DNA of 64,000 nucleotides from a virus. Positions 1-64,000 of the stretch are shown piece after piece. The stretch is taken from the IMG/VR virus record IMGVR_UViG_2077657010_000001, positions 1 to 64,000 of that record; one strand, given 5' to 3'. Made by a program: the position numbers and the translations under genes. A model generated the notes under the pieces. It saw only the letters and a list, made by a program, of their open reading frames with translations, was not told where the DNA came from and did not search any database. How positions within the stretch are numbered: the first letter of the stretch is position 1; the number at the start of each line of letters is the position of its first letter.

Positions 1-1
1 C

Positions 2-451
2 GATGGTGTGGTTAATATATCGACCATCGACCGTGGGTCAGAGCACCACTACGCACCCAAGAAGCGGTTCTACAGCATACCGACGATCAAAGTGTGCGGA
101 AAATCTGTAAAAACTAACATCCTCTCGATTAATATGCCAATTAACCCTGACCATTATTACGTGCTCATTGCAGTGGTTAATTCACGTGGTCAAATTGCAC
201 ATATTGTTGCGGAATCTAAATCACTGGTTCGAGCAGCGACGGTCAATGCACAAATAAAGCGTATTGGACTTATCTACCTAGAGGATAACTTCCATGCTTT
301 GCACCATATCAGTGAGAAAGACTTACGGTTGGAGCGTGCACAACCTAACGTGCCGAAACTATTATTAGATGTATCTCGTAATCGAATGTTCCCCTTAGGT
401 GGCTTCGATTTAAATACTTCTATGTTTCTATGGCGTAAAAAACCAAACTAA
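2..451 (+). CDS. Hypothetical protein, probably 5'-truncated by the window
   Basis: Frame is open back to the window edge; no recognisable motif. Confidence 0.6.
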   Translation, partial: DGVVNISTIDRGSEHHYAPKKRFYSIPTIKVCGKSVKTNILSINMPINPDHYYVLIAVVNSRGQIAHIVAESKSLVRAATVNAQIKRIGLIYLEDNFHALHHISEKDLRLERAQPNVPKLLLDVSRNRMFPLGGFDLNTSMFLWRKKPN

Positions 452-468
452 TAAAAGGAAAATATCTA

Positions 469-1323
469 ATGGTACAATTCAATTATGACAGTGGTGTTAA
501 GAAAGCGATTCAGGCAGCATCAGAACTTTACGGTGATATGTTGACTGAGGCCATCATTGAAATCGACAATATTAACCGTTCTGTGGGTAACGAATTAGGT
601 GAGGGTGAGTTGGCAAAGATCGGTTTGCACGCGCAAAGTAAGTTGATGAATAGTGAAATACTGGAAGCGTGGACATCCATCTTAGCGGGGCCTGACAACA
701 CACGCGATGATATCGCAGACATGTTATTTGTTGCAGCAGGTTACCTTGCACGCTATAGCCGCGACATCAGTGTGGCTGTCGAAGTGGGTTCTTGGCTATT
801 GAACGAGTGTATCGAACGGGTACTCATTGACGCTTCGGTACTTGATGGTGGAAGTTGCAAATATAGTAGACTGGCAGCAATATCTCACCTATCTGACTTT
901 GTAGCGCATTACCATGACGATTACATAATTCCATATGAGGATGAGTATAATGTCATGATGACTACAACACGTAATATGATGGTAGAGCTAATCTACAGTA
1001 TTTTGAACTATGCATGTGCTGAAGTAGAAGATATCACTGAACGCGAAATGATCATCGACCGTACCGTCAGCGATCTCAATAAAGTCATTGAGTCTAACAA
1101 AACAAAGTTCTGTAAGACGGCTGATGAAGCTAACGCCACCATCCGCAAATATGAGAAGCTGGGTGTGACTACCCATGCCGAAGAAAGCTCTCTTGGGTAT
1201 GTCATCAAAAGCTCTGTAACCGTTACAGGCAAAGACGGTAAACAGTACCCTGAAGGCAAGTGGTTAAAAGGTATCAACTTTGTTGATGCTGAATTCGATG
1301 TCCGTGATGGCGAAAAATATTAA
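469..1323 (+). CDS. MazG-like / PRA-PH-type all-alpha NTP pyrophosphohydrolase
   Basis: SEILEA...DDIADMLFV acidic helix motif, V..SNKTK motif and C-terminal GKWLKG..F typical of phage NTP-PPases; SD AAGGA. Confidence 0.65.
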   Translation: MVQFNYDSGVKKAIQAASELYGDMLTEAIIEIDNINRSVGNELGEGELAKIGLHAQSKLMNSEILEAWTSILAGPDNTRDDIADMLFVAAGYLARYSRDISVAVEVGSWLLNECIERVLIDASVLDGGSCKYSRLAAISHLSDFVAHYHDDYIIPYEDEYNVMMTTTRNMMVELIYSILNYACAEVEDITEREMIIDRTVSDLNKVIESNKTKFCKTADEANATIRKYEKLGVTTHAEESSLGYVIKSSVTVTGKDGKQYPEGKWLKGINFVDAEFDVRDGEKY

Positions 1324-1340
1324 TAATTGGAGTTTAAGTT

Positions 1341-1613
1341 ATGTCTAAATTAAGCGCATGGGTTAAGTGCACCCCTAAAGCACGTCAAGATATCACTGCA
1401 ATCGAAGGTGGTGTCGAAGTAGTGGTACACAAGCAAGGTGACTTGTTAGAAGATAAAGCCACTTACACGGGCCCGTTCCCACGCGGCCATGCTAATGAAT
1501 GGGTGGCACATGCCAATGCATCTTATGGCAACGATGTCCATGCCTGGGATGTTATTAGCGAGAATGACATCCCTGAAGATGTTGAGTCTACGCGTATCGT
1601 AGAGCAGTGTTAA
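1341..1613 (+). CDS. Hypothetical protein
   Basis: SD GGAG upstream, terminator downstream. Confidence 0.7.
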   Translation: MSKLSAWVKCTPKARQDITAIEGGVEVVVHKQGDLLEDKATYTGPFPRGHANEWVAHANASYGNDVHAWDVISENDIPEDVESTRIVEQC

Positions 1614-1622
1614 ATAATTAAC

Positions 1623-1650
1623 AGGAGGGTGATTCACCCTCCTTTTTTTT
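1623..1650 (+). terminator. Intrinsic terminator
   Basis: AGGAGGGTG-ATT-CACCCTCCT followed by T-tract. Confidence 0.85.
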
Positions 1651-1670
1651 GTCTTTATGGAGTAGTATAG

Positions 1671-3245
1671 ATGGATTACAAACTCAATCAAAAGGTTCTT
1701 TTTGCTAAACAGTTATCACAAGCAATTAATGTGCCTTTAAAAGCCAATGAGTTCACCTACCGGAATGTGGAAAGCACACATAACCGATATGGATTCACAT
1801 TACCTGAAGTTAAATCTACTGGGTATATTTCAGAATGTCCGCATGCGGCATACATTCAACCGCCAAATTGGAGTCACCGTGATCATTGTGAATTCATAGC
1901 ACGTGAAGTGTACGATATAAAAAGCCCTTATATTACAATCCACTCAAAGTCTGATAACTACGCACATATTTATGTGGATGGGGTAGAGGTAGACTATACG
2001 GATAGGTATGATCAGGTGTTTACACACCACATGAATATCGAACCTGGTGAGCATGTCTTTACGTTTTATTCTAAAGAAGATACAGGCGGAGCAGGGTTAG
2101 CGTTTGCGATAAAAGATGGCGACACATGGCACTATTCATCAAAGAACACTAAATTAAAAGATGTGACCGATTGGCCTGAGAAAGAATACTTGGAATATTC
2201 ACTCGACACCAGCGTTGAAGTAGACGTTACCGTCTCTCCCTCTGAAGTTTACGGTGACTACGTAGAATTCGATTACCAACGTGTTCCCGTCGAACAAGTA
2301 TTCGGCCTGCTGGATGCAGATGACGCTAAAGGCGTGCAGTTACCTTATGATATTTCCAACATCAGTATGCTATCAGATACCATCGACAATTTTGAGCAAG
2401 TCTTTAATCAGTGGTATCGATTCAGTCACAATGCCAGTGGTAACTATCCCGCAAATAGCAGTGAGTTAGATGCATGGGTATATGAGCCTGAGTATGACTG
2501 CATTCGCTCTACCGTCAACTCCAACACATTCGTTGGGTTCATCTCTGATAAGAAGTCTGATAATTATACCTTTAGCACCATTGTCAGTTCGAATAATGGG
2601 GATGATGATACGATCGCTATTAACCTTGCCGCCCATGTCCAAGGTGAATATGATGATAAAGAGCATACACTCGCAGTTATCTGTAGTCGGGGTGGTACGG
2701 GCCAGTTTGTTCGTGTCCATTGTGACTATCTACAGGTAGGTCAAACAGCGATACGTGTACTTGATTCGGATTCTGCCGAGGCCAACAATAACCCCGGTTG
2801 GCAGCCTTGGTATGCCCACATCCATGCAGTAAGAGATGGCGATCTCATCGATGTGTATGTGAAAATGTTCAGCATGCCCGACGGTGACCGGGACACTGAA
2901 CTAAAAGGTGTGGTGGATGAACGCAGTGAGCTCTCCGAAAACGATATGATTGCCGAAGGGTATCTATATACCACTATCAACCTTGCTGAAGACGCTCCAA
3001 TGTTCCAAGGCCCATCGAGGTATGGTTATGGCCAATTCTCACAATCCAATGCACGTTTTTGGAACATCCGTCGACCCAACGATGCGCCGGAAGTAACAAA
3101 ATCTCTAGTGGATTGGTTTAAAACACACTACGGGTTTAACATTACCGGTGGTGGGACCAATGTCGAAAACTTAGGCGCAAACAGGTTTAAGATTAATTTC
3201 GATAGTCTCGTCTACAAAGGCAGTTTAGAGCTTATCCCACAATAG
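1671..3245 (+). CDS. Putative virion structural protein with jelly-roll and thrombospondin C-terminal-like (L-lectin) inserts
   Basis: Shares a ~230-aa domain with fibres 20245-25347 and 29229-34388 (FEQVFNQW.R.SH...NS..FVGF...DDD...SQ.N...NI.RP); FDYQR and DSLVYKGSL resemble jumbo-phage structural repeats. Confidence 0.65.
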   Translation: MDYKLNQKVLFAKQLSQAINVPLKANEFTYRNVESTHNRYGFTLPEVKSTGYISECPHAAYIQPPNWSHRDHCEFIAREVYDIKSPYITIHSKSDNYAHIYVDGVEVDYTDRYDQVFTHHMNIEPGEHVFTFYSKEDTGGAGLAFAIKDGDTWHYSSKNTKLKDVTDWPEKEYLEYSLDTSVEVDVTVSPSEVYGDYVEFDYQRVPVEQVFGLLDADDAKGVQLPYDISNISMLSDTIDNFEQVFNQWYRFSHNASGNYPANSSELDAWVYEPEYDCIRSTVNSNTFVGFISDKKSDNYTFSTIVSSNNGDDDTIAINLAAHVQGEYDDKEHTLAVICSRGGTGQFVRVHCDYLQVGQTAIRVLDSDSAEANNNPGWQPWYAHIHAVRDGDLIDVYVKMFSMPDGDRDTELKGVVDERSELSENDMIAEGYLYTTINLAEDAPMFQGPSRYGYGQFSQSNARFWNIRRPNDAPEVTKSLVDWFKTHYGFNITGGGTNVENLGANRFKINFDSLVYKGSLELIPQ

Positions 3246-3261
3246 GGGGCATATTACGATT

Positions 3262-3294
3262 AAGGCAGTGGGCTACGGCCTACTGTCTTTTTTT
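3262..3294 (+). terminator. Intrinsic terminator
   Basis: GGCAGTGGGC-TACG-GCCTACTGTC hairpin plus T7. Confidence 0.8.
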
Positions 3295-3494
3295 ATGTGT
3301 CTATTGATACTTTGTAGTAACCATTAACTTATTTTGAATATTAACGATGCCATTGATGTGGTTGTGGGGACTGAGCAAAACATCGGTAAGCGTTACAGTG
3401 ACGTTCCAGTCAATAATGTTGAGCCATTAGGTGAGTTACCATTCACACCTTACGAGGAAGAGAATAAGCAAGCGTAGTGGTACTCAACTTACAC

Positions 3495-3516
3495 TTAGAC
3501 ATATATCATTAAGGTG
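3495..3516 (+). promoter_or_regulatory. Putative phage early promoter, copy 1 of 6
   Basis: TTAGACATATATCATTAAGGTG fits the TYRGRYATATATCAY-N5-TG consensus seen at six gene-boundary sites. Confidence 0.7.
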
Positions 3517-3566
3517 CAGTTAACACATACTGCACCTATACTTATTATTGTTCGAGGACTATTTAG

Positions 3567-5243
3567 ATGGAAAATTACAAAGGGCTTTCTAAAGCAATTA
3601 ACGATTACATTCAAATGCACATGGAAGATGGTGCAAAGTTGTTTGACTTGGCAACCGATTGGTCTTACGATAATCTGATTGCTAAGATTGATCGCGAGGA
3701 ACGCGAGTACTACGATTGCAGTCATTGCCGTCGCATCATCGATACCATTATCAATGTTGGGGCAATTGATGCTGGTGGGAACATTTCCCCGCTGATGCGG
3801 GATGAAGATTTCATTGCAGGACTTACGGAGGCGTTGCCTATTACTCGTGAAGATATCCGTAAGGAGTATGAACGTGTGTGGCCTGAAGATAACGTTGTTG
3901 GGGTGCGTGGGATTCATGTCAAACTTTTTGATCAGTCGCAAACACGGTTGACTTATAAAGGCGTATTTACCAAACCGACGACCAAGTCACTTAACGGGTT
4001 GGTCTATCCACATATTCATGTAAAACCAAATAAGCGTGTCTCAGACCTGACGACTGTCCCAAACCATCGTTTATTTCACGATGTCAAACAGTCACTTTCA
4101 GCTTTGTCGCGTCGTTACAATAGCATGGAAAGTCTTAAACGTAATCTGGAAGAGTGTTATCGGGCATTCAAAGGTGAGCGTTTTGCCAGTCGGGCTCATA
4201 CCCATACGCTGTCGCGACTTGATGGTCATTTGGGACGCAATTTAGGTAGCCCCCTAAGTTTACTTGCGGCGATTATCATTGCTGGTAACGATGCGCATGC
4301 TGTCATTCACTTTAATAGCAGTGCTGTGGGCGCGTTGGTATTTGATACGAAGAAGTTTGGCTACGACTCTGCCATTGATAAATATGCAGAGCGTACCAAT
4401 ATTGTAAACTACCGTTGTAAAGATCCATCACGGTTAATCAGTGCGGAACGGTCTGAAGAAGTCGCAAAGGCGCTCAAGCCATATGAGAATGTATTCAAAC
4501 GTCGTTATGCGACGCGTGAGGACATTGCCCCTATTTGGGAAGCTGCTAAGGGTGATGATAGTGATGCTTCGCCCTCACCCCTTGACCACCTTAATGATAT
4601 CGTGAAAGATAAGCCTGAAGCTAAAAAGGATATTTATCCAAGTACACCAAAACGCATTTCAACCGAACGTTTTGTATTGGAAATATTGCCGAAGGCTAAA
4701 GAACTCTACGCATACATTGACGGTGCTAACCATCCATACATGGATTTCCGTGCAGGATTCGGCGTCTTATCTGTACCTACTTCAGAGGATGTTAATAACA
4801 TCTTCAGATGGTCAGATGAATCTGCCGCTAAGGCAAACCACGTTGTCTCCGCTTTCCCAAATGGTCGAAATGGGTTCGCGTCAAGTCGTGGGTTGGAAGC
4901 CACCATAGTCAATGGCATGTCTACATTGAAAGTTGATGTGGTTGTTAACCCACCTTGGTGCTCCCACCAAGATGACATTCATGATGGTTACTTGAAATCT
5001 ACTGTTTGGTTAGGCTTTATGGGCGAATTTCAGGGAACTGCCTTAGACATGCCTGCAATTGGCGGTTTTGTCAAACCTGAGCTATACACCTATCGGGGTG
5101 AAATTGATCACATTGCTTCTAAAGTAGAAGTCGCAAACCCAGGTGAACCTGCTTGCAGTGTTCTACAAATCAACGGGGCTACATTATTTGTAAAAACCGA
5201 TGAAGGTAATTACAACCTTACTATTGATGATGACATCTATTGA
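3567..5243 (+). CDS. Phage hypothetical protein with N-terminal CxxC
   Basis: 558-aa ORF, SD GAGGA, YYDCSHCRR motif; first gene after the promoter. Confidence 0.8.
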   Translation: MENYKGLSKAINDYIQMHMEDGAKLFDLATDWSYDNLIAKIDREEREYYDCSHCRRIIDTIINVGAIDAGGNISPLMRDEDFIAGLTEALPITREDIRKEYERVWPEDNVVGVRGIHVKLFDQSQTRLTYKGVFTKPTTKSLNGLVYPHIHVKPNKRVSDLTTVPNHRLFHDVKQSLSALSRRYNSMESLKRNLEECYRAFKGERFASRAHTHTLSRLDGHLGRNLGSPLSLLAAIIIAGNDAHAVIHFNSSAVGALVFDTKKFGYDSAIDKYAERTNIVNYRCKDPSRLISAERSEEVAKALKPYENVFKRRYATREDIAPIWEAAKGDDSDASPSPLDHLNDIVKDKPEAKKDIYPSTPKRISTERFVLEILPKAKELYAYIDGANHPYMDFRAGFGVLSVPTSEDVNNIFRWSDESAAKANHVVSAFPNGRNGFASSRGLEATIVNGMSTLKVDVVVNPPWCSHQDDIHDGYLKSTVWLGFMGEFQGTALDMPAIGGFVKPELYTYRGEIDHIASKVEVANPGEPACSVLQINGATLFVKTDEGNYNLTIDDDIY

Positions 5244-5310
5244 TAGTGTGATTATACAGTGCTAATCGGGGGTGCGTACACCCCCATTTATAAATTGGAG
5301 TATTATTAAA

Positions 5311-5802
5311 ATGGCAAGTGAAAAGTATATTGAAGTACGTACACATTTCTTCGATTATTTCAAAACCCATAACACATTCATGGGTGTACATGTTTTGACG
5401 ATTCCCGACCACTTGAAGAACACGAAGAAAGAGTGGCTTATCATCGAAGACATGTTTAAGTCTCTTGTGCCTTCTGCTAAAGAAGACAAGCTGCAGTACA
5501 TGGTTGATGAGGAGTTAATCATTGTTTTTAACCGCAATGATGCTGACCTATTGGAAATGATCAACCAGCATGGTACGTTTGCAGCCACAACCTATGGCGG
5601 CCCATACTGCGATTTAGGTGAAAACTTATTACCATACAGCCCAGAACTATTTGGCCCTGTCGGTACCGTTGACATTGGCATTGTACCAGAACCGACTGAG
5701 GTTAACAATAACAACATTACTTTATTCTGGGATAACGAATACGAGACCGCTACCCTGTACATTGACAATAATGTTGCAGTCACGTTCTTTAAGCCCGAAT
5801 AG
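5311..5802 (+). CDS. Hypothetical protein
   Basis: ATG 5311 after SD GGAG. Confidence 0.7.
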   Translation: MASEKYIEVRTHFFDYFKTHNTFMGVHVLTIPDHLKNTKKEWLIIEDMFKSLVPSAKEDKLQYMVDEELIIVFNRNDADLLEMINQHGTFAATTYGGPYCDLGENLLPYSPELFGPVGTVDIGIVPEPTEVNNNNITLFWDNEYETATLYIDNNVAVTFFKPE

Positions 5803-5847
5803 AGCATAACGGTGGGGTATCGCCCCACCTACTTATAGAGGTATTAC

Positions 5848-6189
5848 ATGCGAATTGTGGACTTCATTAGAATTGCAAGGATGCATGTAAATATAAGTGA
5901 TGGGAAAATTGTCTATGTTGTCAACATACTGGATAGTCAAGGTGATTCCCTCCTCATACAGAAAAAGGATGGTGGGAGCTGTTACATCAATCTCCAACTA
6001 TTTGGAGATGTTGAGGGTCGGGCGGGTCACAATACCGTGGCGTATATAAAACATGGGCCAGTTAATCGAATTAAATTATTCCCCGCTAAACATGCAAAAT
6101 TATACATCGCTTCTAAAGGTAGGTTTAATGTAAACCACATACCTTATGATATGGCGGAAGAGATGAGGTGGTTATATGACCTCAGCTAA
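5848..6189 (+). CDS. Hypothetical protein
   Basis: SD GAGG; packed in + strand cluster. Confidence 0.65.
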   Translation: MRIVDFIRIARMHVNISDGKIVYVVNILDSQGDSLLIQKKDGGSCYINLQLFGDVEGRAGHNTVAYIKHGPVNRIKLFPAKHAKLYIASKGRFNVNHIPYDMAEEMRWLYDLS

Positions 6190-6207
6190 TTATTGTGGAG
6201 AAACACT

Positions 6208-6837
6208 ATGAGCGACCTTACGGTCAAGGTTAAACATTTCGATGCGTCACGTGCCCGGTCAGTCGTCGCCGACTGGGTAATGTTGTTACACGTCATTCGA
6301 CGAGGCGGTGTTGGGTTACGTGCAATTGTTATCCCTTATGATGATACACCCGTACTCGCAACCTCAGTCATTACCTCAATCAACATGAGTGAGGCAAGTT
6401 TAGATGTGTCAACGTCACCTTATGTACAACATGTCATGGGGCTTACATTATCCGTGTTCGGTGAGCATACCATTGTAGTGCACTACATGGATGAGGAAGA
6501 TCCGTTACTGGTTGTAGATGTGGGCTGGGGAGACTGGATGCCTGCGCATGACAAGGATTTAAACCTATACACCATATTGCAGTTCCAAATGGATAATGCA
6601 CAACTTCGGCATTTTGTATGCGATTGCTTTGTTGCGGCACAGATGCTGTACAGTAATTACATCCTCAATGGGTCGGATGGTGCTATACATTTGACGGAAA
6701 ACTTTGAAGATATTTTCGCTGACTATGGAATTGCCAAAGGGGAGTGTCAGGAGAGTCTTTGTTCTAATTTTGTTCGGTGGGAACAAGCCTTTAAAGATTC
6801 AGCGCGTTGGGAGAAACCACTAGATGACGGACAGTAA
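6208..6837 (+). CDS. Hypothetical protein
   Basis: ATG 6208 after GGAG. Confidence 0.7.
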   Translation: MSDLTVKVKHFDASRARSVVADWVMLLHVIRRGGVGLRAIVIPYDDTPVLATSVITSINMSEASLDVSTSPYVQHVMGLTLSVFGEHTIVVHYMDEEDPLLVVDVGWGDWMPAHDKDLNLYTILQFQMDNAQLRHFVCDCFVAAQMLYSNYILNGSDGAIHLTENFEDIFADYGIAKGECQESLCSNFVRWEQAFKDSARWEKPLDDGQ

Positions 6838-7588
6838 TCTTTTAATGCCTAACTATGTACTCTTCAAAGAGAACACACAGGCGGTAAGAGAGCATGGATG
6901 TGAGGTGAGCCGTAAGCGTAAAGTGTTTCATGGTACGCGCACCATTACAGAAAGTGACTTGACAAAGGTCTTAGGGGAAGACCCATTTACCTTATTAGGG
7001 ATCAATAATACGAAAGCCTGGTTAGAGTACGCTAACTTGCTCTATCTTGATGAGGATTTTACACTAAGGTCGGTATTCTTCCGAAATGTGGAAGGCGTGT
7101 CTGACACGGCACATAGATTTTTTAACGTACTCGCAGATATTGTGGAGCAAGGTGATATCGCTGAGCACATTCAATTTGAGATGCGAACACCATTCCCCGG
7201 CTCTTCTCATATTAAATGGACGTTAGTCACCAATGAAGTCGGTGTCCTTTTTGAGATAACGAACCAAGAAGTAGAACCACTCCATGCCGTATATCGATTC
7301 GACCAGCTAGTTGAAGAAGTGAGTACACTACTACAACATTGTGGGTCGTGGGATAACTGCTCCATGCGGTGTGGTTTCTTATCAGACGTGGCAGAGAATG
7401 ATGATGAAAGTGTAATGAGCTATCATTACAAGTTTTGTTCCATCTTGGCTAACTTGGTTTTCCATCAAGAACTCTTACTTGAAAAGTCTATTTCCCCACA
7501 ACTTGTTTGTGCTTATGTCTGGTCTAAGTACCCAGAACGTATTGGCTCTATCATCGCTGTTAACTCAGAACTAACTAAGGATAAATAA
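6824..7588 (+). CDS. Hypothetical protein
   Basis: 254-aa ORF with short overlap on the upstream gene. Confidence 0.7.
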   Translation: MTDSNLLMPNYVLFKENTQAVREHGCEVSRKRKVFHGTRTITESDLTKVLGEDPFTLLGINNTKAWLEYANLLYLDEDFTLRSVFFRNVEGVSDTAHRFFNVLADIVEQGDIAEHIQFEMRTPFPGSSHIKWTLVTNEVGVLFEITNQEVEPLHAVYRFDQLVEEVSTLLQHCGSWDNCSMRCGFLSDVAENDDESVMSYHYKFCSILANLVFHQELLLEKSISPQLVCAYVWSKYPERIGSIIAVNSELTKDK

Positions 7589-7590
7589 TA

Positions 7591-8412
7591 ATGCAATTTG
7601 TAGATTTTGATATTGAAAACCACCTAAACACAATGACCGTTGAAGCCATTGAAAGTTTCGGTGGACATGTCGCCGTATCAGAAGCACTGAATGAAGTATT
7701 CAATGAAGCCAATGATAAGTCGGCATTTTTGAACAACATCCATCCAGACTTAAGCGATTTACTGTCTGACCGTAATGTTCAAATCATCAACCGTGAACGT
7801 TACAATGAAGTGTGTGAAGCGCTATCATTGCCAGCAATCCCTAAAGAGGCCGTCTTTGGTGGTAGCTTTGACGAAACCACTAACTTCTACGGTGTGAATA
7901 TCGAGAAGTTCCTGAATCTGTCACGTGATGGGGAAGGTAACTACACGACCGCAGGTGGTATCTATGGTATCTATTTGTTTGTAGTGGCCACCACACATAT
8001 CGACAACATGGTCAATGCCAACCTCACCCACAGTGATGATGGCATCTATTGGTATGATGAGTTATATCACGTTGAAGAATGTAAGCAACACTTTAACGAT
8101 GCGGCAATGAGTCCGGATGTCGAAGACTTCAACGATGCTGACCGTTATCATTACGCTAACTGCATGGCACACCCTTGGGAAATGGATGCGGTGATGCGTG
8201 GTACCATTTTCCTTAATACGGTATATGGTATTCCTGTTTCTGATGTTAACCAAATGTTGATGAAGGTGTGGGAAGGTCAACTACTCAAACTGGCAAAAGA
8301 TAATACCTATGCGGGCACACTGCGTCGCAATGTGGGCGTGGTTGATGCTGGGAGTGCGCCGGGTGAAGTGAAGAAGTGGATCCGAGAGGCAAAACGTTCA
8401 TTGGTAGATTAA
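7591..8412 (+). CDS. Hypothetical protein; possible degenerate zincin-like metallopeptidase
   Basis: HPWEMDA motif; VATTH where HExxH would be expected; SD AAGGA. Confidence 0.55.
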   Translation: MQFVDFDIENHLNTMTVEAIESFGGHVAVSEALNEVFNEANDKSAFLNNIHPDLSDLLSDRNVQIINRERYNEVCEALSLPAIPKEAVFGGSFDETTNFYGVNIEKFLNLSRDGEGNYTTAGGIYGIYLFVVATTHIDNMVNANLTHSDDGIYWYDELYHVEECKQHFNDAAMSPDVEDFNDADRYHYANCMAHPWEMDAVMRGTIFLNTVYGIPVSDVNQMLMKVWEGQLLKLAKDNTYAGTLRRNVGVVDAGSAPGEVKKWIREAKRSLVD

Positions 8413-8414
8413 TC

Positions 8415-8837
8415 ATGTCTAGTCTAACTTTGAAGTTCAATCTTAATAATGGACTTAAGTTCAGTACTCCTATACCGAATATTAATGGGTCTCTTCGCGA
8501 GACCCTAATAACTATCTTCGGAAAACAAGTAGGGGATAGAGTTTACTCAGACTTAACTGAGGGGACGTACTATTGGATATGTGATGATGACTCTCATGTC
8601 AAAGTCATCCTTAAAAAGCTCAAAGCGCATGCTGAGATACGCAGTATTATTGCAAACATAGAGCGTACGATACTTGCTACTGTAGGTATCCACGAACCCT
8701 TAGAGCATCTATCATATAGTAAAGAACCTTTACACCTTATTATTGAGCATGGTGATTGTACTGCAGGCAATTACCATATTACTCGCAACTACACGATACC
8801 CTGCGATACACATTATCGGAGTCATTATGGAGTTTAA
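8415..8837 (+). CDS. Hypothetical protein
   Basis: ATG 2 nt after the upstream stop. Confidence 0.6.
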   Translation: MSSLTLKFNLNNGLKFSTPIPNINGSLRETLITIFGKQVGDRVYSDLTEGTYYWICDDDSHVKVILKKLKAHAEIRSIIANIERTILATVGIHEPLEHLSYSKEPLHLIIEHGDCTAGNYHITRNYTIPCDTHYRSHYGV

Positions 8838-9234
8838 TACACAGACCTATCTCACCAAAGCCGGTGAGGATAGTTACAACATCACTACGATTCAAAAAGG
8901 GGGTGGTCAAGAGTACATATTGTCTGTCTCCAAAAATAAACGTATGGTGATATTCAAAGAAAGTTTTCCTGAAGAGTATCACTACTTGAAAGACGATGAG
9001 CTAAAAGCCATCTACATGAAACGAGTAGGTGGATTCGAAGGTAAATTATTCGTACGCCACATGGTAACAGCAAAAATGGAATTGGGTAAGACCATCACCA
9101 TTTCAATGGTAACGACTGATAGTGCGGCTAAGTACCAATCCGATGACCCTAAACTGTACGGCTTCATCTTCGACCCATTTAAACGTACTGACCACAAGCG
9201 ACGGATGATTAGACCTGGACGTCTTTACGCTTGA
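8827..9234 (+). CDS. Hypothetical protein
   Basis: ATG 8827 after GGAG. Confidence 0.65.
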   Translation: MEFNTQTYLTKAGEDSYNITTIQKGGGQEYILSVSKNKRMVIFKESFPEEYHYLKDDELKAIYMKRVGGFEGKLFVRHMVTAKMELGKTITISMVTTDSAAKYQSDDPKLYGFIFDPFKRTDHKRRMIRPGRLYA

Positions 9235-9265
9235 TTAGTACATCTATTATATATGGAGGTAACCT

Positions 9266-9679
9266 ATGTTAGTGGAACAAATTGAACGTGCTGAAAAGGT
9301 TGTAGAAGAACACTATGACCGATTATGTACACTTAATGATGACAGTGCACCTGTCAAGTTCGTCGTCCATTCACAAGTAGGTGATGACGGCGCAGGGAAA
9401 GTAACATACCGTTGCATTCTAGAGAATATCGTCATCATCACACATTACATTATTGGCGATGGGGCCTATGCATTGCAAAGTGGTTGTGTGTTAGGTAACA
9501 ATGGCCGAGATGCCTCTAATTTCACATGGGAGTGGGGGTATGATGGTCCAAGCATTGAGTTTGAAAAACACACACCTATCCGTCGTTATGATGGGTATCG
9601 TGACATCCATAATGCGTTACACAATTTCATTGTCGCATTGAATGACAAGATTATTACTGATGAAGTTGCTGTAGCGTAA
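9266..9679 (+). CDS. Hypothetical protein
   Basis: SD GGAGG; terminator follows. Confidence 0.75.
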   Translation: MLVEQIERAEKVVEEHYDRLCTLNDDSAPVKFVVHSQVGDDGAGKVTYRCILENIVIITHYIIGDGAYALQSGCVLGNNGRDASNFTWEWGYDGPSIEFEKHTPIRRYDGYRDIHNALHNFIVALNDKIITDEVAVA

Positions 9680-9684
9680 ATAGA

Positions 9685-9714
9685 TTGGGGAGTGTATTCT
9701 CCCCAACTTTTTTT
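9685..9714 (+). terminator. Intrinsic terminator
   Basis: TTGGGGAG...CTCCCCAA plus T7. Confidence 0.85.
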
Positions 9715-9817
9715 ATTTGTCTGATACCAATATTACTAAGGTTTTAAACTATTTTAATACGTTGGCCTAGAATCATGTGATGGAAACCATCGCATTTATT
9801 TTATAAGAGAATCCAAC

Positions 9818-10105
9818 ATGAGAAACAACGTTATGGCCAGAATCTATTTTTATAATGTGGAGGAATCTCCACTAAACGGCGAATCGGTTGTCGTACATGA
9901 CAGCTTTATGCTTAATGCTATCGATGATGCAATTATCGATTCAGGTGAAATCGATGATGTGGGTACGCCTGCACAATACATTGACGAAATCGTGTCGACT
10001 GTAGCTGGACTACTCAAAGCCGAAGGTGTTACCCTCGGGCGTATACGTGAGTTATTACAGACCACCTTTGTGACCACTGACCGACACATCGTCGAAGTGG
10101 GTTAA
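9818..10105 (+). CDS. Hypothetical acidic protein
   Basis: ORF in + strand cluster. Confidence 0.6.
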   Translation: MRNNVMARIYFYNVEESPLNGESVVVHDSFMLNAIDDAIIDSGEIDDVGTPAQYIDEIVSTVAGLLKAEGVTLGRIRELLQTTFVTTDRHIVEVG

Positions 10106-10124
10106 TCGTAAAGGGAGGTTAAGG

Positions 10125-10343
10125 ATGACTCAAAAGTACAAAGCACTTATCATTAAACAGTCGATAAGCTTTTTCAATAAATACTACCGGTTCCCTAATT
10201 TCGTCCACGTCGGAAAGCGTCGTGTTTTCAGAGATGAGATTGTAGATATCGTCGAGGGGATATTAGGTAGGACGTTTGAATGGTACAAACGTAAGAAGGT
10301 AGTAGCACAACTCAACGATGCGCTTGAGATTGTTGATGTGTAA
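10125..10343 (+). CDS. Hypothetical basic protein
   Basis: SD GGAGG. Confidence 0.6.
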   Translation: MTQKYKALIIKQSISFFNKYYRFPNFVHVGKRRVFRDEIVDIVEGILGRTFEWYKRKKVVAQLNDALEIVDV

Positions 10344-10732
10344 TGATGTCATTTTATGTAGGTGATTACCTACTGAAGTGTGAGGAGGGAGATGTGGCTG
10401 TACTACTGGACAGGATCCGCGCCCTCCGACCCTACCTAACATCATTGCAATGTGAGCTGGTATGTGGGGAGCTCCCTGCTGACGCGACTAACAATGATAT
10501 CATAAAACAACCGTTACCTGAACAAGGTGTAGGGTTATGTGTCAGTTGCAGTATTGCTGACTACTTGGCGCGGTACGAGCTAGACCACAAATTGACACTC
10601 CGTGAGTTTTGGATGATTGTTCCTATTGTCGAGCGAATGCATAAAGATGGTGCAACCGTTGACCAACTACGTACGCGAGTGAACCAAGAGATTGGTGTGG
10701 CGAGTGACCTACATAAGAAAAAGAGGGAGTAA
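10343..10732 (+). CDS. Hypothetical protein
   Basis: TAATG coupling to the upstream gene; stop lies inside a terminator hairpin (AAAGAGGGA-GTAAT-TCCCTCTTT). Confidence 0.65.
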   Translation: MMSFYVGDYLLKCEEGDVAVLLDRIRALRPYLTSLQCELVCGELPADATNNDIIKQPLPEQGVGLCVSCSIADYLARYELDHKLTLREFWMIVPIVERMHKDGATVDQLRTRVNQEIGVASDLHKKKRE

Positions 10733-10786
10733 TTCCCTCTTTATTTTTTTGTTTTTGGTAGATTAATTACTATTTGGAGTAGTACA

Positions 10787-11560
10787 ATGGCACGTTTCTT
10801 AAACCCATTGGTATATACAAGACTGAATTCAGTATGGGTTAAACTTGACGAACCGTTACATTTTGAATTCACATTACGTGAGGTGTTGGGTTCTTACCCA
10901 CCACAACTTAGAGAAATCGCTGCTTTAACAGGGATTGGTATAGATATCCCTATCGTTGCAAACGCCCCTAAAGGCTATGTGACGGATTTAGCATCGATAC
11001 CTAAGGCACTGCACTGGTTATATAAACCAGACGGTGACCATGCCGCTGCGGCGGTTATACACGATATTGTTTACCAGACCTTATGTAAACATTACGAGAT
11101 GCCAACCCAGCCTAAGTCAATTACCAGTATGCGATTATTAAATAAACACCATACACGTTTCATGGCTGACAGACTGTTCTTGCTAGGTATGCGTGTACTT
11201 GGTGTGGGTCGTGTTAAACGCACAGCCTTTTATAATGCTGTTCGTCGATTTGGTAAACCCTACTATGGTGATGATGACGTGTATCTGAGTTACGACACAG
11301 CATTTGACAGCGGATGTACACAACGTTCTGCAAAAGAGTCCTGTCGGATACTTACGAAGGGTAATAATGATGAGTGGGATGTTTGTCCGCTAAATGAAAA
11401 TCCGTGTAAACAGATATACCTTGCTATGCCGTATGATGTATTTACACACGTCCCACAAAATAGACCACAGTTTATCTGCGGCGGTGATGACACAACCTTG
11501 GTATGGTATCCTAACATTGCAAGACCTTTTTTAATTGTGCCGTATTCGACGTTAAATTAG
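10787..11560 (+). CDS. DUF1353 domain protein
   Basis: PKGYVTDLASIP...AAVIHD..Y...ADRLF...M......Y.AVR.FG signature. Confidence 0.85.
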   Translation: MARFLNPLVYTRLNSVWVKLDEPLHFEFTLREVLGSYPPQLREIAALTGIGIDIPIVANAPKGYVTDLASIPKALHWLYKPDGDHAAAAVIHDIVYQTLCKHYEMPTQPKSITSMRLLNKHHTRFMADRLFLLGMRVLGVGRVKRTAFYNAVRRFGKPYYGDDDVYLSYDTAFDSGCTQRSAKESCRILTKGNNDEWDVCPLNENPCKQIYLAMPYDVFTHVPQNRPQFICGGDDTTLVWYPNIARPFLIVPYSTLN

Positions 11561-11578
11561 GTATATATCATTGTAATG
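11557..11578 (+). promoter_or_regulatory. Putative phage early promoter, copy 2
   Basis: TTAGGTATATATCATTGTAATG. Confidence 0.7.
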
Positions 11579-11601
11579 TAATACATCAAGGATTGTGCAT
11601 T

Positions 11602-11982
11602 ATGAACAACCACGATATCAGTACGCAGGTCGTTGTCAGTGGCTGTCAACCAACACTTGAACTCACGAGTAAATATGTCTCAGTGTATGAAGGTGTGGTG
11701 CTAGACCAGCTACCTCCTGCCGATGGATACTATTATCTAGCAACAGTGAAAGGTATATGTAAATGTCTTTATGACGATGATATTTATTATGTCGTACACT
11801 TGATGGGGTTTCAGTACATGGATTGGATACTTGCTCATTGGAAAGTGTATATCGATCACGCGCAGATAGATGTGTTAAAAAGGCAGTTAGTAGTAATAGC
11901 AGATGTGATACACGATAAAGAAAGTGTTTATCGTTATATTAATCGTTTAAGAAATGATAGGTTGTTAAGTAAACTAACATAG
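11602..11982 (+). CDS. Hypothetical protein
   Basis: ATG after AAGGA, downstream of promoter motif. Confidence 0.6.
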   Translation: MNNHDISTQVVVSGCQPTLELTSKYVSVYEGVVLDQLPPADGYYYLATVKGICKCLYDDDIYYVVHLMGFQYMDWILAHWKVYIDHAQIDVLKRQLVVIADVIHDKESVYRYINRLRNDRLLSKLT

Positions 11983-12012
11983 AGAGGTGGGGAGCAATCC
12001 CCACCTCTCTAT
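11979..12012. terminator. Long hairpin (terminator or processing site)
   Basis: ATAGAGAGGTGGGGA-GCAA-TCCCCACCTCTCTAT, 15-bp perfect stem. Confidence 0.7.
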
Positions 12013-12040
12013 TATTTATACGTAAATGTGGGGATTAACT

Positions 12041-12844
12041 ATGAAGATTACAATGCAGATTACGATGACTCGTAAAGAGTTGGATACGTTTAACGAAGCG
12101 GTTGGTATGTTCGGCGATGAACTGATGAAGTACCCGTCGAAGTCCTGCCATCAAATCGCTAACAAAGTCACTGAATACATAGAGGAATGTAAAAAGCATT
12201 ACTCGCCACTCTATAATGGGCCAGGTGATAACTTTCGGGTGACGGTGAAAGCAGCAAGTCGCTTACAAAGCTTGTTGTATATGATGTCAATCACTGACAA
12301 AATAACCTTCGATGCCACAGTTGAATTGACAGAAGAGGCTCAAGATCTATACAGTGAGCTCTATGTTGAAATAGGTATCACACTCGGGCGATTGTCGGGT
12401 GCGGTATTGTCTATCACTGACACCACGAAGGTTAAGGAAATATTCAGTAAACTGACAGAAATGAGTATGTCAGAAGTGGAATCACCAACCGTGACTGAGA
12501 CGTCATTCAAAATCAACCCGGATGGCAGTGAGACGTTGGTTAGTGATGACGAAGTATCGGCTGACAACCTGACAGGTGATGAAGAGCCACTTATCATGGT
12601 ACACAAGGTGCAGAATCGCAATAAGTACTATGTGGTACTTGGCAACCTCAATGATAAGTGTGAACTTGTTGTTGATGGAGTGGCACGTGGTAAAGCTAAA
12701 CTATACAGTGCACATACAGTAACCGGGGACTTCTCCGATTACTTAGAAGTGCATGTTGATAAACTACCCTACAATATCCATCATCTTACCATGCATGATA
12801 AGTATGAAGATGCAGTGAAAAGTGTCATAGAACGCGCTAAATAA
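12041..12844 (+). CDS. Hypothetical protein
   Basis: 267-aa ORF from ATG 12041. Confidence 0.75.
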   Translation: MKITMQITMTRKELDTFNEAVGMFGDELMKYPSKSCHQIANKVTEYIEECKKHYSPLYNGPGDNFRVTVKAASRLQSLLYMMSITDKITFDATVELTEEAQDLYSELYVEIGITLGRLSGAVLSITDTTKVKEIFSKLTEMSMSEVESPTVTETSFKINPDGSETLVSDDEVSADNLTGDEEPLIMVHKVQNRNKYYVVLGNLNDKCELVVDGVARGKAKLYSAHTVTGDFSDYLEVHVDKLPYNIHHLTMHDKYEDAVKSVIERAK

Positions 12845-12894
12845 TCTTGGTGGGGATTTGCCCCACCTACTTTTTTATATACAAGGAGAATAAC

Positions 12895-13527
12895 ATGTCA
12901 GATAATGTAGTGGCGGTTAACTTTGGAAACAATGCACCTGAAAATGATTTTCGGGTTCTTGGGGAGTATCAGTTACCCAATAACCGTGTTACCCTCCAGC
13001 AGTATCTCGATACCATGAAATCCATATCACTTGCAAACTCACAGACCGGCTTAACACGGACACATCGTGATATCTACACATCGGTGGACATATTACAATC
13101 CATTGCCCTCAATACATACCTAGATAATTCTGACGTTGTTACGGCGGTTGTACGTAAGAACATAAAGACATCAAGAGTGATGGTAAATGCCAAAGCTAAA
13201 GATGCACAGGGGATGGGGTTGTATACCTTGTCGTGTGATTATGGTAATGTCGATCTCGCAATCACAGACATACCCAGCCTAGAATGTGACGTTGACATTA
13301 TCGGTACAACTGGCGTTGCCACACCACACATACTGTCCATGCATAGTAAGTTGGAAGCATTGTGTGACGAAGTGGGTGGCTTTATGTTCTACTTTGTCGA
13401 TAACGAACACATCTATCAGCCCTGTGAAGTCTACGGGGATATCGCATGCTTTGTGTGTTTTAATATCGAGCCTGACGTGTCTATTTTAGTGACACTTAAT
13501 TTTGAAGGTGCCATTGCTTTTAAGTAG
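12895..13527 (+). CDS. Hypothetical protein
   Basis: ATG after AAGGAG. Confidence 0.75.
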   Translation: MSDNVVAVNFGNNAPENDFRVLGEYQLPNNRVTLQQYLDTMKSISLANSQTGLTRTHRDIYTSVDILQSIALNTYLDNSDVVTAVVRKNIKTSRVMVNAKAKDAQGMGLYTLSCDYGNVDLAITDIPSLECDVDIIGTTGVATPHILSMHSKLEALCDEVGGFMFYFVDNEHIYQPCEVYGDIACFVCFNIEPDVSILVTLNFEGAIAFK

Positions 13528-13565
13528 TGTGGTACTAATCTGATATTGTTAAATAGGAGAATAAC

Positions 13566-13991
13566 ATGGATATTGAAAACACAGAGCTTCACTGGGAATT
13601 GAGGGAAGTAAAAAAATACCTTGAGGCAGAAAACCAACAATTGCCTGAACTTCAACCAATAGACGATAAGGGCGGAGTGGGCATGATGTTTGAGGATGGT
13701 GGTATTGTGACTATCCATGAAGACACACGCCCGCCCTGGCTGGTTAACTTCTTTTTCTACAGTGCTGAAATTCCCTCTCGTTACATATACCGTAATTCTC
13801 GTGGCATCACCCGAATCGTCACTAAGGGTCTGGTAGATAATTTACGCAGCGATGTTGCCGAATGTGGTGTCATCTTCCTTTGTAATGAAGAAGAGACACA
13901 TCGACGTTGTGTGCGACCACGTGAAGGAAACACTGTCACTATTATCAACATCTATGAACCTAACCATGTATGTAACCTGTATGATGATTAG
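13566..13991 (+). CDS. Hypothetical protein
   Basis: SD AGGAG. Confidence 0.7.
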   Translation: MDIENTELHWELREVKKYLEAENQQLPELQPIDDKGGVGMMFEDGGIVTIHEDTRPPWLVNFFFYSAEIPSRYIYRNSRGITRIVTKGLVDNLRSDVAECGVIFLCNEEETHRRCVRPREGNTVTIINIYEPNHVCNLYDD

Positions 13992-14022
13992 GGTGTTATG
14001 TTAATTGTTAGCAAAATAAATG

Positions 14023-14047
14023 GAGGGGTGTTCGCCCCTCTTTTTTT
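14023..14047 (+). terminator. Intrinsic terminator
   Basis: GAGGGG-TGTTCG-CCCCTC plus T7. Confidence 0.85.
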
Positions 14048-14057
14048 GTTTGAATAA

Positions 14058-14130
14058 AAAAAATTTCAGATATATATCATCAATATGAAGAGAGAAGACA
14101 ATCCCTCTTCATCACGTGCATACTGCACAA
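14058..14130 (+). repeat. 73-bp promoter plus structured leader repeat, copy A (contains promoter copy 3, 14066-14087)
   Basis: 69/73 identical to 35769-35841; two hairpins, TGAAGAG/CTCTTCA and GTGCA-TAC-TGCAC. Confidence 0.9.
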
Positions 14131-14153
14131 ATTATTATTATGGAGATACTATT

Positions 14154-14501
14154 ATGAAAGCGCTAATTAGCAATACGTACATCACAGTGCGCTGTGATGA
14201 TGAGGATTCAATTTTCCACGGTAAATACACCGTGGGATATGTTGTAGGTACTCACGCTGATGGCTATTATGTCGCCACCGACGACCTGTTATGGGTCGGT
14301 CAGTATGACGCAAGTGAAGGTGTCATGGTGGTGAAAGAAGTAGAACTGCAGGCTATGGATATATACGTGTTCGTAGCCGACTGGTCGACTGACATTGAAG
14401 ATGTTAAGACGTTGACATCCTCTAAAGCCGGTGCTCGACCACAGCAAGAGTACTGGGCAATCTTCGCCGAGAAGTATCCAGAATACTCTTTCGGTAAATA
14501 A
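14154..14501 (+). CDS. Putative early protein, paralog family member 1
   Basis: ATG 14154 after GGAG; Y.VGYVVG...YV.T...LW.G..DA..GV and terminal YPEYSF.K shared with the next gene. Confidence 0.8.
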   Translation: MKALISNTYITVRCDDEDSIFHGKYTVGYVVGTHADGYYVATDDLLWVGQYDASEGVMVVKEVELQAMDIYVFVADWSTDIEDVKTLTSSKAGARPQQEYWAIFAEKYPEYSFGK

Positions 14502-14556
14502 ATACAACCTAGCCCACCACACTGGTGGGCTTTCTGTTATTATGGAGAATAAAGCT

Positions 14557-15153
14557 ATGAAAACATACGCAGGAACCACAATCTGGAATGAAGACGGTAT
14601 CGTTGCTGTTACGGAAGGTGGTGTTAGTCGGCCCGAGCTGGCCAAGGCCATGAACTCGCTCTTCCAACGCGCGAAGAGAGTGTTCATGTTTAGCGATAAT
14701 ATCTTTGGCGATGCTGAAGCCGTCGTCGATATTATCGACGATATCGTAAATAAAATTTACGGCATCCAACACTCCGGGAATTTAGAACATCGTCAATTCG
14801 TCGTTGTAAAGAGCGACGAATATGGTGGGGAATATGCAGTAGGGTATGTCGTAGGTCGTGCGACAGATGATAAGGTCTACGTCACCACAGAGGGCGACCT
14901 GTGGGAAGGACGTTGGGACGCCGAGCAAGGCGTCGTCATTGTGGAAGATCGAGTGGGTCGTCCACTTGACGTGCCGTTCGTTGAGACGAGCAACAACATC
15001 AACGATGGCTTCACCGATGACCTGGAAAAGGTCCGTCTGTTAGCCGTTCAAAACAGCTACCTGCTCTTTGACCATGTCAAGGAGCGTGCTTTAGACGGAA
15101 GTACTTGGTATCCTATCGCAATGCGATACCCTGAGTACTCTTTCGACAAATAA
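14557..15153 (+). CDS. Putative early protein, paralog family member 2
   Basis: ATG 14557 after GGAG; C-terminal half clearly homologous to 14154-14501. Confidence 0.8.
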   Translation: MKTYAGTTIWNEDGIVAVTEGGVSRPELAKAMNSLFQRAKRVFMFSDNIFGDAEAVVDIIDDIVNKIYGIQHSGNLEHRQFVVVKSDEYGGEYAVGYVVGRATDDKVYVTTEGDLWEGRWDAEQGVVIVEDRVGRPLDVPFVETSNNINDGFTDDLEKVRLLAVQNSYLLFDHVKERALDGSTWYPIAMRYPEYSFDK

Positions 15154-15185
15154 AAAATGAGGGGCCGTAGCCCCTCTTTTTTTTT
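15152..15185. terminator. Bidirectional intrinsic terminator between convergent genes
   Basis: A-tract, GAGGGGC-CGTA-GCCCCTC, T-tract. Confidence 0.85.
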
Positions 15186-15187
15186 GT

Positions 15188-15814
15188 CTATTTTAAGTAT
15201 GTGTCGTAGTACTCACTGACTTCGCGCAAGCATCGTTTTGTCCACCCGTAGTAATAACGCTCATTCTTCTCTTTAGGTCGACGTAATGTAATGTGCTTCA
15301 TGTAGTGCATTTGGTCGGCATTCATCTGACCCGCTAATACATACATGGCATCATTCAATCCACGGTGCTCAACAAGCGCATCAATCGCACCTTTCGTTTT
15401 AAGGCCATAGATGCCATCTACAGCGATATTTTTCCAAAGTAGGCCTCTGTTATTCAAACAGTTCAACGTCTCTTGTAAGGACGTTACAGGCTCATCTGAA
15501 CCCGATTTAAGTCCCCAGCGAAACATTGACTTGGCTAATGCTTTAGAATACTGGCAAATCTCATTAAGATGCATGGGATGCCAGAACTCACTTTCGTAGA
15601 TGAAGTATGCCATGGGCTGAGTAAGATTTTCCATCGTACCATCCCAACCAAAGCCATCCGTCAATGACTTTCGATATGCATGGGCTAACCCAACCGTAAT
15701 ACCATGGTTAGTCTCACCACCTAAATCGATAGGATCATTACTATAACCCCCCTCGATATTTGTCTCATCACGAATACATTCATGACAGAAACGTTTTATT
15801 TCTTCTGTTTTCAT
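15188..15814 (-). CDS. Endolysin, glycoside hydrolase family 108 with C-terminal peptidoglycan-binding region
   Basis: EGGYSNDPIDLGGETNHGIT catalytic motif; VDGIYGLKT; NERYYYGW. Confidence 0.9.
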   Translation of the reverse strand: MKTEEIKRFCHECIRDETNIEGGYSNDPIDLGGETNHGITVGLAHAYRKSLTDGFGWDGTMENLTQPMAYFIYESEFWHPMHLNEICQYSKALAKSMFRWGLKSGSDEPVTSLQETLNCLNNRGLLWKNIAVDGIYGLKTKGAIDALVEHRGLNDAMYVLAGQMNADQMHYMKHITLRRPKEKNERYYYGWTKRCLREVSEYYDTYLK

Positions 15815-16263
15815 ATAAAATCCTTATTTAAAATGTCTGGCTTAACTGGCCAGTGTATATTGGCAGGGAAGTCTGGCGTGGTTGCGAGCGACTTCAACTT
15901 ACGCCTATAGTCTTTTAACGTAGACACCTCTGCTTCTGACAATTCACTATATATTAGTGGGTTAGATGCAAATTGGTCAACCTCATTTATTTTATCACGT
16001 ACCAAGTCACGTGCAAACTCACCATTATCATCGATGAGGTGCGGGTGTATGGTCACGTCTAAACAGATCTCATTATCATCATCCCACACAGCGTGCATCG
16101 GATCCACGCCGTTCAATATTTCAGCTATAGTCTTGTTATATACAACAACCACATCAACATCAGCGAAAGATTTATCGGATATGTCAGTTCCTATGTAATT
16201 AATCGTATTATCTGGATTAATCATCACGAAAACACCGTTCACGATATCCTGCGGTACCGCCAT
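15811..16263 (-). CDS. Tail fibre assembly chaperone
   Basis: YRRKL..L...PDFP.NI.WPVKP C-terminus; follows a fibre gene; ATG 16263 after GGAGG. Confidence 0.8.
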   Translation of the reverse strand: MAVPQDIVNGVFVMINPDNTINYIGTDISDKSFADVDVVVVYNKTIAEILNGVDPMHAVWDDDNEICLDVTIHPHLIDDNGEFARDLVRDKINEVDQFASNPLIYSELSEAEVSTLKDYRRKLKSLATTPDFPANIHWPVKPDILNKDFI

Positions 16264-17630
16264 CTCCACCTCCTATCTTCTTGGCGATTTTGGTGGTATG
16301 AGTACATACCCACAATAACGCAACCGTCTGGACATGTCCAGTTGATTGGACGGTCGAAATTATTTACATAGCCAGTGATTTGAACAGGTCCCCACACAAT
16401 GCCAGGCGGGTCTGCTAATAAGTTGTCAACATCCGATCGAATCTTTGCAATGTTCTTGTTCTGTAAACCCTGCTCATCTTCAATACGGTTGATGTCTTGC
16501 TTAGCCTTAGTTATATTGTCCGTATTACTGCGGATGCGCCTGTCGTTATCTGCGATTTTTTTATCTTGATCGTCATTGCGGGCACTTTCTTCCCGTACGT
16601 CCGACTGCAGCGAGTTTATCTCACTGTCTTGCTCATCATTACGACCTGACTCACGAGCAATGGCTGACTTATTAAGACTTATTTCTTGTGCCAGTTCGAC
16701 GTCCCGCTCCTTGAGGCCTTTAATCTCATTATCGATGGCATTTAGGCGATCGTTTATAGTGTCGATGTTACGATTCAAGTCGGCTAACAATTTCTGGAAA
16801 CGATTTAACCGTTTCTCATTAGCTGCCAACTGACGTGCATTGTTATTGAATGTTGACACCAATGTATCGATACGCTGATGAGTCTCATCAAAGGCAGTCT
16901 GAATGGCTTTGAAACGAGGCTCTAGATCGTTAAACGTCTTGCCAATGTCTTCTAAGAATTGATCAATCTCTTCTTTGAAGTAAGCATTGGCCTGATGTGC
17001 AGTAACGCGGTGTGGATTATTGTAATCTGCAAGGTGCAGCCTGTGACGTTCCCTGAAGTCCGCCTCTAACTCGTTGAGACGTTTACGGATAGCCGTCATT
17101 TGGACATTGTCACCCACCATGAGGGTATCACCAATCTGCACAAGCATACTGATGATAAACTCAAACCCATACACATCACCGATATCATGGATGTGTGGTG
17201 GTGGGGTAAATAACTCAGGTTTGTTAATCACCTTACGCCAATAGATGTTTCGGTTATCGATTTCCAACTCGTCGATAGCATCTTGGATAGCTTGTGCAGA
17301 GTGTGCAAAAGGACCACCCACAATGTTTGCTTCCACAACGATGTTTTTACTGACCTTTGTATTATGGATAACAATGACACCCTCAATATCCTTACCTGGT
17401 GTGAGTTTAGATAAGTCATCAAAGTGCATGACACAGGTGTAGTCATCGTCGGGCGTCAAAGGTATATTAGACCCCTCTTCTTTGATTACCACATCATCAG
17501 CGTAGAATGGCCCATTCTTTAAAGAAAAGGCACGGTATTCTTCATCGCCAAGTGTGTGTTTTTCAGTGACGCGGTTTTCTTTCCGTGTCCCAGAGAAGTC
17601 TAATGGGTAAATAATCTTTTTCAAACCCAT
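16239..17630 (-). CDS. Short tail fibre: attachment module, coiled coil, dermatopontin-like tip
   Basis: N-terminal YPLD..G module and NPHRVTAHQ shared with the other fibres; long heptad region; tip TGYVNNFD...TCPDG..SYHQN..EDRRW. Confidence 0.8.
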   Translation of the reverse strand: MGLKKIIYPLDFSGTRKENRVTEKHTLGDEEYRAFSLKNGPFYADDVVIKEEGSNIPLTPDDDYTCVMHFDDLSKLTPGKDIEGVIVIHNTKVSKNIVVEANIVGGPFAHSAQAIQDAIDELEIDNRNIYWRKVINKPELFTPPPHIHDIGDVYGFEFIISMLVQIGDTLMVGDNVQMTAIRKRLNELEADFRERHRLHLADYNNPHRVTAHQANAYFKEEIDQFLEDIGKTFNDLEPRFKAIQTAFDETHQRIDTLVSTFNNNARQLAANEKRLNRFQKLLADLNRNIDTINDRLNAIDNEIKGLKERDVELAQEISLNKSAIARESGRNDEQDSEINSLQSDVREESARNDDQDKKIADNDRRIRSNTDNITKAKQDINRIEDEQGLQNKNIAKIRSDVDNLLADPPGIVWGPVQITGYVNNFDRPINWTCPDGCVIVGMYSYHQNRQEDRRWRWRYRRIS

Positions 17631-17668
17631 TGGTTTTCCAAGTAGATGTTGCCATCACTTGCCTTCTG

Positions 17669-18160
17669 TTAGTATCTCTTATTTAAATACTCTACCTGTT
17701 CAGGGGTTAAGTTAAGTACGGGTATCTGTACATTATCGGGGTAACCCTTTTCACGACTGAGGTCACGTAGCGACTGTCGGTACTTTCTGATGTTCTTAAC
17801 GTCAATGTCGTTATCTTCAAATATATTAATCAACACATCGGCATCGCACAAACATTTTCGTACCTCTTCATCCATATACTGTTTATTGACATCTTCGGTA
17901 TCTATGATAGCCTCTTCGGAGCTACCTACCTTTGATGTCTGAATCAGTGCCCAAGCGCCATCATCCTCTACTTCAGGGGGCGCACCATCCACGTCCAAAT
18001 ATACTGGAGACATTCCATCATTGGCAGGAGGTGGTGGATTTCTAGTTGCACCTCTAGGTATCAAATACTCACCAGCATTAACAGGTGACTGGTAGGCGAC
18101 ATCTTCCCCTAGGTACCTACCATCAGTCATGCTATAGTTGTACACAGTAATATAATCCAT
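17669..18160 (-). CDS. Tail fibre assembly chaperone
   Basis: VYNY...G.YLG....SP....YLIP..AT..PPP N-terminus and YRQSLRDL....GYP C-terminus. Confidence 0.85.
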   Translation of the reverse strand: MDYITVYNYSMTDGRYLGEDVAYQSPVNAGEYLIPRGATRNPPPPANDGMSPVYLDVDGAPPEVEDDGAWALIQTSKVGSSEEAIIDTEDVNKQYMDEEVRKCLCDADVLINIFEDNDIDVKNIRKYRQSLRDLSREKGYPDNVQIPVLNLTPEQVEYLNKRY

Positions 18161-18165
18161 AATCC

Positions 18166-19803
18166 CTACCTGTACCTAATATATACTGGGAAGGATTTGT
18201 TCCGCACGCGTGTTTCTTTAATCCCATTTGAGCCAAGATTCATCTCGATAAATGTACCCCATCTATCACTGTTCCCGCCTGCGGCACTAACCGACCAGCG
18301 GCCCACAATTCTAAACGGTCCACTTCGGCTGTACCAGTTATTTGACCGGTCCATTGAAGTGAATCGACCTTTACTGTTTTTGATATATGCATTATGATCT
18401 TGATAACTACCTATACCTCTTCCAGGGTCGATACCTGCGCCATTATCAAGAGATCTCATAAATAGGCCGCGCACGTCGGGTAATCTGAACCTACTACCAC
18501 TCTTACCGTAAACCGTACCAATAACCTGATACAGCTCAGGAAAATCATCACGTTCTAACCACGCTCCATTGGCTAAAAGTACCTGATCTTCGGGCGACGG
18601 AGTGTTTGCAAAGTGCACTAACTCACCCACACCACGGCGTGCTAACAGCTTCTTAATTTCTTCTATATCTTTCTCGTTGTTTTTAACGCGGTTTAACAAG
18701 GATTCTATTGCATCGTCTTGTTCGTGGTTTTTCTCCTCCACGTCTACAATGCGTTGATATATCTTAATGTCCTCCGCCTTTAGCTGACGTATCTCACCAT
18801 CTTGGTCGTCATTGCGTTCAGTCTCCTCTTGGATCCTCTCCGCATTGCGATCAATAGATGCTTGCAGTTCTTTGTCGCGTTCACGTAGCCCTTTAATAGC
18901 CGCCCAGATTTCTTTGATCTCATCTTTGATGGCATCAATTTGACGCGTTAAATCAGCAAGGAGTTTTTGGAAGCGATTGAGTTGTTTATCTTGGCGACTC
19001 TGCCCCGCATTGATGCTACTAATAACACCTTGTATGGAACCAATAGTATCATTAATTTCACCAATACGTCTGAATACATCTGAAAACGTTTCTGCATTCT
19101 CACCGAATTGCTTTTGTACATCTTCTAAGAACTTATCGATTTCTTCTTTGAAGTAAGCATTGGCTTGGTGTGCAGTGACTTTATGCGGGTTCTTCTTATC
19201 TTCGAAGTGTTCTTTAAAGCGGCGTTTCAAATCATCTTCGAGTGCTTTAATACGCTTTTTGATGTCAACCATCTGCGCATTGTCGCCAATCATTAATACG
19301 TCGGTCATCTGTCCGATGATATCAACGATGAACTGAAAACCAAACACATCGCCCAAATCATGGATATGGGGCGTGGGTTGAAATAAGTCTGGTTTCTCAA
19401 CGACTTCTCGCCAGTATTGGTTACGGTTATCTAATTCTAACGCTTCAATGGCTTGCTGAATGGCTTCAGCAGTATGTGTATATGGGCCACCAACAATGTT
19501 GGCATGGACTTCTATATCCGTACTGACCTCAGGGTTGATGATAACAATCACCCCTGCAATCTCTAACCCTTTTGTCAGCATTGCTAACTTGCTGTAAAAA
19601 AATACGCATTCATAATCGATACCACGCCGTAATGGTTTGGTGCCGTTGCGTTCTTTAACAGTGAGTCCTTTGGTATAGAAGGGCCCGTGTTTCAATGAAA
19701 ATGCACGGTACTGGTTAACGCCAATAACATGCCTCTCACTGATCCGGTTAGCTTGTCGCTCCCCGGTTAAATCTAGCGGGTAGATTAACTGTTTGAGGCT
19801 CAT
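18166..19803 (-). CDS. Short tail fibre with phage tail collar domain
   Basis: Paralog of 16239-17630 over the N-terminal ~380 aa; collar motif VGEL..FA...LLANGA.....FPELY.VIG..YG....FRLPDVRGLF.R. Confidence 0.9.
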   Translation of the reverse strand: MSLKQLIYPLDLTGERQANRISERHVIGVNQYRAFSLKHGPFYTKGLTVKERNGTKPLRRGIDYECVFFYSKLAMLTKGLEIAGVIVIINPEVSTDIEVHANIVGGPYTHTAEAIQQAIEALELDNRNQYWREVVEKPDLFQPTPHIHDLGDVFGFQFIVDIIGQMTDVLMIGDNAQMVDIKKRIKALEDDLKRRFKEHFEDKKNPHKVTAHQANAYFKEEIDKFLEDVQKQFGENAETFSDVFRRIGEINDTIGSIQGVISSINAGQSRQDKQLNRFQKLLADLTRQIDAIKDEIKEIWAAIKGLRERDKELQASIDRNAERIQEETERNDDQDGEIRQLKAEDIKIYQRIVDVEEKNHEQDDAIESLLNRVKNNEKDIEEIKKLLARRGVGELVHFANTPSPEDQVLLANGAWLERDDFPELYQVIGTVYGKSGSRFRLPDVRGLFMRSLDNGAGIDPGRGIGSYQDHNAYIKNSKGRFTSMDRSNNWYSRSGPFRIVGRWSVSAAGGNSDRWGTFIEMNLGSNGIKETRVRNKSFPVYIRYR

Positions 19804-19842
19804 CTATTAAAAGGTGGTGTGTTACCACACCACCCCCTGCAG

Positions 19843-20241
19843 TTACATGTCTACTGGAGTTGGGCGCTTAGGCCATTTGATATTGTCTGGATCGGTAATG
19901 TCCATCTCATACAATTCAACCCGATACTTGCGCCAATCATTTAACATGCTTTCATATTCAGGCTTTTTACTGAATTCTTTTAAATCGGTAAGGATGTTAA
20001 TCTGCTCTTTTGCAAACGCCAGACTGTCAAGACGTTCACTTTTAGCACGGTCAATTCGCATCCCATCAGTAATTGTTAATGGAGCGATATAATAATCGCC
20101 CGTATCATTAACACCTAGCTCGATTTGAGTAATGTCATGATCGTCGTCACTTTGTAAGACGATCATACCCTCTGGGATATTGACATCACCATCCGCCGTC
20201 CAAAGACACTCTTTTGTCTTTTCATCGAATCCATAAATCAT
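19843..20241 (-). CDS. Tail fibre assembly chaperone (Tfa-like)
   Basis: W.KYRVEL...D......IKWP.RP C-terminal motif. Confidence 0.85.
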   Translation of the reverse strand: MIYGFDEKTKECLWTADGDVNIPEGMIVLQSDDDHDITQIELGVNDTGDYYIAPLTITDGMRIDRAKSERLDSLAFAKEQINILTDLKEFSKKPEYESMLNDWRKYRVELYEMDITDPDNIKWPKRPTPVDM

Positions 20242-20244
20242 TAT

Positions 20245-23200
20245 TTAAACCTCTACATTTTTACGTGCGACTAAGATATATTTAAGGTATGAACTACCAC
20301 CGGACGTTTTAACTTCACCGCCATTGTACACAGACTCCATGCTTGCTTTAATACCATTATCCGATAGTGCGCCGTATATTAGTTTATGGCCACTGTCAGT
20401 ATAGTAACCTCGGTCGTAGCTAAAGTACACTGTACATTCACTCGCTTTAAACCCTGCGGGGACTGGCACGTTAGCACCCGGTCTAACAAACCCTTGTGTA
20501 AAAGCCGTTAACAGTCGGTTCTTTTCCGAGAATAGACGGAGCATGTCTGCAGATGCATAGTAGTTATCAATCTGCTCATCTGGTCTAAAGATATTACGGT
20601 AAGTAGAGTTTGGCTGTGACATTGAACCGTATCCGAAGCTACCGCCGGAACGGAACTTTTGAAGTTCTGGGTGCTCCATAACATTAAATTTCAATGTACT
20701 GACAATATCACTTGGACCATGCTTAGATAGGTCAGTAGATTTGACAAACCCTGTTGCACTCACCGTGAAATCATCACCTACCCGGTCAGCGGTAATACGT
20801 GACCAGTTACCACTCCACCCGCCTAAATTGCCGGTCCCGAGTGCGGATTTTTTAATCAACTTACGCGAGGGTTGGTGGTAGTTGTACCAGATGTCAAACC
20901 GAGACGCATTTTTAATGTGTCCTTCGGTTGAGCGACTCCTCACCGCACACAGTGTATGTTCCTGCCCATCAACAACCTTATATGCCAAGATGATAATAAG
21001 GCCATCATTATCATTGTGCGGCGACCCTACGAGGGTGTCAAAGTGATACTCCCCGACTTCTGTTGGCGATACAAACCCCACGAATGAACCGGAGTTAATA
21101 GGACAGATGATAGCATCGTTACCAGCATCATATTTCCACGATGATAATTCATCCGATTTGGCGGGTTGATTGCTACTATTGAAGATGTGTGAGATACGTG
21201 TCCAATTATCAAACACCTCCTTGAATGTTGGGATTGATAGGTCGTGAAACATCCCCATGTTACGGACTTTACCTAGACCGAATGCATCTTTAGAGACATT
21301 ATTAATCCCGCCATGCGCCATCTTGTTTTTGATGTGCTGTTCGAGCTCATAAATATTCCCCATACGTGTGGCACGTTCGACCTGGATATCAGTAATTCGA
21401 TCGTCCCCGGTAGTACAGTACCCCACATACATGCGATCTTTCCTGTCACTCAACTTACTCTCGTATAGAGTATACTGACCCTTACCATCGACCACTTCGA
21501 CATAAATGTAGAAGGTCTTATTTTTATACCCGTTGATTCCCGGATAGTCGGTGAGATCAATACTCTGTTTAGGGAGAATATAAGTGGTGCCATTGGTATA
21601 GAAACGTTCATCATTAGAGAAGTATATCACCCATCCAGATTTCACTTCAGACAACAGCAAGAGCTTAGTACCCTTACCCGCCATGTCTTTGTTCGGCTCA
21701 TAGGTGGTTGCACTTATCCCGTATGTTGAATACGAATCTTTATACCATAACAATCCTAGGTTTGGGTGGTATCCCCAACCATAGTTTCTATATGTATGTG
21801 CCTGATTAAAAGAGGACTTGATCGTATTATTTTTATTTTCATCAAGTATGAACATCGGCGTTTTCTGACCACTGTTACCAACATAATAGTAACTTGGTGC
21901 TAAGTTTAATGCGTAAAACCAGTTACCGTCATCTAACTTCACACGGATGGGGTTGGCTATACTATCGTCTTTTGTATCGATACCAGTTGGCGAGCCAATT
22001 TTACTGTACGATACCTCACGCCCGACAGCAATCGACGATACTGAACCACCCTCGAATGCTAAGTCAACACTATAAACTGACATCCTACCGGATTTTACAC
22101 CATTATTTTGTACTATGTACCAAATATACACAACAAAGGCATCATGCGCCCCTCGCCAATCCCCGAAGACCGTCATATTCACACGATCATTATCAGGATC
22201 CTCATTGTGTAGTTCAGAGGTACGGACTCTTAGGTCTGAGAGTAATTGGTTGATAACACCACTATCCCAATCCACAGGCTCTATGTAATTACCATTATCA
22301 TACTTAGAGTAGCATGTCCGCTCTGACTGGTTTAATACAAAACCCACGTTCTCACCCACATCCCAACATCTGGGAATGCGGATTATCTTACGGTAGGAGT
22401 CAAACGACTCACGATATGTCGTCGGTCCCCAACCATCGATGCCGTCATAACTGCCATTGATATCAACCGCAGCCACGAAATCCCCACCTGTACGTTGTCT
22501 ACAGACCATCTTATCATCACTAATAAATGTAACAGACCTGGCACCTTTCCCCACAATACTGCCGAAATTACCATTGAAATACTTACGGGATAGGAGGCGT
22601 AAGCTACCAGCACGATTAGCCAAGTTCATATCGTGCCACATGGTGCTACCGGCATTATGTGTAAATGTACATAATCGCCTGATATGATATGCACCTACTG
22701 TTACTGCCAGATGATCTGTTAAAATGTGTGCGGTTGATGTATGGTTAGGGGCAGCATACGGCCACATGCCACCAGTATTGAACTTTGATGTAAAGCCACT
22801 ATCTTTCAGTATGTTGGGATACATGCTTTCAGTGTCGCATGTAATCTCGAAAGTATCTAGGTCTACTGTAATTGTTGCCCCAATATTTCCATAAGCACTT
22901 CCAGTAGGGCTTGAAAAATATGACCGACCTGACTGCGTAACCCTCAGTTTCCCATCTTTCAAATACGCTAAGGTGTTACGGTGAGCGTGGGCGACGTTGT
23001 TGGAACCTGTGAATCTATCATCCTTTCTGAGTATTAGTGGCTTATCGTTTGGATCGCTTGAATGTCCAGTGTTTGTAAAAACAAACATATCCACATTCTC
23101 TTTACGGTTCCCGTGGAAATCCACTCCACTCAATAAGACCTCATTAAAGGCGACAGGCTTACCATCCTCGATATCCTTTCGCAATGCACGCGACATTCGA

Positions 23201-25347
23201 TATGTGAGCCCACCATTTGCAAGTACTAGATATGTACGATATACATAAAACTCATCCATCTCAATATTAGATGAATTATTAGCAGGGACATTACCATTAG
23301 ATAGTACTTCCGCACCTAAATGACTATCGGCGTTCATTGTGCCATTTTGAATCACAACATACTGCTTTCCATTAGAGGCCATCATTAAGAAAACACCACG
23401 GCCTCCACGAATAATTCTAGTTGCGTAAACACCCTGTGGTAGGAATTTAGGTTTATAAGGGACGATGGTGGAAGTAGTGTCCTTCATTACCCCCTCCACT
23501 AATTCGGCATACCAATAATACACACCTTTAGTGCCACCCATCCCCTGTCCATTACGCAGTGCCACTAACCTACCATCTGACTCAATAGATACTGCAGTGG
23601 CACCATAACCATCCCAACTGTCCTTATATGCACCATAGACGGGCACAGGCAAGTAGCCAAACCCACCATATTGGGTAGCATTCAAAACTTGTGGCGGCAT
23701 CATTTCTTCAAGGCGACTTTCACCATCTTTGAGGTCATCAACCATGCCATCTAATAGCAACATCGAGGCAGCTTTGTCTTTTACCCCACCGTACGTCTCA
23801 GACGTCTTACCGATGCCATAAGTTTTTGTGTCAGCAATAGGCATGTTTTTGAATTCGTCTAAGTCATGCTTATGGTCACTTTCTGCGTACTCAGATGCTG
23901 CATCTTTAAACGCATCACTTGCTACTTTCTCATTGGGCGCTGTGTTATCGACATTACCTAACCCAAAATCACTTTTAGTCAATGTGATATCTTTATTAAG
24001 ACGCTTACCACTAACCTTGACTGTATCGTCAACATATTTGTCCGCCAGACGTTTAAGCTCACCTACCGCATATTCACTAGACGCTAATTTAACAGAATCA
24101 CTGAATATGGAATGTGATAATCTAAAAATACCTTCTGACGTTAAGGTAGCGATAGGATAGAACACGTAGCCTGTCAGCGGTGATGATTCAATACCACGTC
24201 CAGATAAATGGATAGTGTCTGACGTTTTAACGTGCAGTATTGTGTCTTCGTACTCTGGGGGTGGTACGAAGTCTTCCATGTTCCCGACATGAATAAGGTA
24301 AAATCCGTTAAATACACACGACTCATCATCGGTCGCCTGACCGGTACTGTGCACGGTGAGCATGTTTTCAGCGGCAGCCACGGCAGTACCGAAACCATCT
24401 TCGCCTTCTTGTTCACGGTCATCACTTTTAAGTGTAATCTCACCATTAGAGATAATATTCATCATCCCATCATTAAGACGAATGGTAGACACACCCATTT
24501 TGTTGCGGATAACCGCATTCTCACCATTGAATGTGAGTCGCCCCTCTAACGTATCACCTACCAATTTAAACAACTCTTCAGTGTCGTCAGCAGTGATGCC
24601 TAGTTCATTTACCACATTGACTAACTGCGCTAGTGTGTATCCATATACTTTCAACGCATCCATTGCTTTTGCGTCTTTATGGAGTGCCCCTAATTGTGTA
24701 TGTGTGGGTTGGTGGGGCGCATACCGGTTTTCGTGGTAAGGTACATCTTCGTCTAAAATGCGTGTATTGAGCGATGTAAGTCGTTCAATTAATTGGTCAA
24801 AGGTTTCCTTTTCCCATTCGTTTAATTGTTGTAGTTTGGCTCTCAGGCGGTCTAATGCCCCAGTAATTGGATCTTCTTCAATGGCCTGTTCGCGGTTGGT
24901 CGGCGCGGACACATCGGGGATGATTTTTTCGTATTTCATCACCGAGACCCAATCAAGGTTACGTGGGTCTTTTAAATCAACCTGAGAGAGGTGTTCTTGG
25001 ATATGGCGTTGTGATACCAAATAACGACTGCCTAGGGTACGGTACTGTTTAAACTTAACCTTACCTTCAAGGCTGTGATCGTTTAACATCACACTACCAA
25101 AAATTGGCCGACGGTTCTTTTCTGAGGCACTCTCGAAATAGTGTCCAAGGTAGTAGTCAAGGCCTTCTAATAATTCACGGTCACTTTCTACGTGAACTAG
25201 AGTGAAATCTTTACGGTAGAATGGTGCGAATGTAGGTATGATACAACGATGTTTATTCGGATAATCCGAGATAGTGTGTACCTCGTCACGAACAACGTTA
25301 CTATCTAACGTTGCATCCGAGTCGTAAGGATATGCGTAATCAGACAT
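20245..25347 (-). CDS. Long tail fibre / receptor-binding protein with C-terminal thrombospondin-C-like domain
   Basis: Shared N-terminal module, GLGNVDNT and GLGKVRN fibre repeats, paralog of 29229-34388; ATG 25347 after GGAG. Confidence 0.85.
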   Translation of the reverse strand: MSDYAYPYDSDATLDSNVVRDEVHTISDYPNKHRCIIPTFAPFYRKDFTLVHVESDRELLEGLDYYLGHYFESASEKNRRPIFGSVMLNDHSLEGKVKFKQYRTLGSRYLVSQRHIQEHLSQVDLKDPRNLDWVSVMKYEKIIPDVSAPTNREQAIEEDPITGALDRLRAKLQQLNEWEKETFDQLIERLTSLNTRILDEDVPYHENRYAPHQPTHTQLGALHKDAKAMDALKVYGYTLAQLVNVVNELGITADDTEELFKLVGDTLEGRLTFNGENAVIRNKMGVSTIRLNDGMMNIISNGEITLKSDDREQEGEDGFGTAVAAAENMLTVHSTGQATDDESCVFNGFYLIHVGNMEDFVPPPEYEDTILHVKTSDTIHLSGRGIESSPLTGYVFYPIATLTSEGIFRLSHSIFSDSVKLASSEYAVGELKRLADKYVDDTVKVSGKRLNKDITLTKSDFGLGNVDNTAPNEKVASDAFKDAASEYAESDHKHDLDEFKNMPIADTKTYGIGKTSETYGGVKDKAASMLLLDGMVDDLKDGESRLEEMMPPQVLNATQYGGFGYLPVPVYGAYKDSWDGYGATAVSIESDGRLVALRNGQGMGGTKGVYYWYAELVEGVMKDTTSTIVPYKPKFLPQGVYATRIIRGGRGVFLMMASNGKQYVVIQNGTMNADSHLGAEVLSNGNVPANNSSNIEMDEFYVYRTYLVLANGGLTYRMSRALRKDIEDGKPVAFNEVLLSGVDFHGNRKENVDMFVFTNTGHSSDPNDKPLILRKDDRFTGSNNVAHAHRNTLAYLKDGKLRVTQSGRSYFSSPTGSAYGNIGATITVDLDTFEITCDTESMYPNILKDSGFTSKFNTGGMWPYAAPNHTSTAHILTDHLAVTVGAYHIRRLCTFTHNAGSTMWHDMNLANRAGSLRLLSRKYFNGNFGSIVGKGARSVTFISDDKMVCRQRTGGDFVAAVDINGSYDGIDGWGPTTYRESFDSYRKIIRIPRCWDVGENVGFVLNQSERTCYSKYDNGNYIEPVDWDSGVINQLLSDLRVRTSELHNEDPDNDRVNMTVFGDWRGAHDAFVVYIWYIVQNNGVKSGRMSVYSVDLAFEGGSVSSIAVGREVSYSKIGSPTGIDTKDDSIANPIRVKLDDGNWFYALNLAPSYYYVGNSGQKTPMFILDENKNNTIKSSFNQAHTYRNYGWGYHPNLGLLWYKDSYSTYGISATTYEPNKDMAGKGTKLLLLSEVKSGWVIYFSNDERFYTNGTTYILPKQSIDLTDYPGINGYKNKTFYIYVEVVDGKGQYTLYESKLSDRKDRMYVGYCTTGDDRITDIQVERATRMGNIYELEQHIKNKMAHGGINNVSKDAFGLGKVRNMGMFHDLSIPTFKEVFDNWTRISHIFNSSNQPAKSDELSSWKYDAGNDAIICPINSGSFVGFVSPTEVGEYHFDTLVGSPHNDNDGLIIILAYKVVDGQEHTLCAVRSRSTEGHIKNASRFDIWYNYHQPSRKLIKKSALGTGNLGGWSGNWSRITADRVGDDFTVSATGFVKSTDLSKHGPSDIVSTLKFNVMEHPELQKFRSGGSFGYGSMSQPNSTYRNIFRPDEQIDNYYASADMLRLFSEKNRLLTAFTQGFVRPGANVPVPAGFKASECTVYFSYDRGYYTDSGHKLIYGALSDNGIKASMESVYNGGEVKTSGGSSYLKYILVARKNVEV

Positions 25348-25421
25348 CCCATACTCCATGTCAGTTAATGTTATTAATCAAAGGATTCGTAGGCTAAGTG
25401 ACTACGAATCCCTGTTATGTG

Positions 25422-28400
25422 TTAAATATCACGTACCCCTATTAGTAAAAAGTTGACAAGCATAGGCTGAGTAATGTCGCCGCCAGCACCATCCTTCTCC
25501 CTCTTGTAATAACAGTCTGCAACGATGTGTCTGTCAGGGCTAGTCATGTCAATATTTCCTGTCATTTCTTTTCCTGATAGGTACGACTTCAACCCCATCC
25601 TAACACCGTCAATAGGGTTATTCTTGTTACTTTTATTCCCCCACCGTCGGATGCCATAATAAGCGATGTATCTTCGACACCCTTTTGGCAGTGGCAGTAG
25701 TCCAGATTTGGAGGTATCAACATATCCTTTCACTACGGGTAAATTTGAACCGTCTCGAATTGACATGTACACCCCTTCCGCTGTAACGTACTTATCACGT
25801 AGTCCACCGATATCCGAACCAATACAGTCAACAGTAAACGATAGTGCGTCATTACCTCCACGTGGGCGGGTAACAATGCCGACGTTCCCACCATCGATGG
25901 CGTTTTTAACAATACCGCTACCGTAGCCGACTTCTTCACGGCCACTATTGTAGATCTGTTCCTTTGAACCATTGTAGTAGTTAACCGTATATTTCATCTT
26001 AATGGCATCTGGAGCAAACACCATATCTGCAATATACTGATACAATTTACGGTCCTGTACGGCGTCGGTCTGTATATCAATGTTGTAAGCAGGGACGCCG
26101 CCATCTAAGCGGTAGCGAATAGTGACATAAAAGGTAGCTGCTGTGTTAATCTCAATGCTCTTAACAATGTACGATTTGATAACAGTTACGATATCGCCAG
26201 TTTCGTCAATAAGCAGTATCTGGAAATAATGTTTGTTGTCAGTGTCCCGACAATCAATGCGTGCGATAACGAAATAGATATTGTCGTCTTCGTCAACATA
26301 TTTGCCAATCACTGCGCCTACATCACGTATGGCGTTATCACCTGACATCGGTGCGGTTATTTTCCAAGAAACCAGTCGTTCGCCCTCCTCGTTGATAAAG
26401 GTGGGGTCCATAAAGTTCATGGTTGGGCTGGCTGCTGCAAAATAATGATTATCATTGGAAGTGCCTTTTAGCTCAACCGACACGCCATCATTTAGGTTGA
26501 CACCACTTTGGATGTAGCGATTCTCTGTCACATTGACTTCGTTAAAGTTATGTGCCATTACCCATTTACGGAAACCGTTATGTGAGCCATCGTCGACATG
26601 GTTGACTGCCTGTTCGTTCTTCACTAGACCCAGCCCGATAGTCGACGGATCTCCCATATCACCAGCATCTGAGTTCATATGTGCTTGAGGGTCGGTTTTA
26701 TGCTCTTCAAGCTCCCTAAACTCACCAACAGACGTCACAGGCTCAGGGACCAATAAATTTCGACCATGGTAATTACTGCGGGCTACTCTATCAATACTCC
26801 CCCAATATTCAGTGTTTCCTGGCTCGGGTAGCGGATTTGATTCGTCGTAAGGGTAACCATCTCTATCTTTGAAAACATAAAGATCCCAATTAGTAGTATC
26901 TGGTTTAGCGAGAACATTACCATCCTTATCCTCCACTTTTAGCAGCGCATTGTACCCACCACGACCACTATCGACGCAGATGGCGGCGAGCGTCATGGTA
27001 TCCCTTGGCGTGCTAACCACATACGGATCACTGTAAAAGCCATATCGAACTGGCTGCGGATTGCCATCAATGTAAACATAAGTGGTGTCGTCTACTTTTG
27101 ATGTAATCACACATTCGTCAACCCCTGTAGTATCTACAACTGTCTTGAAGACGACAGGCCCCCACCGAAACGGTTGTAAGTCAAATCGAGACCCTTCCAA
27201 TACTGGAGTCGATAATGGTCGCGCTTCATCACCCACACTGCTGGTTGTCCAGATAATGCCTTGATCGTCCGTTTCTATAGTTAACACATGCATCCGACTT
27301 GAATTATTGGGATATAACGTCACATCTACAGTGTATGTCAACGATCCCCCAATCACGTTGATATAAACATAAAAAATATTATTTACATGATTTTTAGGGT
27401 ACAGAGCTTTCAAGTCAAACGTCTTAGAAGGCATTTCGGTCTCACTGTCCGAATACATGATTTCGTTTTTATAAAAAACACAATCACTTCCAATTTCAAA
27501 CGTGAAACCCGTATACGGAATGCCGCTAGGTGCAGACCAGTACGATAAGTCAATAGCCGAGGCAGGCATCAATCCACGGAGACTATCTTCCGCATTACTG
27601 ATTTGCTCATCGATTTGTGTTATGACGTAAGGGGATGCTGCAGTGCTGCCTGTTTTCACCTCTTCGATATCATCAGCGATACGAAATATACCCCAAGTAT
27701 CTTCATCGGCCACATCCATATCCATATCTTTAAGATCGTGAACATGACCCTTTTTAGAAAACTGGTCTAGGTATTCCTGCTGTTTGATAGATATAGGTTT
27801 ATCTTTATCTGCAGTATTATCTACCTTGTCTAAGTAGATATCCGTTTTATCAAACGACATACCGTCGCGAATAGGGTAGCCATTGATAGTCTGGCTGTCT
27901 TTAACACGCCCACCCAGCCGCTCACGTAACATATATAACACTTTAGGTGTTGGTGCCGTGGCGATTGACTTTGAGTCAGGGTCGTCTGACAGTTTAATGA
28001 CCCCTCGCTTTGTCAATGTTGCCGTTACATATTTAGCATGTGCCTCTAACTTATTGTCCGGCCTAGAGCTCCCTGTAATATCTACAGTATCCGTATTTTC
28101 AGAAACAACACGCATGCCGGTACCACCCAACTTTTTCAGCATCTCACGCACATTTTCAACGTGGAGTAGTTGGTGGCCATTATACTTAATCGTATCATAC
28201 TGGTAGTTATTGCCTGTCGACACGATCTCAAGGACATTGTTACCGGCTTGCATGGTAACATTGGCATTTCCTGAAGCGTCATCATCGGCATATACTGCCG
28301 TTAACCCATCAGACGTGTATTCAATATTACCGTTATCTAAGGATACCTTACTCGTCCCGCTACTGCTCTTGATTGATAATGTACCCCCATCCAATGTGAA

Positions 28401-29216
28401 ATCATCATGGATGGTTTGATTAGTGGCCTTTTCTAAATATCGGTCTATATCGTCTTGAGTGATGCCACGACTATTGATATACTCTGCTAACTCGAGCAGC
28501 GTTAGGGTGTATGCTTGCATCGCAGATGCCGCGCGACCATCTTCAGGAAGTGCGTCTGCCTGTGTGTAACTAACCTTATGTGGATTAGCTTTATTCGCAA
28601 TGTGGCCTGCAAAGTCATACTGGTCTAAGATGCTATGGACTTGATCGATACGACTATTTAAATAATCGACCGCCTCAACGTCTGACGTGTCCATCGCTTC
28701 CTTAACCGCCTGCGTGATACCATCAATCGATGCTTCCACCCCCTCTTTGTTCACAAAATCTGCATAGTGCTGTTTGTGACGGTGTGGTGTGAATGTCATT
28801 GGTCTATCCAATAGACGTTCATATGGCGTCTTCACCGGGTCTGTGAGGACATTTGCAAGACGTGTAAGTACATCACTGCGGATACCAACAAACGTGTGGC
28901 CTACCGTCCGATAGTCAAGGATGAACTCACCCTTTAGTTCGGGGTTGATGATAGATATCCCCCCAAATAGCTTTCTCCCTGCGATGCGCCGTGCATCTTT
29001 TAGCTCCCATGCAAAGTTAAAGTCACTTCCCTCATTTAACTCTACTTGAGAATCTGCGTGAATTATTTTAAAATCATGTTTAAAGAACGGTGCCAATTCT
29101 GGGACAATCACACGGTACGTATTGTCGTTAGACATGACCATGTGACTCTCACCATGAATGTGGCACTCATCCATCGTACCCATTGGGTCGTGTGGATAAG
29201 TGACACGTATACTCAT
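25422..29216 (-). CDS. Tail fibre protein (paralog lacking the large central region)
   Basis: Shared N-terminal module, NPHKVSYTQ, LDKVDNTAD.DKP.S and GLGLVKN repeats. Confidence 0.85.
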   Translation of the reverse strand: MSIRVTYPHDPMGTMDECHIHGESHMVMSNDNTYRVIVPELAPFFKHDFKIIHADSQVELNEGSDFNFAWELKDARRIAGRKLFGGISIINPELKGEFILDYRTVGHTFVGIRSDVLTRLANVLTDPVKTPYERLLDRPMTFTPHRHKQHYADFVNKEGVEASIDGITQAVKEAMDTSDVEAVDYLNSRIDQVHSILDQYDFAGHIANKANPHKVSYTQADALPEDGRAASAMQAYTLTLLELAEYINSRGITQDDIDRYLEKATNQTIHDDFTLDGGTLSIKSSSGTSKVSLDNGNIEYTSDGLTAVYADDDASGNANVTMQAGNNVLEIVSTGNNYQYDTIKYNGHQLLHVENVREMLKKLGGTGMRVVSENTDTVDITGSSRPDNKLEAHAKYVTATLTKRGVIKLSDDPDSKSIATAPTPKVLYMLRERLGGRVKDSQTINGYPIRDGMSFDKTDIYLDKVDNTADKDKPISIKQQEYLDQFSKKGHVHDLKDMDMDVADEDTWGIFRIADDIEEVKTGSTAASPYVITQIDEQISNAEDSLRGLMPASAIDLSYWSAPSGIPYTGFTFEIGSDCVFYKNEIMYSDSETEMPSKTFDLKALYPKNHVNNIFYVYINVIGGSLTYTVDVTLYPNNSSRMHVLTIETDDQGIIWTTSSVGDEARPLSTPVLEGSRFDLQPFRWGPVVFKTVVDTTGVDECVITSKVDDTTYVYIDGNPQPVRYGFYSDPYVVSTPRDTMTLAAICVDSGRGGYNALLKVEDKDGNVLAKPDTTNWDLYVFKDRDGYPYDESNPLPEPGNTEYWGSIDRVARSNYHGRNLLVPEPVTSVGEFRELEEHKTDPQAHMNSDAGDMGDPSTIGLGLVKNEQAVNHVDDGSHNGFRKWVMAHNFNEVNVTENRYIQSGVNLNDGVSVELKGTSNDNHYFAAASPTMNFMDPTFINEEGERLVSWKITAPMSGDNAIRDVGAVIGKYVDEDDNIYFVIARIDCRDTDNKHYFQILLIDETGDIVTVIKSYIVKSIEINTAATFYVTIRYRLDGGVPAYNIDIQTDAVQDRKLYQYIADMVFAPDAIKMKYTVNYYNGSKEQIYNSGREEVGYGSGIVKNAIDGGNVGIVTRPRGGNDALSFTVDCIGSDIGGLRDKYVTAEGVYMSIRDGSNLPVVKGYVDTSKSGLLPLPKGCRRYIAYYGIRRWGNKSNKNNPIDGVRMGLKSYLSGKEMTGNIDMTSPDRHIVADCYYKREKDGAGGDITQPMLVNFLLIGVRDI

Positions 29217-29228
29217 ATTACGCTCCTA

Positions 29229-32200
29229 TTAAGTGCGTTTTACATTAATTCGGTCGTCGGTGAAATACGTCACAGTGTAATGGAGTGGGTATTTAGTATG
29301 ATACACAGTCCAACTCACCATTGCCTTGACATACACCTTAGCAAGGATATTGCTACCTGCATCCTCGGTACGGAATAAGCTTACAGAAATACCTGCGCCA
29401 GAATCTTGAGCTTTTGATGGGTTGATTTGGACGATATACTTGTAACCTTCCATCCCCTCAGCTTTAGGGATGAGTAGCTCAGACCATTGATCGTCATCTG
29501 AATCCGTACCCGGCATCATTACCTTCCCCGATTGGACATGCATCCGATTGGACCAACTGTGCAGGTTACGGTACAGCTCCATGGATGCGTAATACCCACG
29601 ACCATCTTCATCAGGGCGAATGATGTTACGCCATGTTGAGTTCGGTTGCGAGCGCGCTATATATCCAAACTTATTCTCACCTCGGAACATCTTCAGATCA
29701 GCATTACTTGATATATCAAGCGTATGCTTAATATCTGTACCGCCTTGCCCTCGGAATTTGGTGGCTTCAATTGTGAAAATATCACCGACACGTGTTATTG
29801 ATAATACACGTTCTGGAATTTGATCCCAGCCATATTTACCACTATGACCTTTAAAGCTAGCTAACACATTACTCTCATTGGGTGTAGAGTGTCGTAAATA
29901 CCCGTGAACGCTATGAGTATCTGTACCACACACATCGAATGATAACATATGCGGCTCGCCATCAATTTCCTTATATGCAAGTATTACACCAATGAAGTCA
30001 TCGTCCGCACTTGTAGATGACACACCTGTAATGAAACGGTAGTCACCAACCACATCAGGACTGACAAAACCGACCCATGAGGAAGAGTTGGTGGTATTAC
30101 GCATCTGGTCTTTCGATGCGTTAAACGACCACGTTTCCAACTCCTTAGGTATTGCTGGGAACGAATTGCCCGCTTGGTATGAAACACGCTTCCAGGTATT
30201 GAACACTTCCTTGAATGTCGCAACCTTCAGGTCATGCTTCATGGGCTTATTCTCAACCAACCCTAACCCTAAACTGTCTCGGTTGATTTTAGACATATCT
30301 AAGTCGTGTGGTGTTGGGTCTTCTAAGTGTTGCTGGAACTCTCTAAAACTACCTAGACGTGTCACACGTTCGGCCTCTAGTTCTATAATACTAGTATCAT
30401 CGGTTTTACAATAACCAATATATACAGTATCTGAACTATCACCCACCTTATCCGGTCTGATGATGTATCGTGGATTTCCTCCCTGCGCAGTCACATATAA
30501 GTAGAATGTGTTCGACTTATAGGTTGTTGGGAAATTGTCCGTGAGATCAATAGCGGTTTCAGGGACATTATACACTACGCCACTTGTAAAGAATTTAATC
30601 TCTTGTGTGAAATAGATATTCCACCCAGAGGCGACTTGTGATGTATGTAAAACAACTTTACCATGTGTAGTACCATTATCGATAAAATCCACCCAGGTGT
30701 CTGCAGTTTTACCGATTTTGTTACCGAGCACTGCTGTGAACGAGTTATCTTGGATTTGCTGGACAAGACCATACTCTTTGGTGACGCTCAGAGCGCGATT
30801 GGCATAATAACTATAGGTATTATGTCGCTTAAACTTATCCACCTCGCCTGTGTCTAAATCAACGACCGCCAAAAACCCATGGTGTCCAGTATTAGCGTGT
30901 AATGCTAAGCCCTGATTGAACGCGACCAGTACCTTGCCCGCTACCCTATCGTACATGATACCACCATTGGACACCCAGCTACGTGGATAACTGGACGTGC
31001 CGCTAGGACTGGTTATTGTTCTCGGCTCGATTATATAATCTTTAACCTTAACATTCCCGACATCTCCCTCTCTCGGACAGTCCTCTAAAGTACCCGCGCA
31101 GTATGTCGATAGATAACCGCCCCCTATCTTATCATGTAACCCTCCACCGATAAAGAATGGCGGGATAGCTTTATCTTTAGGTATAAGGATAACTGCGCGC
31201 GCATATTTAAACGGGTGATCTGTTTTAATTTTCTTTAGCTTTTCACTCACCTCGCGTTCTAACGATTGTAGGTTATCATCAGTGATGGATAGCTTACCGC
31301 TGAAATCAAACCCATCACCCGCAGTGTAGAAGTTTTCTTTGACATGACCATTAAGGACACCGCCAATTAACTCCTCTTTATCGCCATCGATAACGTAAAC
31401 ATTCCTACGCAATCTAATATCATCATCCTTTGTACGGTCAGTGGTCGGGCCAAAACCACCCAGTCCATTTTTGTAGGTATAGTTAGGCTCATAACGGCAA
31501 AGATTGGAGCCATTATCTGCAAGCAGATAGTTGTTAGGTAGGAATGACAAGTGCTTTTGCATCGTTGTTACAATACTACCAAAGTTACCTACAATTCTAC
31601 GGGAATTCCCAATATGATCAATGCGACGTGTATCAGCATTGAGACTATCGAAATAACTATCCGCTTCCCACGATTGGGCAACTACTTTGGGTGTCCACTC
31701 GTTAAACGTTCGCATCACAAAAGCGTATTTACCGTCAGAAACTTCTATACCATATGTGTTACCACTGTGACCATACATCCGCTGAAAGGTACTATTGCGC
31801 GTCGGCCCGCCATACGCCCCTTTTTCACGGCTAACATAAAACGGGAAGTTATTATTAGGATCAACGACCTGAGTGTTGTTGTCTAGGTTTATAGTAACAC
31901 TATATGACCAATTACTGCGGTGTGAGCCGTTCGAACTGTTGTGATAAGTTCCAACCGATACAAATAAGCGTAATCTATTACCTTCCAACCAACTTGCTAT
32001 TCCAAGACCATTCCAAGTAATGTTGATATTGTATTCGGAAGATTCCCTCACACACACCACATTTTCATTAGGATCGTCCGACCAAGATTTATCTGCAAGT
32101 TTTAACTCATGTCCCGATCGCGGCTCGCCAAAGAAGTTGTCGCCACTAAATGTAACTTCTTCAGGGATAACGATGTTGAAATTGTCAAACTCACTTAGCG

Positions 32201-34388
32201 GAATACGATGGAAGGTATGCCATACCCCACTAGTCCGGTCAATAACAACCTGGACAATGTAGCAATATTCCCCATAAATGAAGGGTATAGCGTCACCGTA
32301 AAACACGCCATCCACAGCAACACATTTATGCTGTTTTCCATCACCCGTACCGTTGAATAACGTCACCAACTTATAGGTTTTATTACCATTGGTTGCGTTC
32401 AGTATCATTGCGGTTCTAGATGCCCTGTACGAAGACTTTACATCCCAACTATCTGGAAGGTTCCCTGGTCGGTATTGTAATGCAGTGGCCACTAAGTTAC
32501 GCATACTACCATCATTGTTCAGATCTGCATAACTGTAAAACACACCGGACATATCAACATCTGCACCGTTTCGGTAAATAATGAGACGTTTACCATTTTC
32601 AATGTATGCAGACACTACTCGGGTTCTGCGCTGGTGTCCTGAACCTTTATACGAACCTTGAACAGGTACGGGCAGCCAATCATTACCACCATATTGCGTA
32701 ATATTTAATGCATCTGATGGAACATGACGTTTAGCAGATTCAACGATGTTATCTGCACGGTCACGCAAGAGCTTCGCCATCTCAAGTGAGACAGTGATCT
32801 CACGATCACGTACACTTTCATCATCCGTAAACTTGGTAATACCTAATACGGTAGGCGTAGCATTAGGGATACCCATCTCTTCAAAGGTGTGGCTATGCAA
32901 ACCGATGGCTTTACTGTCCATCACTTCAATGTGGTTATTATTCACCGGCATGTCTTTATCAGACAAGTTGTGCACGTTACCTAAGTTTACATCGTCTGCA
33001 TCAATTTCAATATTACCTGTCAGGGGCTTGCCGTTTATTTTACGGCTAGTTGGTACCTTGCTACGGATTATATCCGCTAATTGGCCAGTGGCCTTACTTC
33101 TCGCGACTTTGGTTTTATCCGTACCATCGATTTTATCTGACGCTACCGCATCACCTGTAACCACATCCGTGGCTTTAGGGACATACACTTCCATTTTAAG
33201 CGGATCACCACTAACCCCTTTCCCACTAAATTTGAGTGAGGGTGTATCTTTGGTGTGTATATCAATGATGTATGTACCTGCATCCGGGAAGCGCTCGTTG
33301 AGGTTTCCTTCATGCAATATATGTTTATCATTGATTAACAAGTCATCTGTTTTATTTTTGCCACGCGATGTGATAGTTAAAGCGTTATTACCTGAGACCA
33401 GACTTAGCTTCAAACCTGGGTGTTTTTTCTCAGCATCTGCATGAATATATGCACCGACTTTACCTGACGTGATAAAGTCATCAGACATGGCTTCCATCTG
33501 GAATTGTGTTTCATTGTCTTTATCAAATCCCAATACAGCCAGACCGTCCTCAAGTACAATATCTCCTTTAAATACATTCCCACCCCGTAATAAAGCAAAT
33601 GGGGCCAGGTCGTCCTGTACAATACCGCGTTCATTGATATATGTGGTGAGTTCGTCAATCAACATACCAAATGCGCGATATGTATCTTTAGCCACACCTT
33701 CTTTATGTAACGCGTCTGCATGATACCACTTTGTCCCGTGTGGGTTGTCGGTATTATCGCCGTGGGTCAATAATGTAGAATCATCCACATCTTTTTTAAG
33801 GCGCTCAAACCAATCTACCATGATTTCATAAAGGTCATGGTTCTGTGGATCTTTATTGCGGATAACTTCTGCAAGTTTATCTAGGCCTACTTGGAGATCT
33901 TGCTCATCAATAAAGCTTTCACGGTCAAATTGAATTTCTACATCTGGGAAGAATGGGTCATCATTTAATACCATTTCCCATGATTCTAATGATGGATCTT
34001 CCATGCGATTGTTGAGGTAATCGTCAATCACCTCACGAGACGCCGTGTATTTCCATCCTAGCGTATGGCACGTGATTTCTAACTCACCGTGTAGGTTAGG
34101 ATTAATGATCCACACACCGCCATTCAGACGCTTACCCGTTTGAAGAATACCACGATGGTAACGGTGTGTGATGTAATAGTCTACACCTTCTGTAAGTTTA
34201 TTACCGTCTAACTTAACATCTAATACCTCATCATAAAAGAAGGGTGCCGCATCAGGGATGACAACACGATAGTACCCCACCGTTTCAAGCGCTTTATTGC
34301 TTGATGCTTTTGATAGGGTATAACTCGCAGTAACAATGTTATTTTTGTTACTGTTATGCGGGTCAAAATCATACGCAAATTGGGGCAT
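29229..34388 (-). CDS. Long tail fibre / receptor-binding protein with C-terminal thrombospondin-C-like domain
   Basis: ATG 34388 after GAGG; NPHG.., LGNVHNLSD and LNITQYGG..LPVPV.G.Y shared with 20245-25347. Confidence 0.85.
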   Translation of the reverse strand: MPQFAYDFDPHNSNKNNIVTASYTLSKASSNKALETVGYYRVVIPDAAPFFYDEVLDVKLDGNKLTEGVDYYITHRYHRGILQTGKRLNGGVWIINPNLHGELEITCHTLGWKYTASREVIDDYLNNRMEDPSLESWEMVLNDDPFFPDVEIQFDRESFIDEQDLQVGLDKLAEVIRNKDPQNHDLYEIMVDWFERLKKDVDDSTLLTHGDNTDNPHGTKWYHADALHKEGVAKDTYRAFGMLIDELTTYINERGIVQDDLAPFALLRGGNVFKGDIVLEDGLAVLGFDKDNETQFQMEAMSDDFITSGKVGAYIHADAEKKHPGLKLSLVSGNNALTITSRGKNKTDDLLINDKHILHEGNLNERFPDAGTYIIDIHTKDTPSLKFSGKGVSGDPLKMEVYVPKATDVVTGDAVASDKIDGTDKTKVARSKATGQLADIIRSKVPTSRKINGKPLTGNIEIDADDVNLGNVHNLSDKDMPVNNNHIEVMDSKAIGLHSHTFEEMGIPNATPTVLGITKFTDDESVRDREITVSLEMAKLLRDRADNIVESAKRHVPSDALNITQYGGNDWLPVPVQGSYKGSGHQRRTRVVSAYIENGKRLIIYRNGADVDMSGVFYSYADLNNDGSMRNLVATALQYRPGNLPDSWDVKSSYRASRTAMILNATNGNKTYKLVTLFNGTGDGKQHKCVAVDGVFYGDAIPFIYGEYCYIVQVVIDRTSGVWHTFHRIPLSEFDNFNIVIPEEVTFSGDNFFGEPRSGHELKLADKSWSDDPNENVVCVRESSEYNINITWNGLGIASWLEGNRLRLFVSVGTYHNSSNGSHRSNWSYSVTINLDNNTQVVDPNNNFPFYVSREKGAYGGPTRNSTFQRMYGHSGNTYGIEVSDGKYAFVMRTFNEWTPKVVAQSWEADSYFDSLNADTRRIDHIGNSRRIVGNFGSIVTTMQKHLSFLPNNYLLADNGSNLCRYEPNYTYKNGLGGFGPTTDRTKDDDIRLRRNVYVIDGDKEELIGGVLNGHVKENFYTAGDGFDFSGKLSITDDNLQSLEREVSEKLKKIKTDHPFKYARAVILIPKDKAIPPFFIGGGLHDKIGGGYLSTYCAGTLEDCPREGDVGNVKVKDYIIEPRTITSPSGTSSYPRSWVSNGGIMYDRVAGKVLVAFNQGLALHANTGHHGFLAVVDLDTGEVDKFKRHNTYSYYANRALSVTKEYGLVQQIQDNSFTAVLGNKIGKTADTWVDFIDNGTTHGKVVLHTSQVASGWNIYFTQEIKFFTSGVVYNVPETAIDLTDNFPTTYKSNTFYLYVTAQGGNPRYIIRPDKVGDSSDTVYIGYCKTDDTSIIELEAERVTRLGSFREFQQHLEDPTPHDLDMSKINRDSLGLGLVENKPMKHDLKVATFKEVFNTWKRVSYQAGNSFPAIPKELETWSFNASKDQMRNTTNSSSWVGFVSPDVVGDYRFITGVSSTSADDDFIGVILAYKEIDGEPHMLSFDVCGTDTHSVHGYLRHSTPNESNVLASFKGHSGKYGWDQIPERVLSITRVGDIFTIEATKFRGQGGTDIKHTLDISSNADLKMFRGENKFGYIARSQPNSTWRNIIRPDEDGRGYYASMELYRNLHSWSNRMHVQSGKVMMPGTDSDDDQWSELLIPKAEGMEGYKYIVQINPSKAQDSGAGISVSLFRTEDAGSNILAKVYVKAMVSWTVYHTKYPLHYTVTYFTDDRINVKRT

Positions 34389-34489
34389 ATGTGTTACCTC
34401 TAAATAGTTAATCTTTATACCGAGTGGCCTTTCCATCCGCACCACCCGCACCTACATATTATGACATCCACATTGCTTTTGGAGTACAC

Positions 34490-35728
34490 ATGGCGTCTAA
34501 TTATACGATTGCAGACAGGCCTGCAATTGCACGAGAAAGAAAGACAAAAAACTGGGTGGAGGTGTCAATCAGCGATGTCAATATTAGTCGCCTGTTTGAA
34601 CTCTACCGACCTATTTATATACCATTAGATGACTTATTTGGTAAAGAATTAACACTTAACCTTTACGACTATGAAACAAGCATTGCACGTAAAGACTACC
34701 CTATCAGTGAGTGGTTAGAACTCATTGGTGATATGGCATTAACTGTCAGTGAGGGTTACCCTGAACTTCACTTCGGTAAGGTGCATTACGTTCCATCGAC
34801 TTACCATATCGGGACATCGCTTAAGATGGCAAAACGTGATTACGATCCTAGCCATGATGTTGCCGTTGAGGATATGGACGATTTGATTATATCCTTACCT
34901 GATATCGATCCATACCATTTAGCTAAGAATGTTCTGTTCAGTGTTGATGGGTTATTTGTTCCGGCTAAATACCAAGACTACGGAGCTAGGCTGTTAAATG
35001 CTGGGGAGATGATTCGATTCGGTAAGAAGATTGAATTGGGTATGCTTAACTTTGAAGATGTGGGGCAGGTTGATGTTGAACCGATTACCGCTGACATGGT
35101 AGATAAAATCGATCCTGACAAGTCATGGTTTGACCGATTAATTGTCCGTACTAAACAAGACGTAACCAATAAAACAGTTGGTGTGGTGATTGGTGGGTAT
35201 TTACATTTACTTGACGGTACCGTTAACGTACAAGGCCCTAACACGGTTACCTTATCTTTAGGTAACTATGATTTCCTAGAACGTGTTAACCAAACAAAAG
35301 ACATCTTGGATCTATCGTTCATGGAAATGGATAACCTAGACACTATCGGGTATGTCAACCGTTTCTTGACAGAAGATAATGCACACAAATACCTCACGTC
35401 AAAATACAGCTTTTTGGTGATTATTGATAACCCTCACTTGATGCGTGAGTCTAGCGGTATTATGAATGTAGGCAAATTGGGTACCTACCTCATCCCGGAA
35501 CAACATCATCTTGGTTGGTTAATCGATCAATATGGGCGGGGATTAGAATACTGGCCTAAATACGAATGTGGGATGTGGGCACTGTCTACCTCTCGGTTTG
35601 AGTACCAAAGCTGGATGGCTGAGACAGTAGGCTGGGAGAAACTGATTGCTTTTAATGATGCGGCAGAGCCTTACACACCACATGAGGAAGTTGCACCTGA
35701 AATGGTCACCTTTTATGCTAAGGTCTAA
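34490..35728 (+). CDS. Probable conserved jumbo-phage virion protein
   Basis: ATG after GGAG, divergent from the fibre operon; LFSVDG and VIGGYLH motifs recalled from phiKZ-like structural proteins. Confidence 0.6.
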   Translation: MASNYTIADRPAIARERKTKNWVEVSISDVNISRLFELYRPIYIPLDDLFGKELTLNLYDYETSIARKDYPISEWLELIGDMALTVSEGYPELHFGKVHYVPSTYHIGTSLKMAKRDYDPSHDVAVEDMDDLIISLPDIDPYHLAKNVLFSVDGLFVPAKYQDYGARLLNAGEMIRFGKKIELGMLNFEDVGQVDVEPITADMVDKIDPDKSWFDRLIVRTKQDVTNKTVGVVIGGYLHLLDGTVNVQGPNTVTLSLGNYDFLERVNQTKDILDLSFMEMDNLDTIGYVNRFLTEDNAHKYLTSKYSFLVIIDNPHLMRESSGIMNVGKLGTYLIPEQHHLGWLIDQYGRGLEYWPKYECGMWALSTSRFEYQSWMAETVGWEKLIAFNDAAEPYTPHEEVAPEMVTFYAKV

Positions 35729-35731
35729 TTG

Positions 35732-35753
35732 GGAGGCTACGGCCTCCTTTTTT
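35732..35753 (+). terminator. Intrinsic terminator
   Basis: GGAGGC-TACG-GCCTCC plus T-tract. Confidence 0.85.
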
Positions 35754-35768
35754 ATTTGCCATGATTGT

Positions 35769-35841
35769 AAAAAATTTCAGATATATATCATCGTAGTGAA
35801 GAGAGAAGACAATCCCTCTTCATCACGTGCATACTGCACAA
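35769..35841 (+). repeat. 73-bp promoter plus structured leader repeat, copy B (contains promoter copy 4, 35777-35798)
   Basis: 69/73 identical to 14058-14130. Confidence 0.9.
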
Positions 35842-35866
35842 TGTTTTTACTATGGAGAATAAAATT

Positions 35867-36412
35867 ATGCGCAATATCACAGCGAGTCAAGCACTTCAGG
35901 TGCTTCTAGAGAAAGTCAATGCGGAAGGCATTGACTCATTACAAAACGCGCTGCAGTTCACTGTCACCAGTGAACATGACGCTGAGATTGCTATGCAAGT
36001 TGCTGATGCAATAAGCGACCGTAACGATGCTGTGCAAGATGCACAGCAGTTAAATGGTAAAGTGGTAGTTGTCCAGTTGGGCAACTATGGCGATAGCCAA
36101 GGTGCGGCCTTGGCTAAAGGCCAAGTGCTGTCCGCGATGTTTAACATGGGGGGCGGGGTGACATACCTCGTCGCCACACCGAAAGGTGTGGCTGCAGCTA
36201 CACCCGTGCGGGGTGGTGGCAATATGTACTCCACGCACTGTATGCCAGTCCCAGAGTATTCCGGTTGGATACTCCAAAACTGGGGACTTGACATAACTGA
36301 TCATGAAGATGCTCTTAATGAGAGCACGCTTCTAGGTGATAACATCACCGACGATAGAGTGATGATGAAGTTAATCAAGGAAGCCTTAGAGGACTTCCTC
36401 TATGAAGGCTAA
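35867..36412 (+). CDS. Putative early protein
   Basis: ATG 35867 after TATGGAGAATAAA (same RBS context as 14557). Confidence 0.8.
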   Translation: MRNITASQALQVLLEKVNAEGIDSLQNALQFTVTSEHDAEIAMQVADAISDRNDAVQDAQQLNGKVVVVQLGNYGDSQGAALAKGQVLSAMFNMGGGVTYLVATPKGVAAATPVRGGGNMYSTHCMPVPEYSGWILQNWGLDITDHEDALNESTLLGDNITDDRVMMKLIKEALEDFLYEG

Positions 36413-36421
36413 ATAATATAA

Positions 36422-36451
36422 AAGAGGGAGCATTAGCTCTCTCTTTTTTTT
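36422..36451 (+). terminator. Intrinsic terminator; 30-bp direct repeat copy A
   Basis: AAGAGGGAGCATTAGCTCTCTC-T8, identical to 37248-37277. Confidence 0.9.
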
Positions 36452-36477
36452 GCGTATAATTCCTAAGGAGATTTAAC

Positions 36478-37236
36478 ATGACTACCAATATTAAAACTGA
36501 GGATCTTATTGCGTTCTCAACACGCAACGAGTTTTACACTAACATTTACATTGGACGCCACATTGCAACCATTCGTTGTAACAGACTACCTAAAACTGCT
36601 GTGAAGGCACTAAAGCAGTGTGGTCTAATACCGCACAAGTTAATTGACTTAGATTTCAATATCGGACTGGCCATAGTGGGTGACAATTATGCCTTTGTGG
36701 ATAAAGAATATCTCGACGATGATCAATGGCGTGGTATTGTTGTCACCAAAGAGCAGCTGTGCGATGTGTTCTGTATTGATGATATAGACATGTATGTTGA
36801 TCACTTAGATAGTGAGCACACTATGAGACTGGCAACGTACGAATCAGAAGACTTTTCCAGTGCTGAACACCTCAACAGTACTGTGACCAAGGTATTCAAT
36901 AACTTTAATATCATACACGCCATGCTCAGCGGACACACCCCAGAAATGAATACTGAGGTGCTTGTTGACGTCAAAGACACAATCCTCGATAAATCCATTG
37001 CAGAAGGACACGGTCGCCTATGTTGGGGGCGTATCGTTGGACATTCCAATGATGAGGTTATTGTTCAAATCGACAATAAGCAATTCTACTGCGCTGCGGG
37101 TAACTCAGTTAACCATTTATTCGCAACGGAGTTGTACGTTAAGGATAAATGTCCAACAACCTACTATGAGGTCGGTGATGTATCCAACCATAAATCCCGC
37201 ACAATGAATGCATTTCTTTCATTGTGTAAACGTTAG
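36478..37236 (+). CDS. Hypothetical protein flanked by identical terminators
   Basis: SD TAAGGAG; 252 aa. Confidence 0.8.
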   Translation: MTTNIKTEDLIAFSTRNEFYTNIYIGRHIATIRCNRLPKTAVKALKQCGLIPHKLIDLDFNIGLAIVGDNYAFVDKEYLDDDQWRGIVVTKEQLCDVFCIDDIDMYVDHLDSEHTMRLATYESEDFSSAEHLNSTVTKVFNNFNIIHAMLSGHTPEMNTEVLVDVKDTILDKSIAEGHGRLCWGRIVGHSNDEVIVQIDNKQFYCAAGNSVNHLFATELYVKDKCPTTYYEVGDVSNHKSRTMNAFLSLCKR

Positions 37237-37247
37237 TATAAGCTATT

Positions 37248-37278
37248 AAGAGGGAGCATTAGCTCTCTCTTTTTTTTT
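37248..37278 (+). terminator. Intrinsic terminator; 30-bp direct repeat copy B
   Basis: Identical to 36422-36451, with one extra T. Confidence 0.9.
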
Positions 37279-37531
37279 GCCTATTTTGTTTTCCCCTCAC
37301 TCTTCTTCTCTTTCTCTTCCCCCCTTTAAAATCCCCCTTTCTCTATCTCTTCTTCTCTCTCCCCTTTCTGGTCGCCTCTCCAGTCAGGGCCCCCCACATA
37401 GGGGCCCCCTTCCCAAGGAGCGGCTCAAAGGCGTCTTCAAAAGAAGACTAAGTGCGTAAAAAAATACAGGAAGTCTTCTAATCTCCCACGTATAAGATGT
37501 GGTATATACGTGGGTAGTAGATTAGAAGACT
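37263..37531. other. Non-coding polypyrimidine tract plus hairpin cluster (origin or ncRNA candidate)
   Basis: 37263-37369 has only 9 purines in 107 nt; hairpins at 37387-37407, 37433-37448 and a 23-bp stem at 37472-37531. Confidence 0.6.
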
Positions 37532-37542
37532 CTATTTGGGTT

Positions 37543-38550
37543 TTAATGGTTACTTGATCCGTAATGAATGTAATCACATTTTATATTTTTTGCCATTAAT
37601 TGGCCTGTCACTGACACATTCGATCCAAATATTGCATCTCCTTGGACTTCACAGCCGCCTCCTGCTGATGCACCGCCGCCGCCGACTGATAGGGCGGCAC
37701 ATGACAAGAGTCCCGTACAAGCCGTTTTAGGGGCATTAGATGTTACCTTATCAGCATTGAATGTAATTTGCTTTCCATTGATGGTGGTGGTATCAGTCGT
37801 CGCTGTCCATGTTTTCGTTTTGAATGTCATGGATTTACTGGCTTCCACTTTAAAGTCTTTACACTTAAAGGAGATGGTATTGACTGCGGTATAATTGATA
37901 CTGTCAGGGGCATAAGCATCAATACACTTTTTATCCAACTTAAGGTAAGTGCCATTCTCATTCTTAAAGCCGATAACCGTTTCATCACTGTTCATGTACA
38001 TGATGTTACCGACATTGTCTTGGAGGGTAAAGAAGCCTTCACCTGTATTGAGTTGTAAGGTGTATGAGAAAGGTTCACCGTTGGCCATGGAAGTTTTTAA
38101 TGTAATGTGCTTATCATGGGTAGATAGCTCTAACCAGTATGCGTTAGAGAGGTCATCTTTGATTGGGTTATCGGGATCGGCTGACCATGCATACAGTTTG
38201 GTCTCTAATCGCTTCACATTGGAGATATTGAAATCTGTCCAAAAGTAGTTATCCGTATCCCCTAACCGCCATATCAACACATGGTCATTTCGACGCACAT
38301 CTGGGGCAAGCATCGAATTAGAGTTGAGCTTTAACCATTTAGCTGGAATACTGTTGGTTCGTTTAACCTTGATGACTTCAGGTCCCTCATCCGTATCGTA
38401 CTGGTCTTCCACCAAATCAACCACATCCAATACATCCTCATCGATACTCATACGGTATTCGATAGGGAACACACGGATAGTTTTCGTGTTCCGAGGTTTA
38501 TTTCTAGCAACCAACCCCCAACTATGGAAATGTAATTGTGATAATTCCAC
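37543..38550 (-). CDS. Baseplate central spike protein (phiKZ gp164-like)
   Basis: OB-fold-type N-terminus (AKWL...PDVR..D.V.IW), beta-helix repeats, tapered Gly-rich C-terminus; lies near SbcC as recalled for phiKZ. Confidence 0.75.
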   Translation of the reverse strand: MELSQLHFHSWGLVARNKPRNTKTIRVFPIEYRMSIDEDVLDVVDLVEDQYDTDEGPEVIKVKRTNSIPAKWLKLNSNSMLAPDVRRNDHVLIWRLGDTDNYFWTDFNISNVKRLETKLYAWSADPDNPIKDDLSNAYWLELSTHDKHITLKTSMANGEPFSYTLQLNTGEGFFTLQDNVGNIMYMNSDETVIGFKNENGTYLKLDKKCIDAYAPDSINYTAVNTISFKCKDFKVEASKSMTFKTKTWTATTDTTTINGKQITFNADKVTSNAPKTACTGLLSCAALSVGGGGASAGGGCEVQGDAIFGSNVSVTGQLMAKNIKCDYIHYGSSNH

Positions 38551-38734
38551 ACACTGCTCCTTAATTAGAATAAGTAAATAAATATTGATATCGCATTTAT
38601 ATGCGGACCCACTATAGGAATTACAAGGATCAAAATGAAATCTCTTGATGAGATGGCAAAAGCATTTAAGGATTTTGCCACCGGCCTGCGAAAATTACAA
38701 GTTTCCATCCAACACCGTAAGGAGAATACCTCAC

Positions 38735-39307
38735 ATGGAAATCACAGAAAAAACACACTTAAACAATAAAGCATTACGTGAATCTGCAACACTTATCACA
38801 CGTTCCCCAATCAAATTAGCACGCTTTTTGTTTGCACTTGGACAAATCCCACATAGCGGTTTTCATGTTAATGAAGCAGGCACTTCGACGGGCAATGCAT
38901 TATCGTTTACCCATCAGCTTACCAATGACGATATGTTGCATATGAGCTTTTGGCATGATGCTGCACGCGTACAAACAAAAGCCGGTGGTCTTAACTGGTT
39001 AAATGGTCAGTTATATATGGGCCATAGTCCCATTGTGTCTTTTGAATGGGATGTGTATGTGGATGTCCAAACGTTACAATACACACTGTATGGACAACTG
39101 CTGGAATTCCGGGGTACGGATACGCATGATAAAGCAGTCCTATACTGCCAGGCGTTTCACCATTACGCTAACAAGTATATTGATGTCGGCGATGCTGTCT
39201 ATGAACCCGAGCACGCGTTTCAGGTGAATGAACACTGGCATGAACTTCTAGGCAAAACTATCCCATTGACTGATGGTTTGTTAGAAGATTTAGGCGTAGT
39301 GCGCTAG
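38735..39307 (+). CDS. Hypothetical protein
   Basis: ATG after TAAGGAG; terminator at about 39326-39358. Confidence 0.7.
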   Translation: MEITEKTHLNNKALRESATLITRSPIKLARFLFALGQIPHSGFHVNEAGTSTGNALSFTHQLTNDDMLHMSFWHDAARVQTKAGGLNWLNGQLYMGHSPIVSFEWDVYVDVQTLQYTLYGQLLEFRGTDTHDKAVLYCQAFHHYANKYIDVGDAVYEPEHAFQVNEHWHELLGKTIPLTDGLLEDLGVVR

Positions 39308-39410
39308 TCACCTCCTACAATACATGAGTGCGCCTTTGGGTGCACTCTTTATTTTTTTATCTGTGTCCCTTTCCTATAGTAACGAATTATACATCAAATA
39401 GGAATATACA

Positions 39411-41909
39411 ATGAGTTTGACCTTTGAGAGTATTGAACTCATCGACTTTGACCGTATGGCCTTGAATGGTATCCGCCGATTTAAGTTGACATTAGATAAG
39501 ATGATCACCCTTATCCTCGGTCGTAATGGCTGTGGTAAGTCTAGTCTTCTTGAACAGTTAACGTTAATGTGTCCCGATAAAGATGACTATAGTGTAGGCG
39601 GTGGCCGTGTTATCTGGTTTGTCTATAACGGCAGACGGTACCAATCTACTTGCATGCTAAAAGGTAAGTCGTTCAAATGCACCATCAGTGATGATACTGG
39701 TCATGTCTATTGTGATAACGTAAATCCAAAAGTCTATCACCTCACTATTGAAGATATGTTTAACTTCAATCGGATTATCAGTGATATCATCACTGGACGT
39801 TATTCCATCACGTCAATGAATACCACTGAGCGTCGTAAACTCTTCACTGCGATTACTGAGTCCGACCTCACCTATGCGTTGAAGTTTTACAATAAAGCTA
39901 AATCCAAACTTAGAGATTCAATCGGTACAACAAAGTGGCTTAAAAAAGAAATCGGCACATTGAAAACACAAATCATCAATGATGAAGATGAAATGAAAGC
40001 CACCAAGGAACGCATCGAAACCATCAAAGGGGAAATTGTTAAGCTTGATGAGCAGATACAATACATTACCAGTTATATCCCCACGATTAAGCTATCGCCT
40101 GAGAATGCTGAGAAACAGCTTGAATCGCTCAATGACACGATGTTGGGTATAGATATACATTATCCCACATTAGTATCTGGCGTTGAACCTGATGCGATAC
40201 AGAGCGAAATAGCCCGCATTGACGGTAGCCTTTCTCAGATGAGTGAACAGTTGGAAGATTTGGACAGTCGTATACGTACTGCAAAAGAATATGACGCGAC
40301 TGACGTGGACGCATTAAAGCGTGAATTGAATATCGTCAATACCTACCTTGTAGCATGGCCAGAAAAATGTGCTCCGTTTGATAATTTGCTTAATCTAAAC
40401 GAAGATACACTCAAGATGGCCAGTAACCATTATGAGAATCTAACCGGCACGCTATATAATTATATTAATGCCTTGATGCCGTACAATGATATTATCGCAG
40501 ATTGTGGCCAACAGCTTGATGTCAAATTCCAAGAACGTAATAAGGTATTAGCTGAACGTGACCGTATTGGGATGCAATGTAAAATGCTGCGCGAGGAGAT
40601 TGAGCAGTTAAAGTCGGTGCAAGATGTCACGTGTGATAACTGTGGTAATATATTTAAGCCGGGGCACCGTAATGTTACCGTAGAAGATCATACTGAAAAG
40701 CTAAACACATTGATCGGTTATTATGATGATTTGGACAATCAATATAAAACATTGTCTGAAGAAGTATCACGTCTTAATGAAGCCAAGCTATGTAAAGACA
40801 AGGTATTCTCACAAATCCATGAGATGTCTAAGTACCCAGCCTACAATAAACTTCTTGTCCAGCTACATACCGACACTGAAAAGTGGACTGCATTTAACAT
40901 GACAGTCATCTCATCGACTATCAACCAGTTCGGAGATGCACTCGCGTGGGCGATGCGCATCAATGACTATAAAGCGAGGGAAACCAAACTTAAAAATGAT
41001 ATCGAGATTGCGGTTGCGACACAAGTTGAAGATATCGATGCGTTAACTAAAAAGTATAATCAGGCCTCTGACCATTGTAGTGAATTACAACGTAAACGTA
41101 ATTTACTGGTCACTGACATGAATACCTACACACGCTATGCAGATAACCTTAACCGTGTTAATGATATTGGTGAGAGAATACAATCTCTTAGTGAGGAATG
41201 GCAGAAGGGTCATGTTAAGCAAAACTGTGAGGCGATTATCGGTAATCTTACCGAGCAGCGTGACTCATGGTGGACGGTGTTAGCTGAGGCCAATAAACGT
41301 TTCAATGAGATGGATGGCCAACGCAAGAAGTTGTCCATGATGGAACAGCAGTTGGAAGATTCTACTGCTTCAGTTGAGCGTTTGACTAAAATCGTTAAGG
41401 CGATGTCACCTGACGAGGGTTTGCTCTCTAAATACCTTTACCAATCCATTCGTCGCATTGTCTCACTCATGTCTGAGTTTATCTCACACATTTGGGGATA
41501 TGAGATGAAAGTATTGCCTTGTGATATCGAGGATGGTGAATTGGATTATAAATTCCCCTACGTGATACCCAGCAGCGGTGTAGAGCGTAAGGATATTGCA
41601 AAATCCTCTTCTGCACAATTAGGGGTGTTTGACTTTGTATTCATTCTTGCTACTTACCGCGTAATGGGTTTAAAAGGTTATCCATTGAAAGCGGATGAGA
41701 CATTGTCTGCATTTGATGATGGTCACCGTGACAGTGCTATCAATTTTATTAAGACGATTGTAGCCCGAGGCGATCATAGTCAAAGTCTTATGGTTTCTCA
41801 TGATGCAGATACCCACTTTAAACTCACTAATGCAGATAACGTTGTGATTGACCCAGAAGGTATTGTACTACCACCGGAGTATAATGTAAATGTTGAAATC
41901 GACTACTAG
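39411..41909 (+). CDS. sbcC: SbcC/Rad50-like SMC ATPase
   Basis: Walker A GRNGCGKSS, long coiled coils, CDNC zinc hook, Walker B-like LKADET, VSHD H-loop. Confidence 0.9.
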   Translation: MSLTFESIELIDFDRMALNGIRRFKLTLDKMITLILGRNGCGKSSLLEQLTLMCPDKDDYSVGGGRVIWFVYNGRRYQSTCMLKGKSFKCTISDDTGHVYCDNVNPKVYHLTIEDMFNFNRIISDIITGRYSITSMNTTERRKLFTAITESDLTYALKFYNKAKSKLRDSIGTTKWLKKEIGTLKTQIINDEDEMKATKERIETIKGEIVKLDEQIQYITSYIPTIKLSPENAEKQLESLNDTMLGIDIHYPTLVSGVEPDAIQSEIARIDGSLSQMSEQLEDLDSRIRTAKEYDATDVDALKRELNIVNTYLVAWPEKCAPFDNLLNLNEDTLKMASNHYENLTGTLYNYINALMPYNDIIADCGQQLDVKFQERNKVLAERDRIGMQCKMLREEIEQLKSVQDVTCDNCGNIFKPGHRNVTVEDHTEKLNTLIGYYDDLDNQYKTLSEEVSRLNEAKLCKDKVFSQIHEMSKYPAYNKLLVQLHTDTEKWTAFNMTVISSTINQFGDALAWAMRINDYKARETKLKNDIEIAVATQVEDIDALTKKYNQASDHCSELQRKRNLLVTDMNTYTRYADNLNRVNDIGERIQSLSEEWQKGHVKQNCEAIIGNLTEQRDSWWTVLAEANKRFNEMDGQRKKLSMMEQQLEDSTASVERLTKIVKAMSPDEGLLSKYLYQSIRRIVSLMSEFISHIWGYEMKVLPCDIEDGELDYKFPYVIPSSGVERKDIAKSSSAQLGVFDFVFILATYRVMGLKGYPLKADETLSAFDDGHRDSAINFIKTIVARGDHSQSLMVSHDADTHFKLTNADNVVIDPEGIVLPPEYNVNVEIDY

Positions 41910-41925
41910 TCAAAGAGGGAATAAC

Positions 41926-42321
41926 ATGATCATCGACCTGACACAAAAAGAGGTCGGTGTGCGAATTGAGGCCTCCTCACATATTGAGGAATCAGCAATA
42001 AAGCGGGAGTTTGAAACGCATATAAATTTTGATGTTTGTAGTGCAATATACTCGGCACTTCCAGATACACTGACACCCAATACACTCTACTTGTATATCA
42101 GGGATGGGAAGTTATGTGTCATCGTAAGTGATGAGGAGGGTTATATTGCCCATATACACGGGTCACGTGGACTACTCCGATTTATGCGTACTCGCTTTAC
42201 AATTTGTACAACGAAAACCGCAGCGGTATATATAAAGGAAAAAACGAAATACTTGCAGAGTATGTTACATTGGTATAACTACGAGGTGTGGGACATTGCT
42301 AACGGTAGCATCACGGGATAA
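41926..42321 (+). CDS. Hypothetical protein
   Basis: ATG after GAGGG. Confidence 0.6.
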   Translation: MIIDLTQKEVGVRIEASSHIEESAIKREFETHINFDVCSAIYSALPDTLTPNTLYLYIRDGKLCVIVSDEEGYIAHIHGSRGLLRFMRTRFTICTTKTAAVYIKEKTKYLQSMLHWYNYEVWDIANGSITG

Positions 42322-42757
42322 CTTATCTGAAAGATGTATCACAAATGCGCCTGAGCAGACTATTATCATTACGACTAACTGTGAGGGCGCTGCTGGTAGA
42401 GGGGTAGTTTTGGCTATGAGGAGTAAGTACCCTTCTGTTTATAAGAAGTATAAACGTTTATGTAAGGAGGGTATTTATCATCCCAACATGTTAGTTACTG
42501 CCGATATTGGTAACGGTAAACAATTATTACTCTTCCCCACGAAAGTCCAATGGCGTAAGCCTTCTTATGTGGAAATGGTTTGTGACAACTTATACATACT
42601 TTTAGATAATATTGATGTCCTTAACATTGAGAGTATTGCTACGCCTAGCATGGGGATGGAGAATGGGTGGTTAAAAGGAGAGGATAAAATGCGGGTCAAT
42701 GATACCATGACACGTGTGTTTGAAGAAGCCCATATACCGGTTACATGGTACCGCTAA
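42296..42757 (+). CDS. Macrodomain protein, DarG/Poa1p-like ADP-ribosylhydrolase
   Basis: TNCEGAAGRGV, KYP..Y..Y...C, FPTK..WR..S, SIA.P.MG..NG motifs; TTG start after GAGG. Confidence 0.85.
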   Translation: MLTVASRDNLSERCITNAPEQTIIITTNCEGAAGRGVVLAMRSKYPSVYKKYKRLCKEGIYHPNMLVTADIGNGKQLLLFPTKVQWRKPSYVEMVCDNLYILLDNIDVLNIESIATPSMGMENGWLKGEDKMRVNDTMTRVFEEAHIPVTWYR

Positions 42758-42768
42758 CCAATCACCAT

Positions 42769-42790
42769 TCAGGCATATATCATGAATGTG
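42769..42790 (+). promoter_or_regulatory. Putative phage early promoter, copy 5
   Basis: TCAGGCATATATCATGAATGTG. Confidence 0.7.
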
Positions 42791-42823
42791 GTATTAGGTA
42801 ATGTATCTTTTAAGGATGTTATT

Positions 42824-43108
42824 ATGGAGTATTATCAAGAAGCGATTCGTCTTATCGAGAATGCGAGTATGTATGAGACCAAGCGTCAAAACAATATACC
42901 GTATAAGAAAATCCATGTGAAGATTGTTCAGATGACGGCCGTCGGTATTAAAAAGGTGGCAGGTCTGGATGTGACTGATAAGGAGACCCTTTATCAGCTC
43001 AATGAAGCGTTAGATTCACAAGGATGGAATATCTTAAAATCGGATGGTAAGTATTGTCTTATTAGCCATGACCGAATCAAACACTGGCCAATGATCGGCA
43101 AGCAATAA
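42824..43108 (+). CDS. Hypothetical protein
   Basis: ATG after TAAGGA. Confidence 0.65.
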   Translation: MEYYQEAIRLIENASMYETKRQNNIPYKKIHVKIVQMTAVGIKKVAGLDVTDKETLYQLNEALDSQGWNILKSDGKYCLISHDRIKHWPMIGKQ

Positions 43109-43128
43109 AGTTTTAAACGGAGTATAAA

Positions 43129-43977
43129 ATGAAAAACAATATGTTTAATGTAGTGATGGCAATTCTTCTGTTTCTTGCAACACTACTTATAACCGCACCA
43201 GAAAGTCACGCTTCAACTGGGTGGGATACGCATTCTGAGTTATTTGCTGAGGTGAGTCAGAAGACGGGTATTGATGTCCGTGAACTCACCGCTGTTGCTT
43301 CACTTGAGTCGTCCTTCAGACCACATGTCAAAGCAAGTACATCCAGTGCAACCGGTTTGTTCCAATTTACTACACGTACCTGGCGTGTCACTTTAAAGAC
43401 ATACGGTCAAAAGTATTTACTTGATCCTAATGTATCAAGAAAAGACCCTTACGCCAATGCATTGATGGGTGCCGAATACATGAAGGAAAACCGTCGTGTA
43501 TTGAAAAAGAAATTAGACAGAGAGCCAAACATCGTTGACGTTTATATGGCCCATCTGATTGCACCACGTCGGGTCGCAGCATTAGAAGACATTAACCCTA
43601 ATGCAAAGCTAGCTTATATCTATCCACGCATCGCAAGCGCTAACAAATCCTTGTTTTACGACGACAACGATTATCCATTATCCGTCTCACAATTTAAAAC
43701 ATTGATTAAGGATAAAGTGTATGATGCATACTTTCAATATGAAGACCATGCATTGGCAGCTGTTGACAGTTACTACCAAAACATTTTAACAGATGCTGCT
43801 TACTCAGATTGTCTGGTACCAGCATGGACAGTGATGGATGTCAAACCTGTAGTGGCTGAATCCATTAAAATGGCCATCAATACCACCCCGATGTTAACTA
43901 CGCCTAATAAGCGTAATTCCCCGAAAGATGACAAAGCTCAACGTATGGTGGTTGCTGACCGCCGTTGGACTGTATAA
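43129..43977 (+). CDS. Lytic transglycosylase (SLT; phiKZ gp144 catalytic-domain-like) with Sec signal peptide
   Basis: LESSF.P......SSATGLFQF..RTW, DPYANALMGAEY, YMAH; N-terminal K, hydrophobic stretch and SHA cleavage site. Confidence 0.9.
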   Translation: MKNNMFNVVMAILLFLATLLITAPESHASTGWDTHSELFAEVSQKTGIDVRELTAVASLESSFRPHVKASTSSATGLFQFTTRTWRVTLKTYGQKYLLDPNVSRKDPYANALMGAEYMKENRRVLKKKLDREPNIVDVYMAHLIAPRRVAALEDINPNAKLAYIYPRIASANKSLFYDDNDYPLSVSQFKTLIKDKVYDAYFQYEDHALAAVDSYYQNILTDAAYSDCLVPAWTVMDVKPVVAESIKMAINTTPMLTTPNKRNSPKDDKAQRMVVADRRWTV

Positions 43978-43991
43978 CTAAAGGAGTTTAG

Positions 43992-44261
43992 ATGAAAAAG
44001 CATAACGTTGTATTTGACATTGAAAAAATCAACGCTGTGAAGTACCCAGTCGCCCGTGTAGATGATAATGTCGTCGCCGCGATTGTCGGCGGGGTAGTGT
44101 ATTTCCTATCCGCGTTCATGACGTATGACAAGAAGGCCCAGGATAAAATCAGTGGCCGTGTCATTGCCAAGTATAAACGCACATATGGCGTATCGGGGCT
44201 TGTCGCATTCGAAGAATGCGAGTTAGGCGAGTTAGTTAACAAACTTGAATGTACTGAATAA
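43992..44261 (+). CDS. Hypothetical protein
   Basis: SD AAGGAG. Confidence 0.7.
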   Translation: MKKHNVVFDIEKINAVKYPVARVDDNVVAAIVGGVVYFLSAFMTYDKKAQDKISGRVIAKYKRTYGVSGLVAFEECELGELVNKLECTE

Positions 44262-44263
44262 TC

Positions 44264-44295
44264 AGAGAGGTGGGCAAATGCCCACCTCTCTTTTA
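44264..44295 (+). terminator. Intrinsic terminator
   Basis: AGAGAGGTGGGCA-AA-TGCCCACCTCTCT plus T; arm related to the 11979 hairpin. Confidence 0.8.
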
Positions 44296-44324
44296 TGTCT
44301 ACCTATTAATCGGAGAATATAATT

Positions 44325-45215
44325 ATGTATTACCCAAAATCATTAGATCATCAACTGCCCACTCAGGTTACGCGCCAAAACCACATTGACAAGCATGCAA
44401 TGCTACGCATCAAAAGAGATGCGACAAACTTATTGTTAGGGGATAGCATCACAGAAAAGTCTGTGCAAGATACATTGCGCCTAATAACGCTGCCAAGTAA
44501 TTCTGCCGATGAGTTATTACCTAGTGATAAAATATGCGGTTACTTGTCGGCACTGCATCGTGAGCTTATATACAATGAGTATACACATGAGCCTGTTGCC
44601 GAGAAAGTAAATCCTAACCAATACAACGGGACGTTCGTCCTTCAAGGTGACGTAGCGCAGTTGATAGACCTTGCTGTGAAGAAAGTCTACGGTTACACTA
44701 AGCTACTTACCGAACCGCCACGTGATTTGATTTCTGCACTTGATCAAATCACTGATATTGTGGTGGAGGATTTAAATGCCGTACTCATCCACAATGAAGC
44801 GATCAGGCGTGTGGTGCTGGATAACGTTCCTATCAAAATGGAATACCTTACAGAGGGTAATTACAATAAGCGCTACACCATTGGCGCACTGGAGCATTTC
44901 AGTTATTGTGCCTACATTGGCGGTAAGATGTATATGGAATATATAGACCCTAACGATTCCAACACACAACCACCCGTAAATTTCAAGGTTCCATTCGCTT
45001 TACCTGAAGTGTACGGTTTGGTTTCACAGTGTGGGAATGACCTATTGAAACTTGCCACTAAATTAGAGTACAGTCAATGCCATCTAAAACCTCTAGTGCC
45101 CTACACGGTAGGTTTTGACAACACTGAAGTCCATAGTAAGTATGACGGTGTCGATGAGCTTAGACATCGCAGACAGTCGTCTAATCGTCGTGGTAATCGT
45201 CGCCGCATGTTTTAA
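44325..45215 (+). CDS. Hypothetical protein with Arg-rich C-terminal tail
   Basis: SD GGAG; ends RHRRQSSNRRGNRRRMF. Confidence 0.75.
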   Translation: MYYPKSLDHQLPTQVTRQNHIDKHAMLRIKRDATNLLLGDSITEKSVQDTLRLITLPSNSADELLPSDKICGYLSALHRELIYNEYTHEPVAEKVNPNQYNGTFVLQGDVAQLIDLAVKKVYGYTKLLTEPPRDLISALDQITDIVVEDLNAVLIHNEAIRRVVLDNVPIKMEYLTEGNYNKRYTIGALEHFSYCAYIGGKMYMEYIDPNDSNTQPPVNFKVPFALPEVYGLVSQCGNDLLKLATKLEYSQCHLKPLVPYTVGFDNTEVHSKYDGVDELRHRRQSSNRRGNRRRMF

Positions 45216-45890
45216 ACAAAAAAAGAGAGGGGGCAATGCCCCCTCTTTATTTTTTGCCTCTAAGGCATCTTTATTATCTTCAAAGACAGATAACAATAAC
45301 TCGTAATCTTCCCTTAACTGCGCATTTTCTTTCTCTAACTGTGTGACTTGTTCAGCCAAAGGTGTGTGACTATTGATTGCCGCACGACGAGAAGCCTCCA
45401 GCTCAACATGCTCCTCATGAGTGAGGGTGCCATCCATAGGCACTGTGGCGAGTTCAACATTCACCATCTCATCGCCAACGCCCGCCGCTTTCTTTACCAT
45501 ACTCGCAACATCTTCGACGATATACTCAATATCCATCGTATTAGGTAATGGCCCCATATCAACGAGTACCAATTTACGTTCATAACGTATACCCGACATA
45601 CCTGGATATGATTCAATATATGTATTAGGGATATACACATACTTATTATCGGAGGATATTAAGGTGACAATTGATGCCCCCTTATCAGTATCCTCTTCGT
45701 ATATCGATGTGCTGATACCTACCGGCTTGTAATACTGTCCGTAGACATCGATGTTCTTTTTTGCAAGCTCATCAATCGTTCGGATGGCATGACAGCGGTA
45801 TGTTGTTTTTTCACGTAGCGTATACGGCTGACTGACAATGAAGATGCCTGTCGCATTGACAGGCGGTGTAACTAATCGACGTTCTGACAT
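45093..45890 (-). CDS. Probable conserved jumbo-phage virion protein (3' end uncertain)
   Basis: TPP....G.F....PY and YIPNTYIESYP motifs, C-terminal coiled coil; frame runs through the terminator. Confidence 0.65.
   Translation of the reverse strand: MSERRLVTPPVNATGIFIVSQPYTLREKTTYRCHAIRTIDELAKKNIDVYGQYYKPVGISTSIYEEDTDKGASIVTLISSDNKYVYIPNTYIESYPGMSGIRYERKLVLVDMGPLPNTMDIEYIVEDVASMVKKAAGVGDEMVNVELATVPMDGTLTHEEHVELEASRRAAINSHTPLAEQVTQLEKENAQLREDYELLLSVFEDNKDALEAKNKEGALPPLFFCLKHAATITTTIRRLSAMSKLIDTVILTMDFSVVKTYRVGH
45218..45255. terminator. Bidirectional intrinsic terminator
   Basis: A7, AGAGGGGGC-AAT-GCCCCCTCT, T-tract. Confidence 0.85.
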
Positions 45891-45893
45891 ACC

Positions 45894-47231
45894 TTACACT
45901 CCATCTGAGGGCAATACTGCTTCTTCCATGGACGTGCGTGCCAATACGAGATAGAGTACGTTCTCGTAAGAGAATCCTACAAACATTAGTCCGTCACGTT
46001 CAACACGTGCATATTCAACATCTAAGTATGAATATTCATCCATCTCTTCAGCTGCAATCACGGCACCGTAGAGCATATGTACCCAATCAGTGGTACGCTT
46101 ATCCATGCGGTTAAAGTCCCCGCTCATTGTTGGTGTGACAATGTATTTGGGGAAGTAATCGCTAAGCAAATATTTATTGTCGCGGTTTTCAACGCCCCCT
46201 GCAGTGACGAATGCCAGTGACTTATACTGGATTAACGACGACTGTAAATATTTTTTAACATGCCCACTCTTAGGGTACTTTATGTACTTTTGTGCCTTTT
46301 TTAGCACCTCATCATGTGATAGGATCGGGCTATACATCTGTCCACGTGCAGTTTCATCTGGCACACTACGTTTGTACCACATTGGCACAATAACGAATTC
46401 GGTAGATGTAAAGATGTCTGGGAAGACTGGTATCCAATCTTCGCGAACAAATGCAGAATGTGCGAGTATGTACTCCGCAATCGCTTCTTTGATCGCAAGT
46501 GGGTTCTTACCGGCCACCCCGTAAATGGCGACAGACCAAAACGTTTGTCGATGAGTTTCTTTATCTTCACGGTCATACCACGTGTATTCGTTGGTAACAC
46601 GTTCAGAATAAGGATAACCATTGACTTTGTCTGTGGTCTTCTGGTCATGGTCTGGTAAGTTGAATGCGTCAAGTGCAGGGCCAACATACTGTATGGTTTT
46701 CATGAACGTATCGACTGGCTCTACTGGCGGAATGACAACAATTTCATATTCGTCATATTGCGCCTTAAACGCTTCGTCGGCATACCAGATACGGATTTCG
46801 TTTTCTTCTTCACCGTCATCAAGATTCCACGTTAAAAACGATGGCATCCAGTTACCTCGTGCAGAAACAAGACGACCAATCTCAACATCCCCAATACTAT
46901 CAGAAAACTCGGCAAGGAATAATCGGCGGAACTGCTCTGGATCATCAGACAGTGCTCCTGATACTGAGTTGTTATACACCCATTGTGATATCTTTAGGAT
47001 GTGTGTATAATACTTAGCAGGAACGCTAACAATATCCTCTTCTTTCTTACATGAGAATGTGATTAACTCACAGTTTGGCGCATCGTTAATCGTGAAATAT
47101 CCTTTCTCACGTGAGTAAGAAAGCGACATACTTGAGAGCTCACCTAATGGCGAGACGTTTTCTTTGTTACCATCGCTTGGCATGTTATCTGCCAACGCAT
47201 TGATTTCAATGAAACCTTTTATGTTGTACAT
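45894..47231 (-). CDS. Probable conserved jumbo-phage virion protein
   Basis: MYNIKGF start, SPLGELS, FPDIF..TEF.IVP.W motifs recalled from phiKZ-like structural proteins. Confidence 0.7.
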   Translation of the reverse strand: MYNIKGFIEINALADNMPSDGNKENVSPLGELSSMSLSYSREKGYFTINDAPNCELITFSCKKEEDIVSVPAKYYTHILKISQWVYNNSVSGALSDDPEQFRRLFLAEFSDSIGDVEIGRLVSARGNWMPSFLTWNLDDGEEENEIRIWYADEAFKAQYDEYEIVVIPPVEPVDTFMKTIQYVGPALDAFNLPDHDQKTTDKVNGYPYSERVTNEYTWYDREDKETHRQTFWSVAIYGVAGKNPLAIKEAIAEYILAHSAFVREDWIPVFPDIFTSTEFVIVPMWYKRSVPDETARGQMYSPILSHDEVLKKAQKYIKYPKSGHVKKYLQSSLIQYKSLAFVTAGGVENRDNKYLLSDYFPKYIVTPTMSGDFNRMDKRTTDWVHMLYGAVIAAEEMDEYSYLDVEYARVERDGLMFVGFSYENVLYLVLARTSMEEAVLPSDGV

Positions 47232-47298
47232 GTGGGTTCTCCGATTATTACCGTCACATAATAATTATAAATGTTTATTAGCGAAGGAGATTAAACAA

Positions 47299-47712
47299 AT
47301 GGGCTGGGTAAAAATATTGCTACCAATAATCTTAGACTACTTTAAGGAAATACTACTTCCACACAAGGATGCCAAAAAGACAACATTACTTGAACGTGTG
47401 TTGAGTCTTTTGGTCATCATTATGTTCGTGATGTTGTCTATCACAGGTGAACGATTCTTCAGTCTTTATGATCGCATGCAGGTATTGAACCGTGAAGCGG
47501 TTGTCGCCAAGACCAAATATGATGTGGTTCATCGCAAATATTTGGAAATGGTTGAAGAATATAATGGTCTCAGAGCCAAATACCGTTCCCTTCAAGACAA
47601 ACGGTGTGAAGTAGAAGCAACTACATACGATGACGAAGAGGGCGAACATCAATCTAATGACGATGGATTAAAGTCCCTACGTTCAGAAATAATCAACCAC
47701 ATAAACAGTTAG
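47299..47712 (+). CDS. Membrane-anchored coiled-coil protein, putative i-spanin
   Basis: ATG after AAGGAG; TM segment VLSLLVIIMFVMLSI then coiled coil; directly upstream of a lipoprotein gene. Confidence 0.55.
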   Translation: MGWVKILLPIILDYFKEILLPHKDAKKTTLLERVLSLLVIIMFVMLSITGERFFSLYDRMQVLNREAVVAKTKYDVVHRKYLEMVEEYNGLRAKYRSLQDKRCEVEATTYDDEEGEHQSNDDGLKSLRSEIINHINS

Positions 47713-47720
47713 GCTAGCTA

Positions 47721-48239
47721 ATGAAGATTATCACTTCGTTGCTCCTGGCATTGCTTTTGGTAGGGTGCCAACTTCCTGACGCTGTATTTAAGACGCATAA
47801 TCATCGCCTCACTGACGAGGAAGTGGCGCGTATTGTAAATATGGTCAAGGAGGATGGCAATAAGAATGAGGTATTCATGATGGAGTTAAAGGCACCGCCT
47901 GATATTTCCGATTATGAAAACCTGTTGAGCAATGAGCGTGTACTGCGTAAGTATTCTGATCATCTTAATTTATACTTTGAGCAGGTATTCGCTTATACCG
48001 CAACATTCAACCTCTATGCAAAAGAACGTGGGTGGAAGCCTCCTGAGCATCCACCTGTGTGTCGAATTCTTGATATAGATACGTTAGACGAATTACCTCC
48101 ATTTGAGAATGTGGGTGAATCTAAAGACCTTAATTGGCAACTGGCCGATTATATCAAACGTCTTAAAGTGTTCTATGGCCAAGAATCCAATGAACAGGAA
48201 GTAACCAAAATTTTCCAACGTTTTTTATGCGTTTATTAA
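47721..48239 (+). CDS. Lipoprotein, putative o-spanin
   Basis: Signal peptide II with lipobox LVGC; Pro-rich patches. Confidence 0.6.
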   Translation: MKIITSLLLALLLVGCQLPDAVFKTHNHRLTDEEVARIVNMVKEDGNKNEVFMMELKAPPDISDYENLLSNERVLRKYSDHLNLYFEQVFAYTATFNLYAKERGWKPPEHPPVCRILDIDTLDELPPFENVGESKDLNWQLADYIKRLKVFYGQESNEQEVTKIFQRFLCVY

Positions 48240-48331
48240 AGTAAAAAAAATACAGGCGATGTGGCGTTCTCGCCATGTCCCTGTATTTTTATATGCATCT
48301 AGTATCCTTTGAGCAGTAAAAGGAGTACCTC

Positions 48332-49030
48332 ATGTTTGCAACTATAAACCCACCTACCGTCGTCGTTGGGCTGGATGTCGAGACAAAAGCCCTTGTTCCT
48401 AACTCATATATTTTATCCGTTGGACTTGCCGCTTACGACATTAAGACACTACGGTGTGTTGAATTTGCTGAATTCGTTTTCGACCCAAACGACCCAGAGC
48501 AAATTACACGTGCTATCGATAAAAACACCATTGAATGGTGGCACAATCATCAAGATAACAATCCACGTTACCCAACTAAGGCTGTCTTTGAACACACTTG
48601 GGGTGGTACATTGCCATTCTCAACCGGCATGAGTAAATTGGCGTCAATACTTCGACCCTATAGCAAGCGCGATGATGTTGTCATGCCAATGCGTGGCCCT
48701 GACTTTGACATGCCTATTCTCATTAATGCCCTTCAAGAAACAGGCAACCGTAAAGGTGCGCTCTATGCCCGCAATTTAGACTCACACCGTACAGTGGAAA
48801 AGGTCATTGCAAGTTTAGAGTTGCCTGCATTAACTGAAAAAGAAGTTATCGCCAATATTGGTGAGATTAAATTACATACTGCTGGGTTTGATGCTGCTGT
48901 CGAGGCGTACGATACTGCACGAATGTACCATGGCCTGCATCTCATTAAAGAGTTAGGATATGAAAAGACCTACGCTTATTTCGAATCCCTAGCAAGTGGC
49001 GATAGCATTTCATTCCCGAATACAAAATAA
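48332..49030 (+). CDS. DEDDh 3'-5' exonuclease (Rv2179c/ExoVIII-like)
   Basis: LDVET, RGPDFDMPIL, D..T and H.A.FDA motifs. Confidence 0.85.
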   Translation: MFATINPPTVVVGLDVETKALVPNSYILSVGLAAYDIKTLRCVEFAEFVFDPNDPEQITRAIDKNTIEWWHNHQDNNPRYPTKAVFEHTWGGTLPFSTGMSKLASILRPYSKRDDVVMPMRGPDFDMPILINALQETGNRKGALYARNLDSHRTVEKVIASLELPALTEKEVIANIGEIKLHTAGFDAAVEAYDTARMYHGLHLIKELGYEKTYAYFESLASGDSISFPNTK

Positions 49031-49035
49031 ACAGA

Positions 49036-50637
49036 GTGACGACAATGCATTACAAATATGCTGTAATATATACTGATGGTGGTGAATATCAGAATATGGC
49101 CGGTGCAGGTATCCACGGATACTTGTTTAATGATTTACCCGCAGTAAGGTTTTCAAAAGTACCTGCGATTATTACACCATCTGGGTATGAACCTAAGCCG
49201 TCAGGTGCGCAACTTAAAGATGAGGCATACAACCCTACTTATAAAGAGTGGGACGTGTCTGTTTCACTACGTGACACCAAAACAGCCATAGCGTCAGGTG
49301 CCGATGTGAAAATTGTTGATGGTTGGTTGCCTTTACCGGGCGGCACATCACAATACGCTGAGCTGACCGCTTTCCTTTGGTTATTCGAACAAACTGAGTT
49401 CACATTCGAACATCTCATTGTGTATAGCGATTCCAATTATCTTGTTAAGGGTATCTACGAGCACCTCAAACAATGGATAAAGCGTGGGTGGAAGAAGCGC
49501 GATGGAATGCCTATTGCAAATCCTGAACTGTGGGTTAAGATCAATGAGGTTGTAAATAACCCAGACTTCTCAGAAAGTCGTGTAGAAAAGATTGCTGCCC
49601 ACAAAGGTCACTATGGTAATGAATGTGCTGACCGAAACGCAACCATGGCACGCTACATGGCAGCTAATGGATACCATGATTGTAAAATCAATATCGCTGA
49701 CGTTCACGACTTCGATTACTGGGAGCCTGTTAAAGATTTCCCACCACTTGCAAGTCAAAAGTGGCTAGTCAGCTTTAATGAACGTATTCGTGATAAAAGC
49801 GAAATTGATGGAGAAGTCTACAACCATTACTTCTTTGCAGACCACACTAAGGAAAACAATCGTCCAGACTTGTTAGCGAAGTTCATTTCTGATGCGAACT
49901 ATTGTCTGTACCTTTGCAAGGAACGGATTAACTTCGTGGATGACATCATCGACAAACACCGTGAGATGATGTGGCGTGGTACGTGTGAGATGTATCAGTC
50001 TGAATTGGTTAATCTTGTTAATATGACCAACTTACAGATGCCTAAAAATCTATGGGAGCTTAAGCGTGGGCCTGCGGGTGCGATGGGTTTGTCTGAAGAC
50101 CGTTGTGAACTAAAAGGGGCTAAGGCTGAAAATGTCATCTCACATGTCATCAATCCACCAAAACTCTCATATCGGGTAGAAGAATACGAACTTCAACACC
50201 GTGAGATTATACAAAGTTATCTGGCTAAGTCTGGTCGCCGCTTTACAGGTGACGATAACTTCCGTCCATTTAATATCGTTGTTAATGACATCACAGACAT
50301 CTTGTATGATGATGCTGTTGATAAGAAAGGGAATGTGTCGGGTAAAGTGTTATCCGATACATATGGGCAAGTGACTCGCATGTTGGATTTCCATGTCCAT
50401 CATCCATATAGTGATAAGACTGCTAAAGTCATCTTAACCTCTAAAGAAGACTTACCAGAGCGTAGCCTTCTCACCAAAATTAAAGATATGAACCCTAAGG
50501 TTTCCATCATCACATGGATACACACTGGGTACAAGATTAATTATGGTACATTGGTCGAGTATGACGACGGAATCGCACTGTGGACGGCATATGGCTCTAC
50601 ACGGGTACTGACTAAGGAAGAGCAAGGTATCGCTTAA
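49036..50637 (+). CDS. rnhA: Ribonuclease HI (phiKZ gp155-like) with C-terminal extension
   Basis: IYTDGG, AEL.A, YSDSNY, W..RGWK..DG.PIAN.ELW, AHKGHYGNECAD. Confidence 0.9.
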   Translation: MTTMHYKYAVIYTDGGEYQNMAGAGIHGYLFNDLPAVRFSKVPAIITPSGYEPKPSGAQLKDEAYNPTYKEWDVSVSLRDTKTAIASGADVKIVDGWLPLPGGTSQYAELTAFLWLFEQTEFTFEHLIVYSDSNYLVKGIYEHLKQWIKRGWKKRDGMPIANPELWVKINEVVNNPDFSESRVEKIAAHKGHYGNECADRNATMARYMAANGYHDCKINIADVHDFDYWEPVKDFPPLASQKWLVSFNERIRDKSEIDGEVYNHYFFADHTKENNRPDLLAKFISDANYCLYLCKERINFVDDIIDKHREMMWRGTCEMYQSELVNLVNMTNLQMPKNLWELKRGPAGAMGLSEDRCELKGAKAENVISHVINPPKLSYRVEEYELQHREIIQSYLAKSGRRFTGDDNFRPFNIVVNDITDILYDDAVDKKGNVSGKVLSDTYGQVTRMLDFHVHHPYSDKTAKVILTSKEDLPERSLLTKIKDMNPKVSIITWIHTGYKINYGTLVEYDDGIALWTAYGSTRVLTKEEQGIA

Positions 50638-50647
50638 TGGGGTATAG

Positions 50648-50953
50648 ATGCAATATGACAACAGTAATCTACTGGCGTTAGCACTTACGGTTTATGAAGA
50701 GGGTGTGCCAGTTTATGGCCCTCACGATTGGGTGTGGTATTACCAAGCCGAAGGGTATGGCCCTATCCCCATTCCACATCATGACTTTGGTGTATATGAA
50801 CACCGAGATTATTACATTAGAGTATATCCTGGTGATTGTAATCATGGTGAATGGTCTATAAAGATTTCTTTTGATGGTTCTCATTATAGGGAACTCACTG
50901 ACCATGAGCTATCATTGGCTTGTCTACGTAACCACATCATCCGAAAACTATAA
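50648..50953 (+). CDS. Hypothetical protein
   Basis: ORF followed by terminator hairpin at about 50962-50995. Confidence 0.6.
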   Translation: MQYDNSNLLALALTVYEEGVPVYGPHDWVWYYQAEGYGPIPIPHHDFGVYEHRDYYIRVYPGDCNHGEWSIKISFDGSHYRELTDHELSLACLRNHIIRKL

Positions 50954-50993
50954 CCATCTAATAGGGTAGGTCTCGTGCCTACCCTAGTTTATT

Positions 50994-51015
50994 TTGGGTA
51001 TATATCACTGTGATG
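50994..51015 (+). promoter_or_regulatory. Putative phage early promoter, copy 6
   Basis: TTGGGTATATATCACTGTGATG. Confidence 0.65.
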
Positions 51016-51025
51016 TAATGTAATT

Positions 51026-51364
51026 ATGATGGAGATTATGATGGAGATTAAGATGGTGAAAGATGAGCTCTATATACGCAGTGGTGTGTTAGATGTTGAG
51101 GAAGGAATGGATGTGGAGTGGTGTAACTATGCCACAGGGCTATACCTTGCATGTAATTTGGGACAGTTGCTCCTTCTCAGTAAGTACGCTGGGTATAACC
51201 ACTCGATGTGGCCAGTAGTGGTTAGTACTGTATCACACACACCAACATATCGGGAGTTCTTGGATAGAGTAATCACATACATAGAGCAAACAAACCATGT
51301 ATTGGATAGGGTTGTGGCTAATTACCCACATGGTGTTAAACTTATAGTAATCACGGAGGTATGA
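51026..51364 (+). CDS. Hypothetical protein (several possible starts)
   Basis: Tandem GGAG/ATG units at the 5' end. Confidence 0.6.
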   Translation: MMEIMMEIKMVKDELYIRSGVLDVEEGMDVEWCNYATGLYLACNLGQLLLLSKYAGYNHSMWPVVVSTVSHTPTYREFLDRVITYIEQTNHVLDRVVANYPHGVKLIVITEV

Positions 51365-51367
51365 CTA

Positions 51368-51997
51368 TTGCGTGGTTCGTTTATTAATTATTTGTACATC
51401 CCAAGTGGGCGTGTTAAAGATCAAATTAAACGTATGTGGAAAAACGCTTATGACGATAACCATATTCACTTACTACCACTATCTGACCAAATGATGCTCC
51501 AAAGTGTTTATTTGGAGTTCCTTAGCCTTTTGATTTCTTTTATCTTAGACGTTAACCGTAACTTGATAGACATTAATGAGAAGTACGTCTTTGACCACCT
51601 TGTCTTTAATGAGATGAATACTTTTGATAATTACTTTGACAATTACTTCACACAACCTGATGAGTTAATCGAATCTGCAAACGACTTAGGGGATGCAGTA
51701 TTAGATGACTTTAGTAATTTCAACCACCCTGTGGGTGATTTGATATGTATTTATCAGACGACATCCGATATTGAATATGAGCATGAATGGCAGGAGCTGA
51801 TGAATAGGGCAAATAAAAATATGGGTGATTTGTGGTACACCATGAATGACACACATTCACTGTACCGTGAGTTAGAGAGACATCTACATGATGACTTTTC
51901 CCGGCGTGGCATGTACCGAATCACACATCCTATATCCTCGGTTGAGTTCCATCGAGGATGTGCGTCAAAATGCATCATCCGTTTCGATGACAAATAA
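51368..51997 (+). CDS. Hypothetical protein
   Basis: TTG after GGAGG; 209 aa. Confidence 0.65.
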   Translation: MRGSFINYLYIPSGRVKDQIKRMWKNAYDDNHIHLLPLSDQMMLQSVYLEFLSLLISFILDVNRNLIDINEKYVFDHLVFNEMNTFDNYFDNYFTQPDELIESANDLGDAVLDDFSNFNHPVGDLICIYQTTSDIEYEHEWQELMNRANKNMGDLWYTMNDTHSLYRELERHLHDDFSRRGMYRITHPISSVEFHRGCASKCIIRFDDK

Positions 51998-52028
51998 AAA
52001 GAGGGGCACTTACCCCTCTCTTTTTTTT
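51996..52028. terminator. Bidirectional intrinsic terminator
   Basis: A5, GAGGGG-CACTTA-CCCCTC, T8 between convergent genes. Confidence 0.85.
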
Positions 52029-52030
52029 GC

Positions 52031-52945
52031 CTATTTTGATAGATCTTCAATCTTGTTTCGCGTATCTTCCAACGCTTTAGACACGACTTTGGCTTTCTGG
52101 CAGATGTGCCCATAGAACTCTACCCATGCCGCCGCCATATACATACGGTCGGTCAACATATCAACAATCTTGTCATTGACATCTAACGACTCTGTATTAA
52201 TCTGCTCTGCGATGTTTGTCGCATAATCATGGATAGTTTTCATGCACTCACGTACACTGGTATGGTTGATACGGTTCAGATTGTCTTGTAGCTGCAACAC
52301 ACGTTCGGATGTAATGTTTAAGTCTTGATTTCGACTATACACTTTTTTGAACTTCTCTTTATCGGTACGCTGTCGCGGATCGAAACATTCACTGATGTCG
52401 CTAATTAATTTATCTAGTCGCTTTTGACTATACTCTGTTTTCGTTTTATTTTCCAACGGGAGTACTTTACGGCTATTGAGTAAATCAGGCTCGTTGACAT
52501 ACTTACCCATCAATGTACGTAATGGAATTAGCAACCCATCATTAATATTCGCCAGATACTCTACTGACTCCTCCAGGGTTTCAATATATTCCAACATGCT
52601 AACTTTAAGACCCACTGGAACATATACCGTGACATCCCCGATAGAGAGGTACGGATTGCGGTCTAGCCAATTGATAGAGGTCTTACCTAGACCATTTTGG
52701 TGTTCGAACTTGACCAGTTCTTTATTGCCACCAAATAGCGTTTGAAATATGGAATCTACACGTGCTGTGAGCATCGAGCGTAGACCGTCATTGAATGTTT
52801 CTTGGAAGTTGGCTTTTGTGTCACCACGCTCCATGCCGATATAGCAAGTTTGGCGAGCTTGCTGGTGTTTGATGAGTACCGGCAACTCTGTCGTATTCGT
52901 ATTCACAGGGACATACTCCATTATTTTATTAAGACTGACAAGCAT
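52031..52945 (-). CDS. Probable virion protein divergent from UvsX
   Basis: 304-aa helical ORF, VYVPVGL motif; position as recalled for phiKZ gp153. Confidence 0.6.
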   Translation of the reverse strand: MLVSLNKIMEYVPVNTNTTELPVLIKHQQARQTCYIGMERGDTKANFQETFNDGLRSMLTARVDSIFQTLFGGNKELVKFEHQNGLGKTSINWLDRNPYLSIGDVTVYVPVGLKVSMLEYIETLEESVEYLANINDGLLIPLRTLMGKYVNEPDLLNSRKVLPLENKTKTEYSQKRLDKLISDISECFDPRQRTDKEKFKKVYSRNQDLNITSERVLQLQDNLNRINHTSVRECMKTIHDYATNIAEQINTESLDVNDKIVDMLTDRMYMAAAWVEFYGHICQKAKVVSKALEDTRNKIEDLSK

Positions 52946-53050
52946 AGTATAGTTAGCGCATTATATATACATCCAGTTATTTTTAATTCAGCTGCCGATA
53001 CTTTGACAGGTAGACTTATAGTTTGTAATTATCTTCTAAAAGGAGCAATC

Positions 53051-54511
53051 ATGGCCGGGCCAGCAAAACGAAAATTATCTAAAACTGTCCGTATTCGACT
53101 TAATTCATTTGGCCTATACGATCATTTAACAGGTCGCTACTTAAAAGGGAAGCATGGTTTATATTATCTGAACGGTGGCCTTAGTACCGTATCTGGCTTT
53201 GGTGGTCGTGGTAACATGTTTAAGTCTGCGTTCTCAGGCACAGTTGGCGTTTCATCGTCATTGAAATACAATGTTGAGTTCACGGAGTTTTATGACAGTG
53301 AGCTAACGATGGATGTAGAACGCATTCAAGATTACATTAACTCAGTTGCCCTACACAACGGTTGGGAAGAAATCCCTCAGATTACTGACTTGTTGGAAGA
53401 CGAGAAAACGACATGGAACATCACCGCATCGGATGTGTCGTTTGTTGACGAGTGGTTCATGGATAACTGTCGGTCTGAAATCGGTAACCGTGAGAAAGTT
53501 AAACAGAAAGATATGTATGAGACACCTTTTTATGATGTGAAAGGTGAACCTATCTACATTCCAAACCCGTGGATTTTTAACTGGGACTCTGTGTCAGAAT
53601 CACGCATCTCGATTAACGATAAAAAGCTAGACAGTAACATGGTCGGGGATAAAGACCTCAACACTGAAGCGATGGATGATGCAAGGCATAAATCACAGCT
53701 CCTCCGACAGGTGCCTGCGGTAGCATCACGCGGTGGGATGTACTTCACTGCTGTTGCACATGCGGATGATGAGTTGAAGATGGATAAATACGATCCATCA
53801 CAAAAGAAACTTCCTACACTAAAAGGTAATCTCAAGTTTAAAGGTGTACCTGGCCGTGCGTGGACGTTCCTAACCAATACCATCATGCTGGCAGTGCACA
53901 ATGAAACGCTGCTTAACAAGCAAGATAAGATGTGTGAGTATCCACATCCTGAAATTCCAACAATGGTTGGCGATCCAGATTTGGTCAAAATACGGTATAT
54001 TGAATGTCGTGGTAAAGGTGGCCCTACTGGTGCATATATCGACCTTATCTTCTCGCAACGTGAAGGGTTAGATGTTACACTGACGAATTACAACTATGTT
54101 GCTAAAGAGTTGAAGTCGTTTGGTCTTGATGAGAGCGGTTCCGGTAATGCCTTTAAACAATTGCAGATATACCCTGAGTATAAGTTCACTCGAAAAGATA
54201 TCCGTAAGCATAAAGAAAACGATCCTAAATTCCGACGGGCATTGGAACTCTTAGCGGGACTTGGATATATCTATTACAACTACCACGATGTTCCTGCAGA
54301 AATGAAAATTGACATTCCAGAACTTTACACTAAAATAAAAGATGCTGGATTTGATTGGGATAAGATTCTGACAGACACCGTTGAGTATTGGCAGCCAGCC
54401 CATCTTGAACAGCAGAGTAAGAAAATCACACTGACTGCACGCACATTGCTTGGTATGGCGGTAGGTGAGTTTAAAGCTGACCACCCCGTGCTTAAAGCCC
54501 TAGCCAAATAA
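53051..54511 (+). CDS. uvsX: UvsX/RecA-like recombinase (phiKZ gp152-like)
   Basis: YLNGGL...GRGNMFKS Walker A variant, YDSE, WDSVS Walker B, RGKGGPTG; ATG after AAGGAG. Confidence 0.85.
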   Translation: MAGPAKRKLSKTVRIRLNSFGLYDHLTGRYLKGKHGLYYLNGGLSTVSGFGGRGNMFKSAFSGTVGVSSSLKYNVEFTEFYDSELTMDVERIQDYINSVALHNGWEEIPQITDLLEDEKTTWNITASDVSFVDEWFMDNCRSEIGNREKVKQKDMYETPFYDVKGEPIYIPNPWIFNWDSVSESRISINDKKLDSNMVGDKDLNTEAMDDARHKSQLLRQVPAVASRGGMYFTAVAHADDELKMDKYDPSQKKLPTLKGNLKFKGVPGRAWTFLTNTIMLAVHNETLLNKQDKMCEYPHPEIPTMVGDPDLVKIRYIECRGKGGPTGAYIDLIFSQREGLDVTLTNYNYVAKELKSFGLDESGSGNAFKQLQIYPEYKFTRKDIRKHKENDPKFRRALELLAGLGYIYYNYHDVPAEMKIDIPELYTKIKDAGFDWDKILTDTVEYWQPAHLEQQSKKITLTARTLLGMAVGEFKADHPVLKALAK

Positions 54512-54566
54512 GTACCCTGTGGGGATGTCGTCCCCACATCTTGAACCTACAAGGAATATAATAATT

Positions 54567-54866
54567 ATGGGTGTATTTACAAAGCTCATCGATTCTATCG
54601 ACCACGATGAGATCAAAGAACACATCGACAACAATATTGACGCGGACTACACCTATACTGGTGACTGGTCTGGTGAGCAGCATCATGCTAACCTCTACCT
54701 CAATAAGTTGTTATCTTCCATGGCCAGAGGTCATGATGTATCCGCTAACGAAATGCGCCAAGCTCGACGCACATTAACGGTTGTTGAAACTGAAGAGCAA
54801 CTAGATGATTGGATTGTCGACTTGCATGAAAACTATTTCCCATTACTCATGTCACTATGGGATTAA
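54567..54866 (+). CDS. Hypothetical protein
   Basis: ATG after AAGGA. Confidence 0.65.
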   Translation: MGVFTKLIDSIDHDEIKEHIDNNIDADYTYTGDWSGEQHHANLYLNKLLSSMARGHDVSANEMRQARRTLTVVETEEQLDDWIVDLHENYFPLLMSLWD

Positions 54867-54878
54867 CTATGGTGTGTT

Positions 54879-55445
54879 ATGGAACATGTAATAGAAACGG
54901 TGTTGTCACATGAACTATCATGTCCGACACTGTTTGCACATACAGACACGGATGAAGCCCGTGAGAAGTTAAAGGATATCGTTAAAAAGGATAAGTTGAA
55001 TATCGCCATTGTGGGCAGTGCATATGCTTATGACATTGCCCGTGTTACCCGTATAATCAATACGCTCATACGTCCCTTTAAAGACCCCGACTCGTTACGT
55101 GTCATCTTTTATGATAACTCAGAATTAGCTTATATCATCAAAAAGTGGGGGGAGCACAACAAGATTGAAATTGTCCCTTACGAGATAGAAAGTGAATACC
55201 GACTCAATGGCATGGATGAGGAAAGTCCTCATTATTGGCGAGCGAAAGCACTTCAAAATAAAGCGCTCATTAGAAGAGACCAACGCATGATGAACGATAC
55301 GGATGTGCTCATTTATTTGCATGTCACTGGTGAGGATGATAAGGCAATTGATAATATGTATCAAGAAGCAATCAGTAAAGGTAAATTCGTAACTAAGCGG
55401 AATATTAAAGGTGGCTCCCATGGCAAAAAGCGAAAAAAGGCGTAA
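54879..55445 (+). CDS. SLOG-family (YspA/DUF2493-like) protein
   Basis: IAIVGS...D, W......IVPY, LIRRDQRM...D.LI......NM...A...GK pattern. Confidence 0.6.
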   Translation: MEHVIETVLSHELSCPTLFAHTDTDEAREKLKDIVKKDKLNIAIVGSAYAYDIARVTRIINTLIRPFKDPDSLRVIFYDNSELAYIIKKWGEHNKIEIVPYEIESEYRLNGMDEESPHYWRAKALQNKALIRRDQRMMNDTDVLIYLHVTGEDDKAIDNMYQEAISKGKFVTKRNIKGGSHGKKRKKA

Positions 55446-56085
55446 GACAGAAGCGTTCATTATCCAGATGTTGGATAAGGTGGATGTGAGCGGTACCAAT
55501 AGCGACTTGTACAAAAAGGTGTTCGCTAAGATGGGTGATGGGGACTTCGTTAAGCTTATCTCCAAACCATTACCTATCTATGATCCAAATGGTGGTAAGG
55601 TCAAGATAGACCACATGCGGAATATCAAAATCATGAGAGAGCTTGGGTATGAGCCTGAGCAGCACTTGTGGTTAACTGACCCCAAAACTGGGGTGATGTC
55701 TAAGACTGAGCGTAAACATCTGGTACTTAGACTACCTGTGCGTCGACAAACGCAGGATATCGATAAGAAAGCAAAGACGGCTGAACACAACCGAACGATA
55801 GACCCTACCACGGGTCAGACTGTAGGTTCGTCTAAAGGTTCTTCGTTTTCATTCCCGCAGATTTATGTCATGTATACCAAAGGGTATACCAATACCATCC
55901 AGGAGCTTATCAATGCTCGTGGTGGTAACGTTAAGGCCGGTAAAATCATTGACCGTGCTATCCGTCGTGATGGCCGTGGTAAACTCAATGAGGAAGGCAC
56001 TGCGAATACAAACGTATCATCCAGTGTCAGCATCGGCAACATTTTTCGTGCAATGCACATTGACAACAATATAGGTAAATTATGA
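55420..56085 (+). CDS. Virion RNA polymerase beta-subunit C-terminal fragment (phiKZ gp149-like)
   Basis: LPVRRQ.Q...KK, D..TGQ..G.SKG..FS..Q, EL...RGG correspond to RpoB C-terminal motifs. Confidence 0.85.
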   Translation: MAKSEKRRKTEAFIIQMLDKVDVSGTNSDLYKKVFAKMGDGDFVKLISKPLPIYDPNGGKVKIDHMRNIKIMRELGYEPEQHLWLTDPKTGVMSKTERKHLVLRLPVRRQTQDIDKKAKTAEHNRTIDPTTGQTVGSSKGSSFSFPQIYVMYTKGYTNTIQELINARGGNVKAGKIIDRAIRRDGRGKLNEEGTANTNVSSSVSIGNIFRAMHIDNNIGKL

Positions 56086-56525
56086 AACCTACATACTACA
56101 CCGGACACACTCTATTAGATAGCGTCGCCGATTTTATCAAGCCTAACGTTCGTGCGTTATTGGGAAAAGAAAAAGGCTTGTTGGGTTTAAACCATACCAT
56201 CGGTATCTTACCGCACAACCACTTCCAAACGGATTGGGTATTGCTCATCGCCGAGGGGGAAAAAGCACCTGACCATGCGTCGGAGATTTTCGACCTAATC
56301 CAGTGTGCACATTTCTACCTGACCACATTCCATGTCGATGACTTTGACCTCTTCCGAAAAAATGTCGAAGAAGTCATCAAGGATGTGAAAAGTTGTGGTT
56401 ATTATGACGGCGAGCACGGTGAGCATTTTGTAGATGAATTGTACACGTACGATCTACGTATCACCGCATGTCTACTAAGCATGGTTTTTCCTTTCTTATT
56501 GGATGAGTTAACTAGCGGGGATTAG
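56082..56525 (+). CDS. Hypothetical protein
   Basis: ATGA coupling to the upstream gene. Confidence 0.7.
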   Translation: MKPTYYTGHTLLDSVADFIKPNVRALLGKEKGLLGLNHTIGILPHNHFQTDWVLLIAEGEKAPDHASEIFDLIQCAHFYLTTFHVDDFDLFRKNVEEVIKDVKSCGYYDGEHGEHFVDELYTYDLRITACLLSMVFPFLLDELTSGD

Positions 56526-56530
56526 TCAAT

Positions 56531-57250
56531 ATGTCCGAGGGTGTTAAGCAAAATACGCTCATTGACTTAGACTGTCTTGTTGATACACGGTTAGGGTTAT
56601 TGTTCCAACACTATCGTAATCATTATAACAAGCTGTCAGATGTTCAAATGAACGACATCATCCACCGGACACATGACACAATGTGGCAGTGGGCGTGTGT
56701 GTCGGAAGATGACTGGTGTGCCCAGTACGGTAAGCGTGATGTGGGTACCCTGAAACACAGTTTACCTACAGATATGATGATTAACTTAAAACCCATCATC
56801 ATGAGTAAGTACGTTGAAGGAAAGACCAGTCCGGTACACCTCCCACTGCATTTATTCATTAACATATATCCTTATGTTTTGGATAATGAAGAATGTGAAG
56901 TGCTCGTTGATGCCATCAAAGAGTGTACGTTCGATGACTTAGATGTCGATGTCGTAAGACTGTCACCTGAATCATTGACACCGGGCAGTGTAAAAGATAG
57001 CTATCAAGTACTGTTCATGTATGAGGGGGTGAAATGGCTCGAGTTGCACAAGCAAGAGTTGTTAGATTGCAAAATGCCACGAACCATTCTCAACTTGCCT
57101 GGTTACCTCATTGATAACAAAGAAGCAATGGAAGCGGCAGAGCAGGAAAATGTCGATCCATTTGAACGTGCTAAGGTGGCGATGTCTGAATTTATAACGT
57201 TAGAGTTTTTGTCGCCTAACTTTTTCAGTTTGTATATTGGAGACAAATAA
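56531..57250 (+). CDS. Conserved phage protein, HAD-like N-terminal DxD motif
   Basis: LIDLDCLVDTRLG. Confidence 0.6.
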   Translation: MSEGVKQNTLIDLDCLVDTRLGLLFQHYRNHYNKLSDVQMNDIIHRTHDTMWQWACVSEDDWCAQYGKRDVGTLKHSLPTDMMINLKPIIMSKYVEGKTSPVHLPLHLFINIYPYVLDNEECEVLVDAIKECTFDDLDVDVVRLSPESLTPGSVKDSYQVLFMYEGVKWLELHKQELLDCKMPRTILNLPGYLIDNKEAMEAAEQENVDPFERAKVAMSEFITLEFLSPNFFSLYIGDK

Positions 57251-57261
57251 AAAAAGGGTGA

Positions 57262-57726
57262 TTATTCACCCTTTAGTTCTTTTCTTTGTTCTTCGCGTAT
57301 GCTATCAAGGTCGACAACTTCACTACCAACACCAGAGATTTCACCTGGCTTTATATCAACATCAGGCAGCCGGTTGGGATCAATGTCAAGGTGGCGCTTA
57401 CTGTGGACTTCTTCGACTTCACCGTCGTAGGTTCTTCCATCACGGAGTACACCGACACAGTTGTCTTCGATTTTTGCAATGACTTCAGCTGCCATGGCAT
57501 TGGTGTTTGCATTTTGTTGATCTACCTCAGTACGACGCTTACCAAATACAGATGCGTCTGAATCTTTGAGCATCTTCGCTAAGAAGTTTTTATCTTCTTT
57601 GTCTATAGGTATCGTGAATTTACCGTTAGAGTCAGTAGTTACTTCACTGACTGCTTTGATGCGTACTTGTTGTGCCCATAACAACATATCGTCATCAGAC
57701 ATGACATCAGGCTCTTTTTTATCCAT
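57262..57726 (-). CDS. Hypothetical protein
   Basis: SD GGAG; ends in the bidirectional hairpin at about 57250-57274. Confidence 0.75.
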   Translation of the reverse strand: MDKKEPDVMSDDDMLLWAQQVRIKAVSEVTTDSNGKFTIPIDKEDKNFLAKMLKDSDASVFGKRRTEVDQQNANTNAMAAEVIAKIEDNCVGVLRDGRTYDGEVEEVHSKRHLDIDPNRLPDVDIKPGEISGVGSEVVDLDSIREEQRKELKGE

Positions 57727-57746
57727 ATTAACTCCGGATTAAAAAA

Positions 57747-58256
57747 ATGTTTAGACATATATTATTGTGGTGTATCCATCGACTGCATGCCGTTGCAATG
57801 GATAACGGTGAACGTGACAGGATGTTAAAATGTGTGCTAGCAATTGAGACATTGCAGAAGCGTCATAAGATTAACAAGACTGTAGCCAACCATAAGCGTC
57901 ACAGAGCGATTAAAATAACTATGCATAGTAAGTGTGCAAGTGAGTTATTAATGTCGTTAGAATCGATTATAGAGAGCACGCAGGCAAGACCTAACGTTCG
58001 TGGGATCAAACAAGACACACTGCCGTCTTTGAGTAAAGGGACGGTCAGTGTGGATGATTGGTTAACCGATAATAATGGTAATTATTTAAATGCCGATGAT
58101 GTGCTTAATCGGATCAGTGACAATTTAAAAACCATTCGTGAGTTATATCTTGATGGTGTAGATAACAGTAATTTGAAGGAGGTGTTATTCGACCACTATC
58201 AAAATAAACCCGACATCGTCTATAATGACATTGAGACAATCGTCGATGTATTATAA
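57747..58256 (+). CDS. Hypothetical protein
   Basis: 169-aa ORF, divergent start. Confidence 0.65.
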   Translation: MFRHILLWCIHRLHAVAMDNGERDRMLKCVLAIETLQKRHKINKTVANHKRHRAIKITMHSKCASELLMSLESIIESTQARPNVRGIKQDTLPSLSKGTVSVDDWLTDNNGNYLNADDVLNRISDNLKTIRELYLDGVDNSNLKEVLFDHYQNKPDIVYNDIETIVDVL

Positions 58257-58282
58257 CCTGCACTGTTAAGTGAGGATTAGAA

Positions 58283-58681
58283 ATGAGCAAGAAAAAGCTA
58301 CAAGATGCCGTAGCCAATCCCGTAGAGCAAGTGAAGCGTTCTACGAATAACTTACTGGGTCGAGTGTATTGGATACTTATCGATAAACTAGACCTTAGCA
58401 TGGAGGCGATAACGTTATCGTTAAACCGATATGTGAGAGACCCGAGAAATGGGGTGGTACAAACCTCGCATAAGCGAAGTGAAAAGATTTCTAACTTAAC
58501 GGGTGAGTTGACTAATCACAGTCGTATGAGTTGGAATAAATTCATCGAAGGGCTTAAAGTCATTGAGGTTACTAGGGTGCGTATAACCTTTGAAGTGTGG
58601 CGTGGTAAGCGTGATACTTACGCAAAGACTGTCATCGATCAGAAAATGTCCGACCTTGAAACCTCTGACGAAGAAAATTAA
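58283..58681 (+). CDS. Hypothetical basic protein
   Basis: SD GAGGA; NL..EL....MSW.KF..GL motif. Confidence 0.75.
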   Translation: MSKKKLQDAVANPVEQVKRSTNNLLGRVYWILIDKLDLSMEAITLSLNRYVRDPRNGVVQTSHKRSEKISNLTGELTNHSRMSWNKFIEGLKVIEVTRVRITFEVWRGKRDTYAKTVIDQKMSDLETSDEEN

Positions 58682-58690
58682 GGAGTTAAC

Positions 58691-59698
58691 ATGAAAACGC
58701 CTACGGTTAAGCCGGGCACATTCGAGTCTGATCCAAGAGACCAGCGTCGGGCAGTTGAAGATGTTTACAGTGAACCTGTATTAGAAACCCGTAACAATAT
58801 TACGGGAACGTCTGAAGAAGTTGAAAGTGCCAGTAGCTACATGTCTAGCATTGACTTTGATGTCGATGCTACTATGAAATCCATTACCGAGAATGTCGGT
58901 AAAGACAGTGGTGGTCTCACGTTTGATTTTACAGAAACGCGTAAGCGGATTGAAAGCGCAATGGGTGTCCCTGGTGTGTCAGCAGATATGGATATCATGC
59001 AGAAAAAATCCGTGGCTGATGCTATTGCTGACAACTCGGGTTATAACAGTAAGGTCGTCATTGATGGCGTCTCAACTGTTATCGATAAAGACATTGACAA
59101 CATGTCTGTATCGGATTTCGTAAGTACGGTTAATTCCGTATCGGGTAATAGTGAATTGGTTAAGGTCTTAGATCTTAGTGGCCAGGCGGCATTTGTAAAA
59201 GGCATGTCAGACGTTGCTATTGGTTGGGGTATTCCTGAGCTGCTAGATAAGTTGATTGACAATGTTGATGATGATACCGTTAAGCGTGAGATTAATCTAG
59301 AGAATCTGCTTAAGGTATCTAGACGTGGCGATCTTAACCAAGCTGTTCATATTGCTAGCAATCTCGGTAAATCAACGGTGTATGGTGTACACGGTGATGT
59401 CATTGAGTTATTGGTTAAGCGATATAAACGTCCTAAGAATACCAATAAGTCTGACACTGAATTGGGTGTGCAGTTGTTAGCGTTTTTCGAATGGATGAAC
59501 CCTAATTGGGATAAAGACCCTTACGATACAAATATCACCTGCTTAAAATTTTACGCGTTGGCAAACCCTATAGTGACTGAGCTACTTACCCACACGGATA
59601 AGTATTGCTACAGTGCGTTAGGTTCTACTATAAACATAGAACCTCCCAAATCAACAATAAACCGAATCATACCAGAGATGGTCGGGTTTGGCGAATAA
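58691..59698 (+). CDS. Hypothetical protein, possibly virion-associated
   Basis: SD AAGGAG; 335 aa. Confidence 0.7.
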   Translation: MKTPTVKPGTFESDPRDQRRAVEDVYSEPVLETRNNITGTSEEVESASSYMSSIDFDVDATMKSITENVGKDSGGLTFDFTETRKRIESAMGVPGVSADMDIMQKKSVADAIADNSGYNSKVVIDGVSTVIDKDIDNMSVSDFVSTVNSVSGNSELVKVLDLSGQAAFVKGMSDVAIGWGIPELLDKLIDNVDDDTVKREINLENLLKVSRRGDLNQAVHIASNLGKSTVYGVHGDVIELLVKRYKRPKNTNKSDTELGVQLLAFFEWMNPNWDKDPYDTNITCLKFYALANPIVTELLTHTDKYCYSALGSTINIEPPKSTINRIIPEMVGFGE

Positions 59699-59711
59699 AT
59701 AAGGAACAACA

Positions 59712-60476
59712 ATGTACGAGTTAGTATACGGCGATTTGACTTTCCACGTTTGTGAAAAGACCGATAAGATCAACCATGTATTGTATAAGTCTGAGCAAAT
59801 GCTGGACTTTAGTGATGAGACCGCATTTCACCCTGTCACCATTAAACCCCATCGTGATGACAACGAAGACTTTGCGGGCCTTAACTTCATTATCAACTTC
59901 ACGCGCAACCAGTCTATCATCGCGCAGTTCCGTGGGGTGGATGAGAACAGTGTGGCAGCGACTGCTAGCACCATGATCAAAATGGTTGAGTCACCTGCAG
60001 TCTTTTACAAAAAGATGCACAATGTCATCTCCAAGCCCATGCGTGACCGCTACCGTTTACTGTTGTCTGAATACGGTTTAGTATTGTCGCGTGACATGGA
60101 ACCTGAAAAACGTGATAAGCATACATCTGCTTTGCGTATCATTGCATCACTTGGAAGCACAGAGCATGCCGAGCTACTATCGGCCTATGAGAATGACGGT
60201 GATCTTATCAGTCTACTCGATAAGTATACGTCAGATGAACATTACCGCACACTGGCTCTTGACTTCCTTGAACTTTGTTACGGCATCGTCAATCGTGAAA
60301 AGCTCACGAATGAATGGTTAGATGCCTTCCGTCTCGGGGAAGTCATGGAGAACATGCTACCGGAGCCTAATGTAACAGTCGACGCCTACACCGCAGGTAT
60401 CATTACCCGTGAACAAACAGGTCTAAACGAATCCGTGCTAGACCAAATCGATAAGGCTAAAAACAACGGCGGTTAA
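59712..60476 (+). CDS. Hypothetical protein
   Basis: SD AAGGA. Confidence 0.75.
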   Translation: MYELVYGDLTFHVCEKTDKINHVLYKSEQMLDFSDETAFHPVTIKPHRDDNEDFAGLNFIINFTRNQSIIAQFRGVDENSVAATASTMIKMVESPAVFYKKMHNVISKPMRDRYRLLLSEYGLVLSRDMEPEKRDKHTSALRIIASLGSTEHAELLSAYENDGDLISLLDKYTSDEHYRTLALDFLELCYGIVNREKLTNEWLDAFRLGEVMENMLPEPNVTVDAYTAGIITREQTGLNESVLDQIDKAKNNGG

Positions 60477-60478
60477 AT

Positions 60479-60994
60479 ATGCTTGAACTGGCCACTGGCC
60501 GTGTTCATTTGTACCGCTATGGTGTATCTGGTTTAGGGTACCTGTTCTCAGATACCACCGCTAAATCATCAAAGCCTAACACCATCGGACATGCCCTTTC
60601 ACCTGATTGGGCGACGATGGTTGGCCCCTATAAGCGTGGTGAGATAGACGAATACGAATACGCGTACCGATACCTTACCATGCTGCATGAATTACCAGAT
60701 ACTATCTATGATGCATTAGAAGTCGCCTCCTCACAGGGGCGGCTTCGTATTATGCTGTTAGCGTGTTATTGTTCATGGCCTAAATTCTGTCATAGGCACT
60801 TAGCATGTCGGTATATTGCAGACCGTATAACCGATGCGTACTATACTGGCGAGGCCTATACCGTGGATAATTTTGAAGGGCCTCTATTATCACCACGAGA
60901 CAATGAACATGAGGCCTACATGGATGCTATTTACGAAGGAGTTATTAATGAAATCTGTCACTATCGATGGCCAGATTATACACCCGTCGGGTGA
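60479..60994 (+). CDS. DUF488-like protein
   Basis: LSPDW......K.G......Y..RY and LACYC....FCHRHL motifs. Confidence 0.7.
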   Translation: MLELATGRVHLYRYGVSGLGYLFSDTTAKSSKPNTIGHALSPDWATMVGPYKRGEIDEYEYAYRYLTMLHELPDTIYDALEVASSQGRLRIMLLACYCSWPKFCHRHLACRYIADRITDAYYTGEAYTVDNFEGPLLSPRDNEHEAYMDAIYEGVINEICHYRWPDYTPVG

Positions 60995-61511
60995 TGGTGT
61001 CGACCATTTAAACATATATAGTCGCAGTAAATCAGAGCTGGGTCGGTGGATGTCCAACTTCAGTGAAACGAACACATCGGCTGGACATGGGACATTTAGA
61101 ACACTTGAGGGGTATTACCACTACCTTAAGATTGTGCTGAGTGTCATCGATGATGATGCAAATCCTTTAAGTCAAAAAGCTTACGATGACATTAACCAAT
61201 ATTTGGTTGACATCAAATCTGTTGATGGCGTGACTGCTAAAAAGCTTGGTAGCACGATGCGCACTATCTGTGAAGCCAATGAAGTGTCGGTGATGCGAAA
61301 GCCTACTGCTGAAATGGAAGAATGGTTTACAGAGGCTGTTGAGCGTAAACTCAAAGATAACCAAGCCATGCTTGACCGCTTAAGAGACATCATTGAAGAT
61401 GGTGTACCTCTAACCCACTATTACGACTATGGTGATAGTGTTATCTACAAACCACATTTCAAGTGGTTGGTGGATGTTTATTACAATGCGATTAATAACA
61501 TAGGAGAATAA
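60948..61511 (+). CDS. NADAR-like phage protein
   Basis: NIYS....LGRWMSNF........G.F.TLEGYY..LK, G..AKKLG, KL..N; ATG after AAGGAG. Confidence 0.6.
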   Translation: MKSVTIDGQIIHPSGDGVDHLNIYSRSKSELGRWMSNFSETNTSAGHGTFRTLEGYYHYLKIVLSVIDDDANPLSQKAYDDINQYLVDIKSVDGVTAKKLGSTMRTICEANEVSVMRKPTAEMEEWFTEAVERKLKDNQAMLDRLRDIIEDGVPLTHYYDYGDSVIYKPHFKWLVDVYYNAINNIGE

Positions 61512-61514
61512 TTA

Positions 61515-62210
61515 ATGTCAATTTCACTGTTTGGGCTAAGCGAGTATGAATATATTGACTATAAGGACTTAGTTAAACTGAGAAGCCTTGCGGCGGCATA
61601 TCGCCGCAAGATACGTGAGCTAGGACGAAATAGTGGTACAGAAGAAGGGCTAGAACGTACTCGCTGTGCATACCTACGTCAACTCGAAAAGATGTATCGT
61701 AGTGTGTTGGTTAATAATGTACTTAACAGTGACCACATCGATAATACATACACAGCGCCATCTACTGCCGTAGAAGTTGATGGGGATGTCACCAAGCTGT
61801 ATAATTCAAACATTCTCACCCACCACCAATTGACAGTTAATGATTTTGGTAAAGGTAAGTTGATATCTGTAGATATACCATTTAAGGTTCATGGTGTGAT
61901 TGACTTTACTGTCAACCATCACAGTGATGATTATACTGGATATATCAGTGTACGGATGTTAGGTGTTTTGAATGTTAAGGGGTATTATAAAGATGCATTA
62001 AACGCCTATAAATCTGGTAGTGTATCTGCGATTGGCAGTTACTTAAAACACATCCACGAGGTTGATTGCCTTAACATCTTCGATATACCGGACATTTTCA
62101 CATTTGTCGGTGAAGAAGGTTATGAAAAGATTACAGCACTGTGTGATCCGCTGTATGCCTACTTCATGATCAATGACTTCACTATCAAATATGAAGACAT
62201 CGGCAAATAA
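61515..62210 (+). CDS. Hypothetical protein
   Basis: SD AGGAG. Confidence 0.7.
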   Translation: MSISLFGLSEYEYIDYKDLVKLRSLAAAYRRKIRELGRNSGTEEGLERTRCAYLRQLEKMYRSVLVNNVLNSDHIDNTYTAPSTAVEVDGDVTKLYNSNILTHHQLTVNDFGKGKLISVDIPFKVHGVIDFTVNHHSDDYTGYISVRMLGVLNVKGYYKDALNAYKSGSVSAIGSYLKHIHEVDCLNIFDIPDIFTFVGEEGYEKITALCDPLYAYFMINDFTIKYEDIGK

Positions 62211-62242
62211 AAAAGGAGGGGCGCATGCCCCTCTTTTTTTTT
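62209..62242. terminator. Bidirectional intrinsic terminator
   Basis: A-tract, GAGGGGC-GCAT-GCCCCTC, T9. Confidence 0.85.
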
Positions 62243-62245
62243 GTG

Positions 62246-64000
62246 TTACTCACCACGGTCTGGCAGTTTTGTAAATGCAGACAAACCACGTCCCACCCAG
62301 GTATTAGACAAGCTATTCGCATGTCTACCTGACATGAATGCAGACTTCCAAGATTGCTTCCACCGGTTAAGGTTGAATACTACCTTTTCGAGCGCATAAG
62401 TCATTTGGTGTAAAGACGCACCTCCAATCGTTGCCATGTAATCGGTGTATTTGTTATCATCGTCAAAGATACTTGGATCGCGTATAATCGGCATGTGCAT
62501 CGCACGCGACAAATCTCTGACGGTAATGGTCATCTCTGCCGCCAGCATCTTACCGTCCGGACGCCAACCCATATTACCTGTACCTCGAGTAAGCTGTATA
62601 CTCTCAATGATACCTGTACGAATTGCCATTCTTCCTTGGAAATAACACTCACACAACAACGGTGAGTTGTATGTTTGCTTACCTGTAGACATCGGTAACG
62701 CGCCTGCCAATCCTAATATAATTGGAAGGGTAATGTCTTGGAAGCGTGACAAGTCGTTTCCATAGGGGCCACCTAACGGAATTGTAAAAGACTCTGTGGC
62801 TGTTTCTGCTGTTGACGACTCATACACATCTTGGATATCTACATAGGAGCTTCCGTATATCGCCGCAAGTCCAGATATGTTGAGTGTCGACAATGCACCA
62901 CCCATGAAATCTTTTATCCCTGTTGTGATGGAGTCGATGAGATCAAAGCCAGTCTTACCACCAGATGTGGATGCATCAATCGACCGAGCTGTCGCTGACA
63001 TACTGTTTAACTTCTCAGCAATCTCCGGTTGTTTGGTGGTATTACTGAATGAGTCAGAGACAGAGTTGTTACCATTCACTCTGAATGTCACCCACTGGCC
63101 ACCATCTCTAAGTTCAGAGCCTAACGTATCACCCACGTCTTTAAAGTAGTTAAACATTGGGCCAAAGAAGCCAAAAATATCTTGATCTTCAGTAGGTTTA
63201 CCATCTTGTTGTTTACTTGCCTCCGACACTTTAGCAGAGATTTGCTCATCGGTAATACCCTCAGCCGACATCCCTTTGCTGAACTTTTCTTTCAATGCCT
63301 TATGCACATCAGCCTGCGCACGCTCTTCTGAGTCACTAACACGGTATGCTGGGTTAGACGCATACGCTTGAATGACATGATGAAGAGACATTTCCTTTTC
63401 ATCTATCTGCTGCTCCATGATAGATGTGTTTTTTGCCTGATTGATGTACTCATTCAGCATCCCTTGGAATTGCTCTTCGTTTGCTGAATTGCTATATAAG
63501 GATTCAAGTGTTTTGGCTTGATAGTTTGCAAGGATTTGGAAGCGGTTAATTGCACGGAATAGATCAAACTTACCGCTTGATTTCCATATATCTGGAAGCA
63601 TGCTATACACTTGCTCCATGTCTACCTTGCTTCCTTCCTCGCCTACTTCATTGTACCGGTCCTGACTAAACGGTTCCCACATGGGTAGCAGTTCTGCATA
63701 CATCAATTGGGTATCTGCCATCGCCTGTGCAGATTGTAAGTATAAGTTCATTGCAGGTTTGAGGTAAAAATACCTCGAGGTCTTTTTAGATGCAATATAA
63801 CCAAGCACCTTAGAGGATACCAGAAAGGGGATGATGACTGCTGCAGGCAGTGCCACAAACATCGCTGAAATACCTGCTATTTTACCTGCACCGCGCATCA
63901 ATGACGTATACTCACCACGCTTTGCTAGTATCGCCGCATCACGACTATACATGTTTGCAAAGAAAGGTACTGTCCCGGAGTATTTAGGGACACCCCACCG
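62246..64000 (-). CDS. Large conserved virion (baseplate/tail) protein, 5' end beyond the window
   Basis: Frame is open from 63952 to the window edge (RWGVPKYSGTVPFFANM); LP.STGKQ.Y.SP and GIIES..LTRGTGN.GW motifs recalled from phiKZ-like structural proteins. Confidence 0.75.
   Translation of the reverse strand, partial: RWGVPKYSGTVPFFANMYSRDAAILAKRGEYTSLMRGAGKIAGISAMFVALPAAVIIPFLVSSKVLGYIASKKTSRYFYLKPAMNLYLQSAQAMADTQLMYAELLPMWEPFSQDRYNEVGEEGSKVDMEQVYSMLPDIWKSSGKFDLFRAINRFQILANYQAKTLESLYSNSANEEQFQGMLNEYINQAKNTSIMEQQIDEKEMSLHHVIQAYASNPAYRVSDSEERAQADVHKALKEKFSKGMSAEGITDEQISAKVSEASKQQDGKPTEDQDIFGFFGPMFNYFKDVGDTLGSELRDGGQWVTFRVNGNNSVSDSFSNTTKQPEIAEKLNSMSATARSIDASTSGGKTGFDLIDSITTGIKDFMGGALSTLNISGLAAIYGSSYVDIQDVYESSTAETATESFTIPLGGPYGNDLSRFQDITLPIILGLAGALPMSTGKQTYNSPLLCECYFQGRMAIRTGIIESIQLTRGTGNMGWRPDGKMLAAEMTITVRDLSRAMHMPIIRDPSIFDDDNKYTDYMATIGGASLHQMTYALEKVVFNLNRWKQSWKSAFMSGRHANSLSNTWVGRGLSAFTKLPDRGE

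Follow-up and report, generated by a model that had tools for sequence, protein, structure and literature searches.

A single dermatopontin-type repeat ends a phage tail fibre and may assemble from three chains into a receptor-binding head

Why would a phage tail fibre end on one repeat of a domain that cellular proteins carry in threes, and what could a lone copy do there? The question is raised by P0001, a gene in the window, by which we mean the whole stretch of 64,000 nucleotides that we analysed (positions 1 to 64,000 of the IMG/VR virus record IMGVR_UViG_2077657010_000001). The fibre gene, its modules and a paralogue lie as follows.

16239 to 17630, minus strand: tail fibre gene P0001, 463 residues, from the list of open reading frames and translation, PHROG and similarity to pVa-21
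16239 to 16241, minus strand: TGA stop codon of P0001
17109 to 17630, minus strand: N-terminal anchor module, P0001 residues 1 to 174, from identity to other fibres of the array and PHROG
16413 to 17108, minus strand: coiled-coil stalk, P0001 residues about 175 to 406, from its heptads, with a break (...NLLADPP) at its end
16242 to 16403, minus strand: single dermatopontin (DERM) repeat, P0001 residues 410 to 463, from Pfam DERM and an HMM built from phage tips
18166 to 19803, minus strand: paralogous fibre P0002, 545 residues, with a Collar-domain tip, from Pfam Collar and identity to P0001

Firstly, we characterized the fibre that bears the repeat. Its N-terminal part matches phrog_2163 at E = 1e-69 as well as several tail fibre PHROGs, and matches to families of virion structural proteins and tail fibres run across residues 4 to 216. 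Over its full length, P0001 is 50% identical to gp121 ('minor tail protein') of Vibrio phage pVa-21; a nucleotide search of GenBank phages revealed no near relative, and when the tip was compared by tblastn with 50,697 phage records, pVa-21 was the sole match, the Klebsiella rows being noise (E about 6 to 9). P0001 belongs to an array of fibre genes in which neighbouring fibres carry the same anchor: this module is 47% identical to that of P0002 and 22% identical (E = 4e-10) to that of a 1264-residue fibre at 25422 to 29216. The initial annotation had placed the repeat after a long coiled coil, in the position that a collar domain occupies in the paralogue, and this layout is upheld on both sides. 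In P0001, heptad periodicity is strong and in a single register over residues about 218 to 406, the stalk region holds only 6 prolines and glycines in 231 residues, and coiled-coil families are its sole profile matches. In P0002, the tip matches Pfam Collar (Phage Tail Collar) at E = 3e-10 and, among structures, 1ocy, 1pdi and 5iv5 of gp12, the short tail fibre of T4; the 47% identity between the two fibres is confined to residues 1 to 382, and their tips are unrelated.

Secondly, we compared the tip with the Pfam DERM profile (PF14704), which has a curated gathering score of 28.3 bits. The whole of P0001 matches it at residues 418 to 461 (E = 6.3e-10, 39.9 bits) and the last 63 residues alone score higher (E = 3.2e-11, 44.1 bits), in agreement with the earlier claim that the fibre is tipped by a single DERM repeat; the C-terminal peptide quoted with that claim is present at residues 418 to 458. 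The match spans positions 52 to 95 of the 152 in the profile. The chain carries a single repeat and not three, and a six-frame search of the contig gave 42.1 bits at the tip and no second DERM site. The signature N.[WF]D ... [FYW].CP ... G..S.H.N..EDR.[WF] can be read in residues 418 to 455, and it aligns in register with repeats taken from 50 cellular DERM proteins. With the HMM built from phage tips, the repeat unit measures 54 residues, and tandem forms are spaced by 54 to 57. Alignment to the repeats of two AlphaFold models assigns four putative strands to the tip: b0 (IVWGPVQIT), b1 (INWT), b2 (CVIVGMYSYHQ) and b3 (DRRWRWRYRRI). Because the strand WG.VQ.TGY (b0) belongs to the unit, the full repeat begins at residue 410 (16403); the location first given was thus right, and its start was set slightly too far downstream. 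Cysteines that are nearly invariant in the alignment of cellular DERM proteins are mostly missing in the tip, where F.CC has become W.YR, and the cysteine of.CP is retained in the jumbo-phage lineage only. NCBIfam holds no model for the tip or its chaperone, and a search of the sequences of solved structures with the tip gave chance-level matches only (E >= 0.4). Against cellular repeats, the identity of the tip over 40 columns reaches 68% with repeat 2 of a DERM protein from a marine eukaryote; with repeat 2 of P0062, which resembles a Pseudoalteromonas 'dermatopontin-like protein', it is 64%. Judged by its sequence, the fibre ends in a genuine single DERM repeat, homologous to dermatopontin.

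Thirdly, we asked how the repeat is distributed. A library-wide phmmer search with the 63-residue tip returned 880 proteins at E <= 0.001, and the 385 of them at E <= 1e-10 place its similarity far beyond chance. Among 266 collected homologues, three repeats are found in 144, six in 47 and nine in 3, while 37 have a single one. Nearly all of the latter (35 of 37) are fibre-like proteins in which the repeat lies 0 to 11 residues from the C-terminus; they share a conserved RYR[ST][IL] ending, followed by the stop within 11 residues. Their N-terminal scaffolds are of at least 13 unrelated kinds and include jumbo-phage, P2-type and T7-type fibres; pVa-21 gp121 is one of these proteins. Unrelated fibres resemble each other in about the last 55 residues only (54–62% identity), and four other fibres have single tips that score 35.6–40.8 bits against Pfam DERM, above the gathering score. 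The identity of the tip to cellular repeats equals the level found among the phage tips themselves. Marine animals and protists supply the nearest cellular repeats, and bacterial carriers include the Pseudoalteromonas 'dermatopontin-like protein' and type-IV-pilin-like proteins; with DERM in animals, marine protists, bacteria and phages, the domain sharing across kingdoms proposed at the outset is borne out. This breadth comes from the alignment-based search of a 5.8-billion-protein set: IMG/VR, GTDB genomes and JGI metagenomes yielded few loci, and when the tip alone was used in a word-based protein search, the query itself was all that came back. Two pattern hits were spurious, one in an unrelated large protein (L003), the other in a T7-like RNA polymerase (L020). 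In a tree of 152 repeats over 40 columns, 4 of the 149 branches were starred and a clade of single phage repeats was neither shown nor excluded, so we claim no direction of transfer. The GC content is 48.1% in the tip, 39.6% in the chaperone gene and 42.7% in the window; the two segments are short and the differences small, and hence give no argument for recent transfer.

Fourthly, we analysed the gene that follows the fibre, together with its counterpart beside the paralogue.

15811 to 16224, minus strand: cognate tail-fibre-assembly (Tfa) chaperone of P0001, from PHROG tail fibre assembly families (phrog_188 at E = 2e-6)
17669 to 18160, minus strand: Tfa chaperone of the Collar-tipped paralogue, from PHROG tail fibre assembly families

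The chaperone of the DERM tip probably starts at the ATG at 16224 (MINPDNT...); read mechanically, the open reading frame extends further, to a GTG that lies within the fibre gene at 16269. Its N-terminal domain, marked by NPDNT[VI]N[YF], is common to the genes downstream of DERM-tipped fibres in pVa-21 and at loci L005, L011 and L006. In the four lineages in which this link was checked, which cover every locus with a readable downstream gene, the chaperone gene begins 10 to 45 bases after the fibre. The two other Tfa genes of the window share only the C-terminal part with it; for the Tfa of the paralogue, the common part corresponds to residues about 94 to 127 of the DERM-tip chaperone. In the published layout of Tfa proteins, a variable N-terminal domain binds the tip and the C-terminal domain is conserved, and the chaperones associate with trimeric fibres in a 3:3 stoichiometry (PMC9608196). 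Matching this layout, tip and chaperone form a cassette that is swapped among otherwise unrelated phage fibres.

We then considered the fold. The canonical DERM AlphaFold model (pLDDT 94.5) has one strand pattern repeated three times, and the same pattern occurs three times in the model of P0106, a three-repeat protein that lacks cysteines and has RYR-type endings (its repeats at pLDDT 90–98). The BFVD monomer model of a viral protein fits one DERM repeat with an rmsd of 1.3 Å over 53 columns at 34% identity, and a second three-repeat model with 1.8 Å over 59 columns. (This viral protein is 465 residues long, which is also the length of pVa-21 gp121.) For an ESM Atlas model of P0001 residues 405 to 463, the nearest neighbour is a Dermatopontin cluster (TM 0.78); the same search also listed ordinary phage-fibre ends, such as gp37_C and Phage_fiber_2, at TM 0.60–0.67, so that a short beta-meander of this kind is not diagnostic. 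Among solved structures, the three-repeat models best match Vip3 toxin chains (6vls, Z 7.0 over 120 residues; 9efg, Z 6.7), in a stretch that we take to be their three-sheet beta-prism domain (domain III). Further weak matches are to jacalin-type lectins and to beta-prism domains of Vibrio (Vibrio cholerae cytolysin and Bap1), and the whole three-module C-terminal domain of PCSK9 matches the DERM models weakly (Z 3.0–4.4, 92–129 residues). Identities in the beta-prism matches are 3–15%, and a Z of about 7 falls in the commonly met range; Foldseek of the DERM models against the PDB gave no match at E <= 0.001, and sequence and structure searches of solved structures found none from the dermatopontin family. 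These weak fold matches suggest that the DERM domain may have a three-fold geometry.

How, then, could a single repeat work at the end of a fibre? The explanation that we favour, and regard as reasonably probable, is that a trimeric fibre builds one DERM-like prism from three chains and uses it as its receptor-binding head. The phage is a phiKZ-like jumbo phage, related to Vibrio phage pVa-21, with several tail fibres, of which P0001 encodes one. That this fibre is a homotrimer we infer from its coiled-coil stalk, the gp12-like Collar tip of P0002 and the published 3:3 fibre–chaperone complexes; if each of three chains ends in one such repeat, the stoichiometry equals that of the three-repeat domain. 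A trimer that rebuilds this domain was proposed at the outset, and it draws indirect support from the three, six or nine repeats of cellular proteins set against exactly one in the fibres, from the weak three-fold beta-prism matches of the DERM models and from the viral monomer repeat that superposes on one DERM repeat. Three identical repeats would pack round the fibre axis into one three-sheet beta-prism, each chain substituting for one tandem repeat of the cellular domain, and this head would be the distal part that contacts the host surface and binds the receptor. Assembly would start at the C-termini, aided by the downstream Tfa through its tip-specific N-terminal domain. We extend this only tentatively to a broader reading, which on the whole seems rather doubtful: that the tip is a natural homotrimeric dermatopontin domain, either a state that preceded triplication or a product of fission of the three-repeat domain of animals, protists and bacteria, and serves as a mobile receptor-binding cassette.

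The strongest competitor, albeit an unlikely one, accepts a DERM repeat by descent and lets its three copies intertwine into a needle, a knob or a beta-helix, only the strand hairpins being reused. Tips of phage fibres are commonly intertwined and chaperone-dependent (PMC9608196), an RYR ending here takes the place of the inter-strand cysteines found in the cellular domain, and the likeness of the Atlas model to ordinary fibre ends fits this arrangement too. However, the Dermatopontin cluster is still the nearest structural neighbour of that model, the unit is exactly one period long with b0 included, and the repeats of P0106, equally without cysteines and of RYR type, are confidently predicted to take the DERM fold within one chain. 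In addition, the tip matches cellular repeats with an identity no lower than that between phage tips, which argues for the same packing constraints.

It is less probable again that the repeat is mainly a docking platform, and that the Tfa-like protein stays on the mature fibre to touch the receptor itself or share in that role. The N-terminal domain of the chaperone does co-occur with the DERM tip across unrelated phages, and the chaperones of Mu and Ur-lambda reportedly stay in virions and aid receptor recognition, whereas Pam3 gp25 and T4 gp38/gp57A are absent from virions (PMC9608196). Conservation of the tip over at least 13 scaffolds suits a functional head equally well, and a docking role would be compatible with the three-chain prism, not opposed to it.

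We give very little credence to a tip that binds animal mucus or extracellular matrix and holds the phage on an animal surface instead of recognizing a bacterial receptor; this was suggested at the outset, and nothing in our results supports it. Dermatopontins are matrix and cell-adhesion proteins, and the repeats of marine animals and protists are the closest cellular ones. HAAF, the Limulus hemagglutinin-amebocyte aggregation factor, is an agglutinin (Fujii et al. 1992, as cited in later work). Against this, the repeat stands at the distal end of the fibre with an assembly chaperone of its own, it is swapped among many types of phage fibre, including the P2- and T7-type fibres of host recognition, and DERM domains are also present in bacteria; a gene context in which a distal module with its own Tfa is common to many fibres points to ordinary host-receptor binding. 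Finally, we rejected chance or convergence, and likewise a three-repeat domain cut short to a remnant. Although the match covers about 45–54 residues only, the Pfam score exceeds its cut-off, the strongest phmmer matches number in the hundreds, 35 fibre-like proteins end in the same way with a stop within 11 residues, and the chaperone gene follows closely in four lineages.

The dermatopontin family has been linked with the assembly of matrix, with wound healing and shell formation, and with the immunity of invertebrates; in the accessible papers we found no agreed ligand for any DERM domain. A cysteine-free version of 54 residues on a coiled coil, expressed in bacteria with its chaperone, would bring a structure and binding tests within easy reach and, if the broader reading is right, would be the first easily expressed, cysteine-free system in which to learn DERM ligands. 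For protein evolution, a one-repeat trimer paired with a three-repeat monomer would provide a test of the origin of pseudo-symmetric domains and, again if the broader reading is right, a living switch between oligomer and tandem repeat that crosses kingdoms. For phage biology, the tip and its chaperone add a new, widely exchanged module, present on jumbo, P2-type, T7-type and other fibres; its occurrence in pVa-21, a cultured phage of Vibrio alginolyticus, helps to read the receptor specificity of marine phages. We found no description of a DERM repeat as a fibre tip in the libraries or papers searched, and no paper that links dermatopontin to phage or to a beta-prism; the pVa-21 and pVa-22 papers are silent on it.

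Compared with known systems, the tip has the signature of the DERM family (YVN.FD,.CP, G..S.H.N..EDRRW) and the same predicted strands per repeat. Cellular DERM proteins, however, carry three (or six or nine) repeats per chain and P0001 one, and, unlike the family, the phage repeat has no signal peptide and is placed after a coiled coil at the end of a virion fibre. The beta-prisms of Vip3, jacalin-type lectins, the cytolysin and Bap1 cover the whole DERM domain and several bind carbohydrate; the likeness has a middling Z and may reflect a common arrangement only, and no sugar-binding residues can be transferred from it. In resistin, the head trimerises after a trimeric coiled coil. Resistin and the C-terminal domain of PCSK9 thus oppose a trimerising head to three modules in one chain round a pseudo-three-fold axis, as we propose here for the phage tip and the cellular DERM domain; with no sequence relationship and a weak fold match to DERM, the parallel is one of architecture and implies no membership of one family. 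The resistin homology of the PCSK9 domain is in the title of entry 2qtw.

Closer to hand, the Collar-tipped P0002 has the same anchor and coiled-coil stalk as P0001, and differs in the last 80–160 residues, where the two fibres have no relation: P0002 ends in a Collar domain of about 150 residues, P0001 in a single DERM repeat of 54. T4 gp12 is a homotrimer; its tip and those of P0002 and P0001 would all be distal receptor-binding ends of presumably trimeric fibres. The cassettes of Mu, P2, lambda stf and Pam3 gp24/gp25 have, as here, a two-domain Tfa directly after the fibre, an N-terminal Tfa domain that tracks the tip, a conserved C-terminal domain, and exchange of tip and chaperone together. 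What sets the present cassette apart from them is the tip itself, a DERM repeat.

The window belongs to a 98-kb IMG/VR virus contig and carries a tail-fibre module on its minus strand, in which three very long genes are followed by two short fibre genes, each succeeded by a small gene matching PHROG families of tail-fibre-assembly chaperones (Tfa):

16239–34451, minus strand: array of five fibre-like genes (1740, 1264, 1704, 545 and 463 aa)
29229–34451, minus strand: very long fibre-module gene
25422–29216, minus strand: very long fibre-module gene
20245–25359, minus strand: very long fibre-module gene
18166–19803, minus strand: P0002, 545-aa fibre
16239–17630, minus strand: P0001, 463-aa tail fibre, last fibre gene of the module
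15811–16269, minus strand: chaperone reading frame as called mechanically, with a GTG start inside the fibre gene and a 31-base overlap
15188–15814, minus strand: endolysin- or lytic-transglycosylase-like gene (phrog_315, E 1.5e-30), directly after the fibre–chaperone pair

The peptide that the initial annotation had read as a dermatopontin (DERM) repeat at the fibre tip lies at residues 418–458 of P0001, and Pfam Dermatopontin (PF14704) bears this reading out: it matches residues 418–461 with 39.9 bits in the whole protein and reaches 44.1 bits when run on just the final 63 aa, both above the curated cut-off of 28.3 bits. The match covers only profile positions 52–95 of 152, that is, one repeat. 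Searched against 1.84 billion representative proteins, the 63-aa tip found 880 at E ≤ 0.001, 385 of them at E ≤ 1e-10. Over residues ~218–406 the sequence follows a strong, single-register heptad pattern, poor in Pro and Gly, and matches coiled-coil families only. P0002 is 47% identical to P0001 over residues 1–382, beyond which it carries a terminal Phage Tail Collar domain matching the T4 short tail fibre gp12; because the two fibres share this stretch and then part, they are indeed paralogues with different tips. An anchor common to all five fibres had also been proposed, and this held only partly: by BLAST, the N-terminal module of the 463-aa fibre occurs in the 545-aa gene (47%) and in the 1264-aa gene (22%, E 4e-10), but was not detected at E 1e-3 in the 1740- and 1704-aa genes. 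The closest cultured relative of P0001 is gp121 ('minor tail protein') of pVa-21, a phiKZ-like jumbo phage of Vibrio, at 50% identity end to end; downstream of the gp121 gene lie a 'putative tail fiber assembly protein' and then a lytic transglycosylase, the same order as in the window.

Using a small HMM built from phage tips, we counted the repeats in 266 homologues: 37 proteins have one, 16 have two, 144 three, 10 four, 7 five, 47 six, 1 seven, 1 eight and 3 nine. Phage-fibre-like proteins make up 35 of the 37 with a single repeat, and in these the repeat lies 0–11 residues from the C-terminus. The strand WG.VQ.TGY precedes the core motif in all 35, and in nearly all of them the ending is RYR[ST][IL]; the complete unit in phage fibres, with this first strand (b0) included, is 54 residues. 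Read by eye, the 35 sequences represent at least 13 unrelated N-terminal scaffolds, among them the jumbo-phage anchor, a P2-type Phage_tail_fib (PF12571), a T7 tail-fibre N-terminus (PF03906), a fibre from a Bacteroidota MAG and a 1570-aa protein. Fibres of different scaffolds have only the last ~55 residues in common with P0001, at 54–62% identity. Two proteins, P0222 and P0224, join the T7-type N-terminus (PF03906) to the same single repeat as their C-terminal end; the tip is therefore probably also borne by podovirus fibres.

The sharing of the domain across kingdoms, likewise put forward earlier, stands, DERM being found in animals and marine eukaryotes, in bacteria and in phage fibres. 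Named proteins with three, six or nine repeats are animal 'hemagglutinin/amebocyte aggregation factor-like' or 'dermatopontin-like' proteins from hagfish, lamprey, fishes, corals and molluscs, and the multi-repeat homologues also include a choanoflagellate protein and marine eukaryote transcripts; bacteria contribute the Pseudoalteromonas 'dermatopontin-like protein' WP_049864089. Two proteins, P0064 (460 aa) and P0106 (299 aa), have three cysteine-free phage-style repeats in one chain, aligning in register with the animal proteins, and the N-terminus of P0064 matches the phage family phrog_7098; they look intermediate between the three-repeat domain of cells and the fibre tip with its one repeat.

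Other architectures were also seen. Several more proteins, which we group with the bacterial ones, combine the N-terminal methylation motif of type-IV pilins (P0057, by a Pfam N_methyl match; P0054, P0070, P0075, P0082 and P0086, by eye) with a C-terminal, full three-repeat, cysteine-bearing DERM domain, and may be pilus-tip adhesins. Three eukaryotic-transcript-like JGI metagenome or metatranscriptome contigs (L012, L013, L014) encode a long lysine-/arginine-rich, probably helical N-terminal region followed by the three-repeat domain. In animals DERM is fused to astacin protease, C-type lectin and ricin-B-like lectin domains and, in one gene model, to B-raf kinase (P0213, P0204 and P0009 are examples of fusions), and this variety of partners suggests a general binding module.

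At every locus that could be read (pVa-21, L005/L004, L011, L006/L007), the gene downstream of the fibre begins with the same N-terminal domain, marked by [YV]L[LIV]NPDNT[VI]N[YF] and then a conserved P...[AC][VI]WD. The window chaperone has this domain if it starts at the internal ATG at 16224 (MINPDNT), 15 bases after the fibre stop; since homologues begin at this position, the annotated start should probably be 16224. The two other Tfa genes of the window resemble this chaperone in the C-terminal 35–65 residues only. The layout is that of published Tfa proteins: the N-terminal domain varies and attaches to the fibre's distal end, the C-terminal domain is helical, conserved and drives trimerisation, and fibre and chaperone stand at 3:3 (PMC9608196).

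We modelled a canonical hagfish DERM protein (50-sequence alignment; mean pLDDT 94.5, pTM 0.86), which has one strand pattern three times over, and P0106 (pLDDT 90–98 over the repeats), with a clean b0-b1-b2-b3 pattern three times. None of the solved structures is a clear relative, and Foldseek gave no match at E ≤ 0.001. In VIA-align the best matches of both three-repeat models are Vip3 toxin chains, 6vls (Z 7.0, rmsd 4.0–4.1 Å, 120–121 residues) and 9efg (Z 6.6–6.7, over residues 344–526, the three-sheet beta-prism domain of Vip3), followed by the whole three-module PCSK9 C-terminal domain (Z up to 4.4, 129 residues), jacalin-type lectins and the beta-prism domains of Vibrio cholerae Bap1 and cytolysin, all at Z values where a match may mean a common arrangement only. 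We read these matches as pointing to, rather than proving, a three-fold beta-prism-like architecture. The BFVD monomer model A0A1S6L1V4, of a 465-aa viral protein equal in length to pVa-21 gp121, fits a single repeat in the DERM model at 1.3 Å (53 columns, 34% identity) and P0106 at 1.8 Å (59 columns). The ESM Atlas model of P0001 residues 405–463 has a cnidarian Dermatopontin cluster as its nearest neighbour (TM 0.78) and also resembles ordinary phage fibre ends (TM 0.60–0.67).

We infer from the coiled coil, the gp12-like paralogue and the Tfa literature that the fibre is a trimer. Because the repeats of the cellular domain come in threes, the phage fibres end in exactly one complete 54-residue unit with b0 and such fibres are presumably trimers, we favour, as a fairly probable reading, a single DERM-like prism rebuilt from three chains around the axis of the fibre. 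The assembled head would be the receptor-binding end, and the tip-specific N-terminal domain of the chaperone would keep the three C-termini aligned during folding of the head. The main rival, which we consider rather unlikely, keeps the hairpins but packs them in another way in the trimer. Less probable still, and compatible with the prism, is a chaperone that remains bound and shares the receptor contact, as the Mu chaperone stays on the virion (PMC9608196). Binding of the tip to mucus or matrix is very improbable, and our data lend it no support. The literature consulted presents the Limulus protein solely as an aggregation factor and hemagglutinin (citing Fujii et al. 1992), and dermatopontin as a protein of the matrix or of cell adhesion. 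The Pfam score, the 385 proteins at E ≤ 1e-10 and the 35 fibre-like proteins ending alike rule out a chance resemblance and a truncated remnant.

The P0001 tip is 68% and 64% identical to some eukaryotic and bacterial repeats, respectively, values similar to those for other phage tips (60–70%); a tree of the repeats (40 columns) has almost no supported branches, and base composition gave no signal as to which way the repeat passed between cells and phages. PF14704 is already assigned to the pVa-21 protein and the other tips in the protein collection, so the bare domain hit is on record. Our literature search found no paper linking dermatopontin with phages or describing DERM as a prism; dermatopontin goes unmentioned in the papers on pVa-21 and pVa-22. 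The novelty lies in the pattern of one repeat per fibre tip, exchanged widely and paired with its own chaperone, in contrast to the three-repeat cellular forms and the rare three-repeat phage-style proteins. An exchangeable fibre tip with its Tfa is a cassette of a known kind; the unusual part is the cross-kingdom link. Resistin is a coiled-coil trimer, and three resistin-like modules are found in one PCSK9 chain, a pair that would parallel the fibre trimer and the three-repeat DERM domain.

Follow-up and report, generated by a model that had tools for sequence, protein, structure and literature searches.

A conserved purine mirror-repeat module beside the spike gene of a giant Vibrio phage: a candidate triplex and R-loop element

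The pyrimidine tract and the module around it

The DNA analysed here, referred to as the window, comprises positions 1 to 64,000 of the IMG/VR virus record IMGVR_UViG_2077657010_000001. It belongs to a contig of 98,322 nt, a 42%-complete fragment without terminal repeat, which derives from a giant Vibrio phage, a pVa-21-like chimallivirus (phiKZ-like). Between the convergent ORFs 36478–37236 (plus strand) and 37543–38550 (minus strand) there is a gap of 306 nt that contains a very biased polypyrimidine tract. Of the 107 nt at positions 37263–37369 of the plus strand, only 9 are purines; 107-nt windows of the 64,000-nt stretch have 53.4 on average (SD 6.1), a deviation of more than 7 SD, and this value is the lowest in the window and in the entire contig. 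Across the contig, 40-nt windows with five or fewer purines are confined to 37259–37385; the sole 40-nt window with at least 35 purines (73719–73758) resembles a Glu/Lys-rich coding stretch. On the minus strand, 82 of the 90 nt between 37280 and 37369 are purines. The sequence CTCTTCTTCTCT is found twice, at 37300 and 37347, and CCCCTTT occurs at 37321, 37334, and 37361, which represents three of its five occurrences in the window. Runs of C on the plus strand start at 37293 (C4), 37319 (C6), 37333 (C5), 37361 (C4), 37390 (C6), and 37405 (C5). An earlier note on this DNA had described the composition, the repeats, and the C-runs as they are found here, and its remark that nothing else in the window looks like the tract can be extended to the whole contig. 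A coding reading of the tract was rejected: the only ORF across it is a 60-aa, TTG-started, Leu/Ser/Pro-rich frame on the plus strand, whose sequence is not conserved in pVa-21. The tract is not junk; it is one strand, the pyrimidine or template face, of a conserved non-coding module.

Read in the sense of the minus-strand ORF, the module extends over some 230 nt and consists of a small hairpin, an invariant core, a polypurine tract of about 90 nt, and a terminator. It lies directly downstream of, and in the same sense as, a gene coding for a spike or baseplate-puncture protein of 335 aa (37543–38550, minus strand), assigned to the baseplate assembly family phrog_3216 with an E-value of 2.5e-96; against the Pfam family PF18715 (Phage_spike) the protein scores 25.1 bits, under the cut-off of 28.2. 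A long, near-perfect hairpin at 37472–37531 (inverted repeat I2, with 18-nt arms that are 89% complementary), followed by a U7 run at 37456–37470, is probably the terminator of the spike transcript (37456–37531, minus strand), and a different long hairpin occupies the matching position in pVa-21. The next element on the minus strand is a small 6-bp hairpin, read from the sequence at 37433–37448; both pVa-21 copies carry a small hairpin of other sequence at the same place. It is followed by the structured core (37374–37424, minus strand), which can be described as a stem P1 (CUCC/GGAG plus an extension), a UU bulge, GG/CU pairs, tandem GA/GA, a closing pair, and a variable hairpin P2. The purine tract itself is formed by a 5′ arm of 36 nt (37332–37367, minus strand), a 6-nt A/T spacer at the centre of the mirror symmetry (37326–37331), and a 3′ arm, also of 36 nt (37290–37325, minus strand). 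The last element is a terminator at 37248–37279 on the plus strand, a GC-rich hairpin with a 10-bp stem (37248–37271) and a T9 run found by a terminator scan. For the plus strand it is the end of the early ORF186–ORF252 unit; for the minus strand it marks the limit of the module. In pVa-21 and in metagenome relatives, the corresponding hairpin carries its T-run in the purine-sense direction and closes the purine-sense unit. The earlier note had taken 37263–37414 as a single tract; the tract stands, while the interval also reaches into the conserved stem-loop (37374–37424) at one end and, at 37263–37279, into the T-run of the terminator, the only part that the terminator explains.

Two further genes named in the earlier note are present in the window, an RNase H gene (49036–50637), coding for an Rhc-like protein of 533 aa, and an SbcC-like gene (39411–41909). 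No Pfam or PHROG family was found for ORF186, for ORF252, for a 220-aa ORF or for a 380-aa insert of the phage pVp-JHP1101, and a tRNA/tmRNA scan gave no hits.

Copies in related phages and the invariant core

Two Vibrio phages, pVa-21 and pVp-JHP1101, carry the same module downstream of their spike gene. They are chimallivirus relatives whose proteins share only 45–59% identity with those of the window (58.7 and 56.7%, respectively, for the spike protein). A second copy occurs in each of the two genomes within an island without CDS; in a CDS-free island of 1.5 kb, this copy is therefore not the 3′ UTR of a gene. In fact, each of these genomes of about 230 kb has exactly two tracts with at least 37 purines in 40 nt, and both tracts carry the same core. 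In pVa-21 the two modules lie at about 111.7 and 179.2 kb. The 98-kb contig has one copy of the core. The end of this contig is syntenic with the second copy of pVa-21, and its 3′ end reads ...TCTCTCTCC, so that a second module would be expected to follow. Metagenome contigs that span the module were recovered in all four runs, from three studies; relatives of about 90–93% identity are known, and those that lack the neighbouring ORF252 keep tract, core, and spike gene as one block. Recurrence downstream of the spike gene in relatives, which the earlier note had proposed to look for, is thus found in both Vibrio phages, and the two doubts that it had raised, absence from relatives and an assembly artefact, are removed by pVa-21, pVp-JHP1101, and these independent contigs. 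The primary sequence of the purine tail differs between copies and is not conserved.

Searches in wider collections delimit the distribution of the module. Among phage records, megablast and blastn matched nothing but the coding part of the spike gene, in pVa-21 and pVp-JHP1101, and the matches of the pVa-21 island were likewise limited to the records of these two phages. Pattern scans of IMG/VR returned at least 119 stretches in one case and 3 in another, with the purine tail in none among the matches listed; the scan of prokaryote genomes gave 21 matches, none of them real, with at most 65% purines downstream. Scans with the spike protein gave no locus in IMG/VR, none in prokaryote genomes, and one in metagenomes, on a contig that ends before the element. 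In phiKZ, 201phi2-1, EL, and Caitlin there is no comparable non-coding tract, and SPN3US has an A-rich one only; therefore, the module cannot be a general chimallivirus origin. A purine-rich match in phiKZ that contains GACTGGAG was discarded as a chance match inside the CDS PHIKZ292.

The core follows the pattern CUCC-UUGGGA-variable hairpin-GACU-GGAG, of which 22 nt are invariant; no base of CCTTGGGA or GACTGGAG differs among the window, the two pVa-21 copies, and the two copies of pVp-JHP1101. The length of P2 varies among copies from 2 to 9 bp, and the closing pair, A-U in the window, is G-C in pVa-21. The pairs were read by hand with the help of folding, since MAFFT misaligned the core of pVa-21 by one column. 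The same core fold was predicted in all four sequences, with the purine sense 2.4–13.6 kcal/mol more stable than the antisense, and the folds of whole modules as RNA reached only modest z-scores (−2.2, −2.7, and −1.8). Rfam searches of the window at both thresholds gave no family at gathering score, including sponge RNAs of the CsrB/RsmY/RsmZ type, and those of the pVa-21 and pVp-JHP1101 islands gave nothing at E ≤ 0.1. The best Rfam match by E-value was spurious, a miRNA-family model placed on the long hairpin at 37472–37531.

Signals for transcription of the module differ between copies. The genome of pVa-21 contains an 11-mer three times, once ahead of each module and once within the upstream element of an early-type promoter. 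The two module copies match the −10 block of that promoter at 6 and 7 of 10 positions, as aligned by eye. The window copy has neither a sigma-70-like site nor a match to the early-promoter consensus of the phage, which is counted against the priming reading; in this copy, without a recognisable promoter, the RNA may be no more than a continuation of the spike transcript.

Mirror symmetry and the triplex signature

Every tract is a purine mirror repeat. In the window, the two 36-nt arms match at 33 of 36 positions when the 3′ arm is read backwards, and the mirror score of 27 was reached by none of 300 shuffles (7.8 ± 1.4) and by none of 500 sequences from Markov nulls of order 1, 2 or 3. The second, island copy of pVa-21 scores 19 (0/500 for the Markov nulls of order 1–3; shuffle means of 6–8), and the spike-linked copy scores 13, a value reached by 1, 1, and 25 of 500 sequences for the nulls of order 1, 2, and 3, respectively. 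The independent copies of the module are three, and these structure statistics rest on few lineages. Direct-repeat scores of the same three tracts are not significant (p = 0.10, 0.26, and 0.04), and nowhere else in either of the genomes scored does a mirror window rank above these tracts. The mirror symmetry is thus retained in three diverged copies of differing primary sequence. The mirror-image halves of the tract had been missed by the earlier note.

The positions at which the symmetry fails are also informative. All 12 arm mismatches of pVa-21, six in each copy, place a T of the 5′ arm opposite an A of the 3′ arm, with a chance probability of about 5e-4, and the four mismatches of the spike-linked copy of pVp-JHP1101 are of the same kind. 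The tracts of pVa-21 and pVp-JHP1101 differ at three positions, all of them A↔T exchanges that fall within the 5′ arm or on the inner edge of this arm. The spacers of pVa-21 are T-rich like that of the window (TTGTTA and TGTTTCCAAAGA). The three mismatches of the window are A/T, T/A, and A/G; the asymmetry is absent there, which is counted against the preferred reading. In H-r triplexes, CG*G and TA*A triads are used and TA*T is tolerated, according to a review of H-DNA motifs and H-loops (PMC11667243), which also describes purine RNA-DNA hybrids as the stronger kind and states that H-loops arise when the purine strand is the non-template one. The module shows the features of an H-DNA motif of the H-r type, namely a near-pure purine strand, a mirror symmetry beyond composition, and triad-compatible interruptions. 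The earlier note had called the tract a possible triplex and R-loop former; the sequence signature of such an element is present and is stronger than had been noted, as a conserved mirror repeat with triad-compatible mismatches. On these grounds, the module is likely to be a conserved element under selection for triplex formation.

The same review allows a closer comparison. Like motifs such as (GAA)n and (AAGGG)n, the module has a strand-pure tract with a mirror about a short spacer and mismatches of the tolerated triads, and, as in H-loops, its purine strand is the non-template for the likely transcript (PMC11667243). It is not a simple tandem repeat, unlike these motifs, but has a unique and complex 36-nt arm sequence whose mirror form has persisted while the phages diverged. 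An invariant structured core, a promoter-associated motif, and a terminator accompany it, and it belongs to a lytic phage rather than to a eukaryotic intron or promoter. According to that source, the H-r3 isoform prevails in supercoiled DNA (PMC11667243); the T/A pattern implies that the 5′ half is the third strand, which is at odds with this prevalence and is counted against.

Other purine elements offer partial parallels. Polypurine reverse-Hoogsteen hairpins (PPRH), which are synthetic, designed oligonucleotides, share with the module two antiparallel, mirror-image purine arms and a short T-rich loop. In the lytic origin oriLyt of Epstein-Barr virus, a triple-helix-forming purine tract has reportedly been found as an essential part of the origin; the likeness lies in the purine mirror tract and involves no homology, and we know of no counterpart of the invariant core in the herpesvirus element. 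Closer in setting are the bacterial intrastrand triplex motifs PIT, BoxC, and TMECO, described as mirror-symmetric purine tracts that lie beside hairpins at the ends of genes (Holder et al., 2015, PMC4666352). Those motifs combine two purine blocks with a pyrimidine block, and thus the three strands of the triplex, on a single strand and have many copies, whereas the phage module is present twice per genome. No pyrimidine block of arm length is found on the purine strand of the module, its sole pyrimidine run being the 8–10-nt 3′ arm of the terminator hairpin, and an identity with the intrastrand motifs was rejected for lack of a matching block. A literature search that covered few subscription journals found no published description of such an element in phages, and none on phage mirror repeats.

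Proposed replication priming and other possible functions

The following mechanism would account for the parts of the module. A purine-rich RNA made by transcription in the purine sense would remain paired with the pyrimidine template. The 5′ purine arm could then fold back on the duplex of the 3′ arm via triplets of the reverse-Hoogsteen type (G*GC, A*AT, and T*AT). Stable purine-motif triplexes with RNA as the third strand are doubtful, and the third strand must therefore be DNA. In the resulting H-loop, a purine-motif triplex would lock the R-loop; its RNA-DNA hybrid might serve as start site or primer for DNA synthesis, and the invariant core would be a recognition or processing site. The whole chain, from the triplex and R-loop element through to replication priming, is put forward tentatively, at somewhat less than an even chance. 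In a more specific form, the module would be a self-locking R-loop origin in which the invariant stem-loop is recognised, the transcript is trapped by the triplex, and polymerase-bound Rhc trims a polypurine primer; this version must be regarded as doubtful.

The replication machinery of the group has a bearing on this proposal. Chimalliviruses are described in two preprints as having no identified primase and an RNase H subunit, Rhc, in their DNA polymerase (PMC13648698, PMC13648687), and in one of them a start of replication from RNA-DNA hybrids is offered as a speculation. In agreement with this, searches for two primase families, DnaG_N and Prim-Pol, found neither in any of three records, two of which are the complete genomes of pVa-21 and pVp-JHP1101; searches and literature statements together are consistent with a replication that needs transcript priming. 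The earlier note had proposed an R-loop-primed origin, and a phage group reported to lack a primase and to have an RNase H, the tract signature, and the conservation make such an origin plausible, although the absence of the tract from four other chimalliviruses does not favour it. The GC skew, which the note had also suggested as a check, has a broad cumulative minimum at the site; with the main switch from minus- to plus-strand genes at the same place, the minimum cannot be separated from the direction of transcription and adds no independent evidence. On the other hand, the second pVa-21 copy does not lie at a switch of gene orientation and would prime head-on into genes 191–194, which is counted against priming. 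Counted in its favour are the uniqueness of the tract, its conservation beside the spike gene, its two occurrences per genome, the mirror scores, the T/A mismatches, the sense-strand fold of the core, the closing T-run terminators, the 11-mer of pVa-21, the block kept without ORF252, the triad and H-loop rules of the review, Rhc and the lack of an identified primase, and the GC skew.

Part of this evidence is open to other readings. One possibility is a trans-acting phage non-coding RNA, encoded by two paralogous genes per genome, whose core would bind a phage or host protein and whose GA-rich tail would titrate a host RNA-binding factor such as CsrA (through GGA motifs) or the distal face of Hfq (through A-R-N repeats), or else the anti-Shine-Dalgarno end of the 16S rRNA. 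The layout of a transcription unit, with the promoter-associated 11-mer upstream in pVa-21 and terminators downstream, would suit such a gene, as would the invariant core with its compensatory closing pair and better fold in the sense strand, and the second copy standing alone in a CDS-free island. The tails of pVa-21 have about 9 and 10 GGA motifs by manual count vs. 4 in the window tail, a more than two-fold difference between copies that speaks against a sponge, like the unconserved tail sequence and the lack of an Rfam match, CsrB/Rsm families included. A protein sponge would also leave the mirror symmetry, the T-opposite-A rule, and the restriction of A↔T exchanges to one arm unexplained, and this function is considered unlikely. 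Another proposal is a one-way barrier to transcription at the DNA level, which would back the hairpin terminators in keeping the minus-sense, late transcription of the spike gene out of the plus-sense early genes. Its position between convergent units, directly before a terminator, fits, and in the spike-linked copies of both the window and pVa-21 the arriving spike transcript has the purine sense; elongation is hindered via triplex and R-loop when the purine-rich strand is the non-template one, as stated for H-DNA motifs (PMC11667243). Nevertheless, only two elements exist per genome of about 230 kb, despite many convergent junctions and plentiful ordinary hairpin terminators. Upstream of the second copy there is no gene of the same sense that would need insulation, and neither the invariant 22-nt core nor the upstream hairpin is explained; a barrier is quite unlikely.

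The module could also be a structure-prone hotspot of recombination or instability, or a selfish intergenic repeat, without dedicated function, at which H-DNA stalls forks and provokes breaks. H-motifs have been linked to genome instability (PMC11667243, PMC4666352), and indels are found right beside the copies: ORF252 is flanked by 30-nt perfect repeats and absent in relatives, the 380-aa ORF of pVp-JHP1101 is inserted directly after the second copy, and the contig ends at the position syntenic with that copy. A neutral or harmful repeat, however, would not keep its position, core, mirror symmetry, and triplet-compatible mismatches at 45–59% protein identity. The number of only two copies per genome and the lack of copies among the matches listed from the other collections (IMG/VR and prokaryote genomes) are also counted against it; the explanation is very unlikely. 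Finally, a packaging (pac) signal, a genome-anchoring site or a G-quadruplex element, all raised in the earlier note, would draw support only from the G-runs, G4 to G6 on the minus strand at six places. These runs are not conserved, the spike-linked copy of pVa-21 having mostly GG, and the loops between the four tail G-runs of the window measure 9–23 nt. Four G-runs of at least three, with short loops and conserved, as an intramolecular G-quadruplex requires, are not found, and the quadruplex potential mentioned in the earlier note is not conserved. No terminase-related feature or genome end lies nearby and the contig, itself a fragment, has no terminal repeat; this group of functions is highly improbable.

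The preferred reading, R-loop priming, has parallels in well-known systems. R-loop-primed origins are exemplified by RNA II of ColE1, oriF and oriG of phage T4, and the mitochondrial CSB II. Like these, the module would give a dedicated transcript that leads from structured 5′ stem-loops into a G- or purine-rich segment whose RNA remains on the template, with an RNase H in the system; it has no sequence similarity to them. To our knowledge, none of these origins uses a lock of mirror-repeat triplex. Another example is the polypurine tract (PPT) of retroviruses, which is the primer for a polymerase with a fused RNase H. The predicted hybrid of the phage would also be a purine-only RNA-DNA hybrid with A-runs and G-runs, used by a polymerase complex with an RNase H domain, and Rhc has in fact been compared with reverse transcriptase (PMC13648698). 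The difference is that a dsDNA phage has no reverse transcription and that its tract is mirror-symmetric, with about five times the length of the retroviral one.

Nucleus-forming jumbo phages have no identifiable primase according to the preprints of October 2026 (PMC13648698, PMC13648687). For the place and mode of their replication start, the module represents a sequence-defined candidate in the cultivable pair of pVa-21 and Vibrio alginolyticus, with two sites per genome and a predicted strand and structure; point mutations that lose the mirror symmetry would be predicted to break it, and changes of A to T in the 5′ arm to spare it. If the self-locking version of the priming reading is true, a nucleus-forming DNA phage would use priming in the style of the retroviral PPT, and the primase-less replication of at least one chimallivirus lineage would be explained. 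Whatever its function, the module offers a clear natural example of mirror symmetry and reverse-Hoogsteen-compatible substitutions under selection, and such selection, as read from the compared sequences, would be evolutionary evidence for the formation of a purine-motif triplex in vivo in a bacterial virus.

The tract and its conserved setting

The interval 37263-37369 contains 9 purines in 107 nt (mean of 107-nt windows 53.4, sd 6.1), a count confirmed by recounting and the extreme of both the 64-kb window and the whole 98,322-nt contig. The motif counts and C-run positions of the earlier note are all correct, and its statement that nothing else in the window resembles the tract can be extended, since 40-nt windows with 5 or fewer purines are confined to the tract region throughout the contig. 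The first 17 nt of the interval belong to an intrinsic terminator (37248-37279), of which they form the T-run. Two convergent genes enclose the tract in a gap of 306 nt, with ORF252 (36478-37236, plus strand, 252 aa, without family) on the left and the spike/baseplate-puncture gene (37543-38550, minus strand; phrog_3216, E 2.5e-96) on the right. The hexamer GTCTTC or its complement GAAGAC occurs four times within 100 nt (37433-37531, minus strand), forming the stems of a small hairpin and the outer part of a long one; a further copy pairs with 36843-36854 (inverted repeat I3).

Among the 290 jumbo-phage records matched by the spike protein, the Vibrio phages pVa-21 (58.7%) and pVp-JHP1101 (hereafter JHP1101; 56.7%) rank first. 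The RNase H mentioned in the earlier note is indeed encoded in the window (49036-50637, plus strand). This 533-aa protein has a PF00075 domain in its N-terminal region (residues 102-205), and the C-terminal part is long. It matches 300 jumbo-phage records, and in 174 of these the match covers 80% or more of its length; the best are again pVa-21 and JHP1101 (45-46%). Together with the colinearity of the contig with pVa-21 93.5-176.6 kb and a CheckV completeness of 42% for the IMG/VR record, these matches identify the contig as a fragment of a ~230-kb chimallivirus (phiKZ-like) that is a distant relative of pVa-21. The window also carries three paralogous genes of very large size, virion or tail-fibre-like (20245-34451, minus strand; 1704, 1264, and 1740 aa), with N-terminal parts phrog_7449, phrog_7557, and phrog_8078 in common.

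Conservation downstream of the spike gene, proposed earlier as a check, has been found in pVa-21 and JHP1101, where the gap shows the same layout. Read in the spike sense (the purine sense, minus strand of the window), the module consists of a long hairpin, a small hairpin, CCTTGGGA followed by a GC-rich hairpin and GACTGGAG, a purine-rich tract of 80-130 nt, and a hairpin with a T-run. In the complete genomes of pVa-21 and JHP1101, stretches with at least 37/40 purines occur exactly twice per genome, on the same strand. The second site lies in a 1.5-kb island without annotated genes, where both 8-mers flank a minimal GCGAAGC hairpin and are followed by an even longer purine tract. In pVa-21 this island (178662-180182) contains other GC-rich, apparently structured segments, including a pyrimidine-rich stretch on the same strand (~2960-2840 of the extracted stretch L131, whose 1663-3183 is the island); it gave no Rfam or tRNA match and may encode further RNAs. 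In JHP1101, the second module is immediately followed by an inserted ORF of 380 aa (464-1606 of the extracted stretch L135, minus strand), which has its own ribosome-binding site, belongs to no Pfam or PHROG family, and takes the place of the terminator tail of pVa-21.

The 98-kb contig holds one core copy. A second one is likely in this phage, because pVa-21 synteny puts the second site exactly at the contig 3' end, which breaks off in ...TCTCTCTCC; that copy may be the reason why assembly stopped there. The terminal ...GTCGATCTCTCTCC (98300-98322, outside the window) comes right after a terminator and is syntenic with the second pVa-21 module. An assembly artefact, which the earlier note had considered, is contradicted by independent contigs from 4/4 metagenome runs (3 studies), about 90-93% identical, that span tract and core. 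Two runs from a single study contain a contig that passes straight from 36443 to 37271 and so lacks ORF252, with tract, core, and spike remaining one block. This junction, and the perfect 30-nt direct repeat of the terminator (hairpin and T-run) at 36422-36451 and 37248-37277 flanking ORF252, indicate an early-gene cassette that would come and go via recombination between terminator copies. At the terminator site the metagenome relatives have different hairpins, and in the purine-sense direction a T-run comes after every one of them.

No Rfam family matches the module, and no further copy was found among the matches listed in IMG/VR pattern scans or in a pattern scan of 185,579 prokaryote genomes, collections that may not include the closest relatives of the window. 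In the phage-record collection, pVa-21 and JHP1101 are the sole carriers. The literature covered, which takes in few subscription journals, gave no account of purine mirror repeats or polypurine elements from jumbo phages.

Structured core and possible transcription signals

A core consensus has been drawn from the window, the spike-linked copies of pVa-21 and JHP1101, and the second pVa-21 copy. It comprises P1 (CUCC/GGAG plus a variable extension), a UU bulge, GG/CU, tandem GA/GA, a closing pair (A-U in the window, G-C in pVa-21), and P2, which is 2-9 bp long and unrelated in sequence among copies; the MAFFT alignment of the core is off by one column. The minimum-energy structure is the same core fold in 4/4 sequences, and in each the purine sense folds more stably than the antisense (-32.2/-24.6, -34.8/-21.2, -30.4/-17.4, and -11.1/-8.7 kcal/mol, RNA parameters), which fits G-U and tandem G-A pairs present in that sense only. 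Resting on three independent copies, the predicted RNA fold is suggestive, not proof. The sole purine-rich 40-mer of phiKZ (265774-265815, minus strand, in the extracted stretch L153), where GACTGGAG precedes a GA-run, was rejected as a module copy; it lies inside the CDS PHIKZ292 and is a chance resemblance.

An early-type promoter consensus is common to this phage and pVa-21, with an upstream AGTAAAAA-like element followed by GATATATATC. There are 9 such sites in pVa-21, all on the plus strand, and exact copies (TTTCAGATATATATCAT), also on the plus strand, at 14069 and 35780 of the window and 97823 of the contig. The same 5'-leader hairpin (TGAAGAGAGAAGACAATCCCTCTTCA) follows each of the three; one-mismatch variants lie at 3498, 11560, and 50997, and the promoter at 35780 probably drives ORF186 and ORF252. 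The 11-mer TGTACAGTAAA occurs 3 times in the 232-kb pVa-21 genome (about 0.1 expected by our own estimate): once upstream of each module, and once within the upstream element of the promoter at 6006. After it, the two pVa-21 modules agree with the -10 block, correctly spaced, at 6/10 and 7/10 positions (hand alignment). The window module has no early-promoter match and no sigma-70-like site; any RNA from it could come from spike-gene transcription that continues through the long hairpin and U7. In the pyrimidine-sense direction, a strong terminator closes every copy.

Mirror symmetry and triplex potential

The window tract is a mirror repeat with 36-nt arms around TTTTAA (33/36 matches, score 27, shuffles 7.8 ± 1.4, mean ± sd). 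The second pVa-21 copy has 37-nt arms (to ~53 with one gap) around TGTTTCCAAAGA (31/37, score 19, shuffles 7.0 ± 1.3), and the spike-linked one 31-nt arms around TTGTTA (25/31, score 13, shuffles 6.1 ± 1.3). The first two scores were matched by 0/500 Markov nulls at each order 1-3, the third by 1, 1, and 25/500 (orders 1, 2, and 3). Direct-repeat scores are not significant, so a simple tandem repeat does not explain the symmetry. When 120-nt windows are slid along the contig, the tract scores 27 and the runner-up 11; in pVa-21 the three highest-scoring mirror windows are module tracts. The module differs from intrastrand-triplex repeats of the PIT/BoxC/TMECO type, since its purine strand carries no pyrimidine block and a genome has just two copies.

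PMC11667243 gives mirror symmetry of a purine/pyrimidine tract as the defining feature of H-DNA, with the triads CG*G and TA*A in the purine motif and TA*T tolerated too. In both pVa-21 copies, 12/12 arm mismatches are T in the 5' arm facing A in the 3' arm, and the 3' arms contain zero pyrimidines; the chance of every arm T facing A rather than G is about 5e-4. The spike-linked tracts of pVa-21 and JHP1101 have 3 differences, all A<->T, in the 5' arm or its inner edge. The asymmetry is not visible in the window copy, where both arms contain a single T and one mismatch is A/G. Selection for a purine-motif triplex with the 5' purine arm as third strand predicts this rule, which, judging by the triad rules, would be at odds with the pyrimidine motif. 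The pattern implies a donated 5' half, whereas the H-r3 isoform is described as prevailing in supercoiled DNA; formation behind a transcribing polymerase would fit such donation better than static supercoiling. The same source states that H-motifs impede transcription when the purine strand is non-template, that nascent purine RNA can pair with the pyrimidine half once it is freed, so that an R-loop stabilises the triplex (H-loop), and that purine-RNA/DNA is the stronger kind of hybrid. The module is probably a conserved element under selection for triplex formation.

Rival readings and a possible role in replication

A trans-acting RNA would account for the gene-like layout and the core, and leaves mirror symmetry and the T/A rule unexplained; we consider it unlikely. 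Slightly less probable still is a one-way transcription barrier, which shares the physics of an H-loop and suits the convergent junction, yet fits neither the stand-alone second copy nor the low copy number nor the core. Indels beside every copy would suit a functionless instability hotspot, an improbable reading given its poor fit with deep conservation. The packaging, anchoring, or G-quadruplex roles suggested in the earlier note draw on the G-runs, which are not conserved among copies, and are very improbable.

A replication-priming site is tentatively proposed instead. It would account better than a terminator or sponge RNA for a module that occurs twice per genome, with a core that is invariant and recognition-like and a predicted structure suited to trapping purine RNA on DNA. 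According to two October 2026 preprints (PMC13648698, PMC13648687), the B-family polymerase of chimalliviruses is split and their helicase is DnaB-like, while neither a primase nor a clamp has been identified; a multidomain RNase H (Rhc) is a polymerase subunit, likened by its authors to retroviral reverse transcriptase (PMC13648698). The RNase H at 49036-50637 shares the architecture of this RNase H-clamp. One preprint speculates that abundant RNA-DNA hybrids could supply initiation sites. Of the two primase families searched for, DnaG_N and Prim-Pol, neither was found in the contig, pVa-21, or JHP1101. As for the skew check proposed earlier, cumulative GC skew has its minimum where the module lies, both in the contig (34-40 kb) and in the matching part of pVa-21 (108-112 kb). 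The main change of gene orientation, from minus to plus strand, falls there too and confounds the skew. No such change accompanies the second copy. No non-coding tract of this kind was found in phiKZ, 201phi2-1, EL, or Caitlin, which counts against a general chimallivirus role; SPN3US has an A-rich stretch only.

In the proposed mechanism, the triplex would form behind the transcribing polymerase and trap purine RNA on DNA, the core would act as a recognition-like site, and the trapped RNA would provide the priming site. The module is classed here as an element of the H-motif/H-loop type, joined in a phage module to a conserved structured core.
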